From positions 62,001 to 116,051 of the IMG/VR virus record IMGVR_UViG_3300020472_000011: a DNA stretch of 54,051 nucleotides; one strand, 5' to 3'. Below, piece after piece: positions 1-54,051 of the stretch (the first letter of the stretch is position 1; every line of letters begins with the position of its first letter). The translations under genes were made by a program, and so were the position numbers. The notes under the pieces were generated by a model. It saw nothing but the letters and a program-made list of their open reading frames with translations, searched no databases and was not told the origin of the DNA. Origin of the DNA: an uncultured virus (IMG/VR IMGVR_UViG_3300020472_000011). Its lineage: Duplodnaviria; Heunggongvirae; Uroviricota; Caudoviricetes.

Positions 1-1
1 A

Positions 2-1021
2 CTCCCTTACATCAAGAGAGAAGTTGTCAACAATATAATCACCAGACTCATCATAAGTTCTACGTGCAAGAGTCTGTTCTAATAGATTATAATCAGTTTG
101 TGTTACTTGTGTTTGTACTACACCATTCTTTATTTGGAGTAGTTTTATAAAATTCTTATCTGTCTTCTCGTCTAATGAGTATACAACGAGACTCAACTTG
201 ATACTTAACCTATGTGCTCCAGGCGCAGAATAATTTGAAGATCCTATTGAATTGTCATATAGACTTGCATCTTCTTCAGGAGTTACAATACTCTCATTAA
301 TTTTAAATCCAACTTTAGCAGATGGAGAATTATAATATTTGTCGATGACCAATAACTGTGCATCGTTTCTTACAAAATACCCATTAACAAAATAAATTCC
401 TTCTTCTACTTTAACAGCAGAAGCATATCCCATTGCAGGACTCTCTAATGACGACGATGTACCTGTGTCAGGATCAGTAATAGAAATACTAGTAGGAAGT
501 ACGCTTCCATCGGTTCCCACCACCATCAGTGGCGTATTAACACCGTCTACAACCTCTAAGGTCTCACCTTGACGGAATGTTTCCTCATTACCTGCATCAC
601 CACTGTTAGTGTATGTAACATATAATACATCAGCAGCAGTTTCTGTTGCAGTAGCAGATTGAAGGATAGTTGCAATAACTCCAGAAGTTAATCCTCTAAC
701 CTGACGATTTATTAATTGTGATACATCATATTTCTTATAAACTATCTGACCATTTTGGTTTGTAGGTATCTCAGATACTGAAGATAGTTTAACAAAATGT
801 AATTTGTTATTAAAACCAATTTCACCAGGAATAACTAATTCACCCTGTTTAAACGCATACTTACCAAACTGCTCAATTTGATTTTGCAGTAATGACTGAA
901 GCTGCGTTAACTCTCTCGCTTGGATAGAATATCCAGGTCGAAAGAGTACTTTGTAAAAGTTTTTGTCAGTATCAAAATCGTCGTGATATGGTGCGACATT
1001 AAGGTTCGTCTTTTGAGGCAT
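2..1021 (-). CDS. Large virion structural protein, DUF4815/VrlC-like, N-terminal part (runs off the window's left edge)
   Basis: Not in the ORF track. ATG at 1021 reads MPQKTNLNVAPYHDDFDTDKNFYKVLFRPGYSIQARELTQLQS, the typical N-terminus of the protein that follows gp8 in T4-like cyanophages. Confidence 0.85.
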   Translation of the reverse strand, partial: MPQKTNLNVAPYHDDFDTDKNFYKVLFRPGYSIQARELTQLQSLLQNQIEQFGKYAFKQGELVIPGEIGFNNKLHFVKLSSVSEIPTNQNGQIVYKKYDVSQLINRQVRGLTSGVIATILQSATATETAADVLYVTYTNSGDAGNEETFRQGETLEVVDGVNTPLMVVGTDGSVLPTSISITDPDTGTSSSLESPAMGYASAVKVEEGIYFVNGYFVRNDAQLLVIDKYYNSPSAKVGFKINESIVTPEEDASLYDNSIGSSNYSAPGAHRLSIKLSLVVYSLDEKTDKNFIKLLQIKNGVVQTQVTQTDYNLLEQTLARRTYDESGDYIVDNFSLDVRE

Positions 1022-1051
1022 TGCAACCAGTCTCTAATAACGGTGGGTAAA

Positions 1052-2812
1052 TTAGAATTCGATTACTAGTTTGATGTCCTCAATTTGGTCAGCAGCTCTA
1101 GTAATTTGTCTTCTGTTCTCTATGTATACGATTTCGCCAGAGTTTGCAGCGAGTTCGGGAGATGCAAGACCGCCTGTAAATCCAATGTCAGACACGGTTC
1201 CATTAGCACCAGTATCTATATTTCCACTAGCTGTGGATGATTGACCTACAACGGCATTTGCTGCATTCGATTCGAATGCTCTAACAACTCCAGTGTCACT
1301 ATGTAACTCTGGTGATTGGTAATACTTAAGTACTCCTGTAGTACCATCCCAAGAAACAACTTTACCATATGCTGTTCCACCAGTAACTGACTGGAAGATA
1401 TCTTCATCTACAGTATAATCTGCTGTTGCTCCATTAACTTTTAGTACAGCTGTACCACGTAATGTTGAAGCAGAAGCAAAGTTAGTTGTTCCGAAATCAT
1501 ATGGATCTTGGATAATTCCAATTCTACGGAAGTCATTATCAACAGGGAAGTCTCCACTACCCTCATCATATGTCAAACGTACATTTGTCATGACACGTTT
1601 AGAGAATAACTCATTCTCTGCGTCAGAACCATGTCCTCCTGTTGGAGAAATAACAACCTCTATGGAAGCAACTCCAGTGAATGCACTAGCAGCAGATGTA
1701 AGACCTGCATCAGTAAATACTTTACCAGTTTCTAGAATTGTTGATCCATAAGTATATCCACTACCTACAGCTTCCATTTCAGCAGTAGTGATGGTTCCAG
1801 AACCGTCTGTAGCGAATTTAACAATAGCACCTGACCCATCACCATATACAGGAGTATAAAGTGTTGCAGTAGCAGGAAGAGCAGCACCAGCATCTTCAAC
1901 AACTGGTACATGTACACCACCATCAACTGCCTGTCCAATTACAGTCACCCTACTTGCTTCAGTTGCCTCAACAATAGGCATGAAGTCTGTTGATAGGAAT
2001 GATAGAACATCTGCTGTAGGAAGTGTAAACATATGCTTCCAAACATATCCAGCAGTACCAGAAGGTTCTGAGTAGATACCAGAAGCAAATGCACCTTGTC
2101 CACTAGCAGGTTGTGACTTAGGCTCATAAGTAGCGTTCTGTCCTGTTGGATTAGCAGGAGTCTCGCCATTATAAAGACACTTAAAGACTTCGTAGGAAGA
2201 GTTCATTACATAGAACTTACCATCAGAGAGACTAGTTTGACCAGTAGCAGATGACTTACCAACTGCACCACCGCCACCTGGAGTAGGTGCGTATGATGGA
2301 CGGTACATGTCATATTTTGGATTTAGTGAAAGATTCCAGTTATAACGTGGAACAACTAGACGTGCAAATGGTCCTGTAATACGCTTGGCAGCAATCAGTT
2401 CATTATAAATTGCTAGTTTCTCGGAATAGTTATCAATTGGAGCAGGAGGTGCTTCTTCAGTAGCATACCTATAAACTCCAGACTTAGCAGTAGCACTTGA
2501 AGTACCACCAGTGATGGTAGTTCCAAATGAAGGTGTAGTTGTAGCAGTAGGAAGAACGTTGTTAACCAGAATACTATTCTCATTAACCTCAGCAACTGTT
2601 GCTGACCATCCACCACCCGAAACAGTTTCACCTGCTGCGAATGTACCGTCTACATTGAATACTTCAACGTAAGCATCCCATTTTGCAGATCTTCCAACGA
2701 AGAAATACATTCGAGTTCGAGCTGCATCCGCATCGTTTGCACCTTCGCTCAAGGATTCTAGGAATTGCTTCGCATTGAAGATCCTAAATTTTTCTGAAAT
2801 AATAGCTGCCAT
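1052..2812 (-). CDS. gp8: Baseplate wedge subunit gp8
   Basis: MAAIISEKFRIFNAKQF start, YVMNSSYEVFKCLYN, GYVWKHMFTL, FRRIGIIQDP, and C-terminal YIENRRQITRAADQIEDIKLVIEF; follows gp6-gp7. Confidence 0.9.
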   Translation of the reverse strand: MAAIISEKFRIFNAKQFLESLSEGANDADAARTRMYFFVGRSAKWDAYVEVFNVDGTFAAGETVSGGGWSATVAEVNENSILVNNVLPTATTTPSFGTTITGGTSSATAKSGVYRYATEEAPPAPIDNYSEKLAIYNELIAAKRITGPFARLVVPRYNWNLSLNPKYDMYRPSYAPTPGGGGAVGKSSATGQTSLSDGKFYVMNSSYEVFKCLYNGETPANPTGQNATYEPKSQPASGQGAFASGIYSEPSGTAGYVWKHMFTLPTADVLSFLSTDFMPIVEATEASRVTVIGQAVDGGVHVPVVEDAGAALPATATLYTPVYGDGSGAIVKFATDGSGTITTAEMEAVGSGYTYGSTILETGKVFTDAGLTSAASAFTGVASIEVVISPTGGHGSDAENELFSKRVMTNVRLTYDEGSGDFPVDNDFRRIGIIQDPYDFGTTNFASASTLRGTAVLKVNGATADYTVDEDIFQSVTGGTAYGKVVSWDGTTGVLKYYQSPELHSDTGVVRAFESNAANAVVGQSSTASGNIDTGANGTVSDIGFTGGLASPELAANSGEIVYIENRRQITRAADQIEDIKLVIEF

Positions 2813-2853
2813 AGCACTGGTCTCTAAATGTTAAATTAAGACTAAATCCGAGT

Positions 2854-2871
2854 TATTTATATTTATTTATA
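2854..2871 (-). promoter_or_regulatory. Tandem T4-type late promoters (TATAAATA x2) upstream of gp8
   Basis: Plus-strand tatttata at 2854-2861 and 2864-2871 is the gp55 consensus TATAAATA on the minus strand, 40-60 nt before the gp8 ATG. Confidence 0.8.
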
Positions 2872-5800
2872 GGGCATTCCTGATGTACTGTCCCACGAGA
2901 TGTTCCTCGATAGGAGTACCATTTACGCCTCTAGTACATCCTGTAAAACGATCACTCAACTTACCTGTATATGTTATCTGCTCACGTCCAACTAGAATAG
3001 TTCCTGTTGCTGCAAAATTGGTAGTGTTTGCATAGACGATAGCACCTGATGCAACATAACCTGCATCTCCGTCATCTGGTAAGTCAGCAGTGTTCAACTG
3101 ACTTATATAGTAGTTAATGGATGGATTAACAAAATTCCATTTGACATTACCTACCCACAAAGTATTTTTTGAGTTTTCAATCTCTTCAATAGTGATTCCC
3201 CACATAGAAACCTCTTCCACAGTATACTCGGAAACTGGTCTACCACCTGTTGAAAGTACATCTCCTGTGTTATAAGTAACACGATTAAATGTCTCAGGTG
3301 TTGGTCCTAAAATTGCGGAACCATAAGTGTTAAAGTATGATTTATATGTATCGACTGCACCAGTTTCGATATATTTCACAATTTCTTTTTTAACGTCAAT
3401 ATCAAGATTGATACTTGAACGTATTACTCTACTTCTTTCTATTTCAATCTCAACCGATGTTCCCATAAGGGCAGATGTGACTGAAGTAGGCCATGATATA
3501 ATGAGTTCCTTAGTTAATACATTGCCACTGAGATCAGCAACTTTCTGTATTGTAGAAACTACAACAGGTTTATTGGTAACAAGACCAATACTACCAGTTC
3601 CACCACCGATGATACCAATATCACCAATTATCTCAACACCCTTAAATGTGTCTATCTCAGTAGTAACTGTGACAGGTGATGATTTTAATACCGCAGTAGA
3701 GAAGATAAGACCAACCATACTGTCGATCTTTCTATCAGGTCTCTTGATGATCTTATACTTTCTGGCAACACTAACCTTTGGTGCATTAGTATATCCAGAT
3801 CCAGAATGTATAAGTTTGATATCAATAACCTGACCTTTGCTGACTATTACCTCAGCATGTGCTCCACCACCATTACCATCTTCAGGAATGAAATGTAGTA
3901 CAGGTGTACTATCGTAACCATACGCAGTAGTGGGTTCTAATATACCCTCATCATAATATAATTTGAGATTCTTCTTATTCCATTCCAAACTTACAACTTT
4001 ACCATTATCAATAGTGCAAGTAACACTTAAACCTACACCTCTAGTATCACCATTGTAATTGGTAGTTGATACAGAACCAAAGAACTTAGAAGATATCTCA
4101 GCACCAGGATTGTAATTCTTTGGATTTACATATCTTGGTAACCCTTGAATATCTCTCCAAGAATCTTCTCCATCTATCTTTATGACATCACCCTTATTAA
4201 GGCGAGATATCAAATTATGAGATTTATAGAATGTATCATCTGCTTTCGTACTATCATATAACCACTGAGATGCATTTCTCTGCATTCTATGACTACCATA
4301 CTCATCTTTCTGATATTCTAAAATACCATAAAGAGAAATAGAGAACTCATCAGAGAAGTTGATATAATCACTAGAGAAATATATTGGTTCATTGCCATTA
4401 AATACAGGATTGTTACCAGCAATAGTTAACATACATGATGTAACAGTATCAATCTCTATCTTCTTGATTTCACCAATCATATGTTTGACAGTACCAACCT
4501 TTTGATATGCAAATCTACGGAAATCATATTTGGTATCAAACCAACTCCTTAGATCTCTGAAATCATTCAAACTATTAGAATCATTGATTCTTAATGATAA
4601 TCTATTGAAATAAGTACCTGGTTCAAAATCATGTAATGTAACTGTCTGCTGTACATCTCTACCATAAAGAACTATAATCTCTACCTTACGGTCTCGATTT
4701 ATCTTTCTAGTAAATCTAATAGCAGGTCCAGTGATAATATAAGAATCAGTGTCTCTCTGTAATACACCATCTACAAAAACATATGCATAATCTGGATCAT
4801 CAATCTTCTTAACCTCTTTAGTAACACTATCAAGTATTAAGAAAGGACCAGCAGATCCATCCAATATACCAGAAGTTTCTATTTCACATCTGATATAGTT
4901 ACCAATACCATGTAAAGCAATATTATCTACTGCTAATGGTTCTTGGACAGTCTTAGTGTTCTCTTGCTGTTGCCAAACAGGTGCTCCAGTAAATACAATC
5001 TTATTTGGTGTAGTAGTTCTATCGATAGAATAGTTACTATCATGTTGTACGATACCACTCACTGAGACTATTAAATTCTCATTAGGATCAGTAACTACTT
5101 CTTCACCATCATCATAATATAGATCAAATATCTTGTTCTCGTTGTTAACATAGTCAGGAAGAGATGTTGTAGCAGTTCCTGGACCTGTTATGATAGTTTG
5201 TTTAAGATTCTCATATAGAGAATCTAAAGCAGACTCTACATCTGCACACTTAGGAGTGAAAGGACTACCTGTACGAATATTGAGATTGATATATGGATCT
5301 AATGATGTATATTCGCCAGCAGTCAAAGTATTCCTCATTGCTTTAACAGCAAGGTCTTTTGCTTTCTCAAATGCTTTGATAGTAGGTTCAATCTCACCTG
5401 TAATGAAATCTAAAAGATCATTATTGTAATATGATTCACCACCAGCAATTGTTTTAGAGTTACCACCAAATCTCAAATCATGCTCAAATGAGTCTACTAT
5501 GAGACCAATGTCTCTATGGCATGTTGGACCTAATGTACCCCAAGAAAGATTTGGATATTCTGCTTTAATGAAACCTAATGTCTCTGACTGAATATATGCT
5601 CTATTCATTGATAACTGGTTAGCAGCATCAATCCAAGTACCAGATCTCTGGTAGATATTTCTTAGTTTCTTAAGATACCTATCATTCAATGCAGCAGTCT
5701 TAAATTCAAACCATCTACAATAGAATTTAACCTGTGGTATATCCTGACCAAGTTGGTTTCTTGGACCTAATGGAGGTGAAGAGAATATAATGTTACTACC

Positions 5801-8800
5801 ATTGATAGCATATGATGAACCAGGTTCTTGTATAATACCATCAAGAGTTATAGTCAGTGCTTGTGTATTATATGGAGATACAGCATTTCCATTCACATCT
5901 ACTAGAACGAATGATGTCTGCCCTTCGAGATTACCCTTATCAGTAAATCCACCAGTAAAGTCTGCATTAAGGAATAGTTGCTTAGCTCTAATCTCTTCAG
6001 TAGAGAACGTATCACGTGATACAGAACCTAATCCCTGTTCAATCTTAAGTTGTTCTGTCTTAATAATATTAACGGTTATCTGCTTCTTAGTGCTAACAAC
6101 AGTAATCTTATTTTTATTTGGATCCCATAATTGAATCCTACTTGATCTATCACTAGATGTGATAGGTGACATACTAGCCTGTGCATCAGATTCAATAAGT
6201 ACTTCACCAAATAACTGGAATCCAGCAGGGTGAGTAGTTTTCTTTATTAAATCTCTCCAGACATCAATTGAAGTCTTTGACTTAACAACATATGAATAGT
6301 CCTGATAATAATATGTGTCAGTGATCTTTTGATTAGATGAACTAACAATACCCTGATCATCACTATATGATCCAAGATTATCAAAATACGTTTTGATATT
6401 TGGTGTAAACTCAGTATATGAAATACTTTCTAGTTTTGCAGTATTCCCTTTAGCAAGACCCTTAATCTCTAAACCTTCTCTAAAGAGACCAGTTACATCT
6501 TTAACAGAAAGTATATTTGATCCATCTCTCCATGCAGTAACTGTTGCTCTAGCAGTATCTCCTTGAACTATAGTTTCACCAATTCTAAACGTAGTAAAAT
6601 CAGATACCTTAAGTATATAATTTGATCTAATAGTAGAATCTAATGTAGTATCATTATGATAAGCACCACCATTGTTAATGATGCGTATATTTCTAGGAAT
6701 ACCAATATCAACACTAGAAAGATATACTCTAATGTCAGATTCTACAATAGTTACTTCTGGTGCAGCAGTATAATCAGATCCAGCATCTGTTATAATAATA
6801 CCAGTAAGTGATCCATTGTTCACTACTGGAGTAAGAACTGCATTACCTTCAACAATTACTTTTGGTTTAGAATAATTTGATCCAGCATTGACTATAGTTA
6901 CACCACTAATAGAACCATTGTAAACCTCAGTGATAGCAGTGGATCTCAGCGTTTCAGTTGGAGTAACACCAACTACTAAAGGTAATTTCTTATATTCCCC
7001 ACCAACGTTGATAACATTGATCTTGTCAATAGCACCAACAGAGAACTTAGACATAGATTTATATGTGACAGTTCCAGAACCGTCATGTGGTGCTGTCACA
7101 CCAGTATCATATACAACTGTATCATTTGTTACATATAATGCTTTCTTGATACCTTGAAGTGGATCGTCAACCACATTCAAATAACCAGTCTCCCTAGATG
7201 TGTCACCATTTCTATCAAAATAATAATACTTGGAATAACTTAATGGTACTTTTGTACTATAGGTGTTTGTAGCGACTCTAGCACCAAATCCTAATTTAAG
7301 ATCGACTATATTGTTAGAATCAAGTTTCTCTGGAGTGTTAATGTTATAATTGATACTAGGAGATATATCAAATTCTCTGTCACTCATTGAAGAGTGAGAT
7401 ACATCAAACTTGTAACTATAGAATTTCTTAATGTTTAGTATAGGATTTCTGGAGAAATTTATTTGATCTGTGGAAAACTCAAATACTTCAATTGGATCAC
7501 CCTTTGTACTTACACGTACAAGTCTCTTATCTTCACTTGTATCATAGAATACAGTACTCAACGAAACAGGAATAATTGTGGATAATGTGTCATCATAATC
7601 CCAAACAACTTGTGCTTTCTGTGTAACAGGATCATATGACTGTATAACTGGATCTCCAGCAAGATCACCAATCTTATAACCTTTGTTGAGAGTATATCCT
7701 GGAACATCCAAAGTGATTGTAGCACCATTATAGTGATCTACTGCTTTGGTTCCTTTTTGTCCTCTCTGTACAGTGAATTCTTGATTTGCAACATTCTTCT
7801 CTTGTAAGAATAGAATCTCATCATCGATTTTAATGTAATCACCTTTTGTAAATCCAATGTTACTAGCAAAATTAACAATAGTGTTAGTTACTCCTAATCC
7901 AATATGATCAACTTCAACCTGTAGTGCAGGTGTAGTCAAATCAGTTTTTGCTAGATCAGCATCACCAACAGTTAATATATCAGATTTCTTATATCCAGTT
8001 CCTTTATTCTTAACAGCAACAGAAACAACACTACCTGAAACATCAACCTCGAAGTCTGCTGTTGCTCCACTACCAGAACCACCTTTCAAAGCAATATTAC
8101 GATAGTTGTCAGGAGTAGCAAAGTTATCTGTATAATCCTCACCACCATTAAGAATACTTATTCTTCCTATACCAGAATCATTTAATGTTGTAGATACTGC
8201 TGGTGATACCAAAGTGACTTCCTGATATATTCTACTTCTAACATACTGTGTAGTTGTAGTGACACTATCATCAGGGATAATATCAATTTCAATATCATCA
8301 CCAATACCAACACCATGACTACCATTAGTTTTTAATAGTGCTACATGGTCATTGATAGTGAATATGTTAAGTCCAGCACTCAATGAATTAGTACTGAGAA
8401 GTTTAGAACCAACACTATCAATCAAATTACTACTTCTAATGAAATAGTCATCAGTAACAACAAAATCACCAGTTGTTACTTTAACCTTAACTGTATTCTT
8501 ACTTGCAGTACTTTCTAATACTTCTCCAATAGCAATAGTAGTAGCAACACCATCTGTGTATGCTAGATTTGCTCCTTTGGTATAAGATGAATTTTCATCA
8601 AGTATTAAAGTTATAACTTTAGTATTAGAGTATAATTGATCTGTAGATGTAAAGACACCATTTACATCTCTAAGAGTAAATGTACTACCACTAAAGACAT
8701 TACCAACAATCTTACCAGTAGAACCAGTATTTGTTTGTGTTATAGTATCTCCATCAAAAAGATATGCTGTATTAGATAGATTGATCAATAATCCTTGAGT

Positions 8801-11428
8801 CTCTTGTGACTCAATAGATTCTACTACCTTTCCTTTTACAGAAGAAACCTCAGCAGTAACATCATGACCACCTGTACCTTTATTATTAATCTCAACTGTA
8901 GACCCAACTGAGAATGTTGAGGTACTAGATACAACCTCTACACTAGAGATGCTACCAGTATTGATCTCATCAACGATTAAAGTTGTTTTATCTCCATTCT
9001 TAGAAATACCAGTAGTTCTCAACCTAGTTGATGACTTTGGTACATCATTATGAGTTAATGATTGATTGTAATTTGAATCTCTAGGTACTCCATAATAATT
9101 CTCACCTAAGATATATGGGAATACTGGAGTAGAACCATCAACAGTAACAAAATATGCATACACACCATTAGGATACTCAGGTGTCAAACAGAACCTACCA
9201 TTATTGTGATCTAGAGTTCCTCTCTTATGAGTATATTCATAATCTTCGAAGAATGTACCTAGAGGATATGTTGATTTTAATGGACCTTGACTTCTAGCAG
9301 AGCGTAAAGAGTAACTACTAGTCATCAGTGTAACAGCACTAGAAGCGTCTAGAGGATCACCGTATCCATAAGCACCATAAATGGGGTTGCCATCATATGC
9401 GTACCCTAAGAGAGGCGAATGGGACGCTCCAGTATCATTTGCTCTGTATGCAGCAGGTACAGGATCCGTACCAGTTAACTTAATCCTGTCTTTAGTCCAA
9501 GAACGTATAGAAGCAGTTGCAGTAGCACCAGATCCAACAGCAATAATATCAACACGTATATTACCAGCACTATAACCACTACCAGCAGTTACTATGTTGC
9601 ATGCGGTTAATTCACCATCATTAGACACTTCAGTTGTGTATTCCGCAAATCTTCCCTTACCTGCTAAATCTAAAATTCTAACCACAGGTGGAGATGAGTA
9701 ATATTCACCTGTATCCGTTACTACAATACTAGTGATAGCACCATTGGTTATAACTGGAGTAACTACTGCACCTCTACCAGAAGTGATCTCTACAGTGGGT
9801 GTAGAGGTGTACAGCATTGGTGTATCAATAATAACTGATTCGACTACCTGACCTGCTAACTTTGCCCTTGCAAGGGTAGAAGAGTCGTTTATAAGAACAA
9901 ATGGTTCTTTAACATATCCGCTACCCCTAGTAATAACATCAACTTTCTGAATTGCACCATTAAGTATACTATCAGTGTGCCTTGCACCCATAGCAATACT
10001 ACCATCAAGGAAGATACCAATATCTTTATTGTTGGTTTTGTAGATTTCAGTAGTTAATGTAGGTTCTTTAGGAATAATACGTAACTGATTGTTTGGTAAC
10101 GCAATGTAGTAATCATCACCATCTTCAAAGATTGCTTTTATAGAAGTTAGATCCCATCTGATATTATTAGATGAATCAAAAATCTTTACGTCAGTATTAA
10201 CAAAACCAGGATCAGATATCTCAAGTTTCTCCCCAACATTAGCATATGGACTTGGGTGTGTAGGAGAAGCATTGTATAATACTCCAAGAATCAATACAGA
10301 GTCCGTACCGACAGTAACTTCCGCAGCGTCATATACTAAGTCACCAACATAATGTGAGGAAGATGCGGATCTAGTCTTAATTACGAACTGATCTATAGTC
10401 TTTTCATCAAAAGTGAAGGTTTCATTGCCAATAGTGAACTTTCCTTTGTCACTCCAACCCAATGTAGAGAATACATCAACAGAAGTGCTCTGATAATCTA
10501 TATCAGTAGTAAGAGTAGTCTTTGATGATAATGAGAACGTTCCGTTAACTGTTTCCTCAGCAAGGATCAATTCATACAAATCCTCACCATCAAACGTTCC
10601 ATTGAAAAGTACATTATCTATAACCGCCGAAGCGTAGGCCCCGTCTACGTTTTGGACGATGCTTTTTCCAATAAATGACTCTGGAGTACCAGAAAGGAGT
10701 TTTGCCTTAAGAGAATAATTTTTTATCCAAGTAGACTCAGATGACTTAAGAGTCTGTTCTCTAGGATATTTTACTTCAGGTTCTGGATCATTTTTAACCA
10801 AGCATTTGAAGAGAAACTTGATTGATTGAGCAGTACCCTTAGATTTGTAAAAATCTGCAATATTTTTGATCAAATTGCGTTGATCAACACTATCATTAAG
10901 AAACGCAGTTGGAAAATCAGGTAAATACTGAGATTCAAAACTCTTTACTAGAGCAAAGAGAAAAAGATTGCTTATATTATGTACTTTTGCAGAAATTTGA
11001 TGATCTGCTGCATTAGTAGTGACGAATGTAGACTCCTTATAGAGATCTCCCAACTCAGTGTTCCCTGAGACTCCTCTACTGACCTCTAGGAACTGTGTAG
11101 CTGATTTAGACTTATAGAAACATATCTCATCATCAACGTGCAAATAACCACTATCAGGGAATCCACTGGTGTCCCCCACAGTTAGTGACACATCCGTTGC
11201 TTGTGCGAACTGGGTTAATGGTACACTCTGTTTGAGGATACTCTTTTCATAAAAATCGATATCACGATATGTTGCGAGATGATTCGCAATATCTAATGGT
11301 TGTCCTTGTAACTCTAACTGTTCATAGTATTTTTGTATGAACTTACCAAACAGCTCATACTCCTCACCGATAAAAGCAGCGAGTTGATTTTCTATTAATA
11401 GTGAGGTTTTCTTCGCAGTCTGTTGCAC
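2867..11428 (-). CDS. gp7: Baseplate wedge initiator gp7-like, 2853 aa, with many inserted domains
   Basis: IKNIADFYKSKGTAQSIKFLF and YYQDYSYVVKS...HPAGFQLFGEV motifs, an internal YHYH-like HSPLLGYAYDGNPIYGAYG segment, GSGY repeats; lies between gp6 and gp8. Confidence 0.8.
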   Translation of the reverse strand: MQQTAKKTSLLIENQLAAFIGEEYELFGKFIQKYYEQLELQGQPLDIANHLATYRDIDFYEKSILKQSVPLTQFAQATDVSLTVGDTSGFPDSGYLHVDDEICFYKSKSATQFLEVSRGVSGNTELGDLYKESTFVTTNAADHQISAKVHNISNLFLFALVKSFESQYLPDFPTAFLNDSVDQRNLIKNIADFYKSKGTAQSIKFLFKCLVKNDPEPEVKYPREQTLKSSESTWIKNYSLKAKLLSGTPESFIGKSIVQNVDGAYASAVIDNVLFNGTFDGEDLYELILAEETVNGTFSLSSKTTLTTDIDYQSTSVDVFSTLGWSDKGKFTIGNETFTFDEKTIDQFVIKTRSASSSHYVGDLVYDAAEVTVGTDSVLILGVLYNASPTHPSPYANVGEKLEISDPGFVNTDVKIFDSSNNIRWDLTSIKAIFEDGDDYYIALPNNQLRIIPKEPTLTTEIYKTNNKDIGIFLDGSIAMGARHTDSILNGAIQKVDVITRGSGYVKEPFVLINDSSTLARAKLAGQVVESVIIDTPMLYTSTPTVEITSGRGAVVTPVITNGAITSIVVTDTGEYYSSPPVVRILDLAGKGRFAEYTTEVSNDGELTACNIVTAGSGYSAGNIRVDIIAVGSGATATASIRSWTKDRIKLTGTDPVPAAYRANDTGASHSPLLGYAYDGNPIYGAYGYGDPLDASSAVTLMTSSYSLRSARSQGPLKSTYPLGTFFEDYEYTHKRGTLDHNNGRFCLTPEYPNGVYAYFVTVDGSTPVFPYILGENYYGVPRDSNYNQSLTHNDVPKSSTRLRTTGISKNGDKTTLIVDEINTGSISSVEVVSSTSTFSVGSTVEINNKGTGGHDVTAEVSSVKGKVVESIESQETQGLLINLSNTAYLFDGDTITQTNTGSTGKIVGNVFSGSTFTLRDVNGVFTSTDQLYSNTKVITLILDENSSYTKGANLAYTDGVATTIAIGEVLESTASKNTVKVKVTTGDFVVTDDYFIRSSNLIDSVGSKLLSTNSLSAGLNIFTINDHVALLKTNGSHGVGIGDDIEIDIIPDDSVTTTTQYVRSRIYQEVTLVSPAVSTTLNDSGIGRISILNGGEDYTDNFATPDNYRNIALKGGSGSGATADFEVDVSGSVVSVAVKNKGTGYKKSDILTVGDADLAKTDLTTPALQVEVDHIGLGVTNTIVNFASNIGFTKGDYIKIDDEILFLQEKNVANQEFTVQRGQKGTKAVDHYNGATITLDVPGYTLNKGYKIGDLAGDPVIQSYDPVTQKAQVVWDYDDTLSTIIPVSLSTVFYDTSEDKRLVRVSTKGDPIEVFEFSTDQINFSRNPILNIKKFYSYKFDVSHSSMSDREFDISPSINYNINTPEKLDSNNIVDLKLGFGARVATNTYSTKVPLSYSKYYYFDRNGDTSRETGYLNVVDDPLQGIKKALYVTNDTVVYDTGVTAPHDGSGTVTYKSMSKFSVGAIDKINVINVGGEYKKLPLVVGVTPTETLRSTAITEVYNGSISGVTIVNAGSNYSKPKVIVEGNAVLTPVVNNGSLTGIIITDAGSDYTAAPEVTIVESDIRVYLSSVDIGIPRNIRIINNGGAYHNDTTLDSTIRSNYILKVSDFTTFRIGETIVQGDTARATVTAWRDGSNILSVKDVTGLFREGLEIKGLAKGNTAKLESISYTEFTPNIKTYFDNLGSYSDDQGIVSSSNQKITDTYYYQDYSYVVKSKTSIDVWRDLIKKTTHPAGFQLFGEVLIESDAQASMSPITSSDRSSRIQLWDPNKNKITVVSTKKQITVNIIKTEQLKIEQGLGSVSRDTFSTEEIRAKQLFLNADFTGGFTDKGNLEGQTSFVLVDVNGNAVSPYNTQALTITLDGIIQEPGSSYAINGSNIIFSSPPLGPRNQLGQDIPQVKFYCRWFEFKTAALNDRYLKKLRNIYQRSGTWIDAANQLSMNRAYIQSETLGFIKAEYPNLSWGTLGPTCHRDIGLIVDSFEHDLRFGGNSKTIAGGESYYNNDLLDFITGEIEPTIKAFEKAKDLAVKAMRNTLTAGEYTSLDPYINLNIRTGSPFTPKCADVESALDSLYENLKQTIITGPGTATTSLPDYVNNENKIFDLYYDDGEEVVTDPNENLIVSVSGIVQHDSNYSIDRTTTPNKIVFTGAPVWQQQENTKTVQEPLAVDNIALHGIGNYIRCEIETSGILDGSAGPFLILDSVTKEVKKIDDPDYAYVFVDGVLQRDTDSYIITGPAIRFTRKINRDRKVEIIVLYGRDVQQTVTLHDFEPGTYFNRLSLRINDSNSLNDFRDLRSWFDTKYDFRRFAYQKVGTVKHMIGEIKKIEIDTVTSCMLTIAGNNPVFNGNEPIYFSSDYINFSDEFSISLYGILEYQKDEYGSHRMQRNASQWLYDSTKADDTFYKSHNLISRLNKGDVIKIDGEDSWRDIQGLPRYVNPKNYNPGAEISSKFFGSVSTTNYNGDTRGVGLSVTCTIDNGKVVSLEWNKKNLKLYYDEGILEPTTAYGYDSTPVLHFIPEDGNGGGAHAEVIVSKGQVIDIKLIHSGSGYTNAPKVSVARKYKIIKRPDRKIDSMVGLIFSTAVLKSSPVTVTTEIDTFKGVEIIGDIGIIGGGTGSIGLVTNKPVVVSTIQKVADLSGNVLTKELIISWPTSVTSALMGTSVEIEIERSRVIRSSINLDIDVKKEIVKYIETGAVDTYKSYFNTYGSAILGPTPETFNRVTYNTGDVLSTGGRPVSEYTVEEVSMWGITIEEIENSKNTLWVGNVKWNFVNPSINYYISQLNTADLPDDGDAGYVASGAIVYANTTNFAATGTILVGREQITYTGKLSDRFTGCTRGVNGTPIEEHLVGQYIRNAL

Positions 11429-13233
11429 TACTCTTTAATCGCTGTAAATTTACTATTTGCTACATCTACGTCAAGATATACTTCTCTAAGTACAGTGACA
11501 TCGTTAGATGCAGGTTTTACACGCAGTTCAATACGATTATCTGAAAAACTTCCTTGAATGATTGTCAAATCATACAATACAATCTCACCATGATCATAAT
11601 TAACGTCACCCAAAGAGTCATTTAAGACAATTTTTTCGCCTGTTACTGAATCTAGTCTATATAGGACTATTTTGCCAGATCTATCCTCCAAATACGTGGT
11701 ATAGTTTGGGTATTCTAGTGTTATGAAACCTGTAGATGATACAACTGGTTCATCACATTCAATCTCAAATGCATTCTGATAACATATCTCGTAGAAGGAA
11801 GATGAATTCAACTGTGCATAGAAATCTTTCCTTAGTGTGATTGAGGTTAGGTTAGATTTGATTGCTCTATCTGATTCGTCAATGACACTAATGAATTTCG
11901 AATATCTGAACTTACCATTGAACTTTTCAGTCTGAGAAGTCTTCAAATATTCAAGTATCGCCTTAGCACCATTAGATGCTATTTGTTGCGGAAGTAATTC
12001 TGTTAGAGTACCATCGAAATTGATTTTCGAATCCATTTCAACATATAGAATAGATGGATCCACCAATACAGGTCTCACAGATCCTACAGAATACTTCTTC
12101 AGGTCATCCTGTATCTGTTTCTTTGTATAAGCAGATAGGAATGAAGCATCAGATGGTTTAATTGAGAGAAACACCTTACCAAAGTCAGGTGGAACCTGTT
12201 CTTCACCACCAAATACAATAATATCACTAATAGCAGGGTATACATTACGTGCAATAACCTCATAATCAGAACTAGTCACTGCTCTGTTCTGAGAAGAGAA
12301 GAATTTGGGAGCAAGATACTTGATTTTAGAGATACTCTCTATATCTTCACCACCATATGCTTTTTGTATTGTAGTTATGTTCTTTACACTATACGGAACA
12401 TTAATGTTAATAGTACCGTCTGTTAATACACCACCAAATGTAAATGCCTTAGCACCATTGACATCTTTGCCATGAGTGATCACATAAGACATTTCAATGA
12501 TATTACCATTCTCAAGTTTTTCACCTAAGATACCATCACCAAATATTACTTCATAGTTCTCATCTTCAATCTCATTCACAAAGTAAATTTTAGAATTACT
12601 ATCAATAGTTGGATCTAAAATATTATCTGCTTTCTTAAACTCAGTAGAAATACTAGTATTACTATTATCAAATATTCTAATAGTGAGTGTATTGATATCT
12701 ACATTAGAGTTTTCAATTAAAAATCTCTGACCCTTAACAGCACTATTATATGTTGTTATAGTATTAAGAAGAGTACCCTCTACTAATTCAACATCTTCAA
12801 ACACAGCAACGTTATTTGCTACCTCTGCTCTGTAGTCCTTTGTAGCAACAAACTGATAACTAGTCTCATCTAAATTTGTTAAAAATCCACTACCCTTTTT
12901 CAAAGTAACAGAATCAGGTGCATTATTAGGAATATTGACATTAAAACTAAGATTAGACTTTGCAGCAGTAATTGACTTTGGAGTATAACCTAACTGTTTC
13001 GCCAGAGACACCACATTGTCTCTCAGAGACGCAGAATCCAAGAACAGTTCATTCACTACCATATTGGTATTGAACGCTGTATAGTACGTATTATAGGCAA
13101 GTACGTCTAGTAGTTGACTTAGTGCAGATCCTTCAAAATCATAATCAGTAAAATCTGTCTCTGCCCTCATGTAATCTTTGAGTGCAGTTTTTATATCAAC
13201 AAAGTCTAAATTGTTTAACTGTGTGTATGGCAT
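11428..13233 (-). CDS. gp6: Baseplate wedge subunit gp6
   Basis: LDFVDIKTALKDYM...FTDYDFEGSALSQLLDVLAYNTYY, YEVIFGDG, QNRAVTSSDY. Confidence 0.95.
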   Translation of the reverse strand: MPYTQLNNLDFVDIKTALKDYMRAETDFTDYDFEGSALSQLLDVLAYNTYYTAFNTNMVVNELFLDSASLRDNVVSLAKQLGYTPKSITAAKSNLSFNVNIPNNAPDSVTLKKGSGFLTNLDETSYQFVATKDYRAEVANNVAVFEDVELVEGTLLNTITTYNSAVKGQRFLIENSNVDINTLTIRIFDNSNTSISTEFKKADNILDPTIDSNSKIYFVNEIEDENYEVIFGDGILGEKLENGNIIEMSYVITHGKDVNGAKAFTFGGVLTDGTININVPYSVKNITTIQKAYGGEDIESISKIKYLAPKFFSSQNRAVTSSDYEVIARNVYPAISDIIVFGGEEQVPPDFGKVFLSIKPSDASFLSAYTKKQIQDDLKKYSVGSVRPVLVDPSILYVEMDSKINFDGTLTELLPQQIASNGAKAILEYLKTSQTEKFNGKFRYSKFISVIDESDRAIKSNLTSITLRKDFYAQLNSSSFYEICYQNAFEIECDEPVVSSTGFITLEYPNYTTYLEDRSGKIVLYRLDSVTGEKIVLNDSLGDVNYDHGEIVLYDLTIIQGSFSDNRIELRVKPASNDVTVLREVYLDVDVANSKFTAIKE

Positions 13234-13628
13234 TATCTCGTTCTAGCTAGAAAGAAGTCTACTGTGACTGGTGGAATCGAAGTTCCAATAATTTTATAGG
13301 TTAATTCAACATCAAATCCATTTTCAGCATCATTAGGTATTGCTCTACAAGAACTAATCCTAATTCTTGGTTCGAATCTACCAAGACATTGCCTAATTGA
13401 TGTTGTTATCAGTCCTGCTGTAGCAAAATCTAGCGGTTCAAACAAAAAACGGCGAAGACTGCTACCCAAATCGGGTTGAAACAGTCTTTCGCCTCTGTCG
13501 GTTAATAATAATGTCGTTATAGACTGCTTAATCGCAGCACTATCCTTTGTAACTACTACATCGTCAGTTACAGGGTGCTTTTTAAAAGCTAAAGATAAAT
13601 CCTTGAAGGACTGCGTTAACTTCGCCAC
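13233..13628 (-). CDS. gp25: Baseplate wedge subunit gp25
   Basis: FKDLSLAFKKHPVT, AIKQSITTLLLTDRGERLFQPDLGS, FEPRI; directly upstream of gp6. Confidence 0.95.
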   Translation of the reverse strand: MAKLTQSFKDLSLAFKKHPVTDDVVVTKDSAAIKQSITTLLLTDRGERLFQPDLGSSLRRFLFEPLDFATAGLITTSIRQCLGRFEPRIRISSCRAIPNDAENGFDVELTYKIIGTSIPPVTVDFFLARTR

Positions 13629-13652
13629 ACAAGTAGAAAGAATATTCCTACT

Positions 13653-13659
13653 TATTTAG
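13653..13659 (-). promoter_or_regulatory. Late promoter (CTAAATA) for gp25-gp6-gp7
   Basis: tatttag on the plus strand, 25 nt upstream of the gp25 start. Confidence 0.6.
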
Positions 13660-13952
13660 ACGCTATAAAACGTATAATTCAAAAATAACTCTTCTCCCTT
13701 CTTAATAGCTCTAATAGTCCTCATATGATATATTTGCCCCCACTCCTCAGTTTCAAAGTCTTTAATGCAATTGGGTTCATATGAATGATTTACAAATCCA
13801 CCCAAAGGTGTCCTCATAATCGTATCATCCACTACTACGTGGGATATACCCAGATAAACATCATCTGGAATATCCTCCAATGCAAAAAGACCTTGACCTG
13901 CTATAGGACTATCTTTTATATGTAAGAATTTCGGTAATGCTTGATATGTCAT
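13656..13952 (-). CDS. Minimal SET-domain protein (putative lysine methyltransferase)
   Basis: All SET motifs in 98 aa: SPIAGQGLFA, FVNHSYEPNC, IKKGEELFLNY. Confidence 0.85.
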   Translation of the reverse strand: MTYQALPKFLHIKDSPIAGQGLFALEDIPDDVYLGISHVVVDDTIMRTPLGGFVNHSYEPNCIKDFETEEWGQIYHMRTIRAIKKGEELFLNYTFYSV

Positions 13953-13982
13953 AATGTATCACTCGGAGATTCGGCGTTCGGG

Positions 13983-14132
13983 TCAGAACTGTTTAGGATG
14001 AGTTACTACATCACCATGTATCTCACCAATGTCATCTATATGTGCATGATCGATCTTCTCGATATGCAAATGTTCTAAAGCATTAGCAATTCGTTCAAGA
14101 GAATTAGCAATGCGAGAAAAATCTTCACTCAT
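13983..14132 (-). CDS. Small His-rich hypothetical protein (49 aa)
   Basis: Read manually: MSEDFSRIANSLERIANALEHLHIEKIDHAHIDDIGEIHGDVVTHPKQF; TAATG coupling to the upstream ORF. Confidence 0.7.
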   Translation of the reverse strand: MSEDFSRIANSLERIANALEHLHIEKIDHAHIDDIGEIHGDVVTHPKQF

Positions 14133-14281
14133 TAAACTCTCCCCTGTCCTCTATAACGCTTCTTAGCCTTGTTTCTGCTAGTTGCAGAATACTTAGTATG
14201 CTGACCAGTCCCTTGACGAGTCTTTTTAGGATGTGCCTCAATCGTAACGAGACCACCACTTATATTTTTACGGATTGCCAT
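14132..14281 (-). CDS. Small basic hypothetical protein (49 aa, KKRYRGQG type)
   Basis: Read manually: MAIRKNISGGLVTIEAHPKKTRQGTGQHTKYSATSRNKAKKRYRGQGRV; this type of peptide is common near gp25 in T4-like marine phages. Confidence 0.75.
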   Translation of the reverse strand: MAIRKNISGGLVTIEAHPKKTRQGTGQHTKYSATSRNKAKKRYRGQGRV

Positions 14282-14320
14282 AAACTAAAATAAACTATCA
14301 TAATTATAACACAAGATTCT

Positions 14321-14626
14321 TCATCCTGCAATAACACTGGTATCGCCTGAATTGATACTGCCACCAGCACTGCATGATATACCATCACCAACTCTGGCAA
14401 GTGCTTTCCCATTCACCTGAACACTTGAGGATCCTTCTGTTACTTTCGTAGCATGAGGCAAACACTTATCACCTGCTGGTGCATTATGTGTAACGAGATT
14501 ACTACCTACGACAGCAACGTCCTTTCCATTAATCTGCACAGAAGAATCACCATCATTGATAGTGGTGGTTGCATCACACCCATGTCCAGTAGTTACTTCA
14601 CTTCCTTTAGTCGCTGCTGCTGGCAT
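14321..14626 (-). CDS. gp5.4: PAAR-repeat spike tip protein (gp5.4-like)
   Basis: MPAAATKG..GHGC, GSSSVQVNGKALARVGDGISC; His/Cys zinc ligands. Confidence 0.9.
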   Translation of the reverse strand: MPAAATKGSEVTTGHGCDATTTINDGDSSVQINGKDVAVVGSNLVTHNAPAGDKCLPHATKVTEGSSSVQVNGKALARVGDGISCSAGGSINSGDTSVIAG

Positions 14627-14736
14627 CGTTATCCTCCAATGCTATCTGTACACTATCGATAAACTTACCCATAGAAAGATGTAGAGTGTTTATCGATATA
14701 ATGTCATGAATCATCATGATCTCTCTATACTTTTCT

Positions 14737-14955
14737 TCATCCACCTGAATACTTTCCTAAAATATCAATCTTCTCATATATGTCATCAAGAGTCTTCGCT
14801 AACGTCAAGTAATCCTTCGAGTGCGGTGGCTTGTACATCAACTGTGGGTGTTCTAAATTCTTCACCCTCTCCTCCAAGCTGTTCAATCTCTTGTGCAGCG
14901 TCTGGAGTTGCTCGTTTGACCTGTTCGTTAGTGAGTGGTTGTCTACTGTCATCAT
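14737..14955 (-). CDS. Hypothetical coiled-coil protein overlapping the upstream ORF
   Basis: LQTLHKRLNSLEERVKNLEHPQLMYKPP heptads; start codon uncertain. Confidence 0.6.
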   Translation of the reverse strand: MMTVDNHSLTNRSNEQLQTLHKRLNSLEERVKNLEHPQLMYKPPHSKDYLTLAKTLDDIYEKIDILGKYSGG

Positions 14956-15058
14956 CTATTCCTGAAAATCGTTTGCTTGCTGCGTTTTCAAATTCATCAC
15001 AAAAGTTGTCGAAATCTGCTAACGCCTTTTCATAGTAGTTTAGTTGTTCTTTGGTCAT
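14786..15058 (-). CDS. Hypothetical acidic protein
   Basis: 90-aa ORF with ATGA coupling to the upstream gene; DFDNFCDEFE motif. Confidence 0.65.
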   Translation of the reverse strand: MTKEQLNYYEKALADFDNFCDEFENAASKRFSGIDDDSRQPLTNEQVKRATPDAAQEIEQLGGEGEEFRTPTVDVQATALEGLLDVSEDS

Positions 15059-15288
15059 AATCCCATTCCTTTGCCGAAACTTGACACTGGTTTACCTCCT
15101 GACATACCTGGCAAGTCTGCAAGGGGGTCGTTTACAGGATCCTGTTTGAACCTTGAGTCTAATTCGAATTGTTCGAATCGTTTCTCTAAAACACTCAAAC
15201 GGCGATCTAGTTGTCTTTCGACATCATTGATTCTATTTTGCAGTTGCATCATCTGCATTAGAATCTCACTTGTAGTAACTTCTGCCAT
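15055..15288 (-). CDS. Hypothetical coiled-coil protein
   Basis: 77-aa ORF packed in the operon. Confidence 0.7.
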   Translation of the reverse strand: MAEVTTSEILMQMMQLQNRINDVERQLDRRLSVLEKRFEQFELDSRFKQDPVNDPLADLPGMSGGKPVSSFGKGMGL

Positions 15289-15291
15289 TTT

Positions 15292-15477
15292 TTAAAGTAT
15301 GATTATAGTAAGTATAACACCCTCAGCGAAACTTAACCACTGTATTTGATAGTTTGACAACCCAGTCTTTTTCTGAAACCATCGGATGCTCTTTTTATGA
15401 AGCATTGCAGTTCCGATGCGTCTCTGGTTAAACCATCTCGCAACCTTCTCTGCTTTACTTAATTCTCTATATGCCAT
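15292..15477 (-). CDS. Small protein with C-terminal hydrophobic helix
   Basis: Likely start MAYRELSK at 15477; the longer track ORF runs through a low-complexity A/T tract and the late promoter. Confidence 0.65.
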   Translation of the reverse strand: MAYRELSKAEKVARWFNQRRIGTAMLHKKSIRWFQKKTGLSNYQIQWLSFAEGVILTIIIL

Positions 15478-15554
15478 GATAAACTTTTTGGGCGATTTTT
15501 TTGCTGGAAAATTTTTTCCAAAACTAAGGTTTTGAAATTTTAATTTTGTAATTA

Positions 15555-15562
15555 TATTTATC
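15555..15562 (-). promoter_or_regulatory. Late promoter (GATAAATA) at the head of the late block
   Basis: tatttatc on the plus strand, just downstream of the terminator that closes the early region. Confidence 0.55.
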
Positions 15563-15637
15563 ACGCTCTGGGAAACGTTTGTAGGTTACAAAGGTTCCAC
15601 GTTTTTCGCTCGGCGACCCCATCGGTCGGGGGATCAC

Positions 15638-15664
15638 AAAAAAACCCTGTCTTTCGGACAGGGT
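15638..15664 (-). terminator. Rho-independent terminator
   Basis: Minus strand ACCCTGTCC-GAAA-GACAGGGT followed by a T run, just after the stop at 15677. Confidence 0.85.
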
Positions 15665-15676
15665 GTGTTATAATTG

Positions 15677-15940
15677 TTACATCCAGCAACCGTTGAGACT
15701 GTCGCCCCAACCGTTCCTAAAATACTCCTCACGCTCACGGTCTCTGATTTGAGGGTCGCCTAAGTCATCCATGACATCTTGTAAAAAGTTGACTGGTGAA
15801 ACTTCGACTGTGTGAGGTGCGATACCTGCACTCGCTCTGTCATGTTCTTGTGTCATGCGAGCGAGGATTGATTTCATTGCTGCCTGTACAACAGGGTCAC
15901 GGCGAGCAGATTCGTTTGTGAGAAAGATGTTTTTGTTCAT
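15677..15940 (-). CDS. Early hypothetical protein, probably leaderless
   Basis: MNKNIFLTNESARRDP; the ATG lies 6 nt after TATAAT (15947-15952). Confidence 0.7.
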   Translation of the reverse strand: MNKNIFLTNESARRDPVVQAAMKSILARMTQEHDRASAGIAPHTVEVSPVNFLQDVMDDLGDPQIRDREREEYFRNGWGDSLNGCWM

Positions 15941-15946
15941 GCTCTT

Positions 15947-15998
15947 ATTATAGAGGATAGGGTGACGGTTGCCCATCACCCTGTTACAATCAGTAACA
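15947..15998 (-). promoter_or_regulatory. Early promoter cassette (GTTAC-type box, hairpin, TATAAT)
   Basis: attata 15947-15952; agggtga...tcaccct hairpin 15959-15982; tgttacaatcagtaaca 15982-15998. Confidence 0.7.
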
Positions 15999-16121
15999 CA
16001 ATTCACAACGTATGCCAGCACCTTGATAGAATGCAAGCATGTCCAACGCTTTCTCTTTACAAGAAAATGAAATTGTTCTTGCGTTGCGTTGGTCGTTGGG
16101 TGTCCAGTAGCGAATGCTCAT
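15990..16121 (-). CDS. Small hypothetical protein (43 aa)
   Basis: Read manually: MSIRYWTPNDQRNARTISFSCKEKALDMLAFYQGAGIRCELCY; TAATG coupled. Confidence 0.6.
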   Translation of the reverse strand: MSIRYWTPNDQRNARTISFSCKEKALDMLAFYQGAGIRCELCY

Positions 16122-16426
16122 TAGTTAAAAACTGCGTTGGTTTGCACTTGTGAGATTAGCACACTGTCTTGCCTGAACTGTTTCTTATACGCTGCTGCGA
16201 TACAGTTCAAACTAAGCATGTGTGTGTCAACCTCTGAATCGGCACACTCAAGATAAAATATCTTGGTTTGCTCTAGTTCACCCTTCCAGAGACCTTCGCC
16301 GTCTATGAATGTGCCATACTCAAAGTGTGGCATAATCTCACGGCGAATAAACTCATCCATCATGAAATCGGTAACTGTGCCATTGTTGGGAATGTCACGA
16401 CCCATGATTAGTTCGAGTCTTTTCAA
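16121..16426 (-). CDS. DUF3574-like protein, candidate phage SAM lyase
   Basis: LIMGRDIPNNGTV...F..EIMPHF.YGT..DG.GLWKG..EQTKI...IAAAYKKQFRQDSVL pattern. Confidence 0.6.
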   Translation of the reverse strand: MKRLELIMGRDIPNNGTVTDFMMDEFIRREIMPHFEYGTFIDGEGLWKGELEQTKIFYLECADSEVDTHMLSLNCIAAAYKKQFRQDSVLISQVQTNAVFN

Positions 16427-16452
16427 AATGCCTCTGTGTTGTGTACTCTCTT

Positions 16453-16509
16453 ATTATAGAGGGAAAAAGACCCCTGTGAAGGGGTCGTGTACCAGTTTGT
16501 CAACTGGTC
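16453..16509 (-). promoter_or_regulatory. Early promoter cassette (palindrome, terminator hairpin, TATAAT)
   Basis: attata 16453-16458; gacccctgtgaaggggtc 16469-16486 with an adjacent A run; accagtt-tgtc-aactggt 16491-16509. Confidence 0.8.
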
Positions 16510-16688
16510 TATGCGAACAATGGACGCATGTAATCTTTGAATTCTTCGCACATAGCAACAGCGAGTATGCGTAATTGCTTTTCATCACTGTTGTTGCCGT
16601 CTGCTCTCAATTCGTCATAACATGCTTGCCTTATTCCTAAGTCTGTGATGTCGTACTCATGAAGTTTGACGTGCTTGAAAAAACTCAT
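16509..16688 (-). CDS. Small hypothetical protein (59 aa)
   Basis: Read manually: MSFFKHVKLHEYDITDLGIRQACYDELRADG...MRPLFA. Confidence 0.65.
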   Translation of the reverse strand: MSFFKHVKLHEYDITDLGIRQACYDELRADGNNSDEKQLRILAVAMCEEFKDYMRPLFA

Positions 16689-16900
16689 AGATTCTCCTTA
16701 ATAGTGTGTGCTTTTTGTGTTACTAACTCAGAGACAATATCAAAGAGTTCGTAATAGTTAACCCCTTCCCAGTCTGTCCAATCACAGACATAATCAAAAG
16801 AGTTATAGTCAACTGTGTTGTCTATGTTGGTTGGGGCAGACTTAAGTTGATTGTCTTTACCAAACCAAAAAGTGCGTCCAAAGAATTCAGATTGTACCAT
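16685..16900 (-). CDS. Hypothetical protein
   Basis: MVQSEFFGRTFWFGKDNQLKSAPT; ATG just after the upstream stop codon. Confidence 0.7.
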   Translation of the reverse strand: MVQSEFFGRTFWFGKDNQLKSAPTNIDNTVDYNSFDYVCDWTDWEGVNYYELFDIVSELVTQKAHTIKENL

Positions 16901-16902
16901 GT

Positions 16903-17070
16903 TTAGTTGTACTCCCAAAATGCTGGTTCACAAACCTTATCAGTCAAGGTGTTGTAATCCTCGTTGTTAACATTCTCTGGAAGACCCATATCGTTGAAGT
17001 ATCTTATTATCTCAACCAATGCAGTCTCCTCTGCTTCGGTGATACTTAAGGTGCGAATCGTTTCAGACAT
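16903..17070 (-). CDS. Small acidic hypothetical protein (55 aa)
   Basis: Read manually: MSETIRTLSITEAEETALVEIIRYFNDMGLPEN...PAFWEYN. Confidence 0.65.
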   Translation of the reverse strand: MSETIRTLSITEAEETALVEIIRYFNDMGLPENVNNEDYNTLTDKVCEPAFWEYN

Positions 17071-17092
17071 GTAATAGAAAAAATGTGTGATA

Positions 17093-17244
17093 GAGAGGAC
17101 TTACAACTTCAAAACTCAAGCAACTAAGTTGACAGTTTCAAACTGTGAGTACAAGAGGTCTCCAAACATAAAGAGCAGTTTTCCACAGCGTGACCCGAAG
17201 ATCATCTGATTGTTGCTCACCCCTGCCTTGCGTTTGCCTCTCAT
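17093..17244 (-). ncRNA. Candidate structured leader RNA (~150 nt)
   Basis: Begins 6-7 nt after TATAAT; closing GAGAGG/CCTCTC stem, GAGCA/TGCTC stem, TGATC-TTCG-GGTCA hairpin, further hairpins. Confidence 0.45.
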
Positions 17245-17250
17245 ATTATT

Positions 17251-17306
17251 ATTATAGCAATTGGGTTGGACTTATCTACATGAGTTGTGCCACTTTGTGA
17301 ACTGGT
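17251..17306 (-). promoter_or_regulatory. Early promoter cassette
   Basis: attata 17251-17256; gtgccactttgtgaactggt 17287-17306 at the same spacing as other copies. Confidence 0.75.
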
Positions 17307-17432
17307 TCAATCCATGTAAGAAATCTCAATCATTGCACAATCATTTGTATGTGCCTCTATAATAGGGGCATCCTCTTCGGGGTGCTCATCATAGTAAGCA
17401 AGTTCATTTTTTAAATACTCTTCCCAGTCCAT
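17307..17432 (-). CDS. Small acidic hypothetical protein (41 aa)
   Basis: Read manually: MDWEEYLKNELAYYDEHPEEDAPIIEAHTNDCAMIEISYMD, with GGAG upstream. Confidence 0.5.
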   Translation of the reverse strand: MDWEEYLKNELAYYDEHPEEDAPIIEAHTNDCAMIEISYMD

Positions 17433-17582
17433 GATCAGTCTCCGTAGGATGTTCTATATTATAACATGAATCAACATGCTCCCACGCTTTCTTAGCAAAA
17501 AGAAACAAAAACAAGGTCATGTACTCTTCATTGCAATAAGACGCAATGTAACGTGCCATAGTATTAAAGGGGTAAGGTTAAT

Positions 17583-17608
17583 AAAAAGAGGGGTCGTGAT
17601 GACCCCTT
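17583..17608 (-). terminator. Rho-independent terminator
   Basis: Minus strand AGGGGTC-ATCAC-GACCCCT-CTTTTT after the stop at 17618. Confidence 0.8.
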
Positions 17609-17617
17609 ATAATGATA

Positions 17618-17938
17618 TCATCTTTGGATGACGTATCCATCAAAGAATAGGTCAGTTTGAGAATTGTCACCGATGTACCAGGTGAAATCTCTCTGAAATA
17701 TTCTGAGACCGTACCCAAAGAAATTCTCTAGCAACGCATTCAGTCTTGACTTAGTGGTGACAGTCTCCCAACCTGCACTAGACAGTTGAAGATCGCCATT
17801 GTCATGTACTGTTGCGATGTGATTGTTATGCAAGTAAACCTCAGACCTGTTACCCATGCGATCAACCCGTGTATTTGAATTGGACCAGGTGATGCGGTTG
17901 TTAACTGCTGAGTTCATTTGCTGTTCAATCTTACGCAT
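17618..17938 (-). CDS. Conserved phage early hypothetical protein
   Basis: MRKIEQQMN...VYLHNNHIA...GWETVTTKSRLNALL...IFQRDFTWY. Confidence 0.85.
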   Translation of the reverse strand: MRKIEQQMNSAVNNRITWSNSNTRVDRMGNRSEVYLHNNHIATVHDNGDLQLSSAGWETVTTKSRLNALLENFFGYGLRIFQRDFTWYIGDNSQTDLFFDGYVIQR

Positions 17939-17964
17939 AAGTCCTTTGTGTGTTGTACTCTTCT

Positions 17965-18024
17965 ATTATACACATAAAAAAAGACCCCTGTGAAGGGGTC
18001 GGGTGACAGTTTGTTTACTGGCAC
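17965..18024 (-). promoter_or_regulatory. Early promoter cassette with terminator hairpin
   Basis: attata 17965-17970; hairpin gacccctgtgaaggggtc 17983-18000 identical to 16469-16486; gacagtttgtttactggc. Confidence 0.8.
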
Positions 18025-18161
18025 ATGCTTTCGAATCTCATTTGGACTGCTCTTTCGATGTCCTCGTTGTTCATCATTGCAATGTCACCTGTGTCGGTGA
18101 TCTCTGCCATTACGTCTTCGTAGCATGACTCTAGTAATGACTCGTGATGAAGTGTTGACAT
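18015..18161 (-). CDS. Small hypothetical protein (48 aa)
   Basis: MSTLHHESLLESCYE...RFESMCQ; start placed downstream of its promoter. Confidence 0.7.
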   Translation of the reverse strand: MSTLHHESLLESCYEDVMAEITDTGDIAMMNNEDIERAVQMRFESMCQ

Positions 18162-18186
18162 AAACCTGATTTGTGTGTACTCCTTA

Positions 18187-18267
18187 ATTATACACATTAA
18201 AAAACCCCGTTAGGGGTTTTGTAACAGATTCGTAACAATTTAGTGGTCAGTTTGTGAACTGTCTCAC
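18187..18267 (-). promoter_or_regulatory. Early promoter cassette with two boxes and a hairpin
   Basis: attata 18187-18192; aaaacccc-gtta-ggggtttt; gtaacagattcgtaaca; cagtt-tgtg-aactg from 18248. Confidence 0.75.
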
Positions 18268-18516
18268 CCACTTGTTGAGTTTGGTTAGGTCAGATGTTAG
18301 CATAGTGATCTCATAAGAATGAATTGACCAACGTGCTTTGATGTCTGACCAGTAGCGATTAGGACTGATTAACTTAGCAGCACTTGGTCTGCGTGGTGTC
18401 GTTGTCTTAACTGCTTTGGGTGTTGCTGTTTTCTTAGCAACTGGTTTTACAGTAACCTTGCGTGTGCGTCTCTTACGAGGTGCAGTTGCTGGTTTGGTTG
18501 CTGTAGCGACTGTCAT
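18247..18516 (-). CDS. Basic Lys/Thr/Pro-rich hypothetical protein (possibly nucleic-acid binding)
   Basis: APRKRRTRKVTVKPVAKKTATPKAVK N-terminus. Confidence 0.75.
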   Translation of the reverse strand: MTVATATKPATAPRKRRTRKVTVKPVAKKTATPKAVKTTTPRRPSAAKLISPNRYWSDIKARWSIHSYEITMLTSDLTKLNKWVRQFTN

Positions 18517-18540
18517 TAATTAAATGCGTGTGACTCGTTC

Positions 18541-18619
18541 ATTATAAAATGAAAAAAGCACCTCGAAAGGTGCTTTGTAATGAATTGAAACAATTTGGGG
18601 ACAGTTTGTGAACTGTCAT
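18541..18619 (-). promoter_or_regulatory. Early promoter cassette with two boxes and a hairpin
   Basis: attata 18541-18546; aaagcacct-cgaa-aggtgcttt; gtaatgaattgaaaca; gacagtt-tgtg-aactgtc. Confidence 0.75.
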
Positions 18620-18626
18620 ACTCTAA

Positions 18627-18806
18627 TTAATAACTATGATTGAAATTATCATTATGATAATAACTATCATCATAATTCTTGAACTTAGTAACTTTCTTTT
18701 TCTTAATCCTCCTTACATTCTTTACATCTAAACCGTAATCGTCGAAGTCATTAACAAAATTATCCTTAAGTTTGGATGATTTGTTATGCTTACTGTGTCT
18801 TGCCAT
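18627..18806 (-). CDS. Small charged hypothetical protein (59 aa)
   Basis: Read manually: MARHSKHNKSSKLKDNFVNDFDDYGLDVKNVRRIKKKKVTKFK... Confidence 0.65.
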   Translation of the reverse strand: MARHSKHNKSSKLKDNFVNDFDDYGLDVKNVRRIKKKKVTKFKNYDDSYYHNDNFNHSY

Positions 18807-18826
18807 TGTTATTAACTAGCGATGGA

Positions 18827-19075
18827 CTATTTATTCTCAACTAGGACACCTGATCGTATGGATTGATTAACATATCGCCCCACAGATCCTCCCTCTAATA
18901 GTAACTCATGTGCTGTTAATACTTCACATAGTTTATTAGTGAATTCAGTGATATTTTGGCAGTTAAATACATATTCTTTGTCTATATTACTATTATATAC
19001 TATTTTCACAGTGTTGTCAAGGGTTTCGACTGATTTAATTGCAGTTGATGTGAATTTATCGTAAATAGTTGACAT
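18827..19075 (-). CDS. Hypothetical protein (weakly KTSC-like)
   Basis: STAIKSV...VKIVYNSN..KEYVF...GSVGRYVNQSIR. Confidence 0.7.
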   Translation of the reverse strand: MSTIYDKFTSTAIKSVETLDNTVKIVYNSNIDKEYVFNCQNITEFTNKLCEVLTAHELLLEGGSVGRYVNQSIRSGVLVENK

Positions 19076-19255
19076 TTTAGTGTGTTTGTGTTAGGTTAAA
19101 CTCGAAAAAACTCGAAAAATGGTTAAATGTTAAAAAATAGCTTTCTTAAACTTCTTAAAAGTCTTAAAAACCCATTTTTTCGTCTTTTTGTTTTCCACAG
19201 GGTTGTGAAAAACTCAAAAAGTCATAAAAGTGAACATCCTCCGAACTACTCTCTT

Positions 19256-19313
19256 ATTATAATGGGTCTTCGTGTCTTTTCGAGGTCTTTTGTGCCACTT
19301 TGAGGACTGTCAC
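19256..19313 (-). promoter_or_regulatory. Early promoter cassette
   Basis: attata 19256-19261; gtgccactttgaggactgtcac 19292-19313. Confidence 0.75.
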
Positions 19314-19321
19314 AAGGTGAC

Positions 19322-19350
19322 TTGACATTCGGTAGGTGGCGGCCTAAGAC
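19322..19350 (+). promoter_or_regulatory. Possible plus-strand sigma70 promoter
   Basis: TTGACA-17 nt-TAAGAC; no plus-strand ORF follows. Confidence 0.4.
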
Positions 19351-19470
19351 AACATCATGAGAGCACGTTACTTATATTTTTTAATACATTTTAAATGTTT
19401 TCCACAATACCTCAAAAACCTGTGGAAAACTCAGTGATACCAATGTGCGGATGTACATAGAACAACTGTA

Positions 19471-19656
19471 CTATTCCTGTAGTTCATCCAAACGATATTG
19501 CCTACGTCCATGACGTGTGTTATACTGTCTATCGAGTATTAATTTAATATCTCTGAGTGATGCTGACAGTAATGCTCCATCTGCATTATCTTCAAATAAA
19601 TCCTCCAAGTGTGCTATGTGTTCTAGTGCAAATAACACTTTAGTTTGATTGTTCAT
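19471..19656 (-). CDS. Hypothetical protein
   Basis: MNNQTKVLFALEHIAHLEDLFEDN. Confidence 0.7.
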   Translation of the reverse strand: MNNQTKVLFALEHIAHLEDLFEDNADGALLSASLRDIKLILDRQYNTRHGRRQYRLDELQE

Positions 19657-19658
19657 CT

Positions 19659-19820
19659 TCAACGTAGTTTACCTCTTACTAATTGTATTTGTATTGGTTC
19701 ATTTAATCTATCCAATACTGATTGTACTGTGTATGCAGTGAATACTTGTGGTGCTATGAATGCTAACATTGCTACTATCCAGAACATGTAGTAGTAATTC
19801 TCTTTGTTTTGTGTTCTCAT
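19659..19820 (-). CDS. Small membrane protein (53 aa)
   Basis: Read manually: MRTQNKENYYYMFWIVAMLAFIAPQVFTAY; ATGA coupled. Confidence 0.7.
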   Translation of the reverse strand: MRTQNKENYYYMFWIVAMLAFIAPQVFTAYTVQSVLDRLNEPIQIQLVRGKLR

Positions 19821-20074
19821 TGTGGATAATTGGGTGGCATAGGTGTGTGTCTTTCAACTAAATCTTGAGCACCTGTTTCATATTCAGGTGTAAATGCATG
19901 ACGTGATTGATATTCAGCATTTATTTGTTGTCTAGCATTAGGACGTGATTGTAATGCACGTCTTAAATCATTTAACTCTTCATTTAATACATCATCAGTG
20001 ACAGTATACTGTTCACAATTAACTAATTGAATGAGTATGTTGAGTTGTTTGTCTGTTAATCGAATTGATTTCAT
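19817..20074 (-). CDS. Hypothetical protein
   Basis: 85 aa, ATGA coupling on both sides. Confidence 0.7.
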   Translation of the reverse strand: MKSIRLTDKQLNILIQLVNCEQYTVTDDVLNEELNDLRRALQSRPNARQQINAEYQSRHAFTPEYETGAQDLVERHTPMPPNYPQ

Positions 20075-20640
20075 CGTCTGAATGTAAGATTGAATGATAG
20101 TGATACACGTTGGTGGTTTGTTTCATTTATACGTGTACCATGCATTAAGAATGAGGGCCATAATAACAATTTACCTTTAGTTGGTGTGACTTGTCGTGCC
20201 ATATCTAAATGTGCAATGATATAATTATTCTCACTCACGTAATGGGGTGAATGAAAATATATATTACCATCCTTAGAGTTGGTACTTATATAATACACCC
20301 CTGAGATATCACTGCCACCATGACTGTGCAGGTGAGCATACTGTCCATTTGTAGTTGACGTGTACCAAGATGCAGTAATATAATAATCATCTATGTGTTT
20401 GATACCAATTTCTTGGAGGTACTTATGTACATGTGATTTAAGAAATGATTGAAACACATGTGAGTTATCTAATACATTAGACTCAAATGGATGAGGTGTG
20501 AGGTGATGTGTATCAGCACTCCAACCTTCACGATGGGCAAACTCACTCAATGGAAGATCATTGTTCAAGTCTTTCCTTTCTTTTATTGTCTCACATTCGT
20601 ATTCATATAATGGGAGAGGAAACCATTGACCAGTTGTCAT
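20071..20640 (-). CDS. Putative 2OG-Fe(II) oxygenase (TIGR02466-like)
   Basis: SW...HLHSH..SDISGVYY...GKLLLWPSFLMHG...RVSLSFN. Confidence 0.85.
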   Translation of the reverse strand: MTTGQWFPLPLYEYECETIKERKDLNNDLPLSEFAHREGWSADTHHLTPHPFESNVLDNSHVFQSFLKSHVHKYLQEIGIKHIDDYYITASWYTSTTNGQYAHLHSHGGSDISGVYYISTNSKDGNIYFHSPHYVSENNYIIAHLDMARQVTPTKGKLLLWPSFLMHGTRINETNHQRVSLSFNLTFRR

Positions 20641-21168
20641 AATTTTAAATTGTGTAGTTTACGATCAAATCCAATATTACCTGCTAATACTATTCTATTC
20701 AAACATTTATTCATAGGGACGTGATGCATAATACATGCAGGAAATACTACTATTTTACCTGCTACTGCATCAATCTCTGTATTACTTGTAGATAATACTA
20801 GTGGTGATGATCCTTCGGGTGTATTCACAAAATATACCCAACCCCATGCATTTGGATGATGACAGTGTTTTCTAGCATACTCATCATGATCATACTTAGA
20901 GAACCACGTATCAATATGACTCCACCACATGTCTTTCCAATATTGTTCATCAATACCAGGAAATGATATGATGGCATCCTTCACATAGTTCTGAATGATA
21001 GTAATATTTGGTGAGTATGTTTGCCACGCTGAGTGCTTGGCCATGACATTTGTTTTATATGACATGCTATACTCAACATCTTCAGCATCACGCATAAGTC
21101 TTTTATTTAATGTCTTATGATGTGGTACTGTTGATATTATGATATCATGTTGTTCAGTAACGATCATG
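20637..21168 (-). CDS. Putative 2OG-Fe(II) oxygenase
   Basis: WFSKY...YARKHCH..WGWVYFV...GKIVVFPACIMHHV...RIVLAGN; start uncertain (track gives 21215). Confidence 0.8.
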
Positions 21169-21360
21169 GGTGAACTCGTAGTCAGGTTTCTCGTATTCAA
21201 TTGCAATTGATTCAAATATTGTCATCAATGCCTTTGAATACATTCTGTACCCACTACCAACATACAGTTGACCTAGTAGGACAGATACAGTTGCTGAACT
21301 CCAGAAGAAGTAATACCATTTACTTTTCATTTGAGCACGTATCTTTGTCTTGTCTAACAT
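21154..21360 (-). CDS. Small membrane protein
   Basis: KSKWYYFFWSSATVSVLLGQLYVGSGYR; start moved downstream of the promoter. Confidence 0.7.
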   Translation of the reverse strand: MLDKTKIRAQMKSKWYYFFWSSATVSVLLGQLYVGSGYRMYSKALMTIFESIAIEYEKPDYEFTHDRY

Positions 21361-21381
21361 AATATTGTAGTATTTCATTCC

Positions 21382-21416
21382 ATTATAAAACCCCTGACAG
21401 TATTTGTCAAGGGTTT
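21382..21416 (-). promoter_or_regulatory. Consensus sigma70 promoter embedded in a stem-loop
   Basis: Minus strand TTGACA (21405-21410)-17 nt-TATAAT (21382-21387), inside the inverted repeat aaacccctgaca-gtatt-tgtcaagggttt. Confidence 0.85.
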
Positions 21417-21432
21417 GTTGTGATATTTAATT

Positions 21433-21597
21433 TTAGCGTGGCAGTAAACTTTTACATATTCGTTTATCGCCGTGATTCATCTCTTCATCGATAACACAGT
21501 CGTAATAGTCATTTAGTTGAATGAGTTGATCCTGTGTATTATCTGACTCAATGTGATTCCAACTTGCTAATTGATTCTGAGAGATGAGATTATGCAT
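21433..21597 (-). CDS. Small Cys-containing hypothetical protein (54 aa)
   Basis: Read manually: MHNLISQNQLASWNH...NDYYDCVIDEE...KRICKSLLPR; GAGGT ribosome-binding site. Confidence 0.75.
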   Translation of the reverse strand: MHNLISQNQLASWNHIESDNTQDQLIQLNDYYDCVIDEEMNHGDKRICKSLLPR

Positions 21598-21722
21598 ATA
21601 CTACCTCGTAAGTGAATTAAAAACATAACAAAGTGACTTTGGGTGCATTCTGTTTTCCTAATTCTACCACTATTTATGTGGAATGTGTGACAATTCTCTC
21701 TGTATGTAACAAGAATTTATGC

Positions 21723-21884
21723 CTATTTCTCCTCTAAGATATAATCAATACAGTTTGGGTGTTCATGAATATATGGGACATCCTCAATTGCTTCAGATCT
21801 TGCTTCGTATGAGTCTTTTGCATACTCACATACTTCATGTGTATGCATTTCATAGTCATGATAACCAACAACGTAATGTGACAT
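21723..21884 (-). CDS. Small His-rich hypothetical protein (53 aa)
   Basis: Read manually: MSHYVVGYHDYEMHTHEVCEYAKDSYEARSEAIEDVPYIHEHPNCIDYILEEK; ATAAATA at 21907-21913 upstream. Confidence 0.75.
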   Translation of the reverse strand: MSHYVVGYHDYEMHTHEVCEYAKDSYEARSEAIEDVPYIHEHPNCIDYILEEK

Positions 21885-22031
21885 TGTAATATCTCGTGGT
21901 ATAATATATTTATTTGTTTCGTTTATCTTTCTTCACTGATTCTTCTGCTAGTGTTTCGATGAGCAGATATAACCAGATGCCACCCAACACCATGATAATG
22001 AATAATCTTATATTCTCAGCGTTGATGACTA

Positions 22032-22196
22032 TCATGGTATGTCATGCTGTTTCTTCCAAGCAGCATACATTTTACCATAAATCATGCCTTCATGCGATTT
22101 GAGAGGTGATCCTTCAAGAATCTCCCTCTCTCGCTCGTTAATCACATTAAATGCATCTGAGAGATATTCTCTCTCCCAACCATTTACTTCAGTCAT
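22032..22196 (-). CDS. Small hypothetical protein (54 aa)
   Basis: Read manually: MTEVNGWEREYL...LKSHEGMIYGKMYAAWKK. Confidence 0.65.
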   Translation of the reverse strand: MTEVNGWEREYLSDAFNVINEREREILEGSPLKSHEGMIYGKMYAAWKKQHDIP

Positions 22197-22315
22197 GTGT
22201 CTGTTTATTGCAAAGTTTGTTAATCATTTCAATCTCTGCTAGAATACGTTGTGCTAGTTCATCATCATGATTGGCTTGTGCCTCACAGTATTGTAGAACC
22301 AGATCTCTCATGGTG

Positions 22316-22570
22316 TCATCCATTTGAGATAGATTCATAGAGTTCAGTGAGCTCATTTGCGTTATAAAAATGAGTGGACTCGTTTATGTATAAGTCGGGA
22401 TTCATCCACTCAATGTATTCATTAGCAAAATCTATGGCATCATCGTGACGTTCTTCCTTAATTAATTGAAAGAATCGATCTTCAACCCAGTCACAGATTG
22501 CATCCCTCTGTTGAGAGATGCGTAGTGCGTCAATGTTATTCATCAGAGTCATGCCTATATGCTGGAACAC
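22316..22570 (-). CDS. Hypothetical protein
   Basis: ORF track; true start probably an internal Met. Confidence 0.7.
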   Translation of the reverse strand: MFQHIGMTLMNNIDALRISQQRDAICDWVEDRFFQLIKEERHDDAIDFANEYIEWMNPDLYINESTHFYNANELTELYESISNG

Positions 22571-22769
22571 CTGCTGGATCTAACCATTTGGTGTACTCTA
22601 CATCTTCTAAGCATGCATCTAATTGCATTGCATTGTCCAGATAATACATGTCATTGTATCGTCTAGTGTACTCATTAAATTTCTGAATACGATAGTCTGG
22701 TTTACCATTGATTTCAAGTGTACCGTCTTGTACGTATCGATACGGAAATCTCTCTAGTATAATGTCCAT
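22536..22769 (-). CDS. Conserved cyanophage hypothetical protein
   Basis: ERFPYRYVQDGTLEINGKPDYRIQK...YTKWLDP. Confidence 0.8.
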   Translation of the reverse strand: MDIILERFPYRYVQDGTLEINGKPDYRIQKFNEYTRRYNDMYYLDNAMQLDACLEDVEYTKWLDPAGVPAYRHDSDE

Positions 22770-23065
22770 TACACACGCTCCAATGATAGTTTATTATTCA
22801 AATGATCATACTCAACAAGGCGTAAACCCTGTGGTATCAAGGACTCTACTGCTTTAACAAACTCAAGAGTGAAACGAGATTGATAAGTCCAAAATGCTCT
22901 GTAATCTCTAGACTCAGGATCAGCGTTAGTATTAAGGCGAACGGTAAATGCAGAACGTTCGTTGTCCGTATTAATAGGAGAGAGTAATTCTTTAACATGA
23001 GATACTACCAGTGGTGATAGGCGTTGTGCTTTAAGTTGTTGATTGTAGAACTTTTTTGATGACAT
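22769..23065 (-). CDS. Hypothetical protein
   Basis: 98 aa, own promoter upstream, TAATG coupling downstream. Confidence 0.75.
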   Translation of the reverse strand: MSSKKFYNQQLKAQRLSPLVVSHVKELLSPINTDNERSAFTVRLNTNADPESRDYRAFWTYQSRFTLEFVKAVESLIPQGLRLVEYDHLNNKLSLERV

Positions 23066-23086
23066 AATGATAAAAGTACTGAGTGT

Positions 23087-23115
23087 AGTGTAACAGAGAA
23101 TGGGACGAAAGTCAA
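23087..23115 (-). promoter_or_regulatory. sigma70-type promoter
   Basis: Minus strand TTGACT-17 nt-TACACT. Confidence 0.7.
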
Positions 23116-23118
23116 GGA

Positions 23119-23517
23119 CTATCTCATGTAGAGATAGCCACCTGACCAGTCTGCCCTTGCTAATGCTGTTTGATATGATGCTTCATCTAACAAATTATAT
23201 CTAGCATACTTTGCTGGTCCTTGCCAACCTGCTGGTTTGTATACTTCACCTGTCTTTTTATCTACAAATGCATGTACACCACCGTCACGATACTCATTTC
23301 TATTTTGGAATGTATCATAGTCCTGTTGAATTAGTTTGTAATACTTGCGACCACTCTGTATTCTAAACTTCATTAGTTTAGCAGTACCGTTGTCAATCTC
23401 TGCAAGTTGTCTTAAACTATAATCAGATGGATTTCTGATGTAAGTTTGTCTTGAATAATCTTTGTAGTCATTCTCAAGAGCATTTACTAGGTCTTGAGTT
23501 CTTTCTGCTACGGTCAT
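23119..23517 (-). CDS. Conserved T4-like phage early hypothetical protein
   Basis: GRKYYKL...VHAFVDKKTGEVYKPAGWQGPAK...ADWSGGYLY; start placed downstream of the promoter. Confidence 0.8.
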   Translation of the reverse strand: MTVAERTQDLVNALENDYKDYSRQTYIRNPSDYSLRQLAEIDNGTAKLMKFRIQSGRKYYKLIQQDYDTFQNRNEYRDGGVHAFVDKKTGEVYKPAGWQGPAKYARYNLLDEASYQTALARADWSGGYLYMR

Positions 23518-23544
23518 GGTAGTGTTCCTTTGGTTGATGTACTT

Positions 23545-23601
23545 ATTATAGTGCATACGAAAGCGGATGCAATAGAATGTGGACACTCTCTTGAGTGTCA
23601 C
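23545..23601 (-). promoter_or_regulatory. Early promoter cassette
   Basis: attata 23545-23550; gacactc-tctt-gagtgtc palindrome within 23579-23601. Confidence 0.75.
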
Positions 23602-23793
23602 AGTCTTTCTACTTCATCCCAGTATGACCTGTATATTAATATATTAACTTGACCTACACCATTACGCTTATTCTTATCTTCCCACTCTCGAACGCACAAC
23701 GTAAAGTATGCTGTGTCTATAAATGTGATGAACCCTTCATCATCATTGAATCTAACACGATCACCGACCGCAAAAGGAAACTTCTTTGGCATT
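23598..23793 (-). CDS. Small SH3-like hypothetical protein
   Basis: MPKKFPFAVGDRVRFNDDEGFITFIDTAYFTLCV; start approximate. Confidence 0.65.
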
Positions 23794-23794
23794 G

Positions 23795-24013
23795 TTATAA
23801 AGCAAACTTGCTTATAGAAATACACGTCATGAATGATAGCATAATAACCACATCCCATCCTTTAGTACGAATGAAGTATGGTATGCTGATAACATCAGCA
23901 AATGCATGTAATACTGTACCAGTAATCACATTGACATGTAGTATAACAAAGTAAGAGACTACTATCAGCACAGACCCAATGATCCTACTGATAGTATCCG
24001 CTTTCAAATTCAT
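23795..24013 (-). CDS. Small multi-pass membrane protein
   Basis: Three hydrophobic segments, ISIPYFIRTKGWDVVIM. Confidence 0.75.
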   Translation of the reverse strand: MNLKADTISRIIGSVLIVVSYFVILHVNVITGTVLHAFADVISIPYFIRTKGWDVVIMLSFMTCISISKFAL

Positions 24014-24276
24014 TAATCTACCTCATATTCAAAATAGATGCCATGATATGTGTTAAATGTATCAATATCAAGGAATTCTCCGTCTTGATATTTCATACAT
24101 GGTTCACCTTCAGGAGCAACGATAAACTCTTCACAAAAGTATTCTACTGATACACCTAAGTCATCAGCAGCACCAATGAGTTCATCAGTTTGCTCTTCAT
24201 TACAACCAATAACATGTTTGCAGTATGAAATGTTATTAGTGAAGTCTTGAATCAATTCGTTCATAGTAAGTTCCAT
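24013..24276 (-). CDS. Acidic hypothetical protein
   Basis: LGVSVEYFCEEF motif. Confidence 0.7.
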   Translation of the reverse strand: MELTMNELIQDFTNNISYCKHVIGCNEEQTDELIGAADDLGVSVEYFCEEFIVAPEGEPCMKYQDGEFLDIDTFNTYHGIYFEYEVD

Positions 24277-24419
24277 GCTAATTTGGGTACAGATTCATCA
24301 CAGTGAGCACATGATAGTGCAGACCACGCAAAGTGGTATACTCTTGATGGTTGATCACAACAAGGGCAGATAATAATCTTCCCATTTGATGTGCTTCTTG
24401 TTTTTGAAGTGACTTTCAT
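24261..24419 (-). CDS. Small zinc-ribbon protein
   Basis: ICPCC...VYHFAWSALSCAHC; start MKVTSKTR lies downstream of the promoter. Confidence 0.7.
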   Translation of the reverse strand: MKVTSKTRSTSNGKIIICPCCDQPSRVYHFAWSALSCAHCDESVPKLAWNLL

Positions 24420-24441
24420 TGGGTGACTTGTTGATGTACCT

Positions 24442-24498
24442 AGTATAGTACAGATCAGACCATTGTCACTCAAATTGAAACAGTTTGTTAACTGTCAC
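24442..24498 (-). promoter_or_regulatory. Early promoter cassette
   Basis: agtata (TATACT) 24442-24447; acagtt-tgtt-aactgt 24480-24495. Confidence 0.75.
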
Positions 24499-24499
24499 A

Positions 24500-24853
24500 C
24501 TAGAGGCTGCTACCCCTGTGGAATTTTGCTATATCTGACATAGTAATGTTAGCAGCATAACTATATTGCTTTTGCTCTGCTTTACCAGGTATAGTGGTTG
24601 GAGTGTACTCATAACCTTCTTCAGGTGATGGTGTCCAATCAGGTTTCTGATTCCACTCATTCCAATCCTCCTCATTTAATAGGACTGTCTTGGGTGCTTT
24701 GCCACTCATCTTAGCAGCATCATCAGCATGTTGTTGGTGATATGATTGTAGTCTCTCTAATTCTGAGTCTAGATCAGCATGAAACTCATCAACAGATGCA
24801 TCATCAAGATACATTTGTATTGCTTCTGCTAACATCGTTCTTCTACTTTTCAT
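24500..24853 (-). CDS. Hypothetical protein
   Basis: MKSRRTMLAEAIQMYLDD; ATGA coupled to the upstream gene. Confidence 0.7.
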   Translation of the reverse strand: MKSRRTMLAEAIQMYLDDASVDEFHADLDSELERLQSYHQQHADDAAKMSGKAPKTVLLNEEDWNEWNQKPDWTPSPEEGYEYTPTTIPGKAEQKQYSYAANITMSDIAKFHRGSSL

Positions 24854-25050
24854 ACTGGTCTCCGTAAGGTCGTTAAGTATTCTAATACATGTGCTCTTAC
24901 TTCCATCAGTTCGTTGAAACACTTCTGATTATGAGCACAACCACGTAACTGGTTATCAGGTTTGTGTACTGATTCTATGTATAAATCCAGTCCACGATTC
25001 CATTTCTGGTCATGTGATTCATGGTCATCAATGGTCTTTTGATCTTTCAT
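24850..25050 (-). CDS. Conserved cyanophage hypothetical protein
   Basis: KWNRGLDLYIESVHKPDNQLRGCAHNQKCFNELM. Confidence 0.8.
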   Translation of the reverse strand: MKDQKTIDDHESHDQKWNRGLDLYIESVHKPDNQLRGCAHNQKCFNELMEVRAHVLEYLTTLRRPV

Positions 25051-25826
25051 AAGAACTTCTTAAGTGGTGTGTGACGTTTAATACGATCATTTGCCATCTT
25101 AACATACTCTTCGTGAATTTCAATACCAATATACTTTCTGTCATGATCTAGACATGATATCGCAGTAGTACCTGACCCCATGAATGGGTCTAGAACTACA
25201 TCATTCACAAATGAATAGTATTGTACAATCTTATCTGATAGTTCTTTAGGGTATGGTGCTAGATGCTTTGATGTAGTCTCAGGATTAAACTGCCATACAT
25301 TTGATCTTTCATAACCATCAGCAACTAATGATTGTTCTAATATATCAGGAGCATAGGAACGCACTGTCTTATCTATAAGAAATGGTGCAGGTTTCTTGAA
25401 TATTAATATAGTCTCTGTAACAAGGTTTGGTTTATATGCTACTGGTTTACGATGCTGATAGAATCCACCGTTACGATTAACAGCAGATCCTTCTGGTTTC
25501 AACCATATAATATCATCAATGTATTGCCATCCCAATCTCTCCATAATACTAAAGAAGTGGAATGGTATCGCAAGTCTCTTACTTTCATGTGCTCTTGACT
25601 CACGTGCTTGTATTACTGGTGATAAATTAACAGCACACATCCTTCCTTGTACTGTGACTCTGTGAACTTCACGGAATATATCCTCAAGGAATTGTAGATA
25701 CTTATCATATGTTGGCCACTGTGCGTATGCCTTTGCATTAAAATATGGAGGAGATGTACACGTAAGGTGTATACTATCTCCATCCATCTCAGTTAAATGA
25801 TTTAATGCATCATCATGTATGATCAT
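25047..25826 (-). CDS. DNA methyltransferase, N4-C/N6-A, beta class
   Basis: Catalytic TSPPY near the N-terminus, SAM-binding VLDPFMGSGTT near the C-terminus. Confidence 0.92.
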   Translation of the reverse strand: MIIHDDALNHLTEMDGDSIHLTCTSPPYFNAKAYAQWPTYDKYLQFLEDIFREVHRVTVQGRMCAVNLSPVIQARESRAHESKRLAIPFHFFSIMERLGWQYIDDIIWLKPEGSAVNRNGGFYQHRKPVAYKPNLVTETILIFKKPAPFLIDKTVRSYAPDILEQSLVADGYERSNVWQFNPETTSKHLAPYPKELSDKIVQYYSFVNDVVLDPFMGSGTTAISCLDHDRKYIGIEIHEEYVKMANDRIKRHTPLKKFL

Positions 25827-26242
25827 CCAATGCTCCTCGATGATGATTTGTTACTGTTGCAGTCTCCATTTAATATTGATTTACGTCCATGACATAGTTT
25901 ACAGTATGTCTTGACATTACTAGGAACATTATTATGATGATCACCATCTAAATGGTCTAGGTCAAGACTAGTCTCAAATCCTACAAATGTGGATACAGGA
26001 CATGTCCATCCTAGATGACCATCGTTGTTTTCGCAATAGTTCTTTTTATGTCTTGTAACATTAGGTCTATCAACTCCTTTCTTACGTGCAGTGGCACAAC
26101 TAGAACATTCTGATTTGAATGACCAGTACTTCCACTCTCTTACCTGTACATTATTATTACAACCATCATTGACACATGTAGGGAGTGTGTGTCCTTCAGA
26201 AAAGAATCTTGCTTTTTGTTGTTGTGATACTGTAGAAGGCAT
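25823..26242 (-). CDS. HNH endonuclease-like protein with Cys pairs
   Basis: LDLDHLDGDHHNNVPSNVKTYCKLCH motif; N-terminal CxxxxC and CxxC. Confidence 0.8.
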   Translation of the reverse strand: MPSTVSQQQKARFFSEGHTLPTCVNDGCNNNVQVREWKYWSFKSECSSCATARKKGVDRPNVTRHKKNYCENNDGHLGWTCPVSTFVGFETSLDLDHLDGDHHNNVPSNVKTYCKLCHGRKSILNGDCNSNKSSSRSIG

Positions 26243-26261
26243 CGTTTAAAATATAATGGGG

Positions 26262-26466
26262 TGTTGAGAGAAACGTGGGGCAATGATCTAGGTTTCACCC
26301 AGTTGCCCAAATTTACCCTATGGGAATCGCTTACACCTGAACCCCCACCACTTTCAACCATCTGTCATGTGCAGTAATAGGTTTCTACCAACGGTCATGT
26401 GTCTGCTTCTAAGTCAGACTAGTCAGTAGGTTTGGGGCATAGGAACCACATCAGTTCCTCTCAACA
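26262..26466 (-). ncRNA. Candidate ~205-nt structured non-coding RNA
   Basis: 13-bp terminal stem UGUUGAGAGGAAC/GUUUCUCUCAACA, several internal hairpins, TATACT immediately upstream. Confidence 0.6.
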
Positions 26467-26469
26467 TTC

Positions 26470-27402
26470 TTAGTATAACGGTAATTTGTTTGGAATGGTG
26501 CGAATACGGTCACTTATTAAACTGTCATACTCCTTATGCAATTCACACCCAATATATGCTCTACTATGTTTCTTAGCAACATATGCGGTAGTGCCACTAC
26601 CCATGAACGGATCTAATACTATATCACCCTTCTCCGAACCTGCGAGGATGCATGGTTCAATGAGTTCTTCGGGATATGTAGCAAAGTGAGCACCCTTGTA
26701 TGGTTTCTTATTTACTGACCAGACAGAGCGTTTATTGCGTTTTGTATATGATTTTGTAAGACCTGTATGCGGTTGGAGTCCTGTTCCTGGATTGTGGTAC
26801 TTACCATTTGTTCTGTCTCTTGTTCCCCAGTCTTTTGCTGGTTCTTTGATTGCTTCGTTATCATAGTGATAGTATTTACTCTTACTTAGTAAAAAGATAT
26901 ACTCATGTGCTTTAGTACAACGATCTCTAACTGACTCTGGCATTGGATTAGGTTTATGCCATATAATATCCTGCCTTAGATACCAACCATCAGCACGTAG
27001 TGCAAATGCAAGCATCCAAGGTATACCAATAAGATCTTTATCTTTGTATCCTACAAGTTTATTAGATCTACGTGGTGTAGTCTTAGGTAAGTCTTGTCTA
27101 TTATTAGAGAATGTCTGCTTAGGTATACATCCATCCTTCCTGTAATTATAATATGAATCACCAATGTTTAACCACAGTGTACCATCATCAGTAAGACAAT
27201 CTCTTACTAAACGAAAGACCTTAACCATATTATCAATATACTCTTCAGGTGATTGTTCCTGACCTAACTGTTTATCTTCATCACCATAGTTTCTCAAACC
27301 ATAGTAAGGTGGAGATGTGACACACATACGTGCCTTCTGTTCTTCATTTGCAATTATCTTGAGTGATTCAAGACAGTCACCAAATAATATGTAATCTTTC
27401 AT
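26470..27402 (-). CDS. DNA methyltransferase, N4-C/N6-A, beta class
   Basis: VTSPPYYGLR, WYLRQDIIWHKPNPMPESV, HFATYP, VLDPFMGSGTT. Confidence 0.95.
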   Translation of the reverse strand: MKDYILFGDCLESLKIIANEEQKARMCVTSPPYYGLRNYGDEDKQLGQEQSPEEYIDNMVKVFRLVRDCLTDDGTLWLNIGDSYYNYRKDGCIPKQTFSNNRQDLPKTTPRRSNKLVGYKDKDLIGIPWMLAFALRADGWYLRQDIIWHKPNPMPESVRDRCTKAHEYIFLLSKSKYYHYDNEAIKEPAKDWGTRDRTNGKYHNPGTGLQPHTGLTKSYTKRNKRSVWSVNKKPYKGAHFATYPEELIEPCILAGSEKGDIVLDPFMGSGTTAYVAKKHSRAYIGCELHKEYDSLISDRIRTIPNKLPLY

Positions 27403-27629
27403 TAATAGTGTTTCATCATTAAATTGAAGGCAACGTCATAACTACATGCCTTGAGTATTTCACCATTGTGAATGACCATGTACCTGTTATGCATACCAGC
27501 ACAAGGAACAGCGGCCCATTCACCATAAGGATTTTGAGTAACAAATCCTGGCATCATAAACTTATCGTCTAATAGATACGGATTGTCTAATTTCTCTAAC
27601 TTTGGTTTCCTCTTGGGATGTTTTGCCAT
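27402..27629 (-). CDS. Hypothetical protein
   Basis: WAAVP...YMVIHNG; TAATG coupled to the methyltransferase. Confidence 0.7.
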   Translation of the reverse strand: MAKHPKRKPKLEKLDNPYLLDDKFMMPGFVTQNPYGEWAAVPCAGMHNRYMVIHNGEILKACSYDVAFNLMMKHY

Positions 27630-27955
27630 ACTATATCACCGTATGTATCTACGACATACGCATTTATGAAATGATCTGAGTCAGGACAGTCCTCCTCTTT
27701 GGGGAACCAAGCAGCAGCATTCACTGTTGCAGCGTCCTCAGTCTCAAACCTGATTGTAGTATACACGCCCTGTTTCATTATGTCAAGTGCATACTCATCA
27801 ATGAATTCTTCGTACCATGTATTGACAGTTGCTTTCTTAGTCGCATCAAGAGCATTATACTTACCAAGATCAAAGTACACCAAGTGACATTGATTCCTAT
27901 TGGCATAGTACTCCATCAAATCAAATTGTGATAGTTCGTTGCCTTGTATAATCAT
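27596..27955 (-). CDS. Hypothetical protein in the tail-fibre operon
   Basis: 119 aa, ATGA coupled. Confidence 0.75.
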   Translation of the reverse strand: MIIQGNELSQFDLMEYYANRNQCHLVYFDLGKYNALDATKKATVNTWYEEFIDEYALDIMKQGVYTTIRFETEDAATVNAAAWFPKEEDCPDSDHFINAYVVDTYGDIVWQNIPRGNQS

Positions 27956-28824
27956 GATTCTAGTGCGTCATTCGCTTCTTTAATAATTTTCTCTAAGAAT
28001 GCCTTATTATCATCGAGATTTGGATTCATATTAGTATTCCCTTTCTCCTCCATAGTCTTGAATGCCTCATACTGTGTCAATAGGTCATTAAAATAAGTGG
28101 CATCTGTCTCTGACTTAAGTGTCAAGAAATATGCTATCTTATCTTTAAACTTCTTAAGACGATGCTTACCCATCTCAATGAATTGACCAGCAGTTGCAAG
28201 ATAATCTTCAGTTGGGAAGTCTACCTTGTATATTTTATTGTAAAACTCAGGAGCAATGGGAAACTTAGTATTCTCAGTGTCTGTACTAAACTCAGTAGAC
28301 TCAGTTAGTTCTCTTAGTTTAGTTCTATACAATGTATACTGTGCTTTAGTATCAGCATCAATTGGTGCGTCAGGCAACTGTGTCCAGTCTGTTTCATCTA
28401 AGAGGAAATTTCTTGCTAGTCTTACACTTAATGGTGTTACTGCTTTCTGCTTAGAATACATTCTAGAGAGTTCTTCATTGAACTCAACATTCTCAAGTGC
28501 ATCAACTACATAGAATCCATCAATCAATTTATCTTTAAGATCACTTGCTTCAGAAGCACCAACTGCTTCCATTTCATAGTCAACCCATGAATATGTGTTA
28601 GTCTTAAAGTCTTTTACATACTTCCTACGTTTAGCAACGTATGAGTCGTTAGTAAAATACTGAAACGTGATAAGTTTATCCTTGTCACTATCCCATAAAG
28701 GATATAACAATGGAGTGAGCGTATCCTTCCAATATGATTCAGGAATAGTCTTTGGTGTACCGTTGTACTCAATCTCCTGATTGATTACATCTAACTGTAC
28801 TTGCAGTACTGGTGCATCTGCCAT
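27952..28824 (-). CDS. Tail fibre assembly chaperone-like protein
   Basis: RLARNFLLDETDWTQLPDAP...YRTKLREL...FP motif; follows the fibre genes. Confidence 0.75.
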   Translation of the reverse strand: MADAPVLQVQLDVINQEIEYNGTPKTIPESYWKDTLTPLLYPLWDSDKDKLITFQYFTNDSYVAKRRKYVKDFKTNTYSWVDYEMEAVGASEASDLKDKLIDGFYVVDALENVEFNEELSRMYSKQKAVTPLSVRLARNFLLDETDWTQLPDAPIDADTKAQYTLYRTKLRELTESTEFSTDTENTKFPIAPEFYNKIYKVDFPTEDYLATAGQFIEMGKHRLKKFKDKIAYFLTLKSETDATYFNDLLTQYEAFKTMEEKGNTNMNPNLDDNKAFLEKIIKEANDALES

Positions 28825-28846
28825 TGTATTATTAGTATCTCCGTAG

Positions 28847-28853
28847 TATTTAG
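28847..28853 (-). promoter_or_regulatory. Late promoter (CTAAATA)
   Basis: tatttag overlapping the upstream stop, 23 nt before the ATG at 28824. Confidence 0.6.
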
Positions 28854-31800
28854 AAAGCTTTGATCAAGTACTTGCATAATGTGTATGGTGTAAGCAATGG
28901 AACATCTATATCAGGGTCAATGGTGGCCTGTGGTTCTATCTTAGTAGTTGATTTTAATGTCAACGTTGCTTCAGATGGTGATGCACCAGAACTATATGTA
29001 ATACCTGGTCCAGTCTCACCTTGAATAGTATATGATAGTGAATCAACAGCAGGTTTACTGATCTTACCAGCAGTAGCAACAAATACAAGACCTGTTACCT
29101 TCTCATTCCAATAAATGAATTCACATATACCATAATGGTCACTGTCTGCATCATTATCATTAGCAGCACTAGGTGTAGCACGTGGTTGTTCAATCTTTAT
29201 CTTAGTACCAACTGCTTTAGCATCTGTTGGTAATGCTACTGAATAAGTATACCATTTAGTATCACCACTACCACCATCCCAAGATGTACCTACTATAGGA
29301 ACATCACCAATGATAGGATCAGTTCTAACTGAGTTTGGTGTGATAATAGTATCAATCAATGTCCATCCAGTTGAATCAGCTGCCTGAAAATATACACGCA
29401 ACACTTCTTCTGGTACATTACCACCATTAACACCATTACCTCTACATGCTTTGATTGAGAAGTAATTTGTGTTGGTAGTATCAACTGGTTTCAATTCAAT
29501 GAATCTTGTGCCAGTTGAACCACTGAGACCACCAAACTTGACATAGTTGGTATATACCTGTGAACTATTAGCAGCAAGGAATAATGCATCAACATTTTCT
29601 GCTTGTGTATCAATGGTGGATGTGACCTTAGTTTTTCCACCAGCACCATTCATAACATAAACGTATGGTATCTCTGTATATCCAGCACCAGAAGAATCTA
29701 AACTGACTGCTGTTACTTTACTATTTGCTACAGTTACTGATGCTTGAGCAGCAGTGGTAGCACCACCACCAACAATATAAACATCTGGTACTTGTGTGGT
29801 TGGTAGTTTGAAATCACCAGCAGCACCTGTACCACCACCATTACCAACAATATTTACATCCCATACTGTTGATGTTTGTGATCCAGATGTAATGATATCA
29901 CCTTCTGATATACCTGTTGATCCACCAGTATATCCAACAATCTTACCTAATCCAATTTTAGCGTATCCACTTTCAGCACTACTTGTAGTACCAGTGGTTT
30001 GTCCACCTGGATTTATACCTAAACCTGCACCACCAACTGTTACTGATATAGATCCAGGATTGTTTAACCAAGTCCAATCAATATCACCAGCCCAGAGAGC
30101 ACCGCCACCGCCACCACCTCCTCCAGAGGTCCAGTAGTCATTATTATATACAGCAGTTATATTAGCCCAACCATTACCATTATTAGTTCCACCATAATCA
30201 TTTGAATGACTAAATGAATTGAGAGTGAAGTAATCAGTACGATAGGAACTAACTCCTGATTGTCCTGAACCACCACCTTGGTGTCCTCCGTCTCCACCAG
30301 GAGCACCTCCAGGACCACCTGATGCACCACCGTTTCCTATACCACCAAATGTAATACCGTTTCTGGCGACTCCTGAGCCACCGCCACCGCCTCCACCACC
30401 GATACATCCGTAGTGTCCACCTGTACCACCGCCACCTGGACCAAGTGCCTGTGTTGTGCCGTCTGGTTGAGAATATCCTGATGGTGGTCCTGATCCATTC
30501 ACACCAGCACCTCCGTCATATCCAGATGCACCAGCACCACCACCTCCTCCAGCACCAATTAATATTTGTGTACCTCTCTTAATCATAGAGGATCCACCTC
30601 CACCTCCACCATCTGCTTCTTGGTGTCCTTCACCACCATATCCACCATTACCACCAGCAGTTGAACTACCATTCATTCTACCACCAGCAGCAGTACCACG
30701 TACAAATGACCATCCACCTGCATAGAATCCTTCTAACTCATCTGACACCATATCAACAACAATGGTTGCACCATTATATCCTGTGTAACCACCACGACCA
30801 GCAGCTCCACCTTTACCTCCATTAAGAGTTATTTGTACTGATGTTGGATTTGCTACAGCTCCTGTGTTAAATGAACCATCTGATGTAAGAGTTTCAGTAT
30901 ATGTACCACTCTGTCCACCTTGTAATAGGTTTATACCAGCAGTACCAGCACCATATCCATTACCATTTCCAGCACCACCAGCACCACCACCGTCAGGATT
31001 ATCTGGGTAGTCTACTAATGGGAAACCATCTGGAGTTTGACCATTACCACCAGTACCACCTGTCTGACCATCAAAACTACCAGTAGCATAGATAGCAGCA
31101 CTTCCAGATTCAGCTGCTGTTCCTCCTATACCACCAGCTCCCCCTATTTGACCATTAGAAGCTCCACCTTTCGCTCCACCTTCAGCAGTTAATGTCAACA
31201 CACTACCAACTGTCATTACAGTGTCACCACCATCATTACCTTGAACATTACCAGCAGCACCTGATCCTCCACCACCTACAAGTTCATAGATCAGTTTGTC
31301 AGGTGTACCAGTTATATTTCCTAAGTTTATGGAGTATGATCCAGCTGAGGTAAATTCCCACTCATCTGAATAATCATACACAGGAGTACCACCAGTATTA
31401 ACTGCTCTACCACCAATCTGTGATGATCCAGTGAATATACTCATGGTTGGATCTGGTATATAAGTTTGAAACTCATATGTACCAGCGTCAGAAGCACCTG
31501 ATGCCATGTAGAATTGTTCAGTAGAAGCTACAGTTGGATCTTTAAGTGATCCACAACCACCAGCACCACCAACTGCATCAAATACATCATAGGTAGCAAT
31601 AGTATTATCTGTAATAGGATTTCTTAACAGTCCATGCTTGTGTGTGAATACAATACCACCAGTAGGATACCATCTACTTAATCTACCTCTACCTTCACGA
31701 TAGTCTTGGAGATATCTATCACCTGATGATTCTGCTTGATAGATATTAAATCCTGGTTGTGCATGATACACTGAATGATTATGTTGGAACACACCAGAGA

Positions 31801-32668
31801 TTTTAGTCTCTCTCATAGATATCTCAACCTGTTGCTGTCCTATCATTGAACACTCAACAGTCTCAACAACATTCTCATATCCAGTAGTAACTATTCTACC
31901 AAGTGAAAAGAATTCATCTTGTTGTTCCTTAGCAAGATACCATGCACCACCTGTAGTACCAACACCAAGTTGTGAGTTACCTATGTTAGGTGAGTTCTGA
32001 CCAAATACAGGACCATTACCAACTACTTTCTTAGTAACCATATCAGGTACACAGAATGTTCCTAAGTATGGGTCACCCCACATGTCCAATACATTAACAG
32101 TAGTGATGCCTAGTATTGAACCTTCTTCATCTAATCTTACAGCAAATGATGCACCACTTCCACCACCACCACTCAATGTTAATGTTGGTGCTGATGTGTA
32201 TCCCTTACCAGCAAGAAGAACATTAATCTGTTTTATTTTACCTGCTTCAACAATAGCCTGACATGTTGCTGTTACTCCACCAGCAGGAGGAGCAGAAATT
32301 GTTATTGAAGGAGCAGATGTGTAACCTGATCCACCATCAACTACATCAATGCCACTACTAGATCTACCACCATACTTATTACCAAGTATTTCAAATAAAC
32401 TTGGAAAATCACTTATATTATACTCAGAACCATCACAATAAAGATAACCATGATGTGTATATGCAGGGTCATCACCTAATAGATATGCATCACCAGCAGA
32501 TTCTGTTAATATTGGGAATGCTGTAGCACCATACTTAACAAAACTATGGTCGAATGAATTCTGACCAGTTTTTAAATTGGGTACAATAGCACCCACTGGT
32601 GTAGTATCTACGGTAAGATCTGTGTAGAATCCTTGTCTAGGATTTCTATATGCTTGAGAGACGGTCAT
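28850..32668 (-). CDS. Tail fibre protein with tail-collar domain and glycine-rich region
   Basis: PVGAIV...GYLYCDGSEYNISDFPSLFEILG collar motif, long Gly runs, HxH motifs, C-terminal YLIKAF. Confidence 0.8.
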   Translation of the reverse strand: MTVSQAYRNPRQGFYTDLTVDTTPVGAIVPNLKTGQNSFDHSFVKYGATAFPILTESAGDAYLLGDDPAYTHHGYLYCDGSEYNISDFPSLFEILGNKYGGRSSSGIDVVDGGSGYTSAPSITISAPPAGGVTATCQAIVEAGKIKQINVLLAGKGYTSAPTLTLSGGGGSGASFAVRLDEEGSILGITTVNVLDMWGDPYLGTFCVPDMVTKKVVGNGPVFGQNSPNIGNSQLGVGTTGGAWYLAKEQQDEFFSLGRIVTTGYENVVETVECSMIGQQQVEISMRETKISGVFQHNHSVYHAQPGFNIYQAESSGDRYLQDYREGRGRLSRWYPTGGIVFTHKHGLLRNPITDNTIATYDVFDAVGGAGGCGSLKDPTVASTEQFYMASGASDAGTYEFQTYIPDPTMSIFTGSSQIGGRAVNTGGTPVYDYSDEWEFTSAGSYSINLGNITGTPDKLIYELVGGGGSGAAGNVQGNDGGDTVMTVGSVLTLTAEGGAKGGASNGQIGGAGGIGGTAAESGSAAIYATGSFDGQTGGTGGNGQTPDGFPLVDYPDNPDGGGAGGAGNGNGYGAGTAGINLLQGGQSGTYTETLTSDGSFNTGAVANPTSVQITLNGGKGGAAGRGGYTGYNGATIVVDMVSDELEGFYAGGWSFVRGTAAGGRMNGSSTAGGNGGYGGEGHQEADGGGGGGSSMIKRGTQILIGAGGGGGAGASGYDGGAGVNGSGPPSGYSQPDGTTQALGPGGGGTGGHYGCIGGGGGGGGSGVARNGITFGGIGNGGASGGPGGAPGGDGGHQGGGSGQSGVSSYRTDYFTLNSFSHSNDYGGTNNGNGWANITAVYNNDYWTSGGGGGGGGALWAGDIDWTWLNNPGSISVTVGGAGLGINPGGQTTGTTSSAESGYAKIGLGKIVGYTGGSTGISEGDIITSGSQTSTVWDVNIVGNGGGTGAAGDFKLPTTQVPDVYIVGGGATTAAQASVTVANSKVTAVSLDSSGAGYTEIPYVYVMNGAGGKTKVTSTIDTQAENVDALFLAANSSQVYTNYVKFGGLSGSTGTRFIELKPVDTTNTNYFSIKACRGNGVNGGNVPEEVLRVYFQAADSTGWTLIDTIITPNSVRTDPIIGDVPIVGTSWDGGSGDTKWYTYSVALPTDAKAVGTKIKIEQPRATPSAANDNDADSDHYGICEFIYWNEKVTGLVFVATAGKISKPAVDSLSYTIQGETGPGITYSSGASPSEATLTLKSTTKIEPQATIDPDIDVPLLTPYTLCKYLIKAF

Positions 32669-34041
32669 ATCTTAATTAGGTATTCCATGATAATAAATGG
32701 AGAACATGCAGAATCAATTGATACTGATGAATCTTCTCCTATGGTCATGGTAGTTTGTAGGTTTTCTGGTGGAATAACAATAGCATTTGTCTTCACCTTA
32801 TAATTATGATCACCTTTTTCTATATCAATACGATGGTTATGTATTGTTGGGTCAGCAGTTTGAGATAACTCATCTGTTTCTGTTACTACATTATCAACGT
32901 CTGGTGTACAGCGAGATTCAGTAACAGCATCATTTGATTGCAATGGAACTACATCATATAAACTATTACCAGCAAAATCTATAGGAACACCTTGAGCACC
33001 CTGAACATATGTTGGTTGAACAGTTATCATTGATCCTGTTGCAGCAGCACCACCACCTGAGAAGCATCCAATCAAAGGAATGATCCAACTATTCTTATAC
33101 TTTGCAGTATTAGATCCATCAGCAGAACCTCCTATTGTACTTCTATCAAGTAGAGGTCCAGTCAATACTCTATCAAGTAGACAATGATATTTGAATGAAT
33201 TGATTGCTTGAGAATCTGGAGGGAAAATACAACCACCATAATATATGGTTGCAGTTAATGGTGAGTTCTGTGTTCCAGCAACACCATTTCTCCATGCATC
33301 TATTGCAAGACAAGGTTGTGATCCTGATCCTGGATACCCAGTACTATTTGTAGTACCCTCAACCCAATCACTAATAGGAATAGTTGAAGCATTTCTCCTA
33401 CCAGTTTGTCCTGCTGTTAAAGGATTTTGACTATTAGTTTCTGTAGTAGTCAACAATCTAGATCTTACACCAGAGTGGAAATGTGCATGTGGATGGATAG
33501 AATTCTCTTCTACACCTTCAGAATCTGTACGATGTGTGTCACCAGCATATGACCAAGATGGTTTACCACGAACAGGAATCTCTTGACTTGGTACTGAAAT
33601 AGATCCACTATAATCTATTCTAACTGTAGTACCAATTGCTGATACTGCTTCAATACCAATACCTGAACGACTTATCTCATTACCCAGAGCATTATCTAAT
33701 CTTATATTATTATATAAACCTGCGTTAGCACCTGAAGTTGGTTCAGGATACTTAGAACCAAGATCAGGAACCATGAATTGATCATCTTGTAGTGTATCAA
33801 ATGGTGTGCCATCAGCATTATTTCTAATGAACTTACATGCTGTACCTACACCACAAATAGCAGCAAGTTGTGGATAATCATCTGCATAATATTTCGTGCC
33901 ATCACACTTTAGATATCCAGCAGGTAAATTTTTTATATTAACAGAAGTATCTGGTGTACCATTATATTCTACTGGCCACACAATTACTTGACCTGTCAAC
34001 TGACCATACTTTGCTCTTTCTTTAGCGTAAAATGTTGTCAT
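32665..34041 (-). CDS. Tail-collar domain short fibre protein
   Basis: PAGYLKCDG...YPQLAAI...FMVPDL, HPHAHFH, C-terminal PFIIMEYLIKI. Confidence 0.8.
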   Translation of the reverse strand: MTTFYAKERAKYGQLTGQVIVWPVEYNGTPDTSVNIKNLPAGYLKCDGTKYYADDYPQLAAICGVGTACKFIRNNADGTPFDTLQDDQFMVPDLGSKYPEPTSGANAGLYNNIRLDNALGNEISRSGIGIEAVSAIGTTVRIDYSGSISVPSQEIPVRGKPSWSYAGDTHRTDSEGVEENSIHPHAHFHSGVRSRLLTTTETNSQNPLTAGQTGRRNASTIPISDWVEGTTNSTGYPGSGSQPCLAIDAWRNGVAGTQNSPLTATIYYGGCIFPPDSQAINSFKYHCLLDRVLTGPLLDRSTIGGSADGSNTAKYKNSWIIPLIGCFSGGGAAATGSMITVQPTYVQGAQGVPIDFAGNSLYDVVPLQSNDAVTESRCTPDVDNVVTETDELSQTADPTIHNHRIDIEKGDHNYKVKTNAIVIPPENLQTTMTIGEDSSVSIDSACSPFIIMEYLIKI

Positions 34042-35702
34042 TAGAATGCCTTGATTATGAATGTCATCGTTAATGAAGGTTGTGTAATGTCACATGAAAT
34101 ATTTAGAGCATTTTCTAAACTTTGTGCCTGTAATGCAGAACCATCTGCGTTGTCAGCAGTATGTGATGGAGGACCAGCCATTGATCCTATACCCTGAGCA
34201 ATTTCAAAACTACTATGGTTATGTGCTCTGTAAGCAGATTCAATTGGATTCTTATTTGCAGCAGATTGGTTTAATGAAGTTGGCCATGCAGCATGTCTAA
34301 ACTTAAGATCATATGTACCAGATACTAATGCAGCTGAGTTAAGAGTTATTTCCCACTGTGGTGTAGGATTAACAGAAAATTCTTCTGCTGGTTCCATTGT
34401 CTGAACATATGTACCTTCTCTTAATACATCATACTTATCATCATCAATAACTGGTGTAACATACATCAATGGAGTTATCTTATCCCACTGATTCCATGTA
34501 TCTTGTCCAGAACCATATGCTCTTCTAATATCAGTACCAGAAGGTATTATAATCTTAGCAGTACTATCTAATATACATCCAGTAACACTAAACACTGGTG
34601 CAGTTTCAGGATCGTCTACCAAACCATCAGATCTTTGTGGTGATGATGTATCATATCCAAAGAAGTTTGGTCTAGATCTAAACTCCATTGGTCTTGGGAA
34701 GTATCCAGTATGAGCTGGAACTTTATGTGTATCTACTGGTTCAACGGCTGATAGTTGATCTGTATTTCCTCTACTAAAAATTGTTTGTGCGTATGTTGTA
34801 CTACCATGTCCAGATCCTCTGTCATTGGTATTAGTACGCCAATTGTTTGCACCAGCAGGTACATGACCCCAGTAGTCTTTATTGGTACTGTCTGTTATGA
34901 ACTCTTGGAAACTATCACAACGTGGTAAAGTATATTCATGAGTTTCATCACCATAAAATGACAGTCTAGTAGCACCTTCTTGCCAGTTTGTTGGGTTTTG
35001 TTCTCTCATAGCACATGTGGTTGGTCCATCAGTAGCACACTGCATGGTAACAGAACCAGTCATTTCAATACCTTGGTCAGTCCTGAATATCTGTGGACTG
35101 TTAGGGTTCACGTTAACAGATGTAATCCTATCTGAGTGACCATGAGCAGGAGTATGATTGATACCTAACTTACGATTCAATGTGTATATTGTCTCAATAA
35201 AATCAGGAGCAAATAAAGATATATTAGTAAACTTAAAATATAAGTTACCAGATATATTAAGTGTGAAATCAATATCAGCAGTTGCTTCGTAAGTTGTAGT
35301 AACTGGATTTGTCTCACCATAATCAGCAACCAAATTACCAATTACACTTTGTGCATCATCCTGACCCATCTGATACTTTGTTTTAGTAAGATCAGAATTC
35401 TCTAAGTCAATAAGAGTTCTACTTGACAGTTGAGGTAATCTAAACGTAGCATTTTGATAACCATAATAAGGGAATTGATAATGATCTCCATTAGCATCAG
35501 TCATGTTACCACCATATGTGTCACCTAAATTTGATGCCAACAATGGATAGTCAGATGCTTGTTCAGTTTGACCTGCACATATTATCCAACCTTTAGGTAT
35601 ATTAGATGCAAGGAAACCAGTACCACCGTCACCGCCCCAAGGTAGGATAGTTCCTACCTTTGCAGTTCTCATACTTTTAATAGAATCGTAGAGTGCAGTC
35701 AT
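34041..35702 (-). CDS. Tail-collar domain short fibre protein
   Basis: VGTILPW...IPKGWIICAG...YPLLA..LGDTYGG...FRLPQL, HTPAHGH, C-terminal QPSLTMTFIIKAF. Confidence 0.8.
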   Translation of the reverse strand: MTALYDSIKSMRTAKVGTILPWGGDGGTGFLASNIPKGWIICAGQTEQASDYPLLASNLGDTYGGNMTDANGDHYQFPYYGYQNATFRLPQLSSRTLIDLENSDLTKTKYQMGQDDAQSVIGNLVADYGETNPVTTTYEATADIDFTLNISGNLYFKFTNISLFAPDFIETIYTLNRKLGINHTPAHGHSDRITSVNVNPNSPQIFRTDQGIEMTGSVTMQCATDGPTTCAMREQNPTNWQEGATRLSFYGDETHEYTLPRCDSFQEFITDSTNKDYWGHVPAGANNWRTNTNDRGSGHGSTTYAQTIFSRGNTDQLSAVEPVDTHKVPAHTGYFPRPMEFRSRPNFFGYDTSSPQRSDGLVDDPETAPVFSVTGCILDSTAKIIIPSGTDIRRAYGSGQDTWNQWDKITPLMYVTPVIDDDKYDVLREGTYVQTMEPAEEFSVNPTPQWEITLNSAALVSGTYDLKFRHAAWPTSLNQSAANKNPIESAYRAHNHSSFEIAQGIGSMAGPPSHTADNADGSALQAQSLENALNISCDITQPSLTMTFIIKAF

Positions 35703-35705
35703 GTT

Positions 35706-38700
35706 TTATAGTTCTATTAACCACCATCCTCTTAGTGCTGGAGGAATGGTCTGTGCAGATGCAGAACCCTCAACGTCAACAGTACCAGCGTAAACTAGAC
35801 CGAATGATGCGTTGCGTGTCTGAACAACTAATTCACCTGAATCCCATGCTGTTGATAAGGTTTGGCCAGCACCTGAACCAATCCTCGAACCACTTGTATC
35901 ACCTTGAATAGCTACCGCTACATTATTTGCTTTCTTGGCTCGTAATATCAAACTTGTATTATATGTTAGGTTACCACTAAGTTCAATGAATCTAATCATA
36001 TCACCTGTCTGTGCATTATCTGGTAGGTATACAACCATGTTACTTCCAGATGAAGCATTAACCATATAGTTTTGGTTAACCTGAAGTGGGTTGTCTTGCT
36101 GTTGACCAATACCAGTTGAAGGATCAAAGGCAACATAAGTATGTCTTCTACCACCACCAGCAGTCCAGTATTTCTCAATACCGAATGAATCAATAGCGTT
36201 GTTCTGATAGATCTTGAAGTCTTTTGGACCAACAGTACCACCAGTACCAGCACCACCTAAGTTATCTATATGGAATATAGGATCAATTGCTGATTCAACA
36301 GATAATACTTTACCAGCCTGATAGAAGGTTTCACCCATCAAGACGTTACCTTCTCTGTTGGTAACTCTGAATGAAGTCTCAGTTGAACAGACTCCATGCA
36401 TCTGACAGTTATCATAGTAGATCTTAAGATCACCGTAGAATGCAGCAGCACCCTTAAGTGTAAGACCAGCAGTATCTGTCTTAGGATCTTCTAGTGATCC
36501 ATCACCTGAGTGACCATCATCGTTAGCGATGGACATGACCAGAGTCTTACCATCAGAACCATACATTCTAACAGCACCACTGATAATCTCAAGATCCTGA
36601 TTGATAGTAGTAGATCCACCACCAAATAGTTTGACAGGTGTAGTACCAGTTACATTAGGTTCTCTAATCTGCTTAGGCATCTTGACTGCATAGAATGCAT
36701 CAAGTGTTCCATCAACAGAATCAGGTAAGAAGAATTCGTTTCCTATTCTTACAAGAGTTACATAATCAAGTTTAGGAGCAATCAGATCAGCATCAGCAAG
36801 TGAGATTTCAAGTCTAATATCACTATTATTTGGTGATCTAGCCTTGAGATCTGTTGCTCTGTCTGCCTGTGTTGCATCCATGTCATGTAGGAGAGTTGTA
36901 GTCCTATCATACTTGTCTAACTTAACAACGTTAGCACCGACAGAGAATGCTTGAGCACTCGTGCCTTCCATTCCACGACCACCATTAGTATACTCAGCAT
37001 TAGATGCTGTTGGTAGTAACAACTCACCACCTGTACCTGTGTAAGGATCATCAGTAAGTTGAATGATTTCAATAGCAGAAGTAGTAAAGATAGCAACCAA
37101 ATCACCCTTAGTGAATGATGTTAGGTTACCTTGAATTTCAATGTTAGATGTTGCAGTTACAACGTTATCAGCAGTTGTTGTTAAAGGACCACCAGAGATA
37201 ACAGACATTGGATTATGTCTGTATACATGGACTTCATCAACACCCTTAGTGTATGCAGCAGGTGATGTACCATACTGTTCAGCAAGCATGAAGATTGTAC
37301 CATGATGGTTACCGACAGTTGTGTCACCTGTACAAGTGTCAACCTCGAAGGTTGTAATGTCAGAACCATTTGTTATAGTTAACTTCTTATTGGTTGTTGC
37401 ATTAACATATGGTGTTGTGCAAGTACCGTTAAGGTTGAATGTACCGTTAATTGTGGTAGTTCCACCAGCACCAGCAGTTATATTACCAGTTGTAGAATCA
37501 ACTTCAAAGACTGTCTCTTCTTGTGCTGTGTCACAACCATTCTTAATGGTTAGTTTCTTAGCAACCTGAGATAGGAGAGTCTTGACCTTAAACATCTCAC
37601 CTTGATCAAAGATGCCATTAGCAGGGCTAGTAGTATCTTCACGATCAATAATTACATAATCACCAAGTGCGATGTTACCACCGAACTGTGCTAGGTATAC
37701 ATTATCCTCAGCACCTGTAGCATCTATAGTTGTAGTAGTCCAAGTAGCATTATACTGTACTGTACACTTGTAGATAGCAGTAGTATCTGGATGATCAGAT
37801 CTAGTAGAGGTGTATGTACCAAATGGTAGTCTTTCAACTACAATCCAGTAAGGTGCAACGTTAATTCTTGGAAGAGAAATAACTTTAACAAATTCTGGAT
37901 GCTTAGTACCACCTGAATCATCAGTATCAATGAGTAGTATATCTTGCTCTGTAATATACTGAGCACCATTACTATCGAACGGACGATTCTTAAGTGGTAA
38001 GTAATACTGATCACCACTCAAACCTGTTAGAGTTAAAGGTTCAACAGTTCCAGCAATCTGTGTAATTGGATTCTGGAATACAGATCCACCCCAATCACCA
38101 GTACCAGCTGTATCAACTGCGTTGTAGTTCTCATCAGTGTTAGAGAGTCTCTTGACTTCAATCAAATCAACATTACTGTTGAATATATTGTTACCAAGAT
38201 CTCCACTAGCATGAGCGAATGCAGTAGATCCAGTTTGTGATCTGTATGCTGTGAATGAGTAAGATGCAAATCCACCACAGAGTGTGATATCAGAGTTAAA
38301 TCTAGCAGCAGAATCAACGACTAGGTTGTTTCTAATTGTAGTCTTACCACCTTTACCAGCGATTGTGATCTCAGAAGCATTAGTAGCAAAGTCAAGTTTA
38401 GATGTAGCAGAGTTACCAGCAAAGAACTCAACAGTTCCAGCAGTAGATGTCAACTTAACAGTGTCAAGTAGTCCTCTAACTGTACCTAACTGGAAGTCTC
38501 CCTTAGTCTTGAATGACTTAGTACCTATAAGTGTATATGATAATGATTCGTTATTCTCATAAGCACCACCTATCTGTACCTTAGAAATATTGGTAGACAT
38601 TGTAGGTGTAAACCCAATGTCAATATTACTATGGAATGAGAAGTTACCTATCTTGATAAACTGATCAGATGGAGTTGCATCTGCAATCTTAATAGTAGTA

Positions 38701-41700
38701 CCAAGTGGTGCAATCTCTACTTCACCAGTGAACGGAGTTCCACCAGCATTAGGGAAGAATTGAACCTTACCTGTAGTAATAGATGTTCTAATCTGTGCAG
38801 TATTGGCTCCACCACCACCATTGATTTCGATATCTTCTTCGAACCTAGCATCACCAGTGAACCTAGACTCACCATCAACAACTAATGCTCTATCTAATTC
38901 AGCATCAGTTACATTAACACCAACACGTCCACCGTTAGCGGTAGAAACTCTGAAGGTTGACTCATCTGTTGGTGAGGAAGAATCTCCACCAACCATGAAT
39001 GCATCAGTACGATCTTGATATGTTCTAGTAGCATCAGTTGCATGTGATGCATAATCAGTGATCTTCTTACCACTAATGAATGCAGTACCAACAACATCAA
39101 GGTTTGCACGTGGGTTTGTCTTAGCATCAACGAAGTTTTGTTTGTAAGATTCTTTATCAGATCTACCAACTGTGTTAATACCAAATTTGTAATCACCAAT
39201 AGCATCAGTCTCTGTTCTAATTGCTTCAGCACCAATAACACCCCACTCTTTCCAGTTGGAATTGGAGTATTCAAGTGTAATATTAGCATTAGCTGCAACT
39301 TCATCAGACCACATTCTTGGGTTCTGATTGTTAACAGTATTCTTAGTTGCACCAATAGCAAACTGTAATGTATTAGCAGCAGGATTAAATCCATTGGATA
39401 TAACTTGCCATGTACCATTGAAGTCACTATCAGTGAATCCACTGAATCTAAGTTCAGAAGATGATGTGATACCAAGTTGCTGGTTTGTTAATGTAGCCCA
39501 TGTAATTGTAATAACGTTAGTGTTATTAAATGCAAGGGATTCAGGAACAGCATTACCAATTGTAGTGTAGTAGTTTGAATAGATCCAACCAAGTGATCCA
39601 GACTTACCAATACTTCCACCCTTAAGGAGCATGTCACCAGAATCAGGAGCACCAGCATTACCATAAGAAACAATCTGACTTGCATTAAATGCACCAGTTT
39701 GATCAGGAGTAATATTAGAAGGTGTAGAACCTGTGATATGTGTTAAGAACTTGTATGCTTGACCATCTCTGCGACTGTTGAACTGGAAAATTGCTGCGGA
39801 AATTTTATTCCTAGCAATGACAACATCACCACCAGTTTCGACATTTCTGACGAATGCTGATCTATCAAGAGAACCATCATCAATAGCAGGATCAACGAAG
39901 GAAGAAATTACCAACGCAGGGTTGTTCCTAACAGTTCCAAGAACATTAATCAGAACTGGTGAGTTAAATGTACTTCTCTTATCCTGAGCCTCACCACCAT
40001 TAACAGTGATGTACTCATTAAATGTAACAGGAGTATCAAACGTTGTAACTAGATTACCTAGTGTCTCGTCATCATCATCAGAATCTTGTAATGTTGCAGA
40101 CTCAAGGAATACTTCTTCACCAGTGATAGCATCAATCTTACGGTTACCAATGTATAGGTCACCATTAGAGTTAAGACCAGTGTAGAATACTAAACCACCA
40201 TTCTGCTTCTTAGACTGTGCATAGAAGTCTTGTATCTCTGTGAGTACAACCTCTTGACGTTGAGGTAGACCAGTTGAGTAGTTACCTGGACCAAAACCAA
40301 GATATTCAAACGTGTGGTTACCAGCTCTTGCGATAGATGGTCTTCGAAGTTCAACATAGTATCGTTGATCTGCTACGACTGTACTATCACCAGAGATAGG
40401 AATTAATCTATCTTCAGATCCAGAAGCAGCGTTACCCTTCTGTGCTTTGATTCTATTATCAATAGAAGATGATACTTGTGTATAAGTATTGTCTCCGAAT
40501 GCATTGTTCTTAACTAGATCAATGACACTCTCTTGAGTTAGTGAACCCTTGAAGTCATTAACTCTTACAAGACCATGAACATAGTTATCAGCAGCAGAAT
40601 ATGTCTGAGGTGGATCAACTAATGTTGCATCCAACTGCTGATACCAGAGAGGATCGTTCTTATAGTTTAATGGATATAGTGAGGAGATAGGCTGAGAGAA
40701 CTTAAAGTTCCTGAAGTTGCCTAAATTACCAGCACCTTGAGGTAGTGGTGAAATGTTACCACGAACAGCAGTTAGATAATAGATACCATCTTGCTGACCA
40801 TAGATACGTTTCTGAATCTCTTGTGTATTGAAGACATAGAATGTGTCATCAATCTGACCAACATCTTCTACTGACTCAACATAGTATTGGATACTTGCAT
40901 CGTCTTCAATAATATCACCTGGTGTGATAGTATAAACACCAGCACCATTCTGTCTGTAATAGAATTCAGGATATTCTTTCTTAATAAGATCCTTAAGTAC
41001 CAATGACTTACCCATGTCAGCATCAGCAAGTAGATCAGCGAATGCTGTACCCTGACTGAACCTTGTGTTGTCAATAGCATCATAGTCAATCTTACCAACA
41101 ACATCCTTAAGGATCATGTGCCATGTAGTAGTACCAGGTACATTCATGATGGCATGTAGATAACCATAACCACTAGAATTACCAGCCCACTCGACCTTGT
41201 TACCTTCTACAGATTGTGTCTTGTTAGCAGTGAATGTTCCACCTTGAGGTGCAGTAATCTTAATAGTATTAAACTTAGTGTTAAGTAATGCAGGATTAGT
41301 AACACCATGTTCAAACACAGTTAGTTCTAAGTAGTCAGTTAATCCACCAGTCTGAACATATCTACCAGACTGAATAGTCATAGAGATATAGTTCTGTGTT
41401 GTAATAACTTTCTTAAACTGTGTATTACCTACGACATCCTTCTTGTATGGATCGTATGCAATCTCATCATTAAGACTATTAGAAATGAACTCTTGCTTAG
41501 TATATCCAATGTACTCATTAGATTGTATTGGGTTAGAGAAACGTGCCTTAGTTGTACCACCAGAGACAGGCTTAAGACTTATCTTCTGAGGTACTATTCT
41601 TCTAGTTTCATCAGTCCTTGTCTTGATAGTGAATCCGTTAAGTGGATCACGAACAGATTGTAAATACTGAGGTATAACATAACGTAAACGATATAGTCTA

Positions 41701-44700
41701 TCGTTAGCAGGTCTCTCATCCTTAATTCTTTCGAACCAAGAATCATTTGTCTTATCAATACCATCAGCATACTCTCTAAGTCTCTTGATGATTTGATCTG
41801 TACCGTTGCTATTCTCAACCTGTAAGTACCACTTACCATATATTACTGGGTTAGTATTAGGATTAACAAACGTTGGATCAAATCTCATTGGAGACTGACG
41901 CTTGTTAGCAAATACGTTAAAGTCGTAAGTACCTGGTTGATATGTTATTGGGTTAACACCTTGCTCTGCATCACTCTTAGTCTTATGGATAGTAAAGACT
42001 TTCTCTGTTTGATACCTAGCAAAGAAGTACTTGTTACCTAACAGTCTACCTTGACTATCTGCAACAGTATTATCACTAGCATATGCTGCACCAACTAGAG
42101 GTAGAGCACCACCTTCTCTTTTTCTAAAGAATACTGTGTGTCCAGTAATGTTAGAGAATGGAACATCAAAGATGTGTGGAACATCTGTACGGATGTTTGT
42201 ATTACTTACACCATCAAGTACACAACCATATTGATGTAGATCATAGTTATCATCAAGAACAAACTGATAGATATCAATCTCTATGTCTGGATGTATATCT
42301 TCTACTTCAGCAGAGTGTAGGTAGATACCAGCAGCAGCATTCTCTTTGCTGCTTGCAAGCATAATCTTAGTCTGATCACTTCCATTGAATACAGCATTAG
42401 CAGAATAATTTTCTGGTTGTGTATTTCTTGCTGGAGCAATTACATAGTACTCTTGGTTGGTAGCAAATCCATTAGGAAGTCTAACGAAACGCTTATCAAC
42501 ATCAACATAAGAATTGGTTTGTGTATCATAACGTGGACGTGGAACCAATCTAATTGGTGTGCCTGTCTCAAGATCATGTGGATTAGCACCAACTCCTTGT
42601 GTCAAGGTAAAGACTGTTGCTCTAGATGATAATGATGTAGTTAACTGTGATGGTTGACTACGTGGTACACTACCCAATCCAGTTTGGATAATTGTGCTAA
42701 TATTAGCGAAGTACTGACGAATAGCATTTGCTTGATCAACACACTGAGGATACGTTGTATTCTGTGTGATAGTATTGTCAACTGTTCTAGTAAGAGTTGT
42801 GTATACTGCATCAGCAAACTCAAAGTGTAAGTAAGAGTTAGTGCTAGTTGCGTTAGCATTAATAGAAGGACCAAACTCTAGACCAAGAGGAACAGGGTTC
42901 CTTTCAACACTGTCAAGATAAGAAGCAGAATTGATAGTTCCAGTGATTATCTGGTAGAGAGTTGTGATTGTAGATGCAACCTGTTGACAAGCACCATTAG
43001 AAATGGTTCTTGTTACACCATCAAGAGATGTTGGTGTTTCAACTGTATCAATAACAATCTTGAATAGTGAATTAAGTGTTGATCTTACATCTTCACATGA
43101 TCCAACTGAAGGAGTTCTTGTAACTCCACCAATTACAATCTTCTCTGATGCACTGACGAAGGTATGAGTTGAGATATCAGATGATATACCAACATTAACC
43201 GTGATTGTGGTAGCAGTAGTGCCAGTAATGGTAGGATCATTGTTTGAAGCTGGGTCGGTTGAACGTGGATAAGTATGATTTGTTGCGTTGTTATCTCTCT
43301 CACATGTAAATGTTAGTGAGTTATCAACGATGTGTACACTAGTTCCATTTGTATAACTATGAGCACCAATATCAAGTGTTAACGAACCAGTTGTAGGATC
43401 ATAAGTTGATGTGGTTACTGTATGGTTTTTACCAGATAATGTACTAGGATCTGTAATAGCATCAGTTACAATCTTAGTAAGAACACCAACAGCAGATCTC
43501 ATGTCCTCACAAGGACCAACAGAATCTGTACGTGTTATACCTTGTAGTGATGTTGAATCAGATATTGTGCCAGTTAAGATAGCAACTAAAGTATCAATAG
43601 CACTCAATACAACATTACAATCTCCATTAATAACACCATTAGTAATGGTAAGATCTCTTGTCTGAGTTAATGATGTGTGACCACCAACAGTAACTTCTAC
43701 GTTAGTAGCAATCTCTTTGATGATGTCACGTACTGCATTGAATGCAAAGATAGTTTCACTTTCAGATCCAGCAGCATGAGCACCAGCAACATAAAGGTTA
43801 GCAGCATCCCATACTCTATGGTTACCACCATAACCTGTGTTATGTGCAACAACTTTAACTACATCTTTAAGATCATCTAAACAATCAGTAGAACTGTAAC
43901 CAGCTTGCCATGAATATGAAGGGAACTGAGCAATCATTCTACCCAGTGCTACCTCTGCTGCAAACTCAACGTTATCCAAGATTAGATTCTTAGCATCAGC
44001 ATGTCTGCTACTTACATGAGGAGCAACCTCACCAGTAATAGTAGTGTCCCTAACCTGTGTACGTCCATGAGAACCAAGTGTTACAATGTTCTCATTCCTA
44101 GCGATTTGAATCATCAAATCACGTGCATGATTAAGTGCTTGGGTAGTTTGTGCTTCTTCTCCAGCAACCTCTTGAACCATACCCTGTACATAGAGATCGG
44201 TCATCTCCCAAACTCTATCGTTACCACCATATGCTAGGTTGTATGAAACTTCTTCAACGAAGTCTACGATGTCATCTTTACAATCCTGTTGGTTACCTGT
44301 TGGAGGAACAAATCCAGGATGTTGTACCAACATTCTCTCGTATGCTTCATCAGCAATGAGTAGTTTGTTAGCAACAACTAAGTTACGAGCATCAGCAAAT
44401 TTATTTGATGGTGCAGGGTTAACTTCATTGAATGTAATACTCTTATCAAATACCTGTGGAAGACCATGATGTCCAGTAACAAGAATCTTCTGGTTTCTAA
44501 GTGCTTGAGCAGCCATTTCACGTGCTTGCTCAAATACATAATTGGTTTCATCTTCTTCACCAGCTACATGAGCACCAGTCTTGTATGAGTATGCTGCATC
44601 CCATGTCTTATCATTACCACCATAAGCAATGTTATCAGCAACTGCTTCAAGTAGATCAACAACATCATCAATACAATCTTGATTGTGATACTGTTGATTA

Positions 44701-47700
44701 CCAGCAACTGTGAATACTTTGTGTATGGAATTGTTTACTGCACTAACAAACTTATGGAAGTAAGAACCACCAGTTTGAATAGCACCAGCAGACGCACTCT
44801 TGAATTGGTGTGGATACTGATTAGATAGAGTAGCAACACCTACATTAACTGTAAATGTTCCAGTTTCTTTCTGAACATTACCAGCAACTGATCTTACAAA
44901 TGTATGATTAGCAGTAGGATAATGTCTGATTGAATTAGCAGTAGCACTTACAAATGTATGTGGTGATGCTGGTTCGAAATGAACAGCATTAGCAACAGAA
45001 TTTACAAATGTATGAGTATATCTCTGGTTGTAGATGATAGCATTAGCAGTTGCATTAACAAAGGTATGATCATACTGATCATTAGCAGCAGCTGCACCAA
45101 CATTAACTGTAATTGTTGTAGTTGTAGCATCCTTAATTTCTATATCACTATTGTATGCTGGATCAGTAACTCTAGGATATGAGTGGTTAGTTGCATTAGC
45201 ATCTTTAGCACACTGGAATGTTAAAGAATCAGGTGCTATCTTAATCTTCTCACCATTTTGTAGATCATGTACTCCAATAGTAAGAGTCATATCACCAGTG
45301 ATTGCATTATAAGATGCAGCAGTAGGAGTATAGTTAGTTAATTGTGAAGCACCAATATTAACTGTAACAGTTCCATTCTGTCTATGTAATCCATTAGCAA
45401 CAGCAGATACAAATGAATGTACTGACTTATCCTGAGAAATACCTACATTAACTTCAAATGTATTAGTAGTCTTATCAGCAATCTTCAACCACCTTGAACT
45501 TACAGGGTCAAATCCTGCCCGTGGATATTTTTTCTGACTTACGTTACCATCAAGGTCACATGTCAGTGTTAAAGATTCATCATCTAACTTAATATAATCA
45601 CCATTAGAGAATCCATGATTGTTAACTGTTAGTTTAAGAACACCTGTCTCAGGAGTATATTCTGCACCACTAACACTATGCATAGATGCACCAACACTAT
45701 TAACAGTGATTGATTTTTCACCTGCATATGGATCTATTCCAGGACGTGGGTAACTATGGTTAGAAGTATGATTATCCTTAGAACATGTAAAGGTTAGTGA
45801 ATTATCCTTAAGAATAATACCTGCACCTTCACGAAGACCATGCTGACCTATTGTAAGAATAAGATCACCAGTGGTTGAGTTATAGTCAGCAGCACTAGGA
45901 GTCCATGTCTGATTATCTCCAGCATTACCAACATTAACTGTAATTGTATTTGCAGTCCTAGCAATAATATCTACAGATCTTCCAGATACTCTATCACTAG
46001 CAGTCTGACGTGTGATTCCATCAGCAACACCACTTATAAATGCATGTGTGTCTGTGTTAGTAGAAGGTAAAGCTTCAAGACATTGGAACTCAAATGAATC
46101 AACACCTGTCTCTGTTACCTTAATCCATGTACCACTTACAGGATCACTAGGACGTGGATATGATTTCTCAGCAGCAGTACCTGTTGCTCCATTAAATCCA
46201 CAACTGAATGTTAGAGCACCATCAGCGATCTTAACAAAGTCACCAGTTTTTAATCCATGATTAGCAGTTGTTGTAATAGAAACAATACCTGTTGTAGGAT
46301 TATATGTTGTGCCAGTAGTTGCAGTAAGACCTTTAGATGCTGGACGTGGATAAAGTTTATTGGACTGCTCTTCATCCATCTGACACTTAAATGTCAGTGA
46401 GTTATCATCAATAGTAATACCATCACCAACTGCAAGAGAATGACTACCAATTGTTAGAGTAAGATCTCCAGTTGCAGGATCATAATTTGCTCCTGTTGGT
46501 GTAAATACATTCTCGGTTATGTCAGCAGTTACAGCACCATAATCAGCAGAAACAAATGTATGACCATAGTTACCACCACTGGTTATAGCGTCAGCAGTTG
46601 CAGAGACAAATGCATGAACAGTAGTGTTAGAAGACTTACCAACATCAAGAGTAATTGTTGTTGCTGTTACAGCTGTAATATCTACAGGTGAATCATAAGA
46701 CTTATCTTTCTTCTGAGTAATACCACCAGCGACAGCAGATACAAATGTATGATCTGTAGTGTTGGTTGAAGGTGCAGAATCTAATACTTGGATATCAAAT
46801 GTATTTGTCTGTGTATTAGAAATCTTAACCCACTTGTTACTGATAGGATCAGATGCTCTTGGGTATGTGTGGTTAGTAGCATGACTATCTTGAGCACATG
46901 TAAATGTTAGAGAATCATCTGCTAACTTAACCCAATCACCATCACGCATTCCGTGACCAGCAACAGTAACTGTAATGATACCAGTATCAGGATCATAGGC
47001 AGCCATGGTTGCTGTATGACTTTCAATTGTTGTTCTAGGATATGCATGGTTAGTAGCATTATTGTCCTGACCACATGTGAATGTGACTCCAGCATCAGCA
47101 ATCTTAACAGACTCACCAACAGTTAGGTTATGAGAACCAATGGTCAATGTCATTAAACCATTTGCAGGATCAAAAGATGCATCCGTTGGAGTGTGACTGA
47201 CTAAAGGTGAAGCACCAACATTAACTGTAACTGTTGTAGCATCAGCAGCAGTAACTACTGTACCTGTTGAGTAGATAGGATCACTAGAACGAGGATAAGT
47301 CTTAATGTCAGAAGTACCACCCATTGCACAACGGAACTTCAATGAATCCTGTGCTATAGTAATATTCTTACCAACAGGAATGTTATGATTAGGAATAGTC
47401 AATACTAACTGACCAGTTGCAGCTGTGTATGTGGCAGCAGTAGGTGTATATGTTTGAGAAGCACCAGCCTGACCAACATTAACTTTGAAAGTATTTGTTG
47501 TTGCATCAGAAATTACTAACCACTTACCATTGCTAGGATCTTTAAGTCTTGGATATGCATGCTCAGTTGCATGGTTATCCATATCACATGTAAATGTGAG
47601 TGATCCATCAGCAATTTTAATTCTATCACCATTGGTGAATCCATGATTAGCAACAGTAAGAACTAGATCACCAGTGGAAGGATTGTATGAAGCATCTGTT

Positions 47701-50700
47701 GAACTATGATAAGAAGAACCAACTGACTTAACAGGTAGAGATGATGTTCCAGCAGGATCAGTAGGTCTAGGATAAGCATGGTCTGTAGCATTATTATCTG
47801 CATTACATGAGAACTTGATAGAGTTACCAATAATTCTAACGTCTTGACCTGGTTCCAAATCATGTGATCCAACTGTGACTGTCATGTCACCAGTAGAAGG
47901 ATTGTAAGTTGCATCACTTACATCAAGATTACCTTGACCTGTAGTACCAATATTAACAGTAAACTGATTAGTAGATGCTGCTAGAACTGGTAGATCTTCC
48001 TGATATGCAGGGTCACTAATACGTGGATATGCATGTTGACTGTTGTGACCATCCATGTCACAAGTAAAGTTCAATGCACCATAGTCAATTCTTACACGAT
48101 CATTAGCCTTCTTAATACCATTTGGATTAGAAGATATGAATGTGTGTGCATAGTTTCCACCAGTAGTAATTGCATTAGGTATAGCAGATACAAATTGATG
48201 TGCAGTAGTGTTAGAAGATGTACCAACATCTAAAGTTACTGTTCCATCGTATCTTGTTAATCCATTAGCAACAGCACTTACAAATATATGTGCGTAGTTA
48301 CCACCAGAAATTAAAGCACCACTAGTAGCAGATACAAATTGATGTAGATAGTTACCACCTGTCTTAAGAGCACCTGCATCAGCAGACTTAAATGTATGAA
48401 CATATCCACCACCAGACTTAACAGCACCTGCTAGTGCAGATACGAAAGTATGTACGTCTGTAGTCTTGCTTGAAGGTCCAACATTAACTGTAATAGTATC
48501 AGCAGTAACACCAGTGATTTCTATTGCCTGATCATATGATCTGTCAACCTTAGAAGTAATACCGTTGTTGCTTCCAGTTATGAATGTATGAGCAGTAACG
48601 TTAGTAGAAGGAATGACATCCAATACTTGTACATCAAATGTAGTTCCAGTTACATTAGAAACCTTCAACCACTTACTACTTACTGGATCAGTTACACGAG
48701 GATATGTGTGGTTGGTGCTGTTATTATCCTCCATACATGTGAAGGTAAATGCACCAGTAGCAAACTGAACATAGTCACCATTCTTGATGTTATGAGCAGC
48801 AGTTGTTACACTCAATATACCTGTAGTTGGATCATATGTTGTACCAGCAGCAGCTGTGTGTGTTTCAGTAGCAGATCTAGGATAAGACTTAGCACTCTGA
48901 CTACCAGTAGAGAATCCAACGAATACTGTCATTGTTGTACCAGTGACAGAATCTAAACCTAGTGTTTCATTACGGAATGGATCACCAGCACGAGGATATG
49001 TGTGTTGTGTAGCGTTGTTATCAGCATCACAAGTGAATGTTAATGCATCCTGATCAAATGTGATTGTACTATTTGCTTTCTTAAGACCACTAGCAGTTGC
49101 AGAAACAAATGTATGTGCATAGTTTCCACCAGATGTAACACAGTCAGCAGTTGCAGAAACAAATAAGTGTGCTGTAACATTAGTAGATGGGATTGTACTT
49201 AGTACCTGAACACTAATTGTTGTAGCAGTTACATCAGTAATAGCAAATGATTTATCAGAGAATGGATCAGTTGTACGAGGATAAGTATGTGTTGTTTGAT
49301 GATTATCTTCAGCACAAGTGAATGTTAGAGAGTTATCTGCAATCTTAACAGCAGTACCAACAGTCAAACTATGAGCACCAATGGTAAGTTCCATTATACC
49401 AGTGGTAGGATTATAATTTGCACCTGTAGGTGTATGCTGTATTAATGGAGATGAACCAACATCAACTGAGAATGAATCTGTAGTAACATTAGAGATTTGT
49501 AACCACTTACCGAATGTAGGATCAGACTTACGTGGGTATGTCTTAGTAGAAACATTGCCATCCATAGCACAGTTAAGTGATATGGAACCTTCTGCAAATT
49601 TAACTCTATCACCATTACTAAATCCATGATTAGCAATGGTAACAAGCATAGTACCAGTTGCAGCATTATATGTTGCATCTGTTACTGTATGTGTAGAAGC
49701 AGCATTCAAAGCATGTGCTCCAACTTCAAGAACCAATTCACCTGTGATAGGATCGTATGTTGTTCCAGAAGCTGCTGTCAATGCTGTGCTACCATCAGCA
49801 GTAACACCACCAGCAGCACCAGTGATAAAGGTATGTGGAACATTACCATAAGTACAACTAAATGTTACACCAGCATCATCAATCTTGATTGACTCACCAA
49901 CAGTTAGACTGTGGTTTCCAATCTTCAAGGTCATCTCACCTGTTGCAGGGTTGTATGAACCATCATCAACATTGTGACTTACTATTGGAGATTGACCAAC
50001 ATTAATAGTAATAGTTGTAGCTGACGCTGCTGTAATTTCAATAGAAGTATCATTTACAGGGTCAGTAACACGAGGATAAGACTTGACACTATAGTTTCCA
50101 TCCATCTCACAAGTAAACTTGAGAGAATTAGGATCAACCTTAACACTTGTGCCAGCAGTTAAACTGTGACTACCTATAGTTAATTCCATCAATCCTGTGT
50201 TAGGATCATAGGTAGCATTAGTTGGTGTAAACTCTACAATAGGAGACTTACCAACATTAACTGTAATGTCACCACCTCTCTTAGAGATAGCATAGTTAGT
50301 TGCTCTCTTAAATGTATGAGCAGACTGTGGTAGATGCTTAACTGAATTTGTTAATGCAGATACGAATGTATGTGCTGACTGAGGCTTATATTCTACAGCA
50401 TCAGTAAGAGCAGATACAAATGTGTGAGCATATCTATTAGCAGGATCAGCATCGAAACCAACATTAATTGTTAGTGTTCCGTCTTGCTTTAAGATACCAT
50501 TAGCAGAAGCAGATACAAATGTGTGTACTGAATTATCAGTAGAAGAACCAACGTTAATGGTTAATGTATCAGTGCTTGCTGATAGGATAGGAACCCATCT
50601 GTTGCTGAGTGAATCAAAGTTGGTACGTGGATATGTCTTCTGACTTACGTTACCATCAAGTTCACATGTTAATGTAATAGAATTATCTGCTACCTGAATG

Positions 50701-53700
50701 TAATCTCCTGGTGAGAATCCATGACTAGGAACAGTAACAACCATAACACCAGTAGAAGGTGTGTATGCAACATTAGTTGCTGTATGTTGCGAAGATCCAA
50801 CTGCTGTAATAGCAATTGACTTACCAGCATAAGGGTCAGTACCAGGTCTAGGATATGAATGCTGAGTAGCACCACCATCTTTATCACAAGTAAATGTTAA
50901 TGAGTTATCTTTTAATGTAATATCAGTACCAACACGCAATCCATGCTGACCAACAGTAAGAACCATCTCACCATTGTTCTGATTGTATGTTGCACCAGTA
51001 GGAGTAAAGTCCTTATTAGTACCAGCAGTACCTACATTAATTGTAAACTTACCTGTATCAACTGATGTAATTGGAAGAGATCTTCCAGAAGCTTTATCTA
51101 AGTTTGCACGTGGATATGACTGAGCAACTTGGTTGTTGTCCATTGTGCAAGTGAATGATACAGCACCGTCATCCATGACGATTCCATCACCAACAGATAG
51201 ATTATGAGCACCAACAGTAAGTTCTAAGTCACCAGTTGCAGGGTCATATGCAGCACCAGTTGGTGTAAACTCTACGTTAGATCCAGCATCTGCAATCTGA
51301 ACTTTAAATGAATTCTGTGCTACATCATAGACAGATAACCAATCACCAGAATAAGGATCAGTTGCACGTGGATACTTATGCTCGGAAGCATTACTATCCA
51401 TGCCACATGTGAATGTTAGAGAGTTGTTGGCAATCTTAATGAGTTCTCCATTTGTCAATCCATGATTAGCAACAGTGAACTCAAGTACACCTGTAGATGG
51501 GTTGTAGTTAGCATTAGAAATATCATAGTTACCACCAACACCTATAACTTCTAACCCAGTATTATACGCAGGGTCAGTTGTACGAGGATATGTGTGGTTA
51601 GAACTATTTCCATCCATACCACATGTGAATGTTAATGCATTATCATCAAATCTAATATTCTCACCAACATCAATGTCATGGTTTCCATCAACACTAACTG
51701 TTAACTCACCACTTGCAGGATCATAAAGTGCGTTAGTAAGATCATATGTTACCGCACCAGTAGTTCCAACATGTGCTTCAAAAGTATTGTTGGTTTTGTT
51801 TGTAATAGTAACCCACTTACCACTGATAGGGTCAGACTTACGTGGATATGAATGCTCAGTAGCATTGTTATCCATTGCACAAGTAAAGACTAATGCATTG
51901 TCATCAATTCTTATCTTATCACCATTTTCAAATCCATGATTAGTAAGGGTGAATTCCATAGTACCCTTATCAGGGTTGTATCCAGCACCAGTAACTGTGT
52001 GCTTGGAACCATCTGCTACAATCTTAACAGAACTTTGATATGCTGGATCAGTTGAACGTGGATAAACATGTTGTGTGCCATAGTTATCTTGAGCACATGT
52101 AAATGTAAATGCTCCGTCTTCAACTCTTACATTCTGCCCTTCACCTAACTGGTGACCTGGAATAGTTGCAGTCAACAATCCAGTAGCAGGAACATATGCA
52201 GCAGCAGTTACATCATGTCCAATTAATAGAGACTTACCTACATCAATACTGAATGTATTTGTATCTGCCTCAGCAACTTCGACCCACTTATTACTAATAG
52301 GATCAGATGATCTAGGATATACATGAGTAGAAGCATCACCATCCATTGAACATGTCAATGTCAATGATTCATCTTCAATCTTAACCTTACTACCAGCAGC
52401 TAGACCATGACCATTAGATGTAATAGTCAACCAACCAGTTTCAGGATTATAACTTGCATCTGAAGCTGTGATAGCACTAGCAGCAGTTAATCCATGACTC
52501 TGAATATCAAGAGTCAAATCACCTGTTGCTGGATCATACTCAGCATCAGTTGGTGTATATTCAGCAGTAGAAGAACGAACCAACATTCTCTCTACAGATT
52601 CAGCAGCAATCAAATTCTTGTTAGCAAGTATTAGATTACGTGCGTCACCATTTCTGTCATTAACCACTTCAGGTGGTTCATAAGTGACAGTATTATCATA
52701 TGTTTGAGTTAGACCATGACTACCAAAGATGAATGACTTCTCATTACGCATGATCTGCACAGACATATCTCTGGCATATTCAATCGCACGAATGGTCTCT
52801 TCTTTCTTCTGTGAAATATACTGAACTGCACCACTATCATAGTGATATGCAGCATCCCATACTTCATCGTTACCACCATAAGCAGTATTCTCAGCAATTG
52901 CTTCAACGATGTCAACTAAGTCATCCCTACAATCCTGTGGACCGTATCCTGTTGGTGAAGTATAAGATGGGAAATCCAATACCATCCTATCAAATGCTTC
53001 AGCAGCAATGAATAGTTTGTTTGAAAGTAATAAGTTTCTAGCGTCACCATTACGATCAGAGATTACCTTCTTACTAGAGAATGTTGCTTTCTGTCCAAGT
53101 TCAATCTCTGTTGATGAGATAACACTCTTAACATATGTGTTATCAGGAATAACTGGAGATGCAGGACGTGTAGCACCAGCATTAAGTTTGTTGTCTGTAA
53201 ACTGAGTAGGATCATAGTCAGCAACAGTCATACCTTGTACTAGACCACTGGTATCACCGACATCAACAATAGCAGTTCCAGCAGTAGTTTCTGCTCCAGT
53301 ACGTAAGTATGTGAAGTTACGTATGGATGCAATAGCAAGATCTCTAGCGTAATCGTAACCTTCTAGAGTTTCAGTAAGTTCTGATGTAATGTATGATAAA
53401 TTGTTACCAACATAGTATGATTCACCAGCTTGGATAGTATTAATGTTACCACCAAGTCTTAAATCCTGAATAGTAGCATCAAGTAGGTATCCAATGTCAC
53501 GACGACACTTAACAATATCAATACCTTCTCTATCTAAGAGGTATGGATACTTATTAGTAATATATCCGTATGCCTCGTAAGCAATAAACTCTTTGTTTGC
53601 TTCAATAAGGTCAGCAGCATCTAGATCCTTATTGTTAATTGTAATACCAGTAGGATTAAGAATAGTTGCAGTAGCATTAAACTTCTTAAATCCATTAGGA

Positions 53701-54050
53701 GATAATGTTGACTGGAAAATATTACTACTTCCAGCAGATCTAGGAATTAATTTTACATATAATTTTTCATCTGACCTAGCACCTATACGGAATCCATCAA
53801 TAGATGCAGCAACACGTGTCTCTGGATTAAATGCTTCATCGTCTCCAAGATAGATCTTAGTCTGGTCTGATGCACTATTAAGATTTTTTGTTGCTGGAAT
53901 ATCAATTGTATAATAAGCATTCTTCTTGATATTTCCAGTAGTTGTATCAACAACCTGTGGAGGAACAATGTCAGTAATATATCCACCTTTATCTTGTGCA
54001 AAGGCAAAACCTTTATGACCGATAGCATGTAGTGATGTATTACCAAAGTT
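35706..54050 (-). CDS. Giant virion/tail-fibre-like structural protein, >6100 aa, 5' end outside the window
   Basis: The track's 5841-aa frame continues upstream of its Met (GTAIVDVGDTSGLVQGMTVA) and the window edge reads NFGNTSLHAIGHKGFAF in the same frame; ELRRPSIARAGNHTFEYLGFGPGNYSTGLP motif; gp9/gp10-like C-terminus LPDNAQTGDMIRFI...GWWLIEL. Confidence 0.9.
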   Translation of the reverse strand, partial: NFGNTSLHAIGHKGFAFAQDKGGYITDIVPPQVVDTTTGNIKKNAYYTIDIPATKNLNSASDQTKIYLGDDEAFNPETRVAASIDGFRIGARSDEKLYVKLIPRSAGSSNIFQSTLSPNGFKKFNATATILNPTGITINNKDLDAADLIEANKEFIAYEAYGYITNKYPYLLDREGIDIVKCRRDIGYLLDATIQDLRLGGNINTIQAGESYYVGNNLSYITSELTETLEGYDYARDLAIASIRNFTYLRTGAETTAGTAIVDVGDTSGLVQGMTVADYDPTQFTDNKLNAGATRPASPVIPDNTYVKSVISSTEIELGQKATFSSKKVISDRNGDARNLLLSNKLFIAAEAFDRMVLDFPSYTSPTGYGPQDCRDDLVDIVEAIAENTAYGGNDEVWDAAYHYDSGAVQYISQKKEETIRAIEYARDMSVQIMRNEKSFIFGSHGLTQTYDNTVTYEPPEVVNDRNGDARNLILANKNLIAAESVERMLVRSSTAEYTPTDAEYDPATGDLTLDIQSHGLTAASAITASDASYNPETGWLTITSNGHGLAAGSKVKIEDESLTLTCSMDGDASTHVYPRSSDPISNKWVEVAEADTNTFSIDVGKSLLIGHDVTAAAYVPATGLLTATIPGHQLGEGQNVRVEDGAFTFTCAQDNYGTQHVYPRSTDPAYQSSVKIVADGSKHTVTGAGYNPDKGTMEFTLTNHGFENGDKIRIDDNALVFTCAMDNNATEHSYPRKSDPISGKWVTITNKTNNTFEAHVGTTGAVTYDLTNALYDPASGELTVSVDGNHDIDVGENIRFDDNALTFTCGMDGNSSNHTYPRTTDPAYNTGLEVIGVGGNYDISNANYNPSTGVLEFTVANHGLTNGELIKIANNSLTFTCGMDSNASEHKYPRATDPYSGDWLSVYDVAQNSFKVQIADAGSNVEFTPTGAAYDPATGDLELTVGAHNLSVGDGIVMDDGAVSFTCTMDNNQVAQSYPRANLDKASGRSLPITSVDTGKFTINVGTAGTNKDFTPTGATYNQNNGEMVLTVGQHGLRVGTDITLKDNSLTFTCDKDGGATQHSYPRPGTDPYAGKSIAITAVGSSQHTATNVAYTPSTGVMVVTVPSHGFSPGDYIQVADNSITLTCELDGNVSQKTYPRTNFDSLSNRWVPILSASTDTLTINVGSSTDNSVHTFVSASANGILKQDGTLTINVGFDADPANRYAHTFVSALTDAVEYKPQSAHTFVSALTNSVKHLPQSAHTFKRATNYAISKRGGDITVNVGKSPIVEFTPTNATYDPNTGLMELTIGSHSLTAGTSVKVDPNSLKFTCEMDGNYSVKSYPRVTDPVNDTSIEITAASATTITINVGQSPIVSHNVDDGSYNPATGEMTLKIGNHSLTVGESIKIDDAGVTFSCTYGNVPHTFITGAAGGVTADGSTALTAASGTTYDPITGELVLEVGAHALNAASTHTVTDATYNAATGTMLVTIANHGFSNGDRVKFAEGSISLNCAMDGNVSTKTYPRKSDPTFGKWLQISNVTTDSFSVDVGSSPLIQHTPTGANYNPTTGIMELTIGAHSLTVGTAVKIADNSLTFTCAEDNHQTTHTYPRTTDPFSDKSFAITDVTATTISVQVLSTIPSTNVTAHLFVSATADCVTSGGNYAHTFVSATASGLKKANSTITFDQDALTFTCDADNNATQHTYPRAGDPFRNETLGLDSVTGTTMTVFVGFSTGSQSAKSYPRSATETHTAAAGTTYDPTTGILSVTTAAHNIKNGDYVQFATGAFTFTCMEDNNSTNHTYPRVTDPVSSKWLKVSNVTGTTFDVQVLDVIPSTNVTAHTFITGSNNGITSKVDRSYDQAIEITGVTADTITVNVGPSSKTTDVHTFVSALAGAVKSGGGYVHTFKSADAGALKTGGNYLHQFVSATSGALISGGNYAHIFVSAVANGLTRYDGTVTLDVGTSSNTTAHQFVSAIPNAITTGGNYAHTFISSNPNGIKKANDRVRIDYGALNFTCDMDGHNSQHAYPRISDPAYQEDLPVLAASTNQFTVNIGTTGQGNLDVSDATYNPSTGDMTVTVGSHDLEPGQDVRIIGNSIKFSCNADNNATDHAYPRPTDPAGTSSLPVKSVGSSYHSSTDASYNPSTGDLVLTVANHGFTNGDRIKIADGSLTFTCDMDNHATEHAYPRLKDPSNGKWLVISDATTNTFKVNVGQAGASQTYTPTAATYTAATGQLVLTIPNHNIPVGKNITIAQDSLKFRCAMGGTSDIKTYPRSSDPIYSTGTVVTAADATTVTVNVGASPLVSHTPTDASFDPANGLMTLTIGSHNLTVGESVKIADAGVTFTCGQDNNATNHAYPRTTIESHTATMAAYDPDTGIITVTVAGHGMRDGDWVKLADDSLTFTCAQDSHATNHTYPRASDPISNKWVKISNTQTNTFDIQVLDSAPSTNTTDHTFVSAVAGGITQKKDKSYDSPVDITAVTATTITLDVGKSSNTTVHAFVSATADAITSGGNYGHTFVSADYGAVTADITENVFTPTGANYDPATGDLTLTIGSHSLAVGDGITIDDNSLTFKCQMDEEQSNKLYPRPASKGLTATTGTTYNPTTGIVSITTTANHGLKTGDFVKIADGALTFSCGFNGATGTAAEKSYPRPSDPVSGTWIKVTETGVDSFEFQCLEALPSTNTDTHAFISGVADGITRQTASDRVSGRSVDIIARTANTITVNVGNAGDNQTWTPSAADYNSTTGDLILTIGQHGLREGAGIILKDNSLTFTCSKDNHTSNHSYPRPGIDPYAGEKSITVNSVGASMHSVSGAEYTPETGVLKLTVNNHGFSNGDYIKLDDESLTLTCDLDGNVSQKKYPRAGFDPVSSRWLKIADKTTNTFEVNVGISQDKSVHSFVSAVANGLHRQNGTVTVNIGASQLTNYTPTAASYNAITGDMTLTIGVHDLQNGEKIKIAPDSLTFQCAKDANATNHSYPRVTDPAYNSDIEIKDATTTTITVNVGAAAANDQYDHTFVNATANAIIYNQRYTHTFVNSVANAVHFEPASPHTFVSATANSIRHYPTANHTFVRSVAGNVQKETGTFTVNVGVATLSNQYPHQFKSASAGAIQTGGSYFHKFVSAVNNSIHKVFTVAGNQQYHNQDCIDDVVDLLEAVADNIAYGGNDKTWDAAYSYKTGAHVAGEEDETNYVFEQAREMAAQALRNQKILVTGHHGLPQVFDKSITFNEVNPAPSNKFADARNLVVANKLLIADEAYERMLVQHPGFVPPTGNQQDCKDDIVDFVEEVSYNLAYGGNDRVWEMTDLYVQGMVQEVAGEEAQTTQALNHARDLMIQIARNENIVTLGSHGRTQVRDTTITGEVAPHVSSRHADAKNLILDNVEFAAEVALGRMIAQFPSYSWQAGYSSTDCLDDLKDVVKVVAHNTGYGGNHRVWDAANLYVAGAHAAGSESETIFAFNAVRDIIKEIATNVEVTVGGHTSLTQTRDLTITNGVINGDCNVVLSAIDTLVAILTGTISDSTSLQGITRTDSVGPCEDMRSAVGVLTKIVTDAITDPSTLSGKNHTVTTSTYDPTTGSLTLDIGAHSYTNGTSVHIVDNSLTFTCERDNNATNHTYPRSTDPASNNDPTITGTTATTITVNVGISSDISTHTFVSASEKIVIGGVTRTPSVGSCEDVRSTLNSLFKIVIDTVETPTSLDGVTRTISNGACQQVASTITTLYQIITGTINSASYLDSVERNPVPLGLEFGPSINANATSTNSYLHFEFADAVYTTLTRTVDNTITQNTTYPQCVDQANAIRQYFANISTIIQTGLGSVPRSQPSQLTTSLSSRATVFTLTQGVGANPHDLETGTPIRLVPRPRYDTQTNSYVDVDKRFVRLPNGFATNQEYYVIAPARNTQPENYSANAVFNGSDQTKIMLASSKENAAAGIYLHSAEVEDIHPDIEIDIYQFVLDDNYDLHQYGCVLDGVSNTNIRTDVPHIFDVPFSNITGHTVFFRKREGGALPLVGAAYASDNTVADSQGRLLGNKYFFARYQTEKVFTIHKTKSDAEQGVNPITYQPGTYDFNVFANKRQSPMRFDPTFVNPNTNPVIYGKWYLQVENSNGTDQIIKRLREYADGIDKTNDSWFERIKDERPANDRLYRLRYVIPQYLQSVRDPLNGFTIKTRTDETRRIVPQKISLKPVSGGTTKARFSNPIQSNEYIGYTKQEFISNSLNDEIAYDPYKKDVVGNTQFKKVITTQNYISMTIQSGRYVQTGGLTDYLELTVFEHGVTNPALLNTKFNTIKITAPQGGTFTANKTQSVEGNKVEWAGNSSGYGYLHAIMNVPGTTTWHMILKDVVGKIDYDAIDNTRFSQGTAFADLLADADMGKSLVLKDLIKKEYPEFYYRQNGAGVYTITPGDIIEDDASIQYYVESVEDVGQIDDTFYVFNTQEIQKRIYGQQDGIYYLTAVRGNISPLPQGAGNLGNFRNFKFSQPISSLYPLNYKNDPLWYQQLDATLVDPPQTYSAADNYVHGLVRVNDFKGSLTQESVIDLVKNNAFGDNTYTQVSSSIDNRIKAQKGNAASGSEDRLIPISGDSTVVADQRYYVELRRPSIARAGNHTFEYLGFGPGNYSTGLPQRQEVVLTEIQDFYAQSKKQNGGLVFYTGLNSNGDLYIGNRKIDAITGEEVFLESATLQDSDDDDETLGNLVTTFDTPVTFNEYITVNGGEAQDKRSTFNSPVLINVLGTVRNNPALVISSFVDPAIDDGSLDRSAFVRNVETGGDVVIARNKISAAIFQFNSRRDGQAYKFLTHITGSTPSNITPDQTGAFNASQIVSYGNAGAPDSGDMLLKGGSIGKSGSLGWIYSNYYTTIGNAVPESLAFNNTNVITITWATLTNQQLGITSSSELRFSGFTDSDFNGTWQVISNGFNPAANTLQFAIGATKNTVNNQNPRMWSDEVAANANITLEYSNSNWKEWGVIGAEAIRTETDAIGDYKFGINTVGRSDKESYKQNFVDAKTNPRANLDVVGTAFISGKKITDYASHATDATRTYQDRTDAFMVGGDSSSPTDESTFRVSTANGGRVGVNVTDAELDRALVVDGESRFTGDARFEEDIEINGGGGANTAQIRTSITTGKVQFFPNAGGTPFTGEVEIAPLGTTIKIADATPSDQFIKIGNFSFHSNIDIGFTPTMSTNISKVQIGGAYENNESLSYTLIGTKSFKTKGDFQLGTVRGLLDTVKLTSTAGTVEFFAGNSATSKLDFATNASEITIAGKGGKTTIRNNLVVDSAARFNSDITLCGGFASYSFTAYRSQTGSTAFAHASGDLGNNIFNSNVDLIEVKRLSNTDENYNAVDTAGTGDWGGSVFQNPITQIAGTVEPLTLTGLSGDQYYLPLKNRPFDSNGAQYITEQDILLIDTDDSGGTKHPEFVKVISLPRINVAPYWIVVERLPFGTYTSTRSDHPDTTAIYKCTVQYNATWTTTTIDATGAEDNVYLAQFGGNIALGDYVIIDREDTTSPANGIFDQGEMFKVKTLLSQVAKKLTIKNGCDTAQEETVFEVDSTTGNITAGAGGTTTINGTFNLNGTCTTPYVNATTNKKLTITNGSDITTFEVDTCTGDTTVGNHHGTIFMLAEQYGTSPAAYTKGVDEVHVYRHNPMSVISGGPLTTTADNVVTATSNIEIQGNLTSFTKGDLVAIFTTSAIEIIQLTDDPYTGTGGELLLPTASNAEYTNGGRGMEGTSAQAFSVGANVVKLDKYDRTTTLLHDMDATQADRATDLKARSPNNSDIRLEISLADADLIAPKLDYVTLVRIGNEFFLPDSVDGTLDAFYAVKMPKQIREPNVTGTTPVKLFGGGSTTINQDLEIISGAVRMYGSDGKTLVMSIANDDGHSGDGSLEDPKTDTAGLTLKGAAAFYGDLKIYYDNCQMHGVCSTETSFRVTNREGNVLMGETFYQAGKVLSVESAIDPIFHIDNLGGAGTGGTVGPKDFKIYQNNAIDSFGIEKYWTAGGGRRHTYVAFDPSTGIGQQQDNPLQVNQNYMVNASSGSNMVVYLPDNAQTGDMIRFIELSGNLTYNTSLILRAKKANNVAVAIQGDTSGSRIGSGAGQTLSTAWDSGELVVQTRNASFGLVYAGTVDVEGSASAQTIPPALRGWWLIEL
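43140..52560 (-). repeat. About 26 copies of a ~100-aa repeat (YxPxTG..HGL..TFTC..HxYPR..DP..HTFVSA) inside the giant protein
   Basis: Counted by eye in the translation: 26 YPR motifs and 26 HxF(V/I/K) motifs. Confidence 0.9.
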
Positions 54051-54051
54051 A

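Follow-up and report, generated by a model that had tools for sequence, protein, structure and literature searches.

The gene-free 205 nt that lie in front of a small HNH-type nuclease gene in a marine virus are, on comparative sequence evidence, a conserved folded RNA domain of about 110 nt, here called core A, together with about 90 nt of cargo inserted at the end of one helix, and this domain is common to many marine T4-like cyanophages. The RNA lies in a 54,051-nt stretch (the window) of a 116-kb virus record, whose genes and nearest DNA matches indicate a marine T4-like cyanophage, a relative of the Prochlorococcus phage P-SSM2. Core A has a three-way junction, an arm capped by UGAAA and a near-invariant 20-nt internal loop. 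Comparison of its copies establishes the helices, the single cargo site, the recurrence of cargo modules, their reciprocal nesting, the reassortment of parts and the fact that core A is tied neither to the HNH gene nor to any other single downstream gene. The preferred reading, to which we give a probability of roughly 40%, is that core A RNA is a free, early-made scaffold that displays swappable modules to host proteins, probably as decoys, and that acts independently of the HNH nuclease. The locus runs along the minus strand from one methyltransferase through the RNA and the HNH-type gene to a second methyltransferase, with the following features.

26470..27402, minus strand: upstream N4/N6 DNA methyltransferase (PF01555, E 5e-57)
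26472..26477, minus strand: -10-like hexamer TATACT, sharing bases with the upstream methyltransferase's stop codon; the window copy lacks a -35 match
26262..26466, minus strand: whole structured RNA, core A plus cargo (sequence and comparative pairing)
26435..26466, minus strand: core A 5' half, with P1a 5' strand (26465-26458), P1b (26449-26447), GU junction, P2 5' strand (26443-26438) and the start of P3
26347..26434, minus strand: cargo, made of a junction frame, module B1, hairpin B2 and an empty third slot (comparative pairing)
26429-26385, minus strand: module B1, inner helix 26419-26415/26405-26401, the loop of which is an insertion slot
26384-26356, minus strand: hairpin B2, part of the cargo frame
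near 26354, minus strand: empty third slot of the cargo frame, which takes further modules in relatives
26323..26342, minus strand: near-invariant 20-nt internal loop between P3 and P2, the family signature (21-mer identity across copies)
26262..26322, minus strand: core A 3' half, with P2 3' strand (26322-26317), conserved A/U junction (26316-26309), P5 (26308-26303/26283-26278), P6 with the UGAAA loop (26302-26288) and the P1b and P1a 3' strands
25823..26242, minus strand: HNH-type nuclease gene, 139 aa (PHROG HNH matches, E 4e-5 to 1e-3), adjoining the RNA and travelling with the downstream methyltransferase
25047..25826, minus strand: N4/N6 DNA methyltransferase overlapping the HNH stop codon (PF01555, E 2e-41; type II methyltransferase models)

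In core A, P1a and P1b join both ends of the RNA and lead to the three-way junction, from which P2 and the P5/P6 arm extend. The P5/P6 arm ends in a UGAAA loop closed by a G-C pair, and P2 continues through the 20-nt one-sided loop into P3, where the cargo sits. Several elements of the original prediction, which was made from the sequence alone, are indeed present: the TATACT hexamer, a 13-bp terminal stem (26466-26454 with 26274-26262, including one G-U pair), a GUCUG/CAGAC stem, the 3' hairpin with its UGAAA loop and the HNH start codon just downstream, at 26242. The segment had also been described as GC-richer; its GC content is raised, but only mildly (0.42-0.44 against 0.35-0.40). Helices P2, P3 and P1b and the division into core and cargo did not appear there. 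Of the 20 distinct cargo frames, 13 keep the hairpin GGUAG-AAAC-CUAUU that had been drawn. Its rival, helix B1, is complete in every one of the 20 (8/8), as is the B1 inner helix (5/5), with compensatory changes. A 73-aa open reading frame overlapping the RNA (26140-26361) was set aside as a gene because cargo lengths change freely among relatives.

The folding of the window RNA as a single sequence is modest (z = -2.07, with 7 of 200 shuffles equally good). Among 34 cargo-free copies, 97.5% of 815 cells pair and two-sided changes occur in 14 of 24 pairs, in statistics that ignore kinship; none of 500 shuffles of the same copies matches this, and slid controls pair at 37-65%. A larger set of 186 distinct copies was obtained from 386 matches by removing 50 incomplete ones and 28 that had no 5' anchor and then deduplicating. 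The 21-mer is identical in 153 of the 186 listed and one position off in the others, a count that is biased in that this stretch or its neighbour was the search key. All six P2 pairs form in 183 of these 186 copies, through 15 allele pairs; for each copy the best candidate anchor was taken, a choice that favours pairing. P5 is fully partnered in 101/101 copies among the matches listed.

P2 is nevertheless weak in the nearest-neighbour model, with a median probability of 0.25 in empty copies, 0.07 and 0.10 in those with cargo and 0.02 in the window copy. The lowest-energy fold of the window allele (-65.4 kcal/mol, against -56.0 kcal/mol for the comparative fold) lacks both P2 and P3. For this allele, the energy model does favour a different fold, which is a point for the two-state switch that had been suggested to gate a toxic nuclease. 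The competing pairings on which that switch was built are not kept, however. The AGGAAC/GUUCCU pairing against the terminal stem is present in 7 of 101 copies among the matches listed; the one against the 3' hairpin is complete in 54 of the 101, compared with 101 for the native partner, and of the 24 copies in which that strand varies, 2 retain the alternative. Covariation is absent from these pairings, ensemble folding across copies gives no alternative helix that recurs above a mean probability of 0.22, and one near-identical HNH locus has no RNA in this position. Since P2 is kept in evolution yet energetically weak, we infer that the RNA folds compactly through tertiary contacts or binds a partner, rather than switching.

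A blastn search of 50,697 phage records matched the 3' part of the element only in P-SSM2, P-SSM5 and four single-cell virus records, and its middle piece in P-SSM7 and S-SSM4. The exact 21-mer from the 3' part occurs at no fewer than 120 IMG/VR loci (about 200 estimated), and metagenomes hold at least 119 core A loci (about 350 estimated); a second search key, from the arm neighbouring the 21-mer, added core A variants. The bacterial and archaeal genomes (596 Gb, exact 20-mer only) gave one match, which is read as chance because about one is expected in this amount of sequence and because the other core features are absent. Core A is present once per genome in the five genomes searched (5/5), and one contig has two copies. 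On this contig (L021/L022) the copies lie 909 nt apart, one of them empty and the other with a very large nested cargo.

The cargo of core A ranges from 9 to 226 nt, always at one insertion site. Among the matches listed, 122 distinct complete cores carry 63 distinct cargo sequences: 43 cores are empty, 28 hold a frame of the window type (25 with B1) and 51 hold other cargo. All of these 51 other cargoes start with GAA and end with AGUA, a junction that we take to match the bulged-G/loop E motif. In the frame, B2 pairs 79/80 and 60/60 over 20 distinct cargo frames, and both the B1 loop and the third slot carry further modules in relatives. B1 is also found without core A, in P-SSM7 and S-SSM4, and as the central arm of other scaffolds. 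The nesting is reciprocal: B lies inside core A in 25 copies, and core A lies inside the B1 loop in three clear cases (L054, L079 and L127). In five copies the B 3' strand stands directly behind core A. Identical 3' arms are found combined with up to five P2 alleles and with every cargo class, which points to recombination at short shared sequences. Related contigs that carry core A are not independent events, and for single contigs chimeric assembly may add to the apparent reassortment. The cargo variety is not solely an effect of metagenome assembly, because the core of the isolate P-SSM2 is empty and the four single-cell virus records hold three different cargoes.

Other modules were observed beside these. 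At least 27 of 184 copies have, directly 3' of P1 (for example at L260 and L262), a recurrent tail hairpin with a purine-rich loop. A second scaffold, core 2 (L262:1270-1500; L002:2975-3075; L003:1265-1365), has a junction like that of core A with B1 as its central arm, can occupy the same slot before the HNH gene and accounts for 42 of 112 B1 matches. In the window itself, positions 17095-17243 (minus strand) hold a second module-type RNA behind its own -10-like box, with no Rfam match and a single-sequence z of 0.29; a homologue of it, often with a swapped inner hairpin, lies near 16 core A loci.

Comparison with known RNAs indicates that core A is a new family within the orphan structured RNAs of cyanophages, its unusual trait being the reciprocal nesting. 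A cmscan against Rfam 15 gave no match in the window, and none at E<=10 over 26100-26650; the element at 7 + 20 homologous loci had no match either, including to manA, HEARO, PhotoRC, ribozymes and introns. As a positive control, manA was found in 4/4 genomes, away from the element. wcaG (RF01761) had no match on the element, and its whole-genome search matched nowhere, so that this search has no positive control. With no Rfam 15 match and with covariation in both core and cargo, the proposal of a new phage non-coding RNA is borne out, as is the statement that it is neither tRNA nor tmRNA, for ARAGORN reports no such gene in the window or the genome. Likenesses to the pistol ribozyme, the T-box and the tRNA T-arm were dropped for want of Rfam support and because the base at position three of the putative T-arm can be U, A or G. 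No description of the core A family was found in the literature, where the supplements of PMC10690425 or PMC2864571 could hold it unnamed. The searched part of the PMC10690425 supplements, which list over ten thousand viral candidate RNAs, gave no match, and core A may be listed in them without a name. Neither Prochlorococcus nor the word marine occurs in the Minerva preprint.

The closest counterparts are manA (RF01745) and wcaG, cyanophage RNAs that have been without a function since 2010. They are likewise orphan structured RNAs, about 100-200 nt long, that the same phages carry beside varied genes (PMC2864571). Like core A, manA starts just behind a sigma70-type promoter. Unlike both, core A takes exchangeable cargo and serves as cargo itself, and it has no covariance-model match to them; in P-SSM2, manA is 86 kb away (142.8 kb against 56.7 kb). 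The manA copy of S-SSM4 (L130:1500-1700) has the 9-nt loop ending of core A before a helix strand, and the other three manA copies have a variant of it, which suggests a shared motif vocabulary among cyanophage RNAs.

Another comparison is offered by the PeSL cassettes of the T4-type phages RB49 and phi1, described as promoter-linked non-coding elements of variable early regions that are shuffled by recombination, about 50 per genome, with simple terminator stem-loops at or before the start site (PMC2839356). Core A resembles them in its sigma70-like early promoter and in a pattern of shuffling that suggests recombination. It differs from them in numbering about one per genome rather than dozens, in lying after the -10 box and in having a multi-helix fold with invariant loops in place of a terminator stem-loop. 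The window also contains, at 16434-16500 and 17936-18020 (minus strand), repeated cassettes in which an early promoter overlaps a terminator-like stem-loop; these are PeSL-like.

That the RNA serves the HNH nuclease, be it as partner, guide or on/off switch, can scarcely be credited. The original prediction had drawn the analogy with HEARO/OMEGA RNAs and had itself proposed that homologues be checked for an adjacent HNH gene. The idea has in its favour the adjacency in the window and six close relatives and the competing low-energy fold of the window allele, and the likeness to HEARO/OMEGA RNA with IscB (RF02033), a structured RNA 5' of an HNH gene, holds in the window only. By that check the partnership is refuted: adjacency seldom recurs. 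HNH relatives are encoded at 57 loci, and among the 51 with enough upstream DNA core A is absent from 45 and present at six, all of them at least 90% identical to the window HNH; conversely, an HNH gene is found at 2 of 121 core loci among the matches listed, in a set where only 68 elements have at least 400 nt downstream. Near-identical loci are empty or hold a different RNA: L256, a 98%-identical HNH-methyltransferase locus, has no RNA between the -10 box and the ATG, L259 and L261 are empty too, L260 has an empty core plus a tail hairpin, L262 a different scaffold and L253 an extra module. Between filled and empty loci the whole spacer is replaced, with no target duplication.

The protein fits no better. 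HEARO/IscB proteins combine RuvC, HNH and an Arg-rich region (PMC9755519). The window protein (139 aa) has weak HNH matches alone and no RRXRR or RuvC-family match, in agreement with the earlier remark that RuvC and IscB features are missing, and a search of solved structures gave nothing under E 0.15. The window system thus differs from HEARO/OMEGA in its protein, in the absence of an Rfam match and of co-inheritance, the RNA not being consistently 5' of the nuclease, and in having no free guide, because the RNA 5' end is paired. Since HNH is rare at core loci, the core rare at HNH loci and near-identical HNH loci exist without the RNA, the two are chance neighbours, and judged by these sequences core A is dispensable at the HNH locus. 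A methyltransferase follows the HNH relative directly in 45 of 53 loci with enough downstream DNA. As HNH tracks the methyltransferase and the RNA is optional, HNH is best read as half of a nuclease-methyltransferase cassette, possibly a candidate restriction-modification-like or homing unit, and the RNA as an optional occupant of a slot behind the promoter. The cassette of small HNH and N4/N6 methyltransferase (window 25047-26242, minus strand; L253-L309) recurs in many viral contigs, mostly immediately after an early promoter.

The promoter setting bears on whether the RNA is free or part of a message. In 54 of 101 listed copies, against 5 of 99 control windows, P1 is preceded by a -10-like hexamer whose end lies 0-12 nt away, mostly 5-6 nt (34 of the 101), so the RNA would often start a transcript; the TATACT of the window itself is absent from the promoter-scan matches. 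Behind core A, among 184 copies listed, an ORF follows within 45 nt in 71, another RNA module in 66 and neither in 47. The first ORFs (94 in 26 clusters, some of them spurious) are mostly without assigned function, and the neighbours include small early-region genes, methyltransferases and one anti-restriction family. Eleven chosen loci of the class with neither were read by eye: two end about 5 nt before a tRNA-Thr gene, four run into an intrinsic terminator and five into the next promoter. With no message behind them to regulate, such copies favour a free RNA. In the two tRNA cases (L439:267-341, minus strand; L504:379-453, plus strand), tRNA 5' processing would set the 3' end of the RNA.

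Core A is also present in 18 runs recorded as RNA, from marine metatranscriptomes, as contigs that carry no strand, ends or level. Contigs of run X1 match the window exactly across RNA and HNH, and in seven RNA runs no joint skipping the element was seen, where contigs show presence only. Contig depths in run X4 add up to about 3,600 over the invariant core and to 10-70 on its flanks, figures that sum related phages and may include DNA. Depth was set aside as evidence of RNA level or ends, because of this summing and possible DNA, because run X1 is contrary (methyltransferase motif 551, core 190) and because X6, X15 and X20 are shallow (depth 2-5).

Under the free-scaffold reading, an early sigma70-type promoter would start transcription at about the base of P1. 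By joining both ends, P1 would allow the RNA to be cut from a longer message, and tertiary contacts or a partner may stabilise the weak P2. Co-infecting phages would exchange modules by recombination at short shared sequences, and the modules would be shown to host proteins as putative decoys. A precedent for a non-coding decoy RNA is pseudo-ToxI of phage PhiTE, which is reported to change by recombination and could target host proteins in trans (PMC3475682). It differs in being a tandem repeat that copies a known antitoxin, whereas core A and its cargo have no known host counterpart. The reading is favoured by the lack of a fixed downstream gene, by covariation in both core and cargo and by the copies with no gene behind them. 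It is weakened by the copies that lead into an ORF, by the position of about half of the copies at a predicted +1, by the window's lowest-energy fold, by the dispensability of the core at the HNH locus and by the few matches in phage records.

A cis-acting 5' leader, whose fold would protect or boost whichever early message follows while its modules tune stability or translation, fits the downstream ORFs equally well; the short distance from -10 box to P1 and the absence of a terminator before HNH in the window also agree with it. We consider it doubtful, since some copies have no gene behind them and some are buried as cargo in another RNA, there is one copy per genome despite many early units, and conservation goes far beyond what a protective stem needs. 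Compatible with the scaffold, and unlikely, is a manA-like self-assembly in which loops with GNRA-like and T-loop-like motifs build RNA-only oligomers or cages, with the cargo altering valency or geometry. One report describes manA RNAs that form 8-, 10- and 60-mers in vitro through kissing loops and GNRA-receptor contacts (10.64898/2026.07.01.735769), and the promoter-proximal position and the S-SSM4 loop ending are shared with core A; against this, the 9-nt match occurs in one of four manA copies inspected, model-level similarity is absent and core A yielded no loop-loop pair with covariation. Self-complementary loops were given no weight, since short palindromes often arise by chance.

The invariant junction and loop nucleotides and the marginal P2 would suit a riboswitch-like aptamer sensing a metabolite or signal. 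This is improbable, as the genes downstream are not coherent and no conserved terminator, ribosome-site overlap or alternative fold that could serve as expression platform was found. More improbable still are selfish or catalytic modules, such as ribozymes or miniature mobile elements inserting into each other: nesting at loop positions and the filled and empty versions of one locus recall them, but whole spacers are replaced without target duplication, copy number is low, no Rfam ribozyme or intron matches, and no RVT_1 reverse transcriptase was found in 3/3 genomes (the control matched in 3 of 14).

A broader picture, which we put forward tentatively as one possibility, is of a combinatorial toolkit: marine cyanophages would maintain independently folding RNA domains that insert into one another's loops, either way round, and would reshuffle them among themselves to assemble custom multi-domain early RNAs, the RNA analogue of modular anti-defence proteins. 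The domains may serve as decoys or aptamers, each for a different host factor, and may be displayed on self-assembling scaffolds. If the modules are decoys, they would point to new host defences or regulators in Prochlorococcus. Core A is a natural compact display scaffold, tolerant of cargo across its whole size range. Mutually nesting RNA domains are an unusual design, and core and cargo can be studied separately because the cultured phage P-SSM2 carries a natural empty version (NC_006883.2, near 56.70-56.82 kb).

Follow-up and report, generated by a model that had tools for sequence, protein, structure and literature searches.

The stretch of DNA that we analysed (the window, 54,051 nucleotides) carries one giant open reading frame (ORF), with a tail module downstream that serves as context:

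35706 to beyond 54050, minus strand: giant ORF, at least 6,114 aa, with its 5' end beyond the end of the record
27952 to 35702, minus strand: downstream tail module, with three collar-domain fibre/structural genes and a tail-fibre assembly chaperone

Residue 1 of the ORF corresponds to window position 54050, and about 507 aa are absent from the N-terminus as judged by L010 and L013. The ORF is an orthologue of the cyanomyovirus 'putative short tail fibre' (T4-GC734, S-PM2p218; phrog_4527). It matched phrog_4527 with an E value of 0, and tblastn against cyanomyovirus orthologues gave 48-57% over 1,001 aa. Homology to the T4-GC734 family is full-length outside the inserts, and the gene order, with the giant ORF ahead of the collar-domain fibre genes, matches that of S-PM2, S-CAM4, and S-WAM2. 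The source virus likely infects cyanobacteria. In the Sullivan 2010 supplement, T4-GC734 bears no proteomic flag, and virion-proteomic support was also absent for T4-GC397, 643, 513, 107, and 512, which we looked up. No carrier of the unit described below was identified among the rows listed in the S-TIM4 supplement. T4-GC969, the protein of which was detected in S-SM1 virions, has one copy of the domain.

A six-segment unit present in 26 copies

Between aa 490 and 3640 of the ORF, we found a unit made of six segments (A, D, E, G, I, and J), each present in exactly 26 copies; for segment I, four false regex matches were removed, and segment G was chosen by hand. A reading of the sequence alone had quoted the motifs of this unit and counted 26 YPR motifs against 26 HxF closers. 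The motifs lie where it had placed them, on the minus strand and within the single ORF, and both counts were recovered. Unit 1 breaks off at aa 525 (nt ~52478) and is taken up again 1,458 aa further on, at aa 1983 (nt ~48104); the two stacks of closers are found at aa 1867-1921 and aa 2995-3049, with closers spaced only 18 residues apart within a stack, and the unit that begins with its closer is at aa 1406. The unit regarded as isolated and complete is indeed uninterrupted, but it is itself an insertion, missing in the orthologue L014. In an independent HMMER search with a profile of uninterrupted units, the matches broke at the same places. An assembly artefact was rejected, since the longest exact DNA repeat within 43101-52600 is 23 bp and five independent IMG/VR contigs (92-98% identity) share the same tree.

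A nested tree of 25 units

The order of the segments was then read as a set of brackets. Twenty-five units parse as a single nested tree, ten deep and six-fold branched, with one circular permutant:

44712 to 52565, minus strand: U1, the root, which encloses 24 further barrel units in the parse
48102 to 52478, minus strand: first arm, U2-U15, 14 units in the A|D loop of U1, reaching depth 10 at U14
50274 to 51533, minus strand: subtree U6-U9, a four-unit cassette (AlphaFold pLDDT 92.9, pTM 0.83)
48900 to 49862, minus strand: U12, circularly permuted in the parse (closer first)
49125 to 49442, minus strand: U14, the deepest leaf, at level 10 among barrel units
44766 to 47933, minus strand: second arm, U16-U25, placed by the parse in the I|J loop of U1
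43122 to 43430, minus strand: U26, an uninterrupted unit predicted as an FCCH/endosialidase-like barrel with a small Cys/YPR/HxF sheet (AlphaFold pLDDT 96.4)

Without a circular permutant the order cannot be parsed at all; allowing one permutant gives a single parse, and allowing two adds two more. The closer-first unit U12, which had been suspected of being permuted, is the permutant of this single parse; it sits within U11, separating the Cys strand from the YPR strand, and hosts both U13 and U14. None of 20,000 block shuffles parsed, nor did any of 100,000 permutations of the resuming blocks or 100,000 of the opening blocks (220,000 randomized orders in all). Inserted domains themselves host insertions (an A1-B1-C-B2-A2 pattern) down to depth 10. 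The insertions fall at I|J (13), G|I (5), E|G (3), A|D (2), and D|E (1), and six hosting units have two children each. Moreover, the insertion sites of U16-U17-U21-U23-U24 repeat those of U5-U6-U7-U8-U9. The pairing of U21 is ambiguous. If this unit is read as a second circular permutant, the covariation score shifts by no more than -0.3 to +3.3 in favour of that alternative, while the paralogy of U21 with U7 favours the main parse; the depth is 10 under either.

The barrel tree interrupts the third of a series of helical repeats:

42700 to 53621, minus strand: five phycobiliprotein-like helical repeats, with openers at aa 144, 336, 469, 3220, and ~3352

Their closing helices are at aa 3478, 3514, 3652, 3688, and 3770, and window aa ~331-3728 are missing from the orthologues L026 and L082. 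On a long stretch, the phycobiliprotein family PF00502 scored 27.5 bits (cut-off 22.2); tested singly, two of four repeats matched, both under the cut-off, and weak phycoerythrin matches had E values of about 0.01. These nested helical domains would enclose the barrel tree, giving about 14 levels in all.

Whole subtrees have been gained or lost among the orthologues compared (L014, L026, L027, L082, S-CAM4, and S-PM2). U11 and U12 occur alone in L027 and L014, and L014 also holds U11-U14 without U15. Unit numbers run from 0 in S-PM2 and 2 in S-CAM4 to a maximum of 26; the tree is thus dispensable within the family, some members of which have few units or none. The U6-U9 cassette stands alone in other phage proteins and is present as six tandem copies in L059, in which the counts balance (24/24/24/24/24 for A, D, G, I, and J). 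The unit is also found, with different trees, in gp7, YapH-like, and small structural proteins, the gp7 of P-SSM4 carrying an 11-unit nest. Among 37 homologue strings, 27 beat every one of their shuffles (12 or 25 each), including all 18 with at least 13 units; the other 10, all of 3-11 units, did not, and only one of the 37 parsed free of corrections. The grammar used permits two permutations only, and S-WAM2, which needs a third, was hence mis-scored.

Predicted fold of the unit and pairing of distant closers

The natural U6-U9 nest was folded with confidence by AlphaFold. Closer placement was judged from the strand pattern and pLDDT of this model, which covers four of the 25 nested units. 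The stacked closers take the two-strand pattern seen for the closer of a single unit, their blocks having a pLDDT of 89-97; the pTM of 0.83 corresponds to a fixed relative orientation and does not specify shape. For an ACG-2014d protein, an independent model from BFVD superposes with 3.4 A over 320 columns. In these models, the start and the end of a unit are predicted to be adjacent, and the closer is predicted to supply both the final strand of the barrel and a strand that flanks the Cys strand. A child in the G|I site would continue the hairpin of its parent as two long strands, which would make a stiff joint.

The predicted barrel of the unit resembles six-stranded FCCH-like barrels, namely the UBA1 FCCH (PF16190), the endosialidase barrel (PF12195; 4hiz), and the siphovirus tail-tube FCCH (9jlf_E), with Z 7.0-7.5 and rmsd 2.3-2.9 over 74-79 residues. 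The FCCH and endosialidase barrels are inserted domains as well. Residues 1-101 of a single unit align to the phi92 endosialidase barrel with Z 7.5 and rmsd 2.3 (79 residues aligned), a Z that falls within the range the comparison program calls common, and to the UBA1 FCCH with Z 7.4 and rmsd 2.5-2.6 (74 aligned); other families reached at most 6.2 (VIA), all below the caution line of Z 8. The Atlas neighbour of the unit was E1_FCCH (0.91, 164 shared features). Neither Pfam, a PDB sequence search, nor Foldseek gave a significant family or solved relative: Foldseek found no PDB match at E<=0.001 (E 0.38), and E1_FCCH and End_beta_barrel stayed below the Pfam gathering threshold (27.6 vs 29.5 bits on a 3,850-aa stretch). 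Single units matched these two families weakly in 12 and 4 of 78 cases (best E 0.006 and 0.016). Fibronectin-type Foldseek matches of the four-unit model were dropped at a TM of about 0.1. The unit differs from FCCH barrels by about 25 additional residues making the Cys/YPR/HxF sheet, and by sequence matches that lie under the Pfam cut-offs. The siphovirus FCCH domain is likewise surface-exposed on a phage tail (PMC13576161), and the available text of that report does not describe self-nesting of the barrel.

We looked for covariation between the separated parts of units. Training used 265 uninterrupted units from other phages, the window and five close orthologues having been removed, and the test covered the 12 distant closers of the window. 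The score of the parse was reached by 18, 17, 37, and 0 of 20,000 shuffles with 5, 10, 20, and 40 column pairs, respectively, and the last-in-first-out order ranked 1st to 3rd of 72 within-stack orders. Across homologues (41 units), 160, 60, 21, and 2 of 5,000 shuffles reached the parse. Pairing by similarity, restricted to the window, gave no significant result (305 of 5,000), and there the last-in-first-out order lay outside the top 5 of 72. Covariation can reflect contact or shared ancestry of unit subtypes. It agrees with the high-confidence model in pointing to one predicted domain formed from discontinuous parts, and the idea that a unit needs its distant closer is supported by this covariation and by the predicted last-strand position of the closer.

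The sequence-only reading had also proposed a metal site in each domain. In the window, the Cys and the closer His are invariant (26 of 26 units each), and an Asp three residues after the Cys is present in 23; the position before YPR is a His in 17 units only, otherwise a Lys (8) or a Gln (1), which leaves the proposed metal site weakly supported. The register of covarying pairs places the Cys opposite the closer His, so the two are probably neighbours across strands. In 365 non-redundant units, Cys, YPR, Asp, and closer His reach 97-100% conservation, a figure that is partly built into the tokeniser, and the His before YPR is present in 59%.

A probable branched appendage and alternative readings

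Starting from the observed segment order, tree, permutant, and subtree gain and loss, we consider it probable that 25 units of about 100 residues, predicted to be FCCH-like barrels and nested in the loops of their parents, make a branched multi-domain appendage of a tail-associated virion protein. Recursive in-frame insertion, as first suggested from the sequence, is supported by the unique minimal parse, the empty nulls, the covariation, and the AlphaFold nest. As for the branched appendage suggested with it, the tree-shaped topology follows from the parse, while we infer physical, extended branching. With units seated in the loops of their parents, the chain likely folds outward and then returns, in a branched manner. 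Leaves would fold first, and a parent would be completed upon return of the chain, as much as about 2,600 residues further on. The tree may have grown unit by unit, through insertions into five tolerant loops, and also by recombination that exchanged or duplicated balanced subtrees in their entirety, as only such single events preserve balanced brackets. The appendage would have two arms, the longer of about ten domains and an estimated length of roughly 30 nm, and could extend reach or valency to catch host cells or their surface filaments in dilute seawater, host capture being its presumed role.

The nesting could be real and the units nevertheless packed, against one another and against the baseplate, into a compact decoration or spacer instead of a reaching appendage. 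This happens in Si3 of the cyanobacterial RNA polymerase, the seven SBHMs of which measure 150 x 50 A and lie along the enzyme surface (PMC10895346), and the pTM of the four-unit model, in fixing orientation, leaves room for such a shape. We regard it as unlikely, given that a ten-level topology forces a long root-to-leaf path and that the predicted continuity of strands across the G|I joint suggests extension. It is rather improbable that the tree is tolerated accretion, in which a readily inserted domain is carried by recombination into exposed loops of several giant virion proteins and hardly affects fitness. The range of 0 to 26 copies among orthologues and the different trees in gp7, YapH-like, and small structural proteins would fit it, but a 7.8 kb open frame has been maintained, the key residues are kept throughout the 365 units (with the reservation on the tokeniser given above), and the tree is identical in five independent contigs.

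Closers might also complete the barrels of neighbouring chains in an oligomeric, probably trimeric, fibre, the fold being then intermolecular. Tail fibres are typically trimers (PMC12143355), and the protein is annotated as a fibre and adjoins a fibre chaperone; set against this, U6-U9 is predicted to fold as a monomer at pLDDT 93, and the 18-residue closer spacing fits the return path of a single chain, making such strand swapping very unlikely. Hardly credible, finally, are ordinary tandem domains that are complete without the closer, with the HxF stacks as a separate repeat. Some homologues (P0006, P0009, P0010, and P0012) do hold plain tandem units, but the closers in these strings still number about as many as the units. 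Displacement in last-in-first-out order also affects segments D, E, G, and I, the closer corresponds to the final strand of the barrel, and the L059 cassette counts balance.

Domain insertions mostly stop at a single level, and a 2026 survey of 2.7 million domains gives a six-level case as its extreme (PMC13114784). Like the phage tree, Si3 (in the beta' subunit, RpoC2) consists of one small beta domain inserted into itself, with discontinuous and bifurcating hosts (PMC13114784, PMC10895346). As described there, it comprises 8 domains on 6 levels, whereas the phage tree comprises 25 on 10 (about 14 with the outer folds). The phage tree is further set apart by its five insertion sites, by circular permutants, and by a layout that changes from one close phage to another. 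Fold and role differ as well, Si3 being made of sandwich-barrel hybrid motifs in RNA polymerase; membership of the Si3/HABAS (SBHM) group was ruled out for this phage tail-region protein, whose top structural matches are FCCH-type barrels. Branched tail appendages are also described for the receptor-binding systems of KP32-like phages, Ackermannviridae, and jumbo phage phiKp24; the KP32-like branches are separate proteins docked together, whereas the giant ORF encodes its branching within one chain. The giant cyanomyovirus proteins (S-PM2p218 and Syn1_032 of T4-GC734; the 'putative short tail fibre' of S-RSM4, S-CAM4, and S-WAM2) are orthologues, and many of the giant structural proteins of such phages, which also include gp7 of P-SSM2 and P-SSM4 and T4-GC969 of S-SM1, carry the unit. 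They are annotated by name only, with nesting unmentioned in their records or in the available text of Sullivan 2010 (PMC3037559), and searches of the open-licence PMC/bioRxiv literature turned up no account of a phage protein with nested domains.

With 25 copies, ten levels, branching, and a permutant, the tree exceeds the six-level extreme of the survey as reported (PMC13114784) and shows how far discontinuous folding can reach. It comes with a natural series of constructs (one, two, four, six times four, 11, and 25 units) suited to testing in which order units fold and how strands complement each other across 100 to 2,600 residues, some of the phages with giant structural proteins are in culture (P-SSM4, P-SSM2, and S-CAM4), and it offers a scaffold for the design of branched single-chain proteins. 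Linear domain annotation overlooks nested proteins by construction, and the unit partly explains why the giant structural proteins of abundant marine cyanophages, themselves uncharacterised, are bulky and variable. More tentatively, marine cyanomyoviruses may possess a recursive grammar in which a mobile barrel with adjacent ends and at least five tolerant loops, its subtrees exchanged and permuted, builds single-chain antennae of 10-14 levels; distant closers would complete the Cys/His/Asp site, and phage-specific shapes might tune host capture.

Segment order and parsing of the nest

We cut the unit, a predicted beta-barrel of ~100 residues, into six segments: A (YdPtTG hairpin and His motif), D (ending in F-x-C), E (YPR), G (DP strand), I (TiTVNVG) and J (the HxF closer). 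Four false regex matches for I were discarded and G was picked by hand. All six segments were found in 26 copies between aa 490 and 3640 (residue 1 being nt 54050), and the balance of 26 YPR and 26 HxF motifs counted in the sequence-only reading was borne out. When the copies (U1 to U26) were submitted to a pushdown parser, no parse was obtained without a circular permutant, one was obtained with a single permutant, and two further ones with two. The permuted unit suspected earlier is U12, which starts with its closer and is inserted between the Cys strand and the YPR strand of U11. The minimal parse is a single tree of 25 units, ten levels deep and rooted in U1 (nt 44712-52565), in which six hosts carry two children. 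Five insertion sites are used: I|J (child between segments I and J of its parent) 13 times, G|I 5, E|G 3, A|D 2 and D|E once. Shuffling all blocks (0/20,000), resuming blocks only (0/100,000) or opening blocks only (0/100,000) gave no parsable order. A HMMER profile of 78 uninterrupted units broke off where the parse does; the halves of U1, for instance, covered profile positions 2-31 and 27-82, and the beginning of U11 covered 2-45. Exact DNA repeats in the nest region reach 23 bp at most. The bracket-like nesting proposed earlier was recovered, and we consider the nested order of the units almost certain. Locally, the closer at 2497 may be that of U18 or the first segment of a permuted U21. 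Within the window, the sites of U5-6-7-8-9 recur in U16-17-21-23-24, and the nearest matches from the first member are U6-U17, U7-U21, U8-U23 and U9-U24.

Predicted unit fold and probable pairing of distant closers

By VIA-align, a single unit (residues 1-101) matched the phi92 endosialidase barrel (Z 7.5, rmsd 2.3, 79 aligned), UBA1 FCCH (Z 7.4) and a phage FCWL1 tail protein (Z 7.0), with no match reaching Z 8; Foldseek, Pfam and Atlas gave weak pointers to the same barrel type. Since the alignment reaches the final residue of both structures, J would be the last barrel strand. The Cys/YPR/HxF sheet corresponds to ~25 residues outside this alignment. Every unit of the window has the Cys and the closer His, an Asp three residues past the Cys is present in 23 of the 26, and a His precedes YPR in 17 of the 26 (59% of 365 units). 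The metal site per domain suggested earlier agrees with the two invariant residues but not with the variable His, and it stays a rather doubtful candidate.

AlphaFold modelled the natural U6-U9 stretch (422 aa, 22 sequences) with a pLDDT of 92.9 and a pTM of 0.83, and the single unit with a pLDDT of 96.4. Each stacked closer in the U6-U9 model formed a six-residue and a three-residue strand, the two strands that also terminate the single-unit model, and two long continuous strands appeared at the G|I joint; the model is consistent with the closer pairing of the parse. A BFVD model of an ACG-2014d protein superposed at 3.4 A across 320 columns. Where I and J are adjacent (280 units), covariation linked the start of J, in antiparallel fashion, to the Cys strand, and the end of J to the first D strand. 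Several such pairs scored high in 85 units with distant closers (z 4.0-6.5 for five of the six top pairs, 0.3 for the top one), and the observed score was equalled by 160, 60, 21 and 2 of 5,000 within-protein shuffles (41 units). After training on 265 units, the window and close orthologues being left out, the parse score of the window's 12 distant closers was reached by 18, 17, 37 and 0 of 20,000 shuffles with 5, 10, 20 and 40 column pairs, and the last-in-first-out closer order ranked 3, 1, 1 and 3 of 72. When the window by itself was tested by BLOSUM similarity, the pairing was not significant (305 of 5,000 shuffles) and the last-in-first-out order fell outside the top five of 72. Part of the covariation signal may come from shared descent of unit subtypes.

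Trees in relatives and proposed outer nesting levels

A profile search returned 748 clusters at 50% identity, and the unit itself matched ~300 phage records (294 in one search, 305 in another), every one named cyanophage or marine virus. The comparison of nesting trees among orthologues, advocated in the sequence-only reading, gave the same tree in contigs L009-L013 (92-98% identical); other trees differed, and the changes were of whole subtrees. U11 and U12 occur alone in L027 and L014; another L014 copy has U11-U14 without U15, and L014 is devoid of U26. Window aa ~331-3728 are cleanly missing in L026 and L082. P-SSM4 gp7 carries a nest of 11 units, S-CAM4 two units and S-PM2 none, and certain homologues have plain tandem units. 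Closer-first units are common among relatives. We also parsed 37 distinct token strings, several being close relatives of each other, with an error-tolerant grammar; proteins of fewer than three units, nests at most 150 aa from an open contig end and duplicates were left out. In total, 27 strings outscored every one of their own shuffles (12 or 25 per string); the 18 strings of at least 13 units are all among them, and the 10 that failed were all small. Only L056 parsed without correction.

A four-unit nested cassette (U6-U9) is present six times in one 5,934-aa protein (L059:5591-19336 and P0001); the outer unit of these copies has lost its YPR motif, and its closer has a conserved Arg. In L096 (S-WAM2 NC_031935, BOW91_gp224), aa 1828-2033 read G I J J A D E G I A D E, which needs a G-start permuted unit hosting a closer-first unit, a putative third barrel permutation. 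Two small structural proteins with common ends (L079:9662-11587, 642 aa; L087:9671-11917, 749 aa) hold 4-5 nested units within an apparent divergent related barrel; the module appears to invade unrelated hosts.

Around the barrel tree, five phycobiliprotein-like helical repeats are apparently nested (window 42700-53621, minus strand): five openers come first, then five closing helices that each start with a Cys, the third repeat is interrupted by the tree, and a split barrel lies between the first and the second. A conserved Cys is found in each opener (C-x-x-D) and closing helix, possibly for bilin attachment or a disulfide. Judging from motif counts and one clean deletion, the deepest unit would lie at about level 14 when outer folds are counted. 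The motifs S-N-S-x-F-G and H-x-F-E-Y are ~220 aa apart in small relatives (L079:6832-9663, L087:6353-9667), ~1,175 aa in L026/L082 and ~4,580 aa in the window (aa 1-30 to aa 4579, nt ~54050 to ~40316), a spacing that suggests still further outer nesting within a host domain. This domain, which we take to have a beta-helix look, had no match in Pfam.

Genomic setting, precedents and proposed role

The window makes up the last 54 kb of a linear virus record of 116 kb, which is 57% complete. The ORF with the nest is on the minus strand and measures at least 6,114 aa; its 5' part lies beyond the record end, and complete contigs L010 and L013 indicate ~507 extra residues in front. Next to it lie three collar-domain genes and one for a tail-fibre chaperone, and baseplate genes follow farther along. 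The post-nest stretch matched 454 phage records, whose labels are Synechococcus, Cyanophage, Prochlorococcus or Marine. The top matches (48-57% over 1,001 aa) were to proteins of S-CAM4, S-RSM4, S-WAM2 and S-PM2 named 'putative short tail fibre', and gene order around the ORF is shared with S-PM2, S-CAM4 and S-WAM2. Because of these matches and this gene order, the source is presumably a T4-like marine cyanophage. Other features were noted:

Window 2867-11428, minus strand: another giant protein, of 2,853 aa, encoded between gp6 and gp8 and containing a YHYH domain
Window 25047-27402, minus strand: N6/N4 DNA methyltransferase gene pair with one small ORF in between
G000:C1:38137-38436, minus strand, same genome outside the window: one more complete unit, within a frame of 1,369 aa
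L094:7249-12076 (S-PM2 AJ630128): 16 tRNA genes annotated within the coding region of S-PM2p218, the S-PM2 orthologue of the nest-bearing ORF, probably through misplaced coordinates

Recursive insertion is already known from Si3 of cyanobacterial RNA polymerase (structure in PMC10895346), the extreme case shown in a 2026 survey, with eight domains and six levels (PMC13114784), whereas the window tree has 25 units and a depth of 10. In the literature searched, we found no account of recursive insertion in phage proteins.

The Sullivan 2010 supplement records no virion presence for the T4-GC734 family, to which the ORF belongs; S-SM1 T4-GC969, a virion-detected protein, has one unit. Host pili have been seen with cyanomyoviruses bound (bioRxiv 2025.09.20.677514) and host adaptation of S-TIM4 was mapped to tail and baseplate genes (PMC6224464); in neither case is a function linked to the barrel domain. 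The nested order, the permutant, and the gain and loss of subtrees were observed and agree with the recursive insertion proposed earlier, while the branched virion appendage is what we infer from it. Each unit is predicted to be an FCCH-like barrel whose ends are adjacent and which J closes; leaf units would fold first, and the tree may have grown by loop insertion and recombinational exchange of balanced subtrees. On balance, we lean towards the explanation that the nested barrel tree would form a branched appendage with two arms, which would sit on a tail-associated protein and help host capture.
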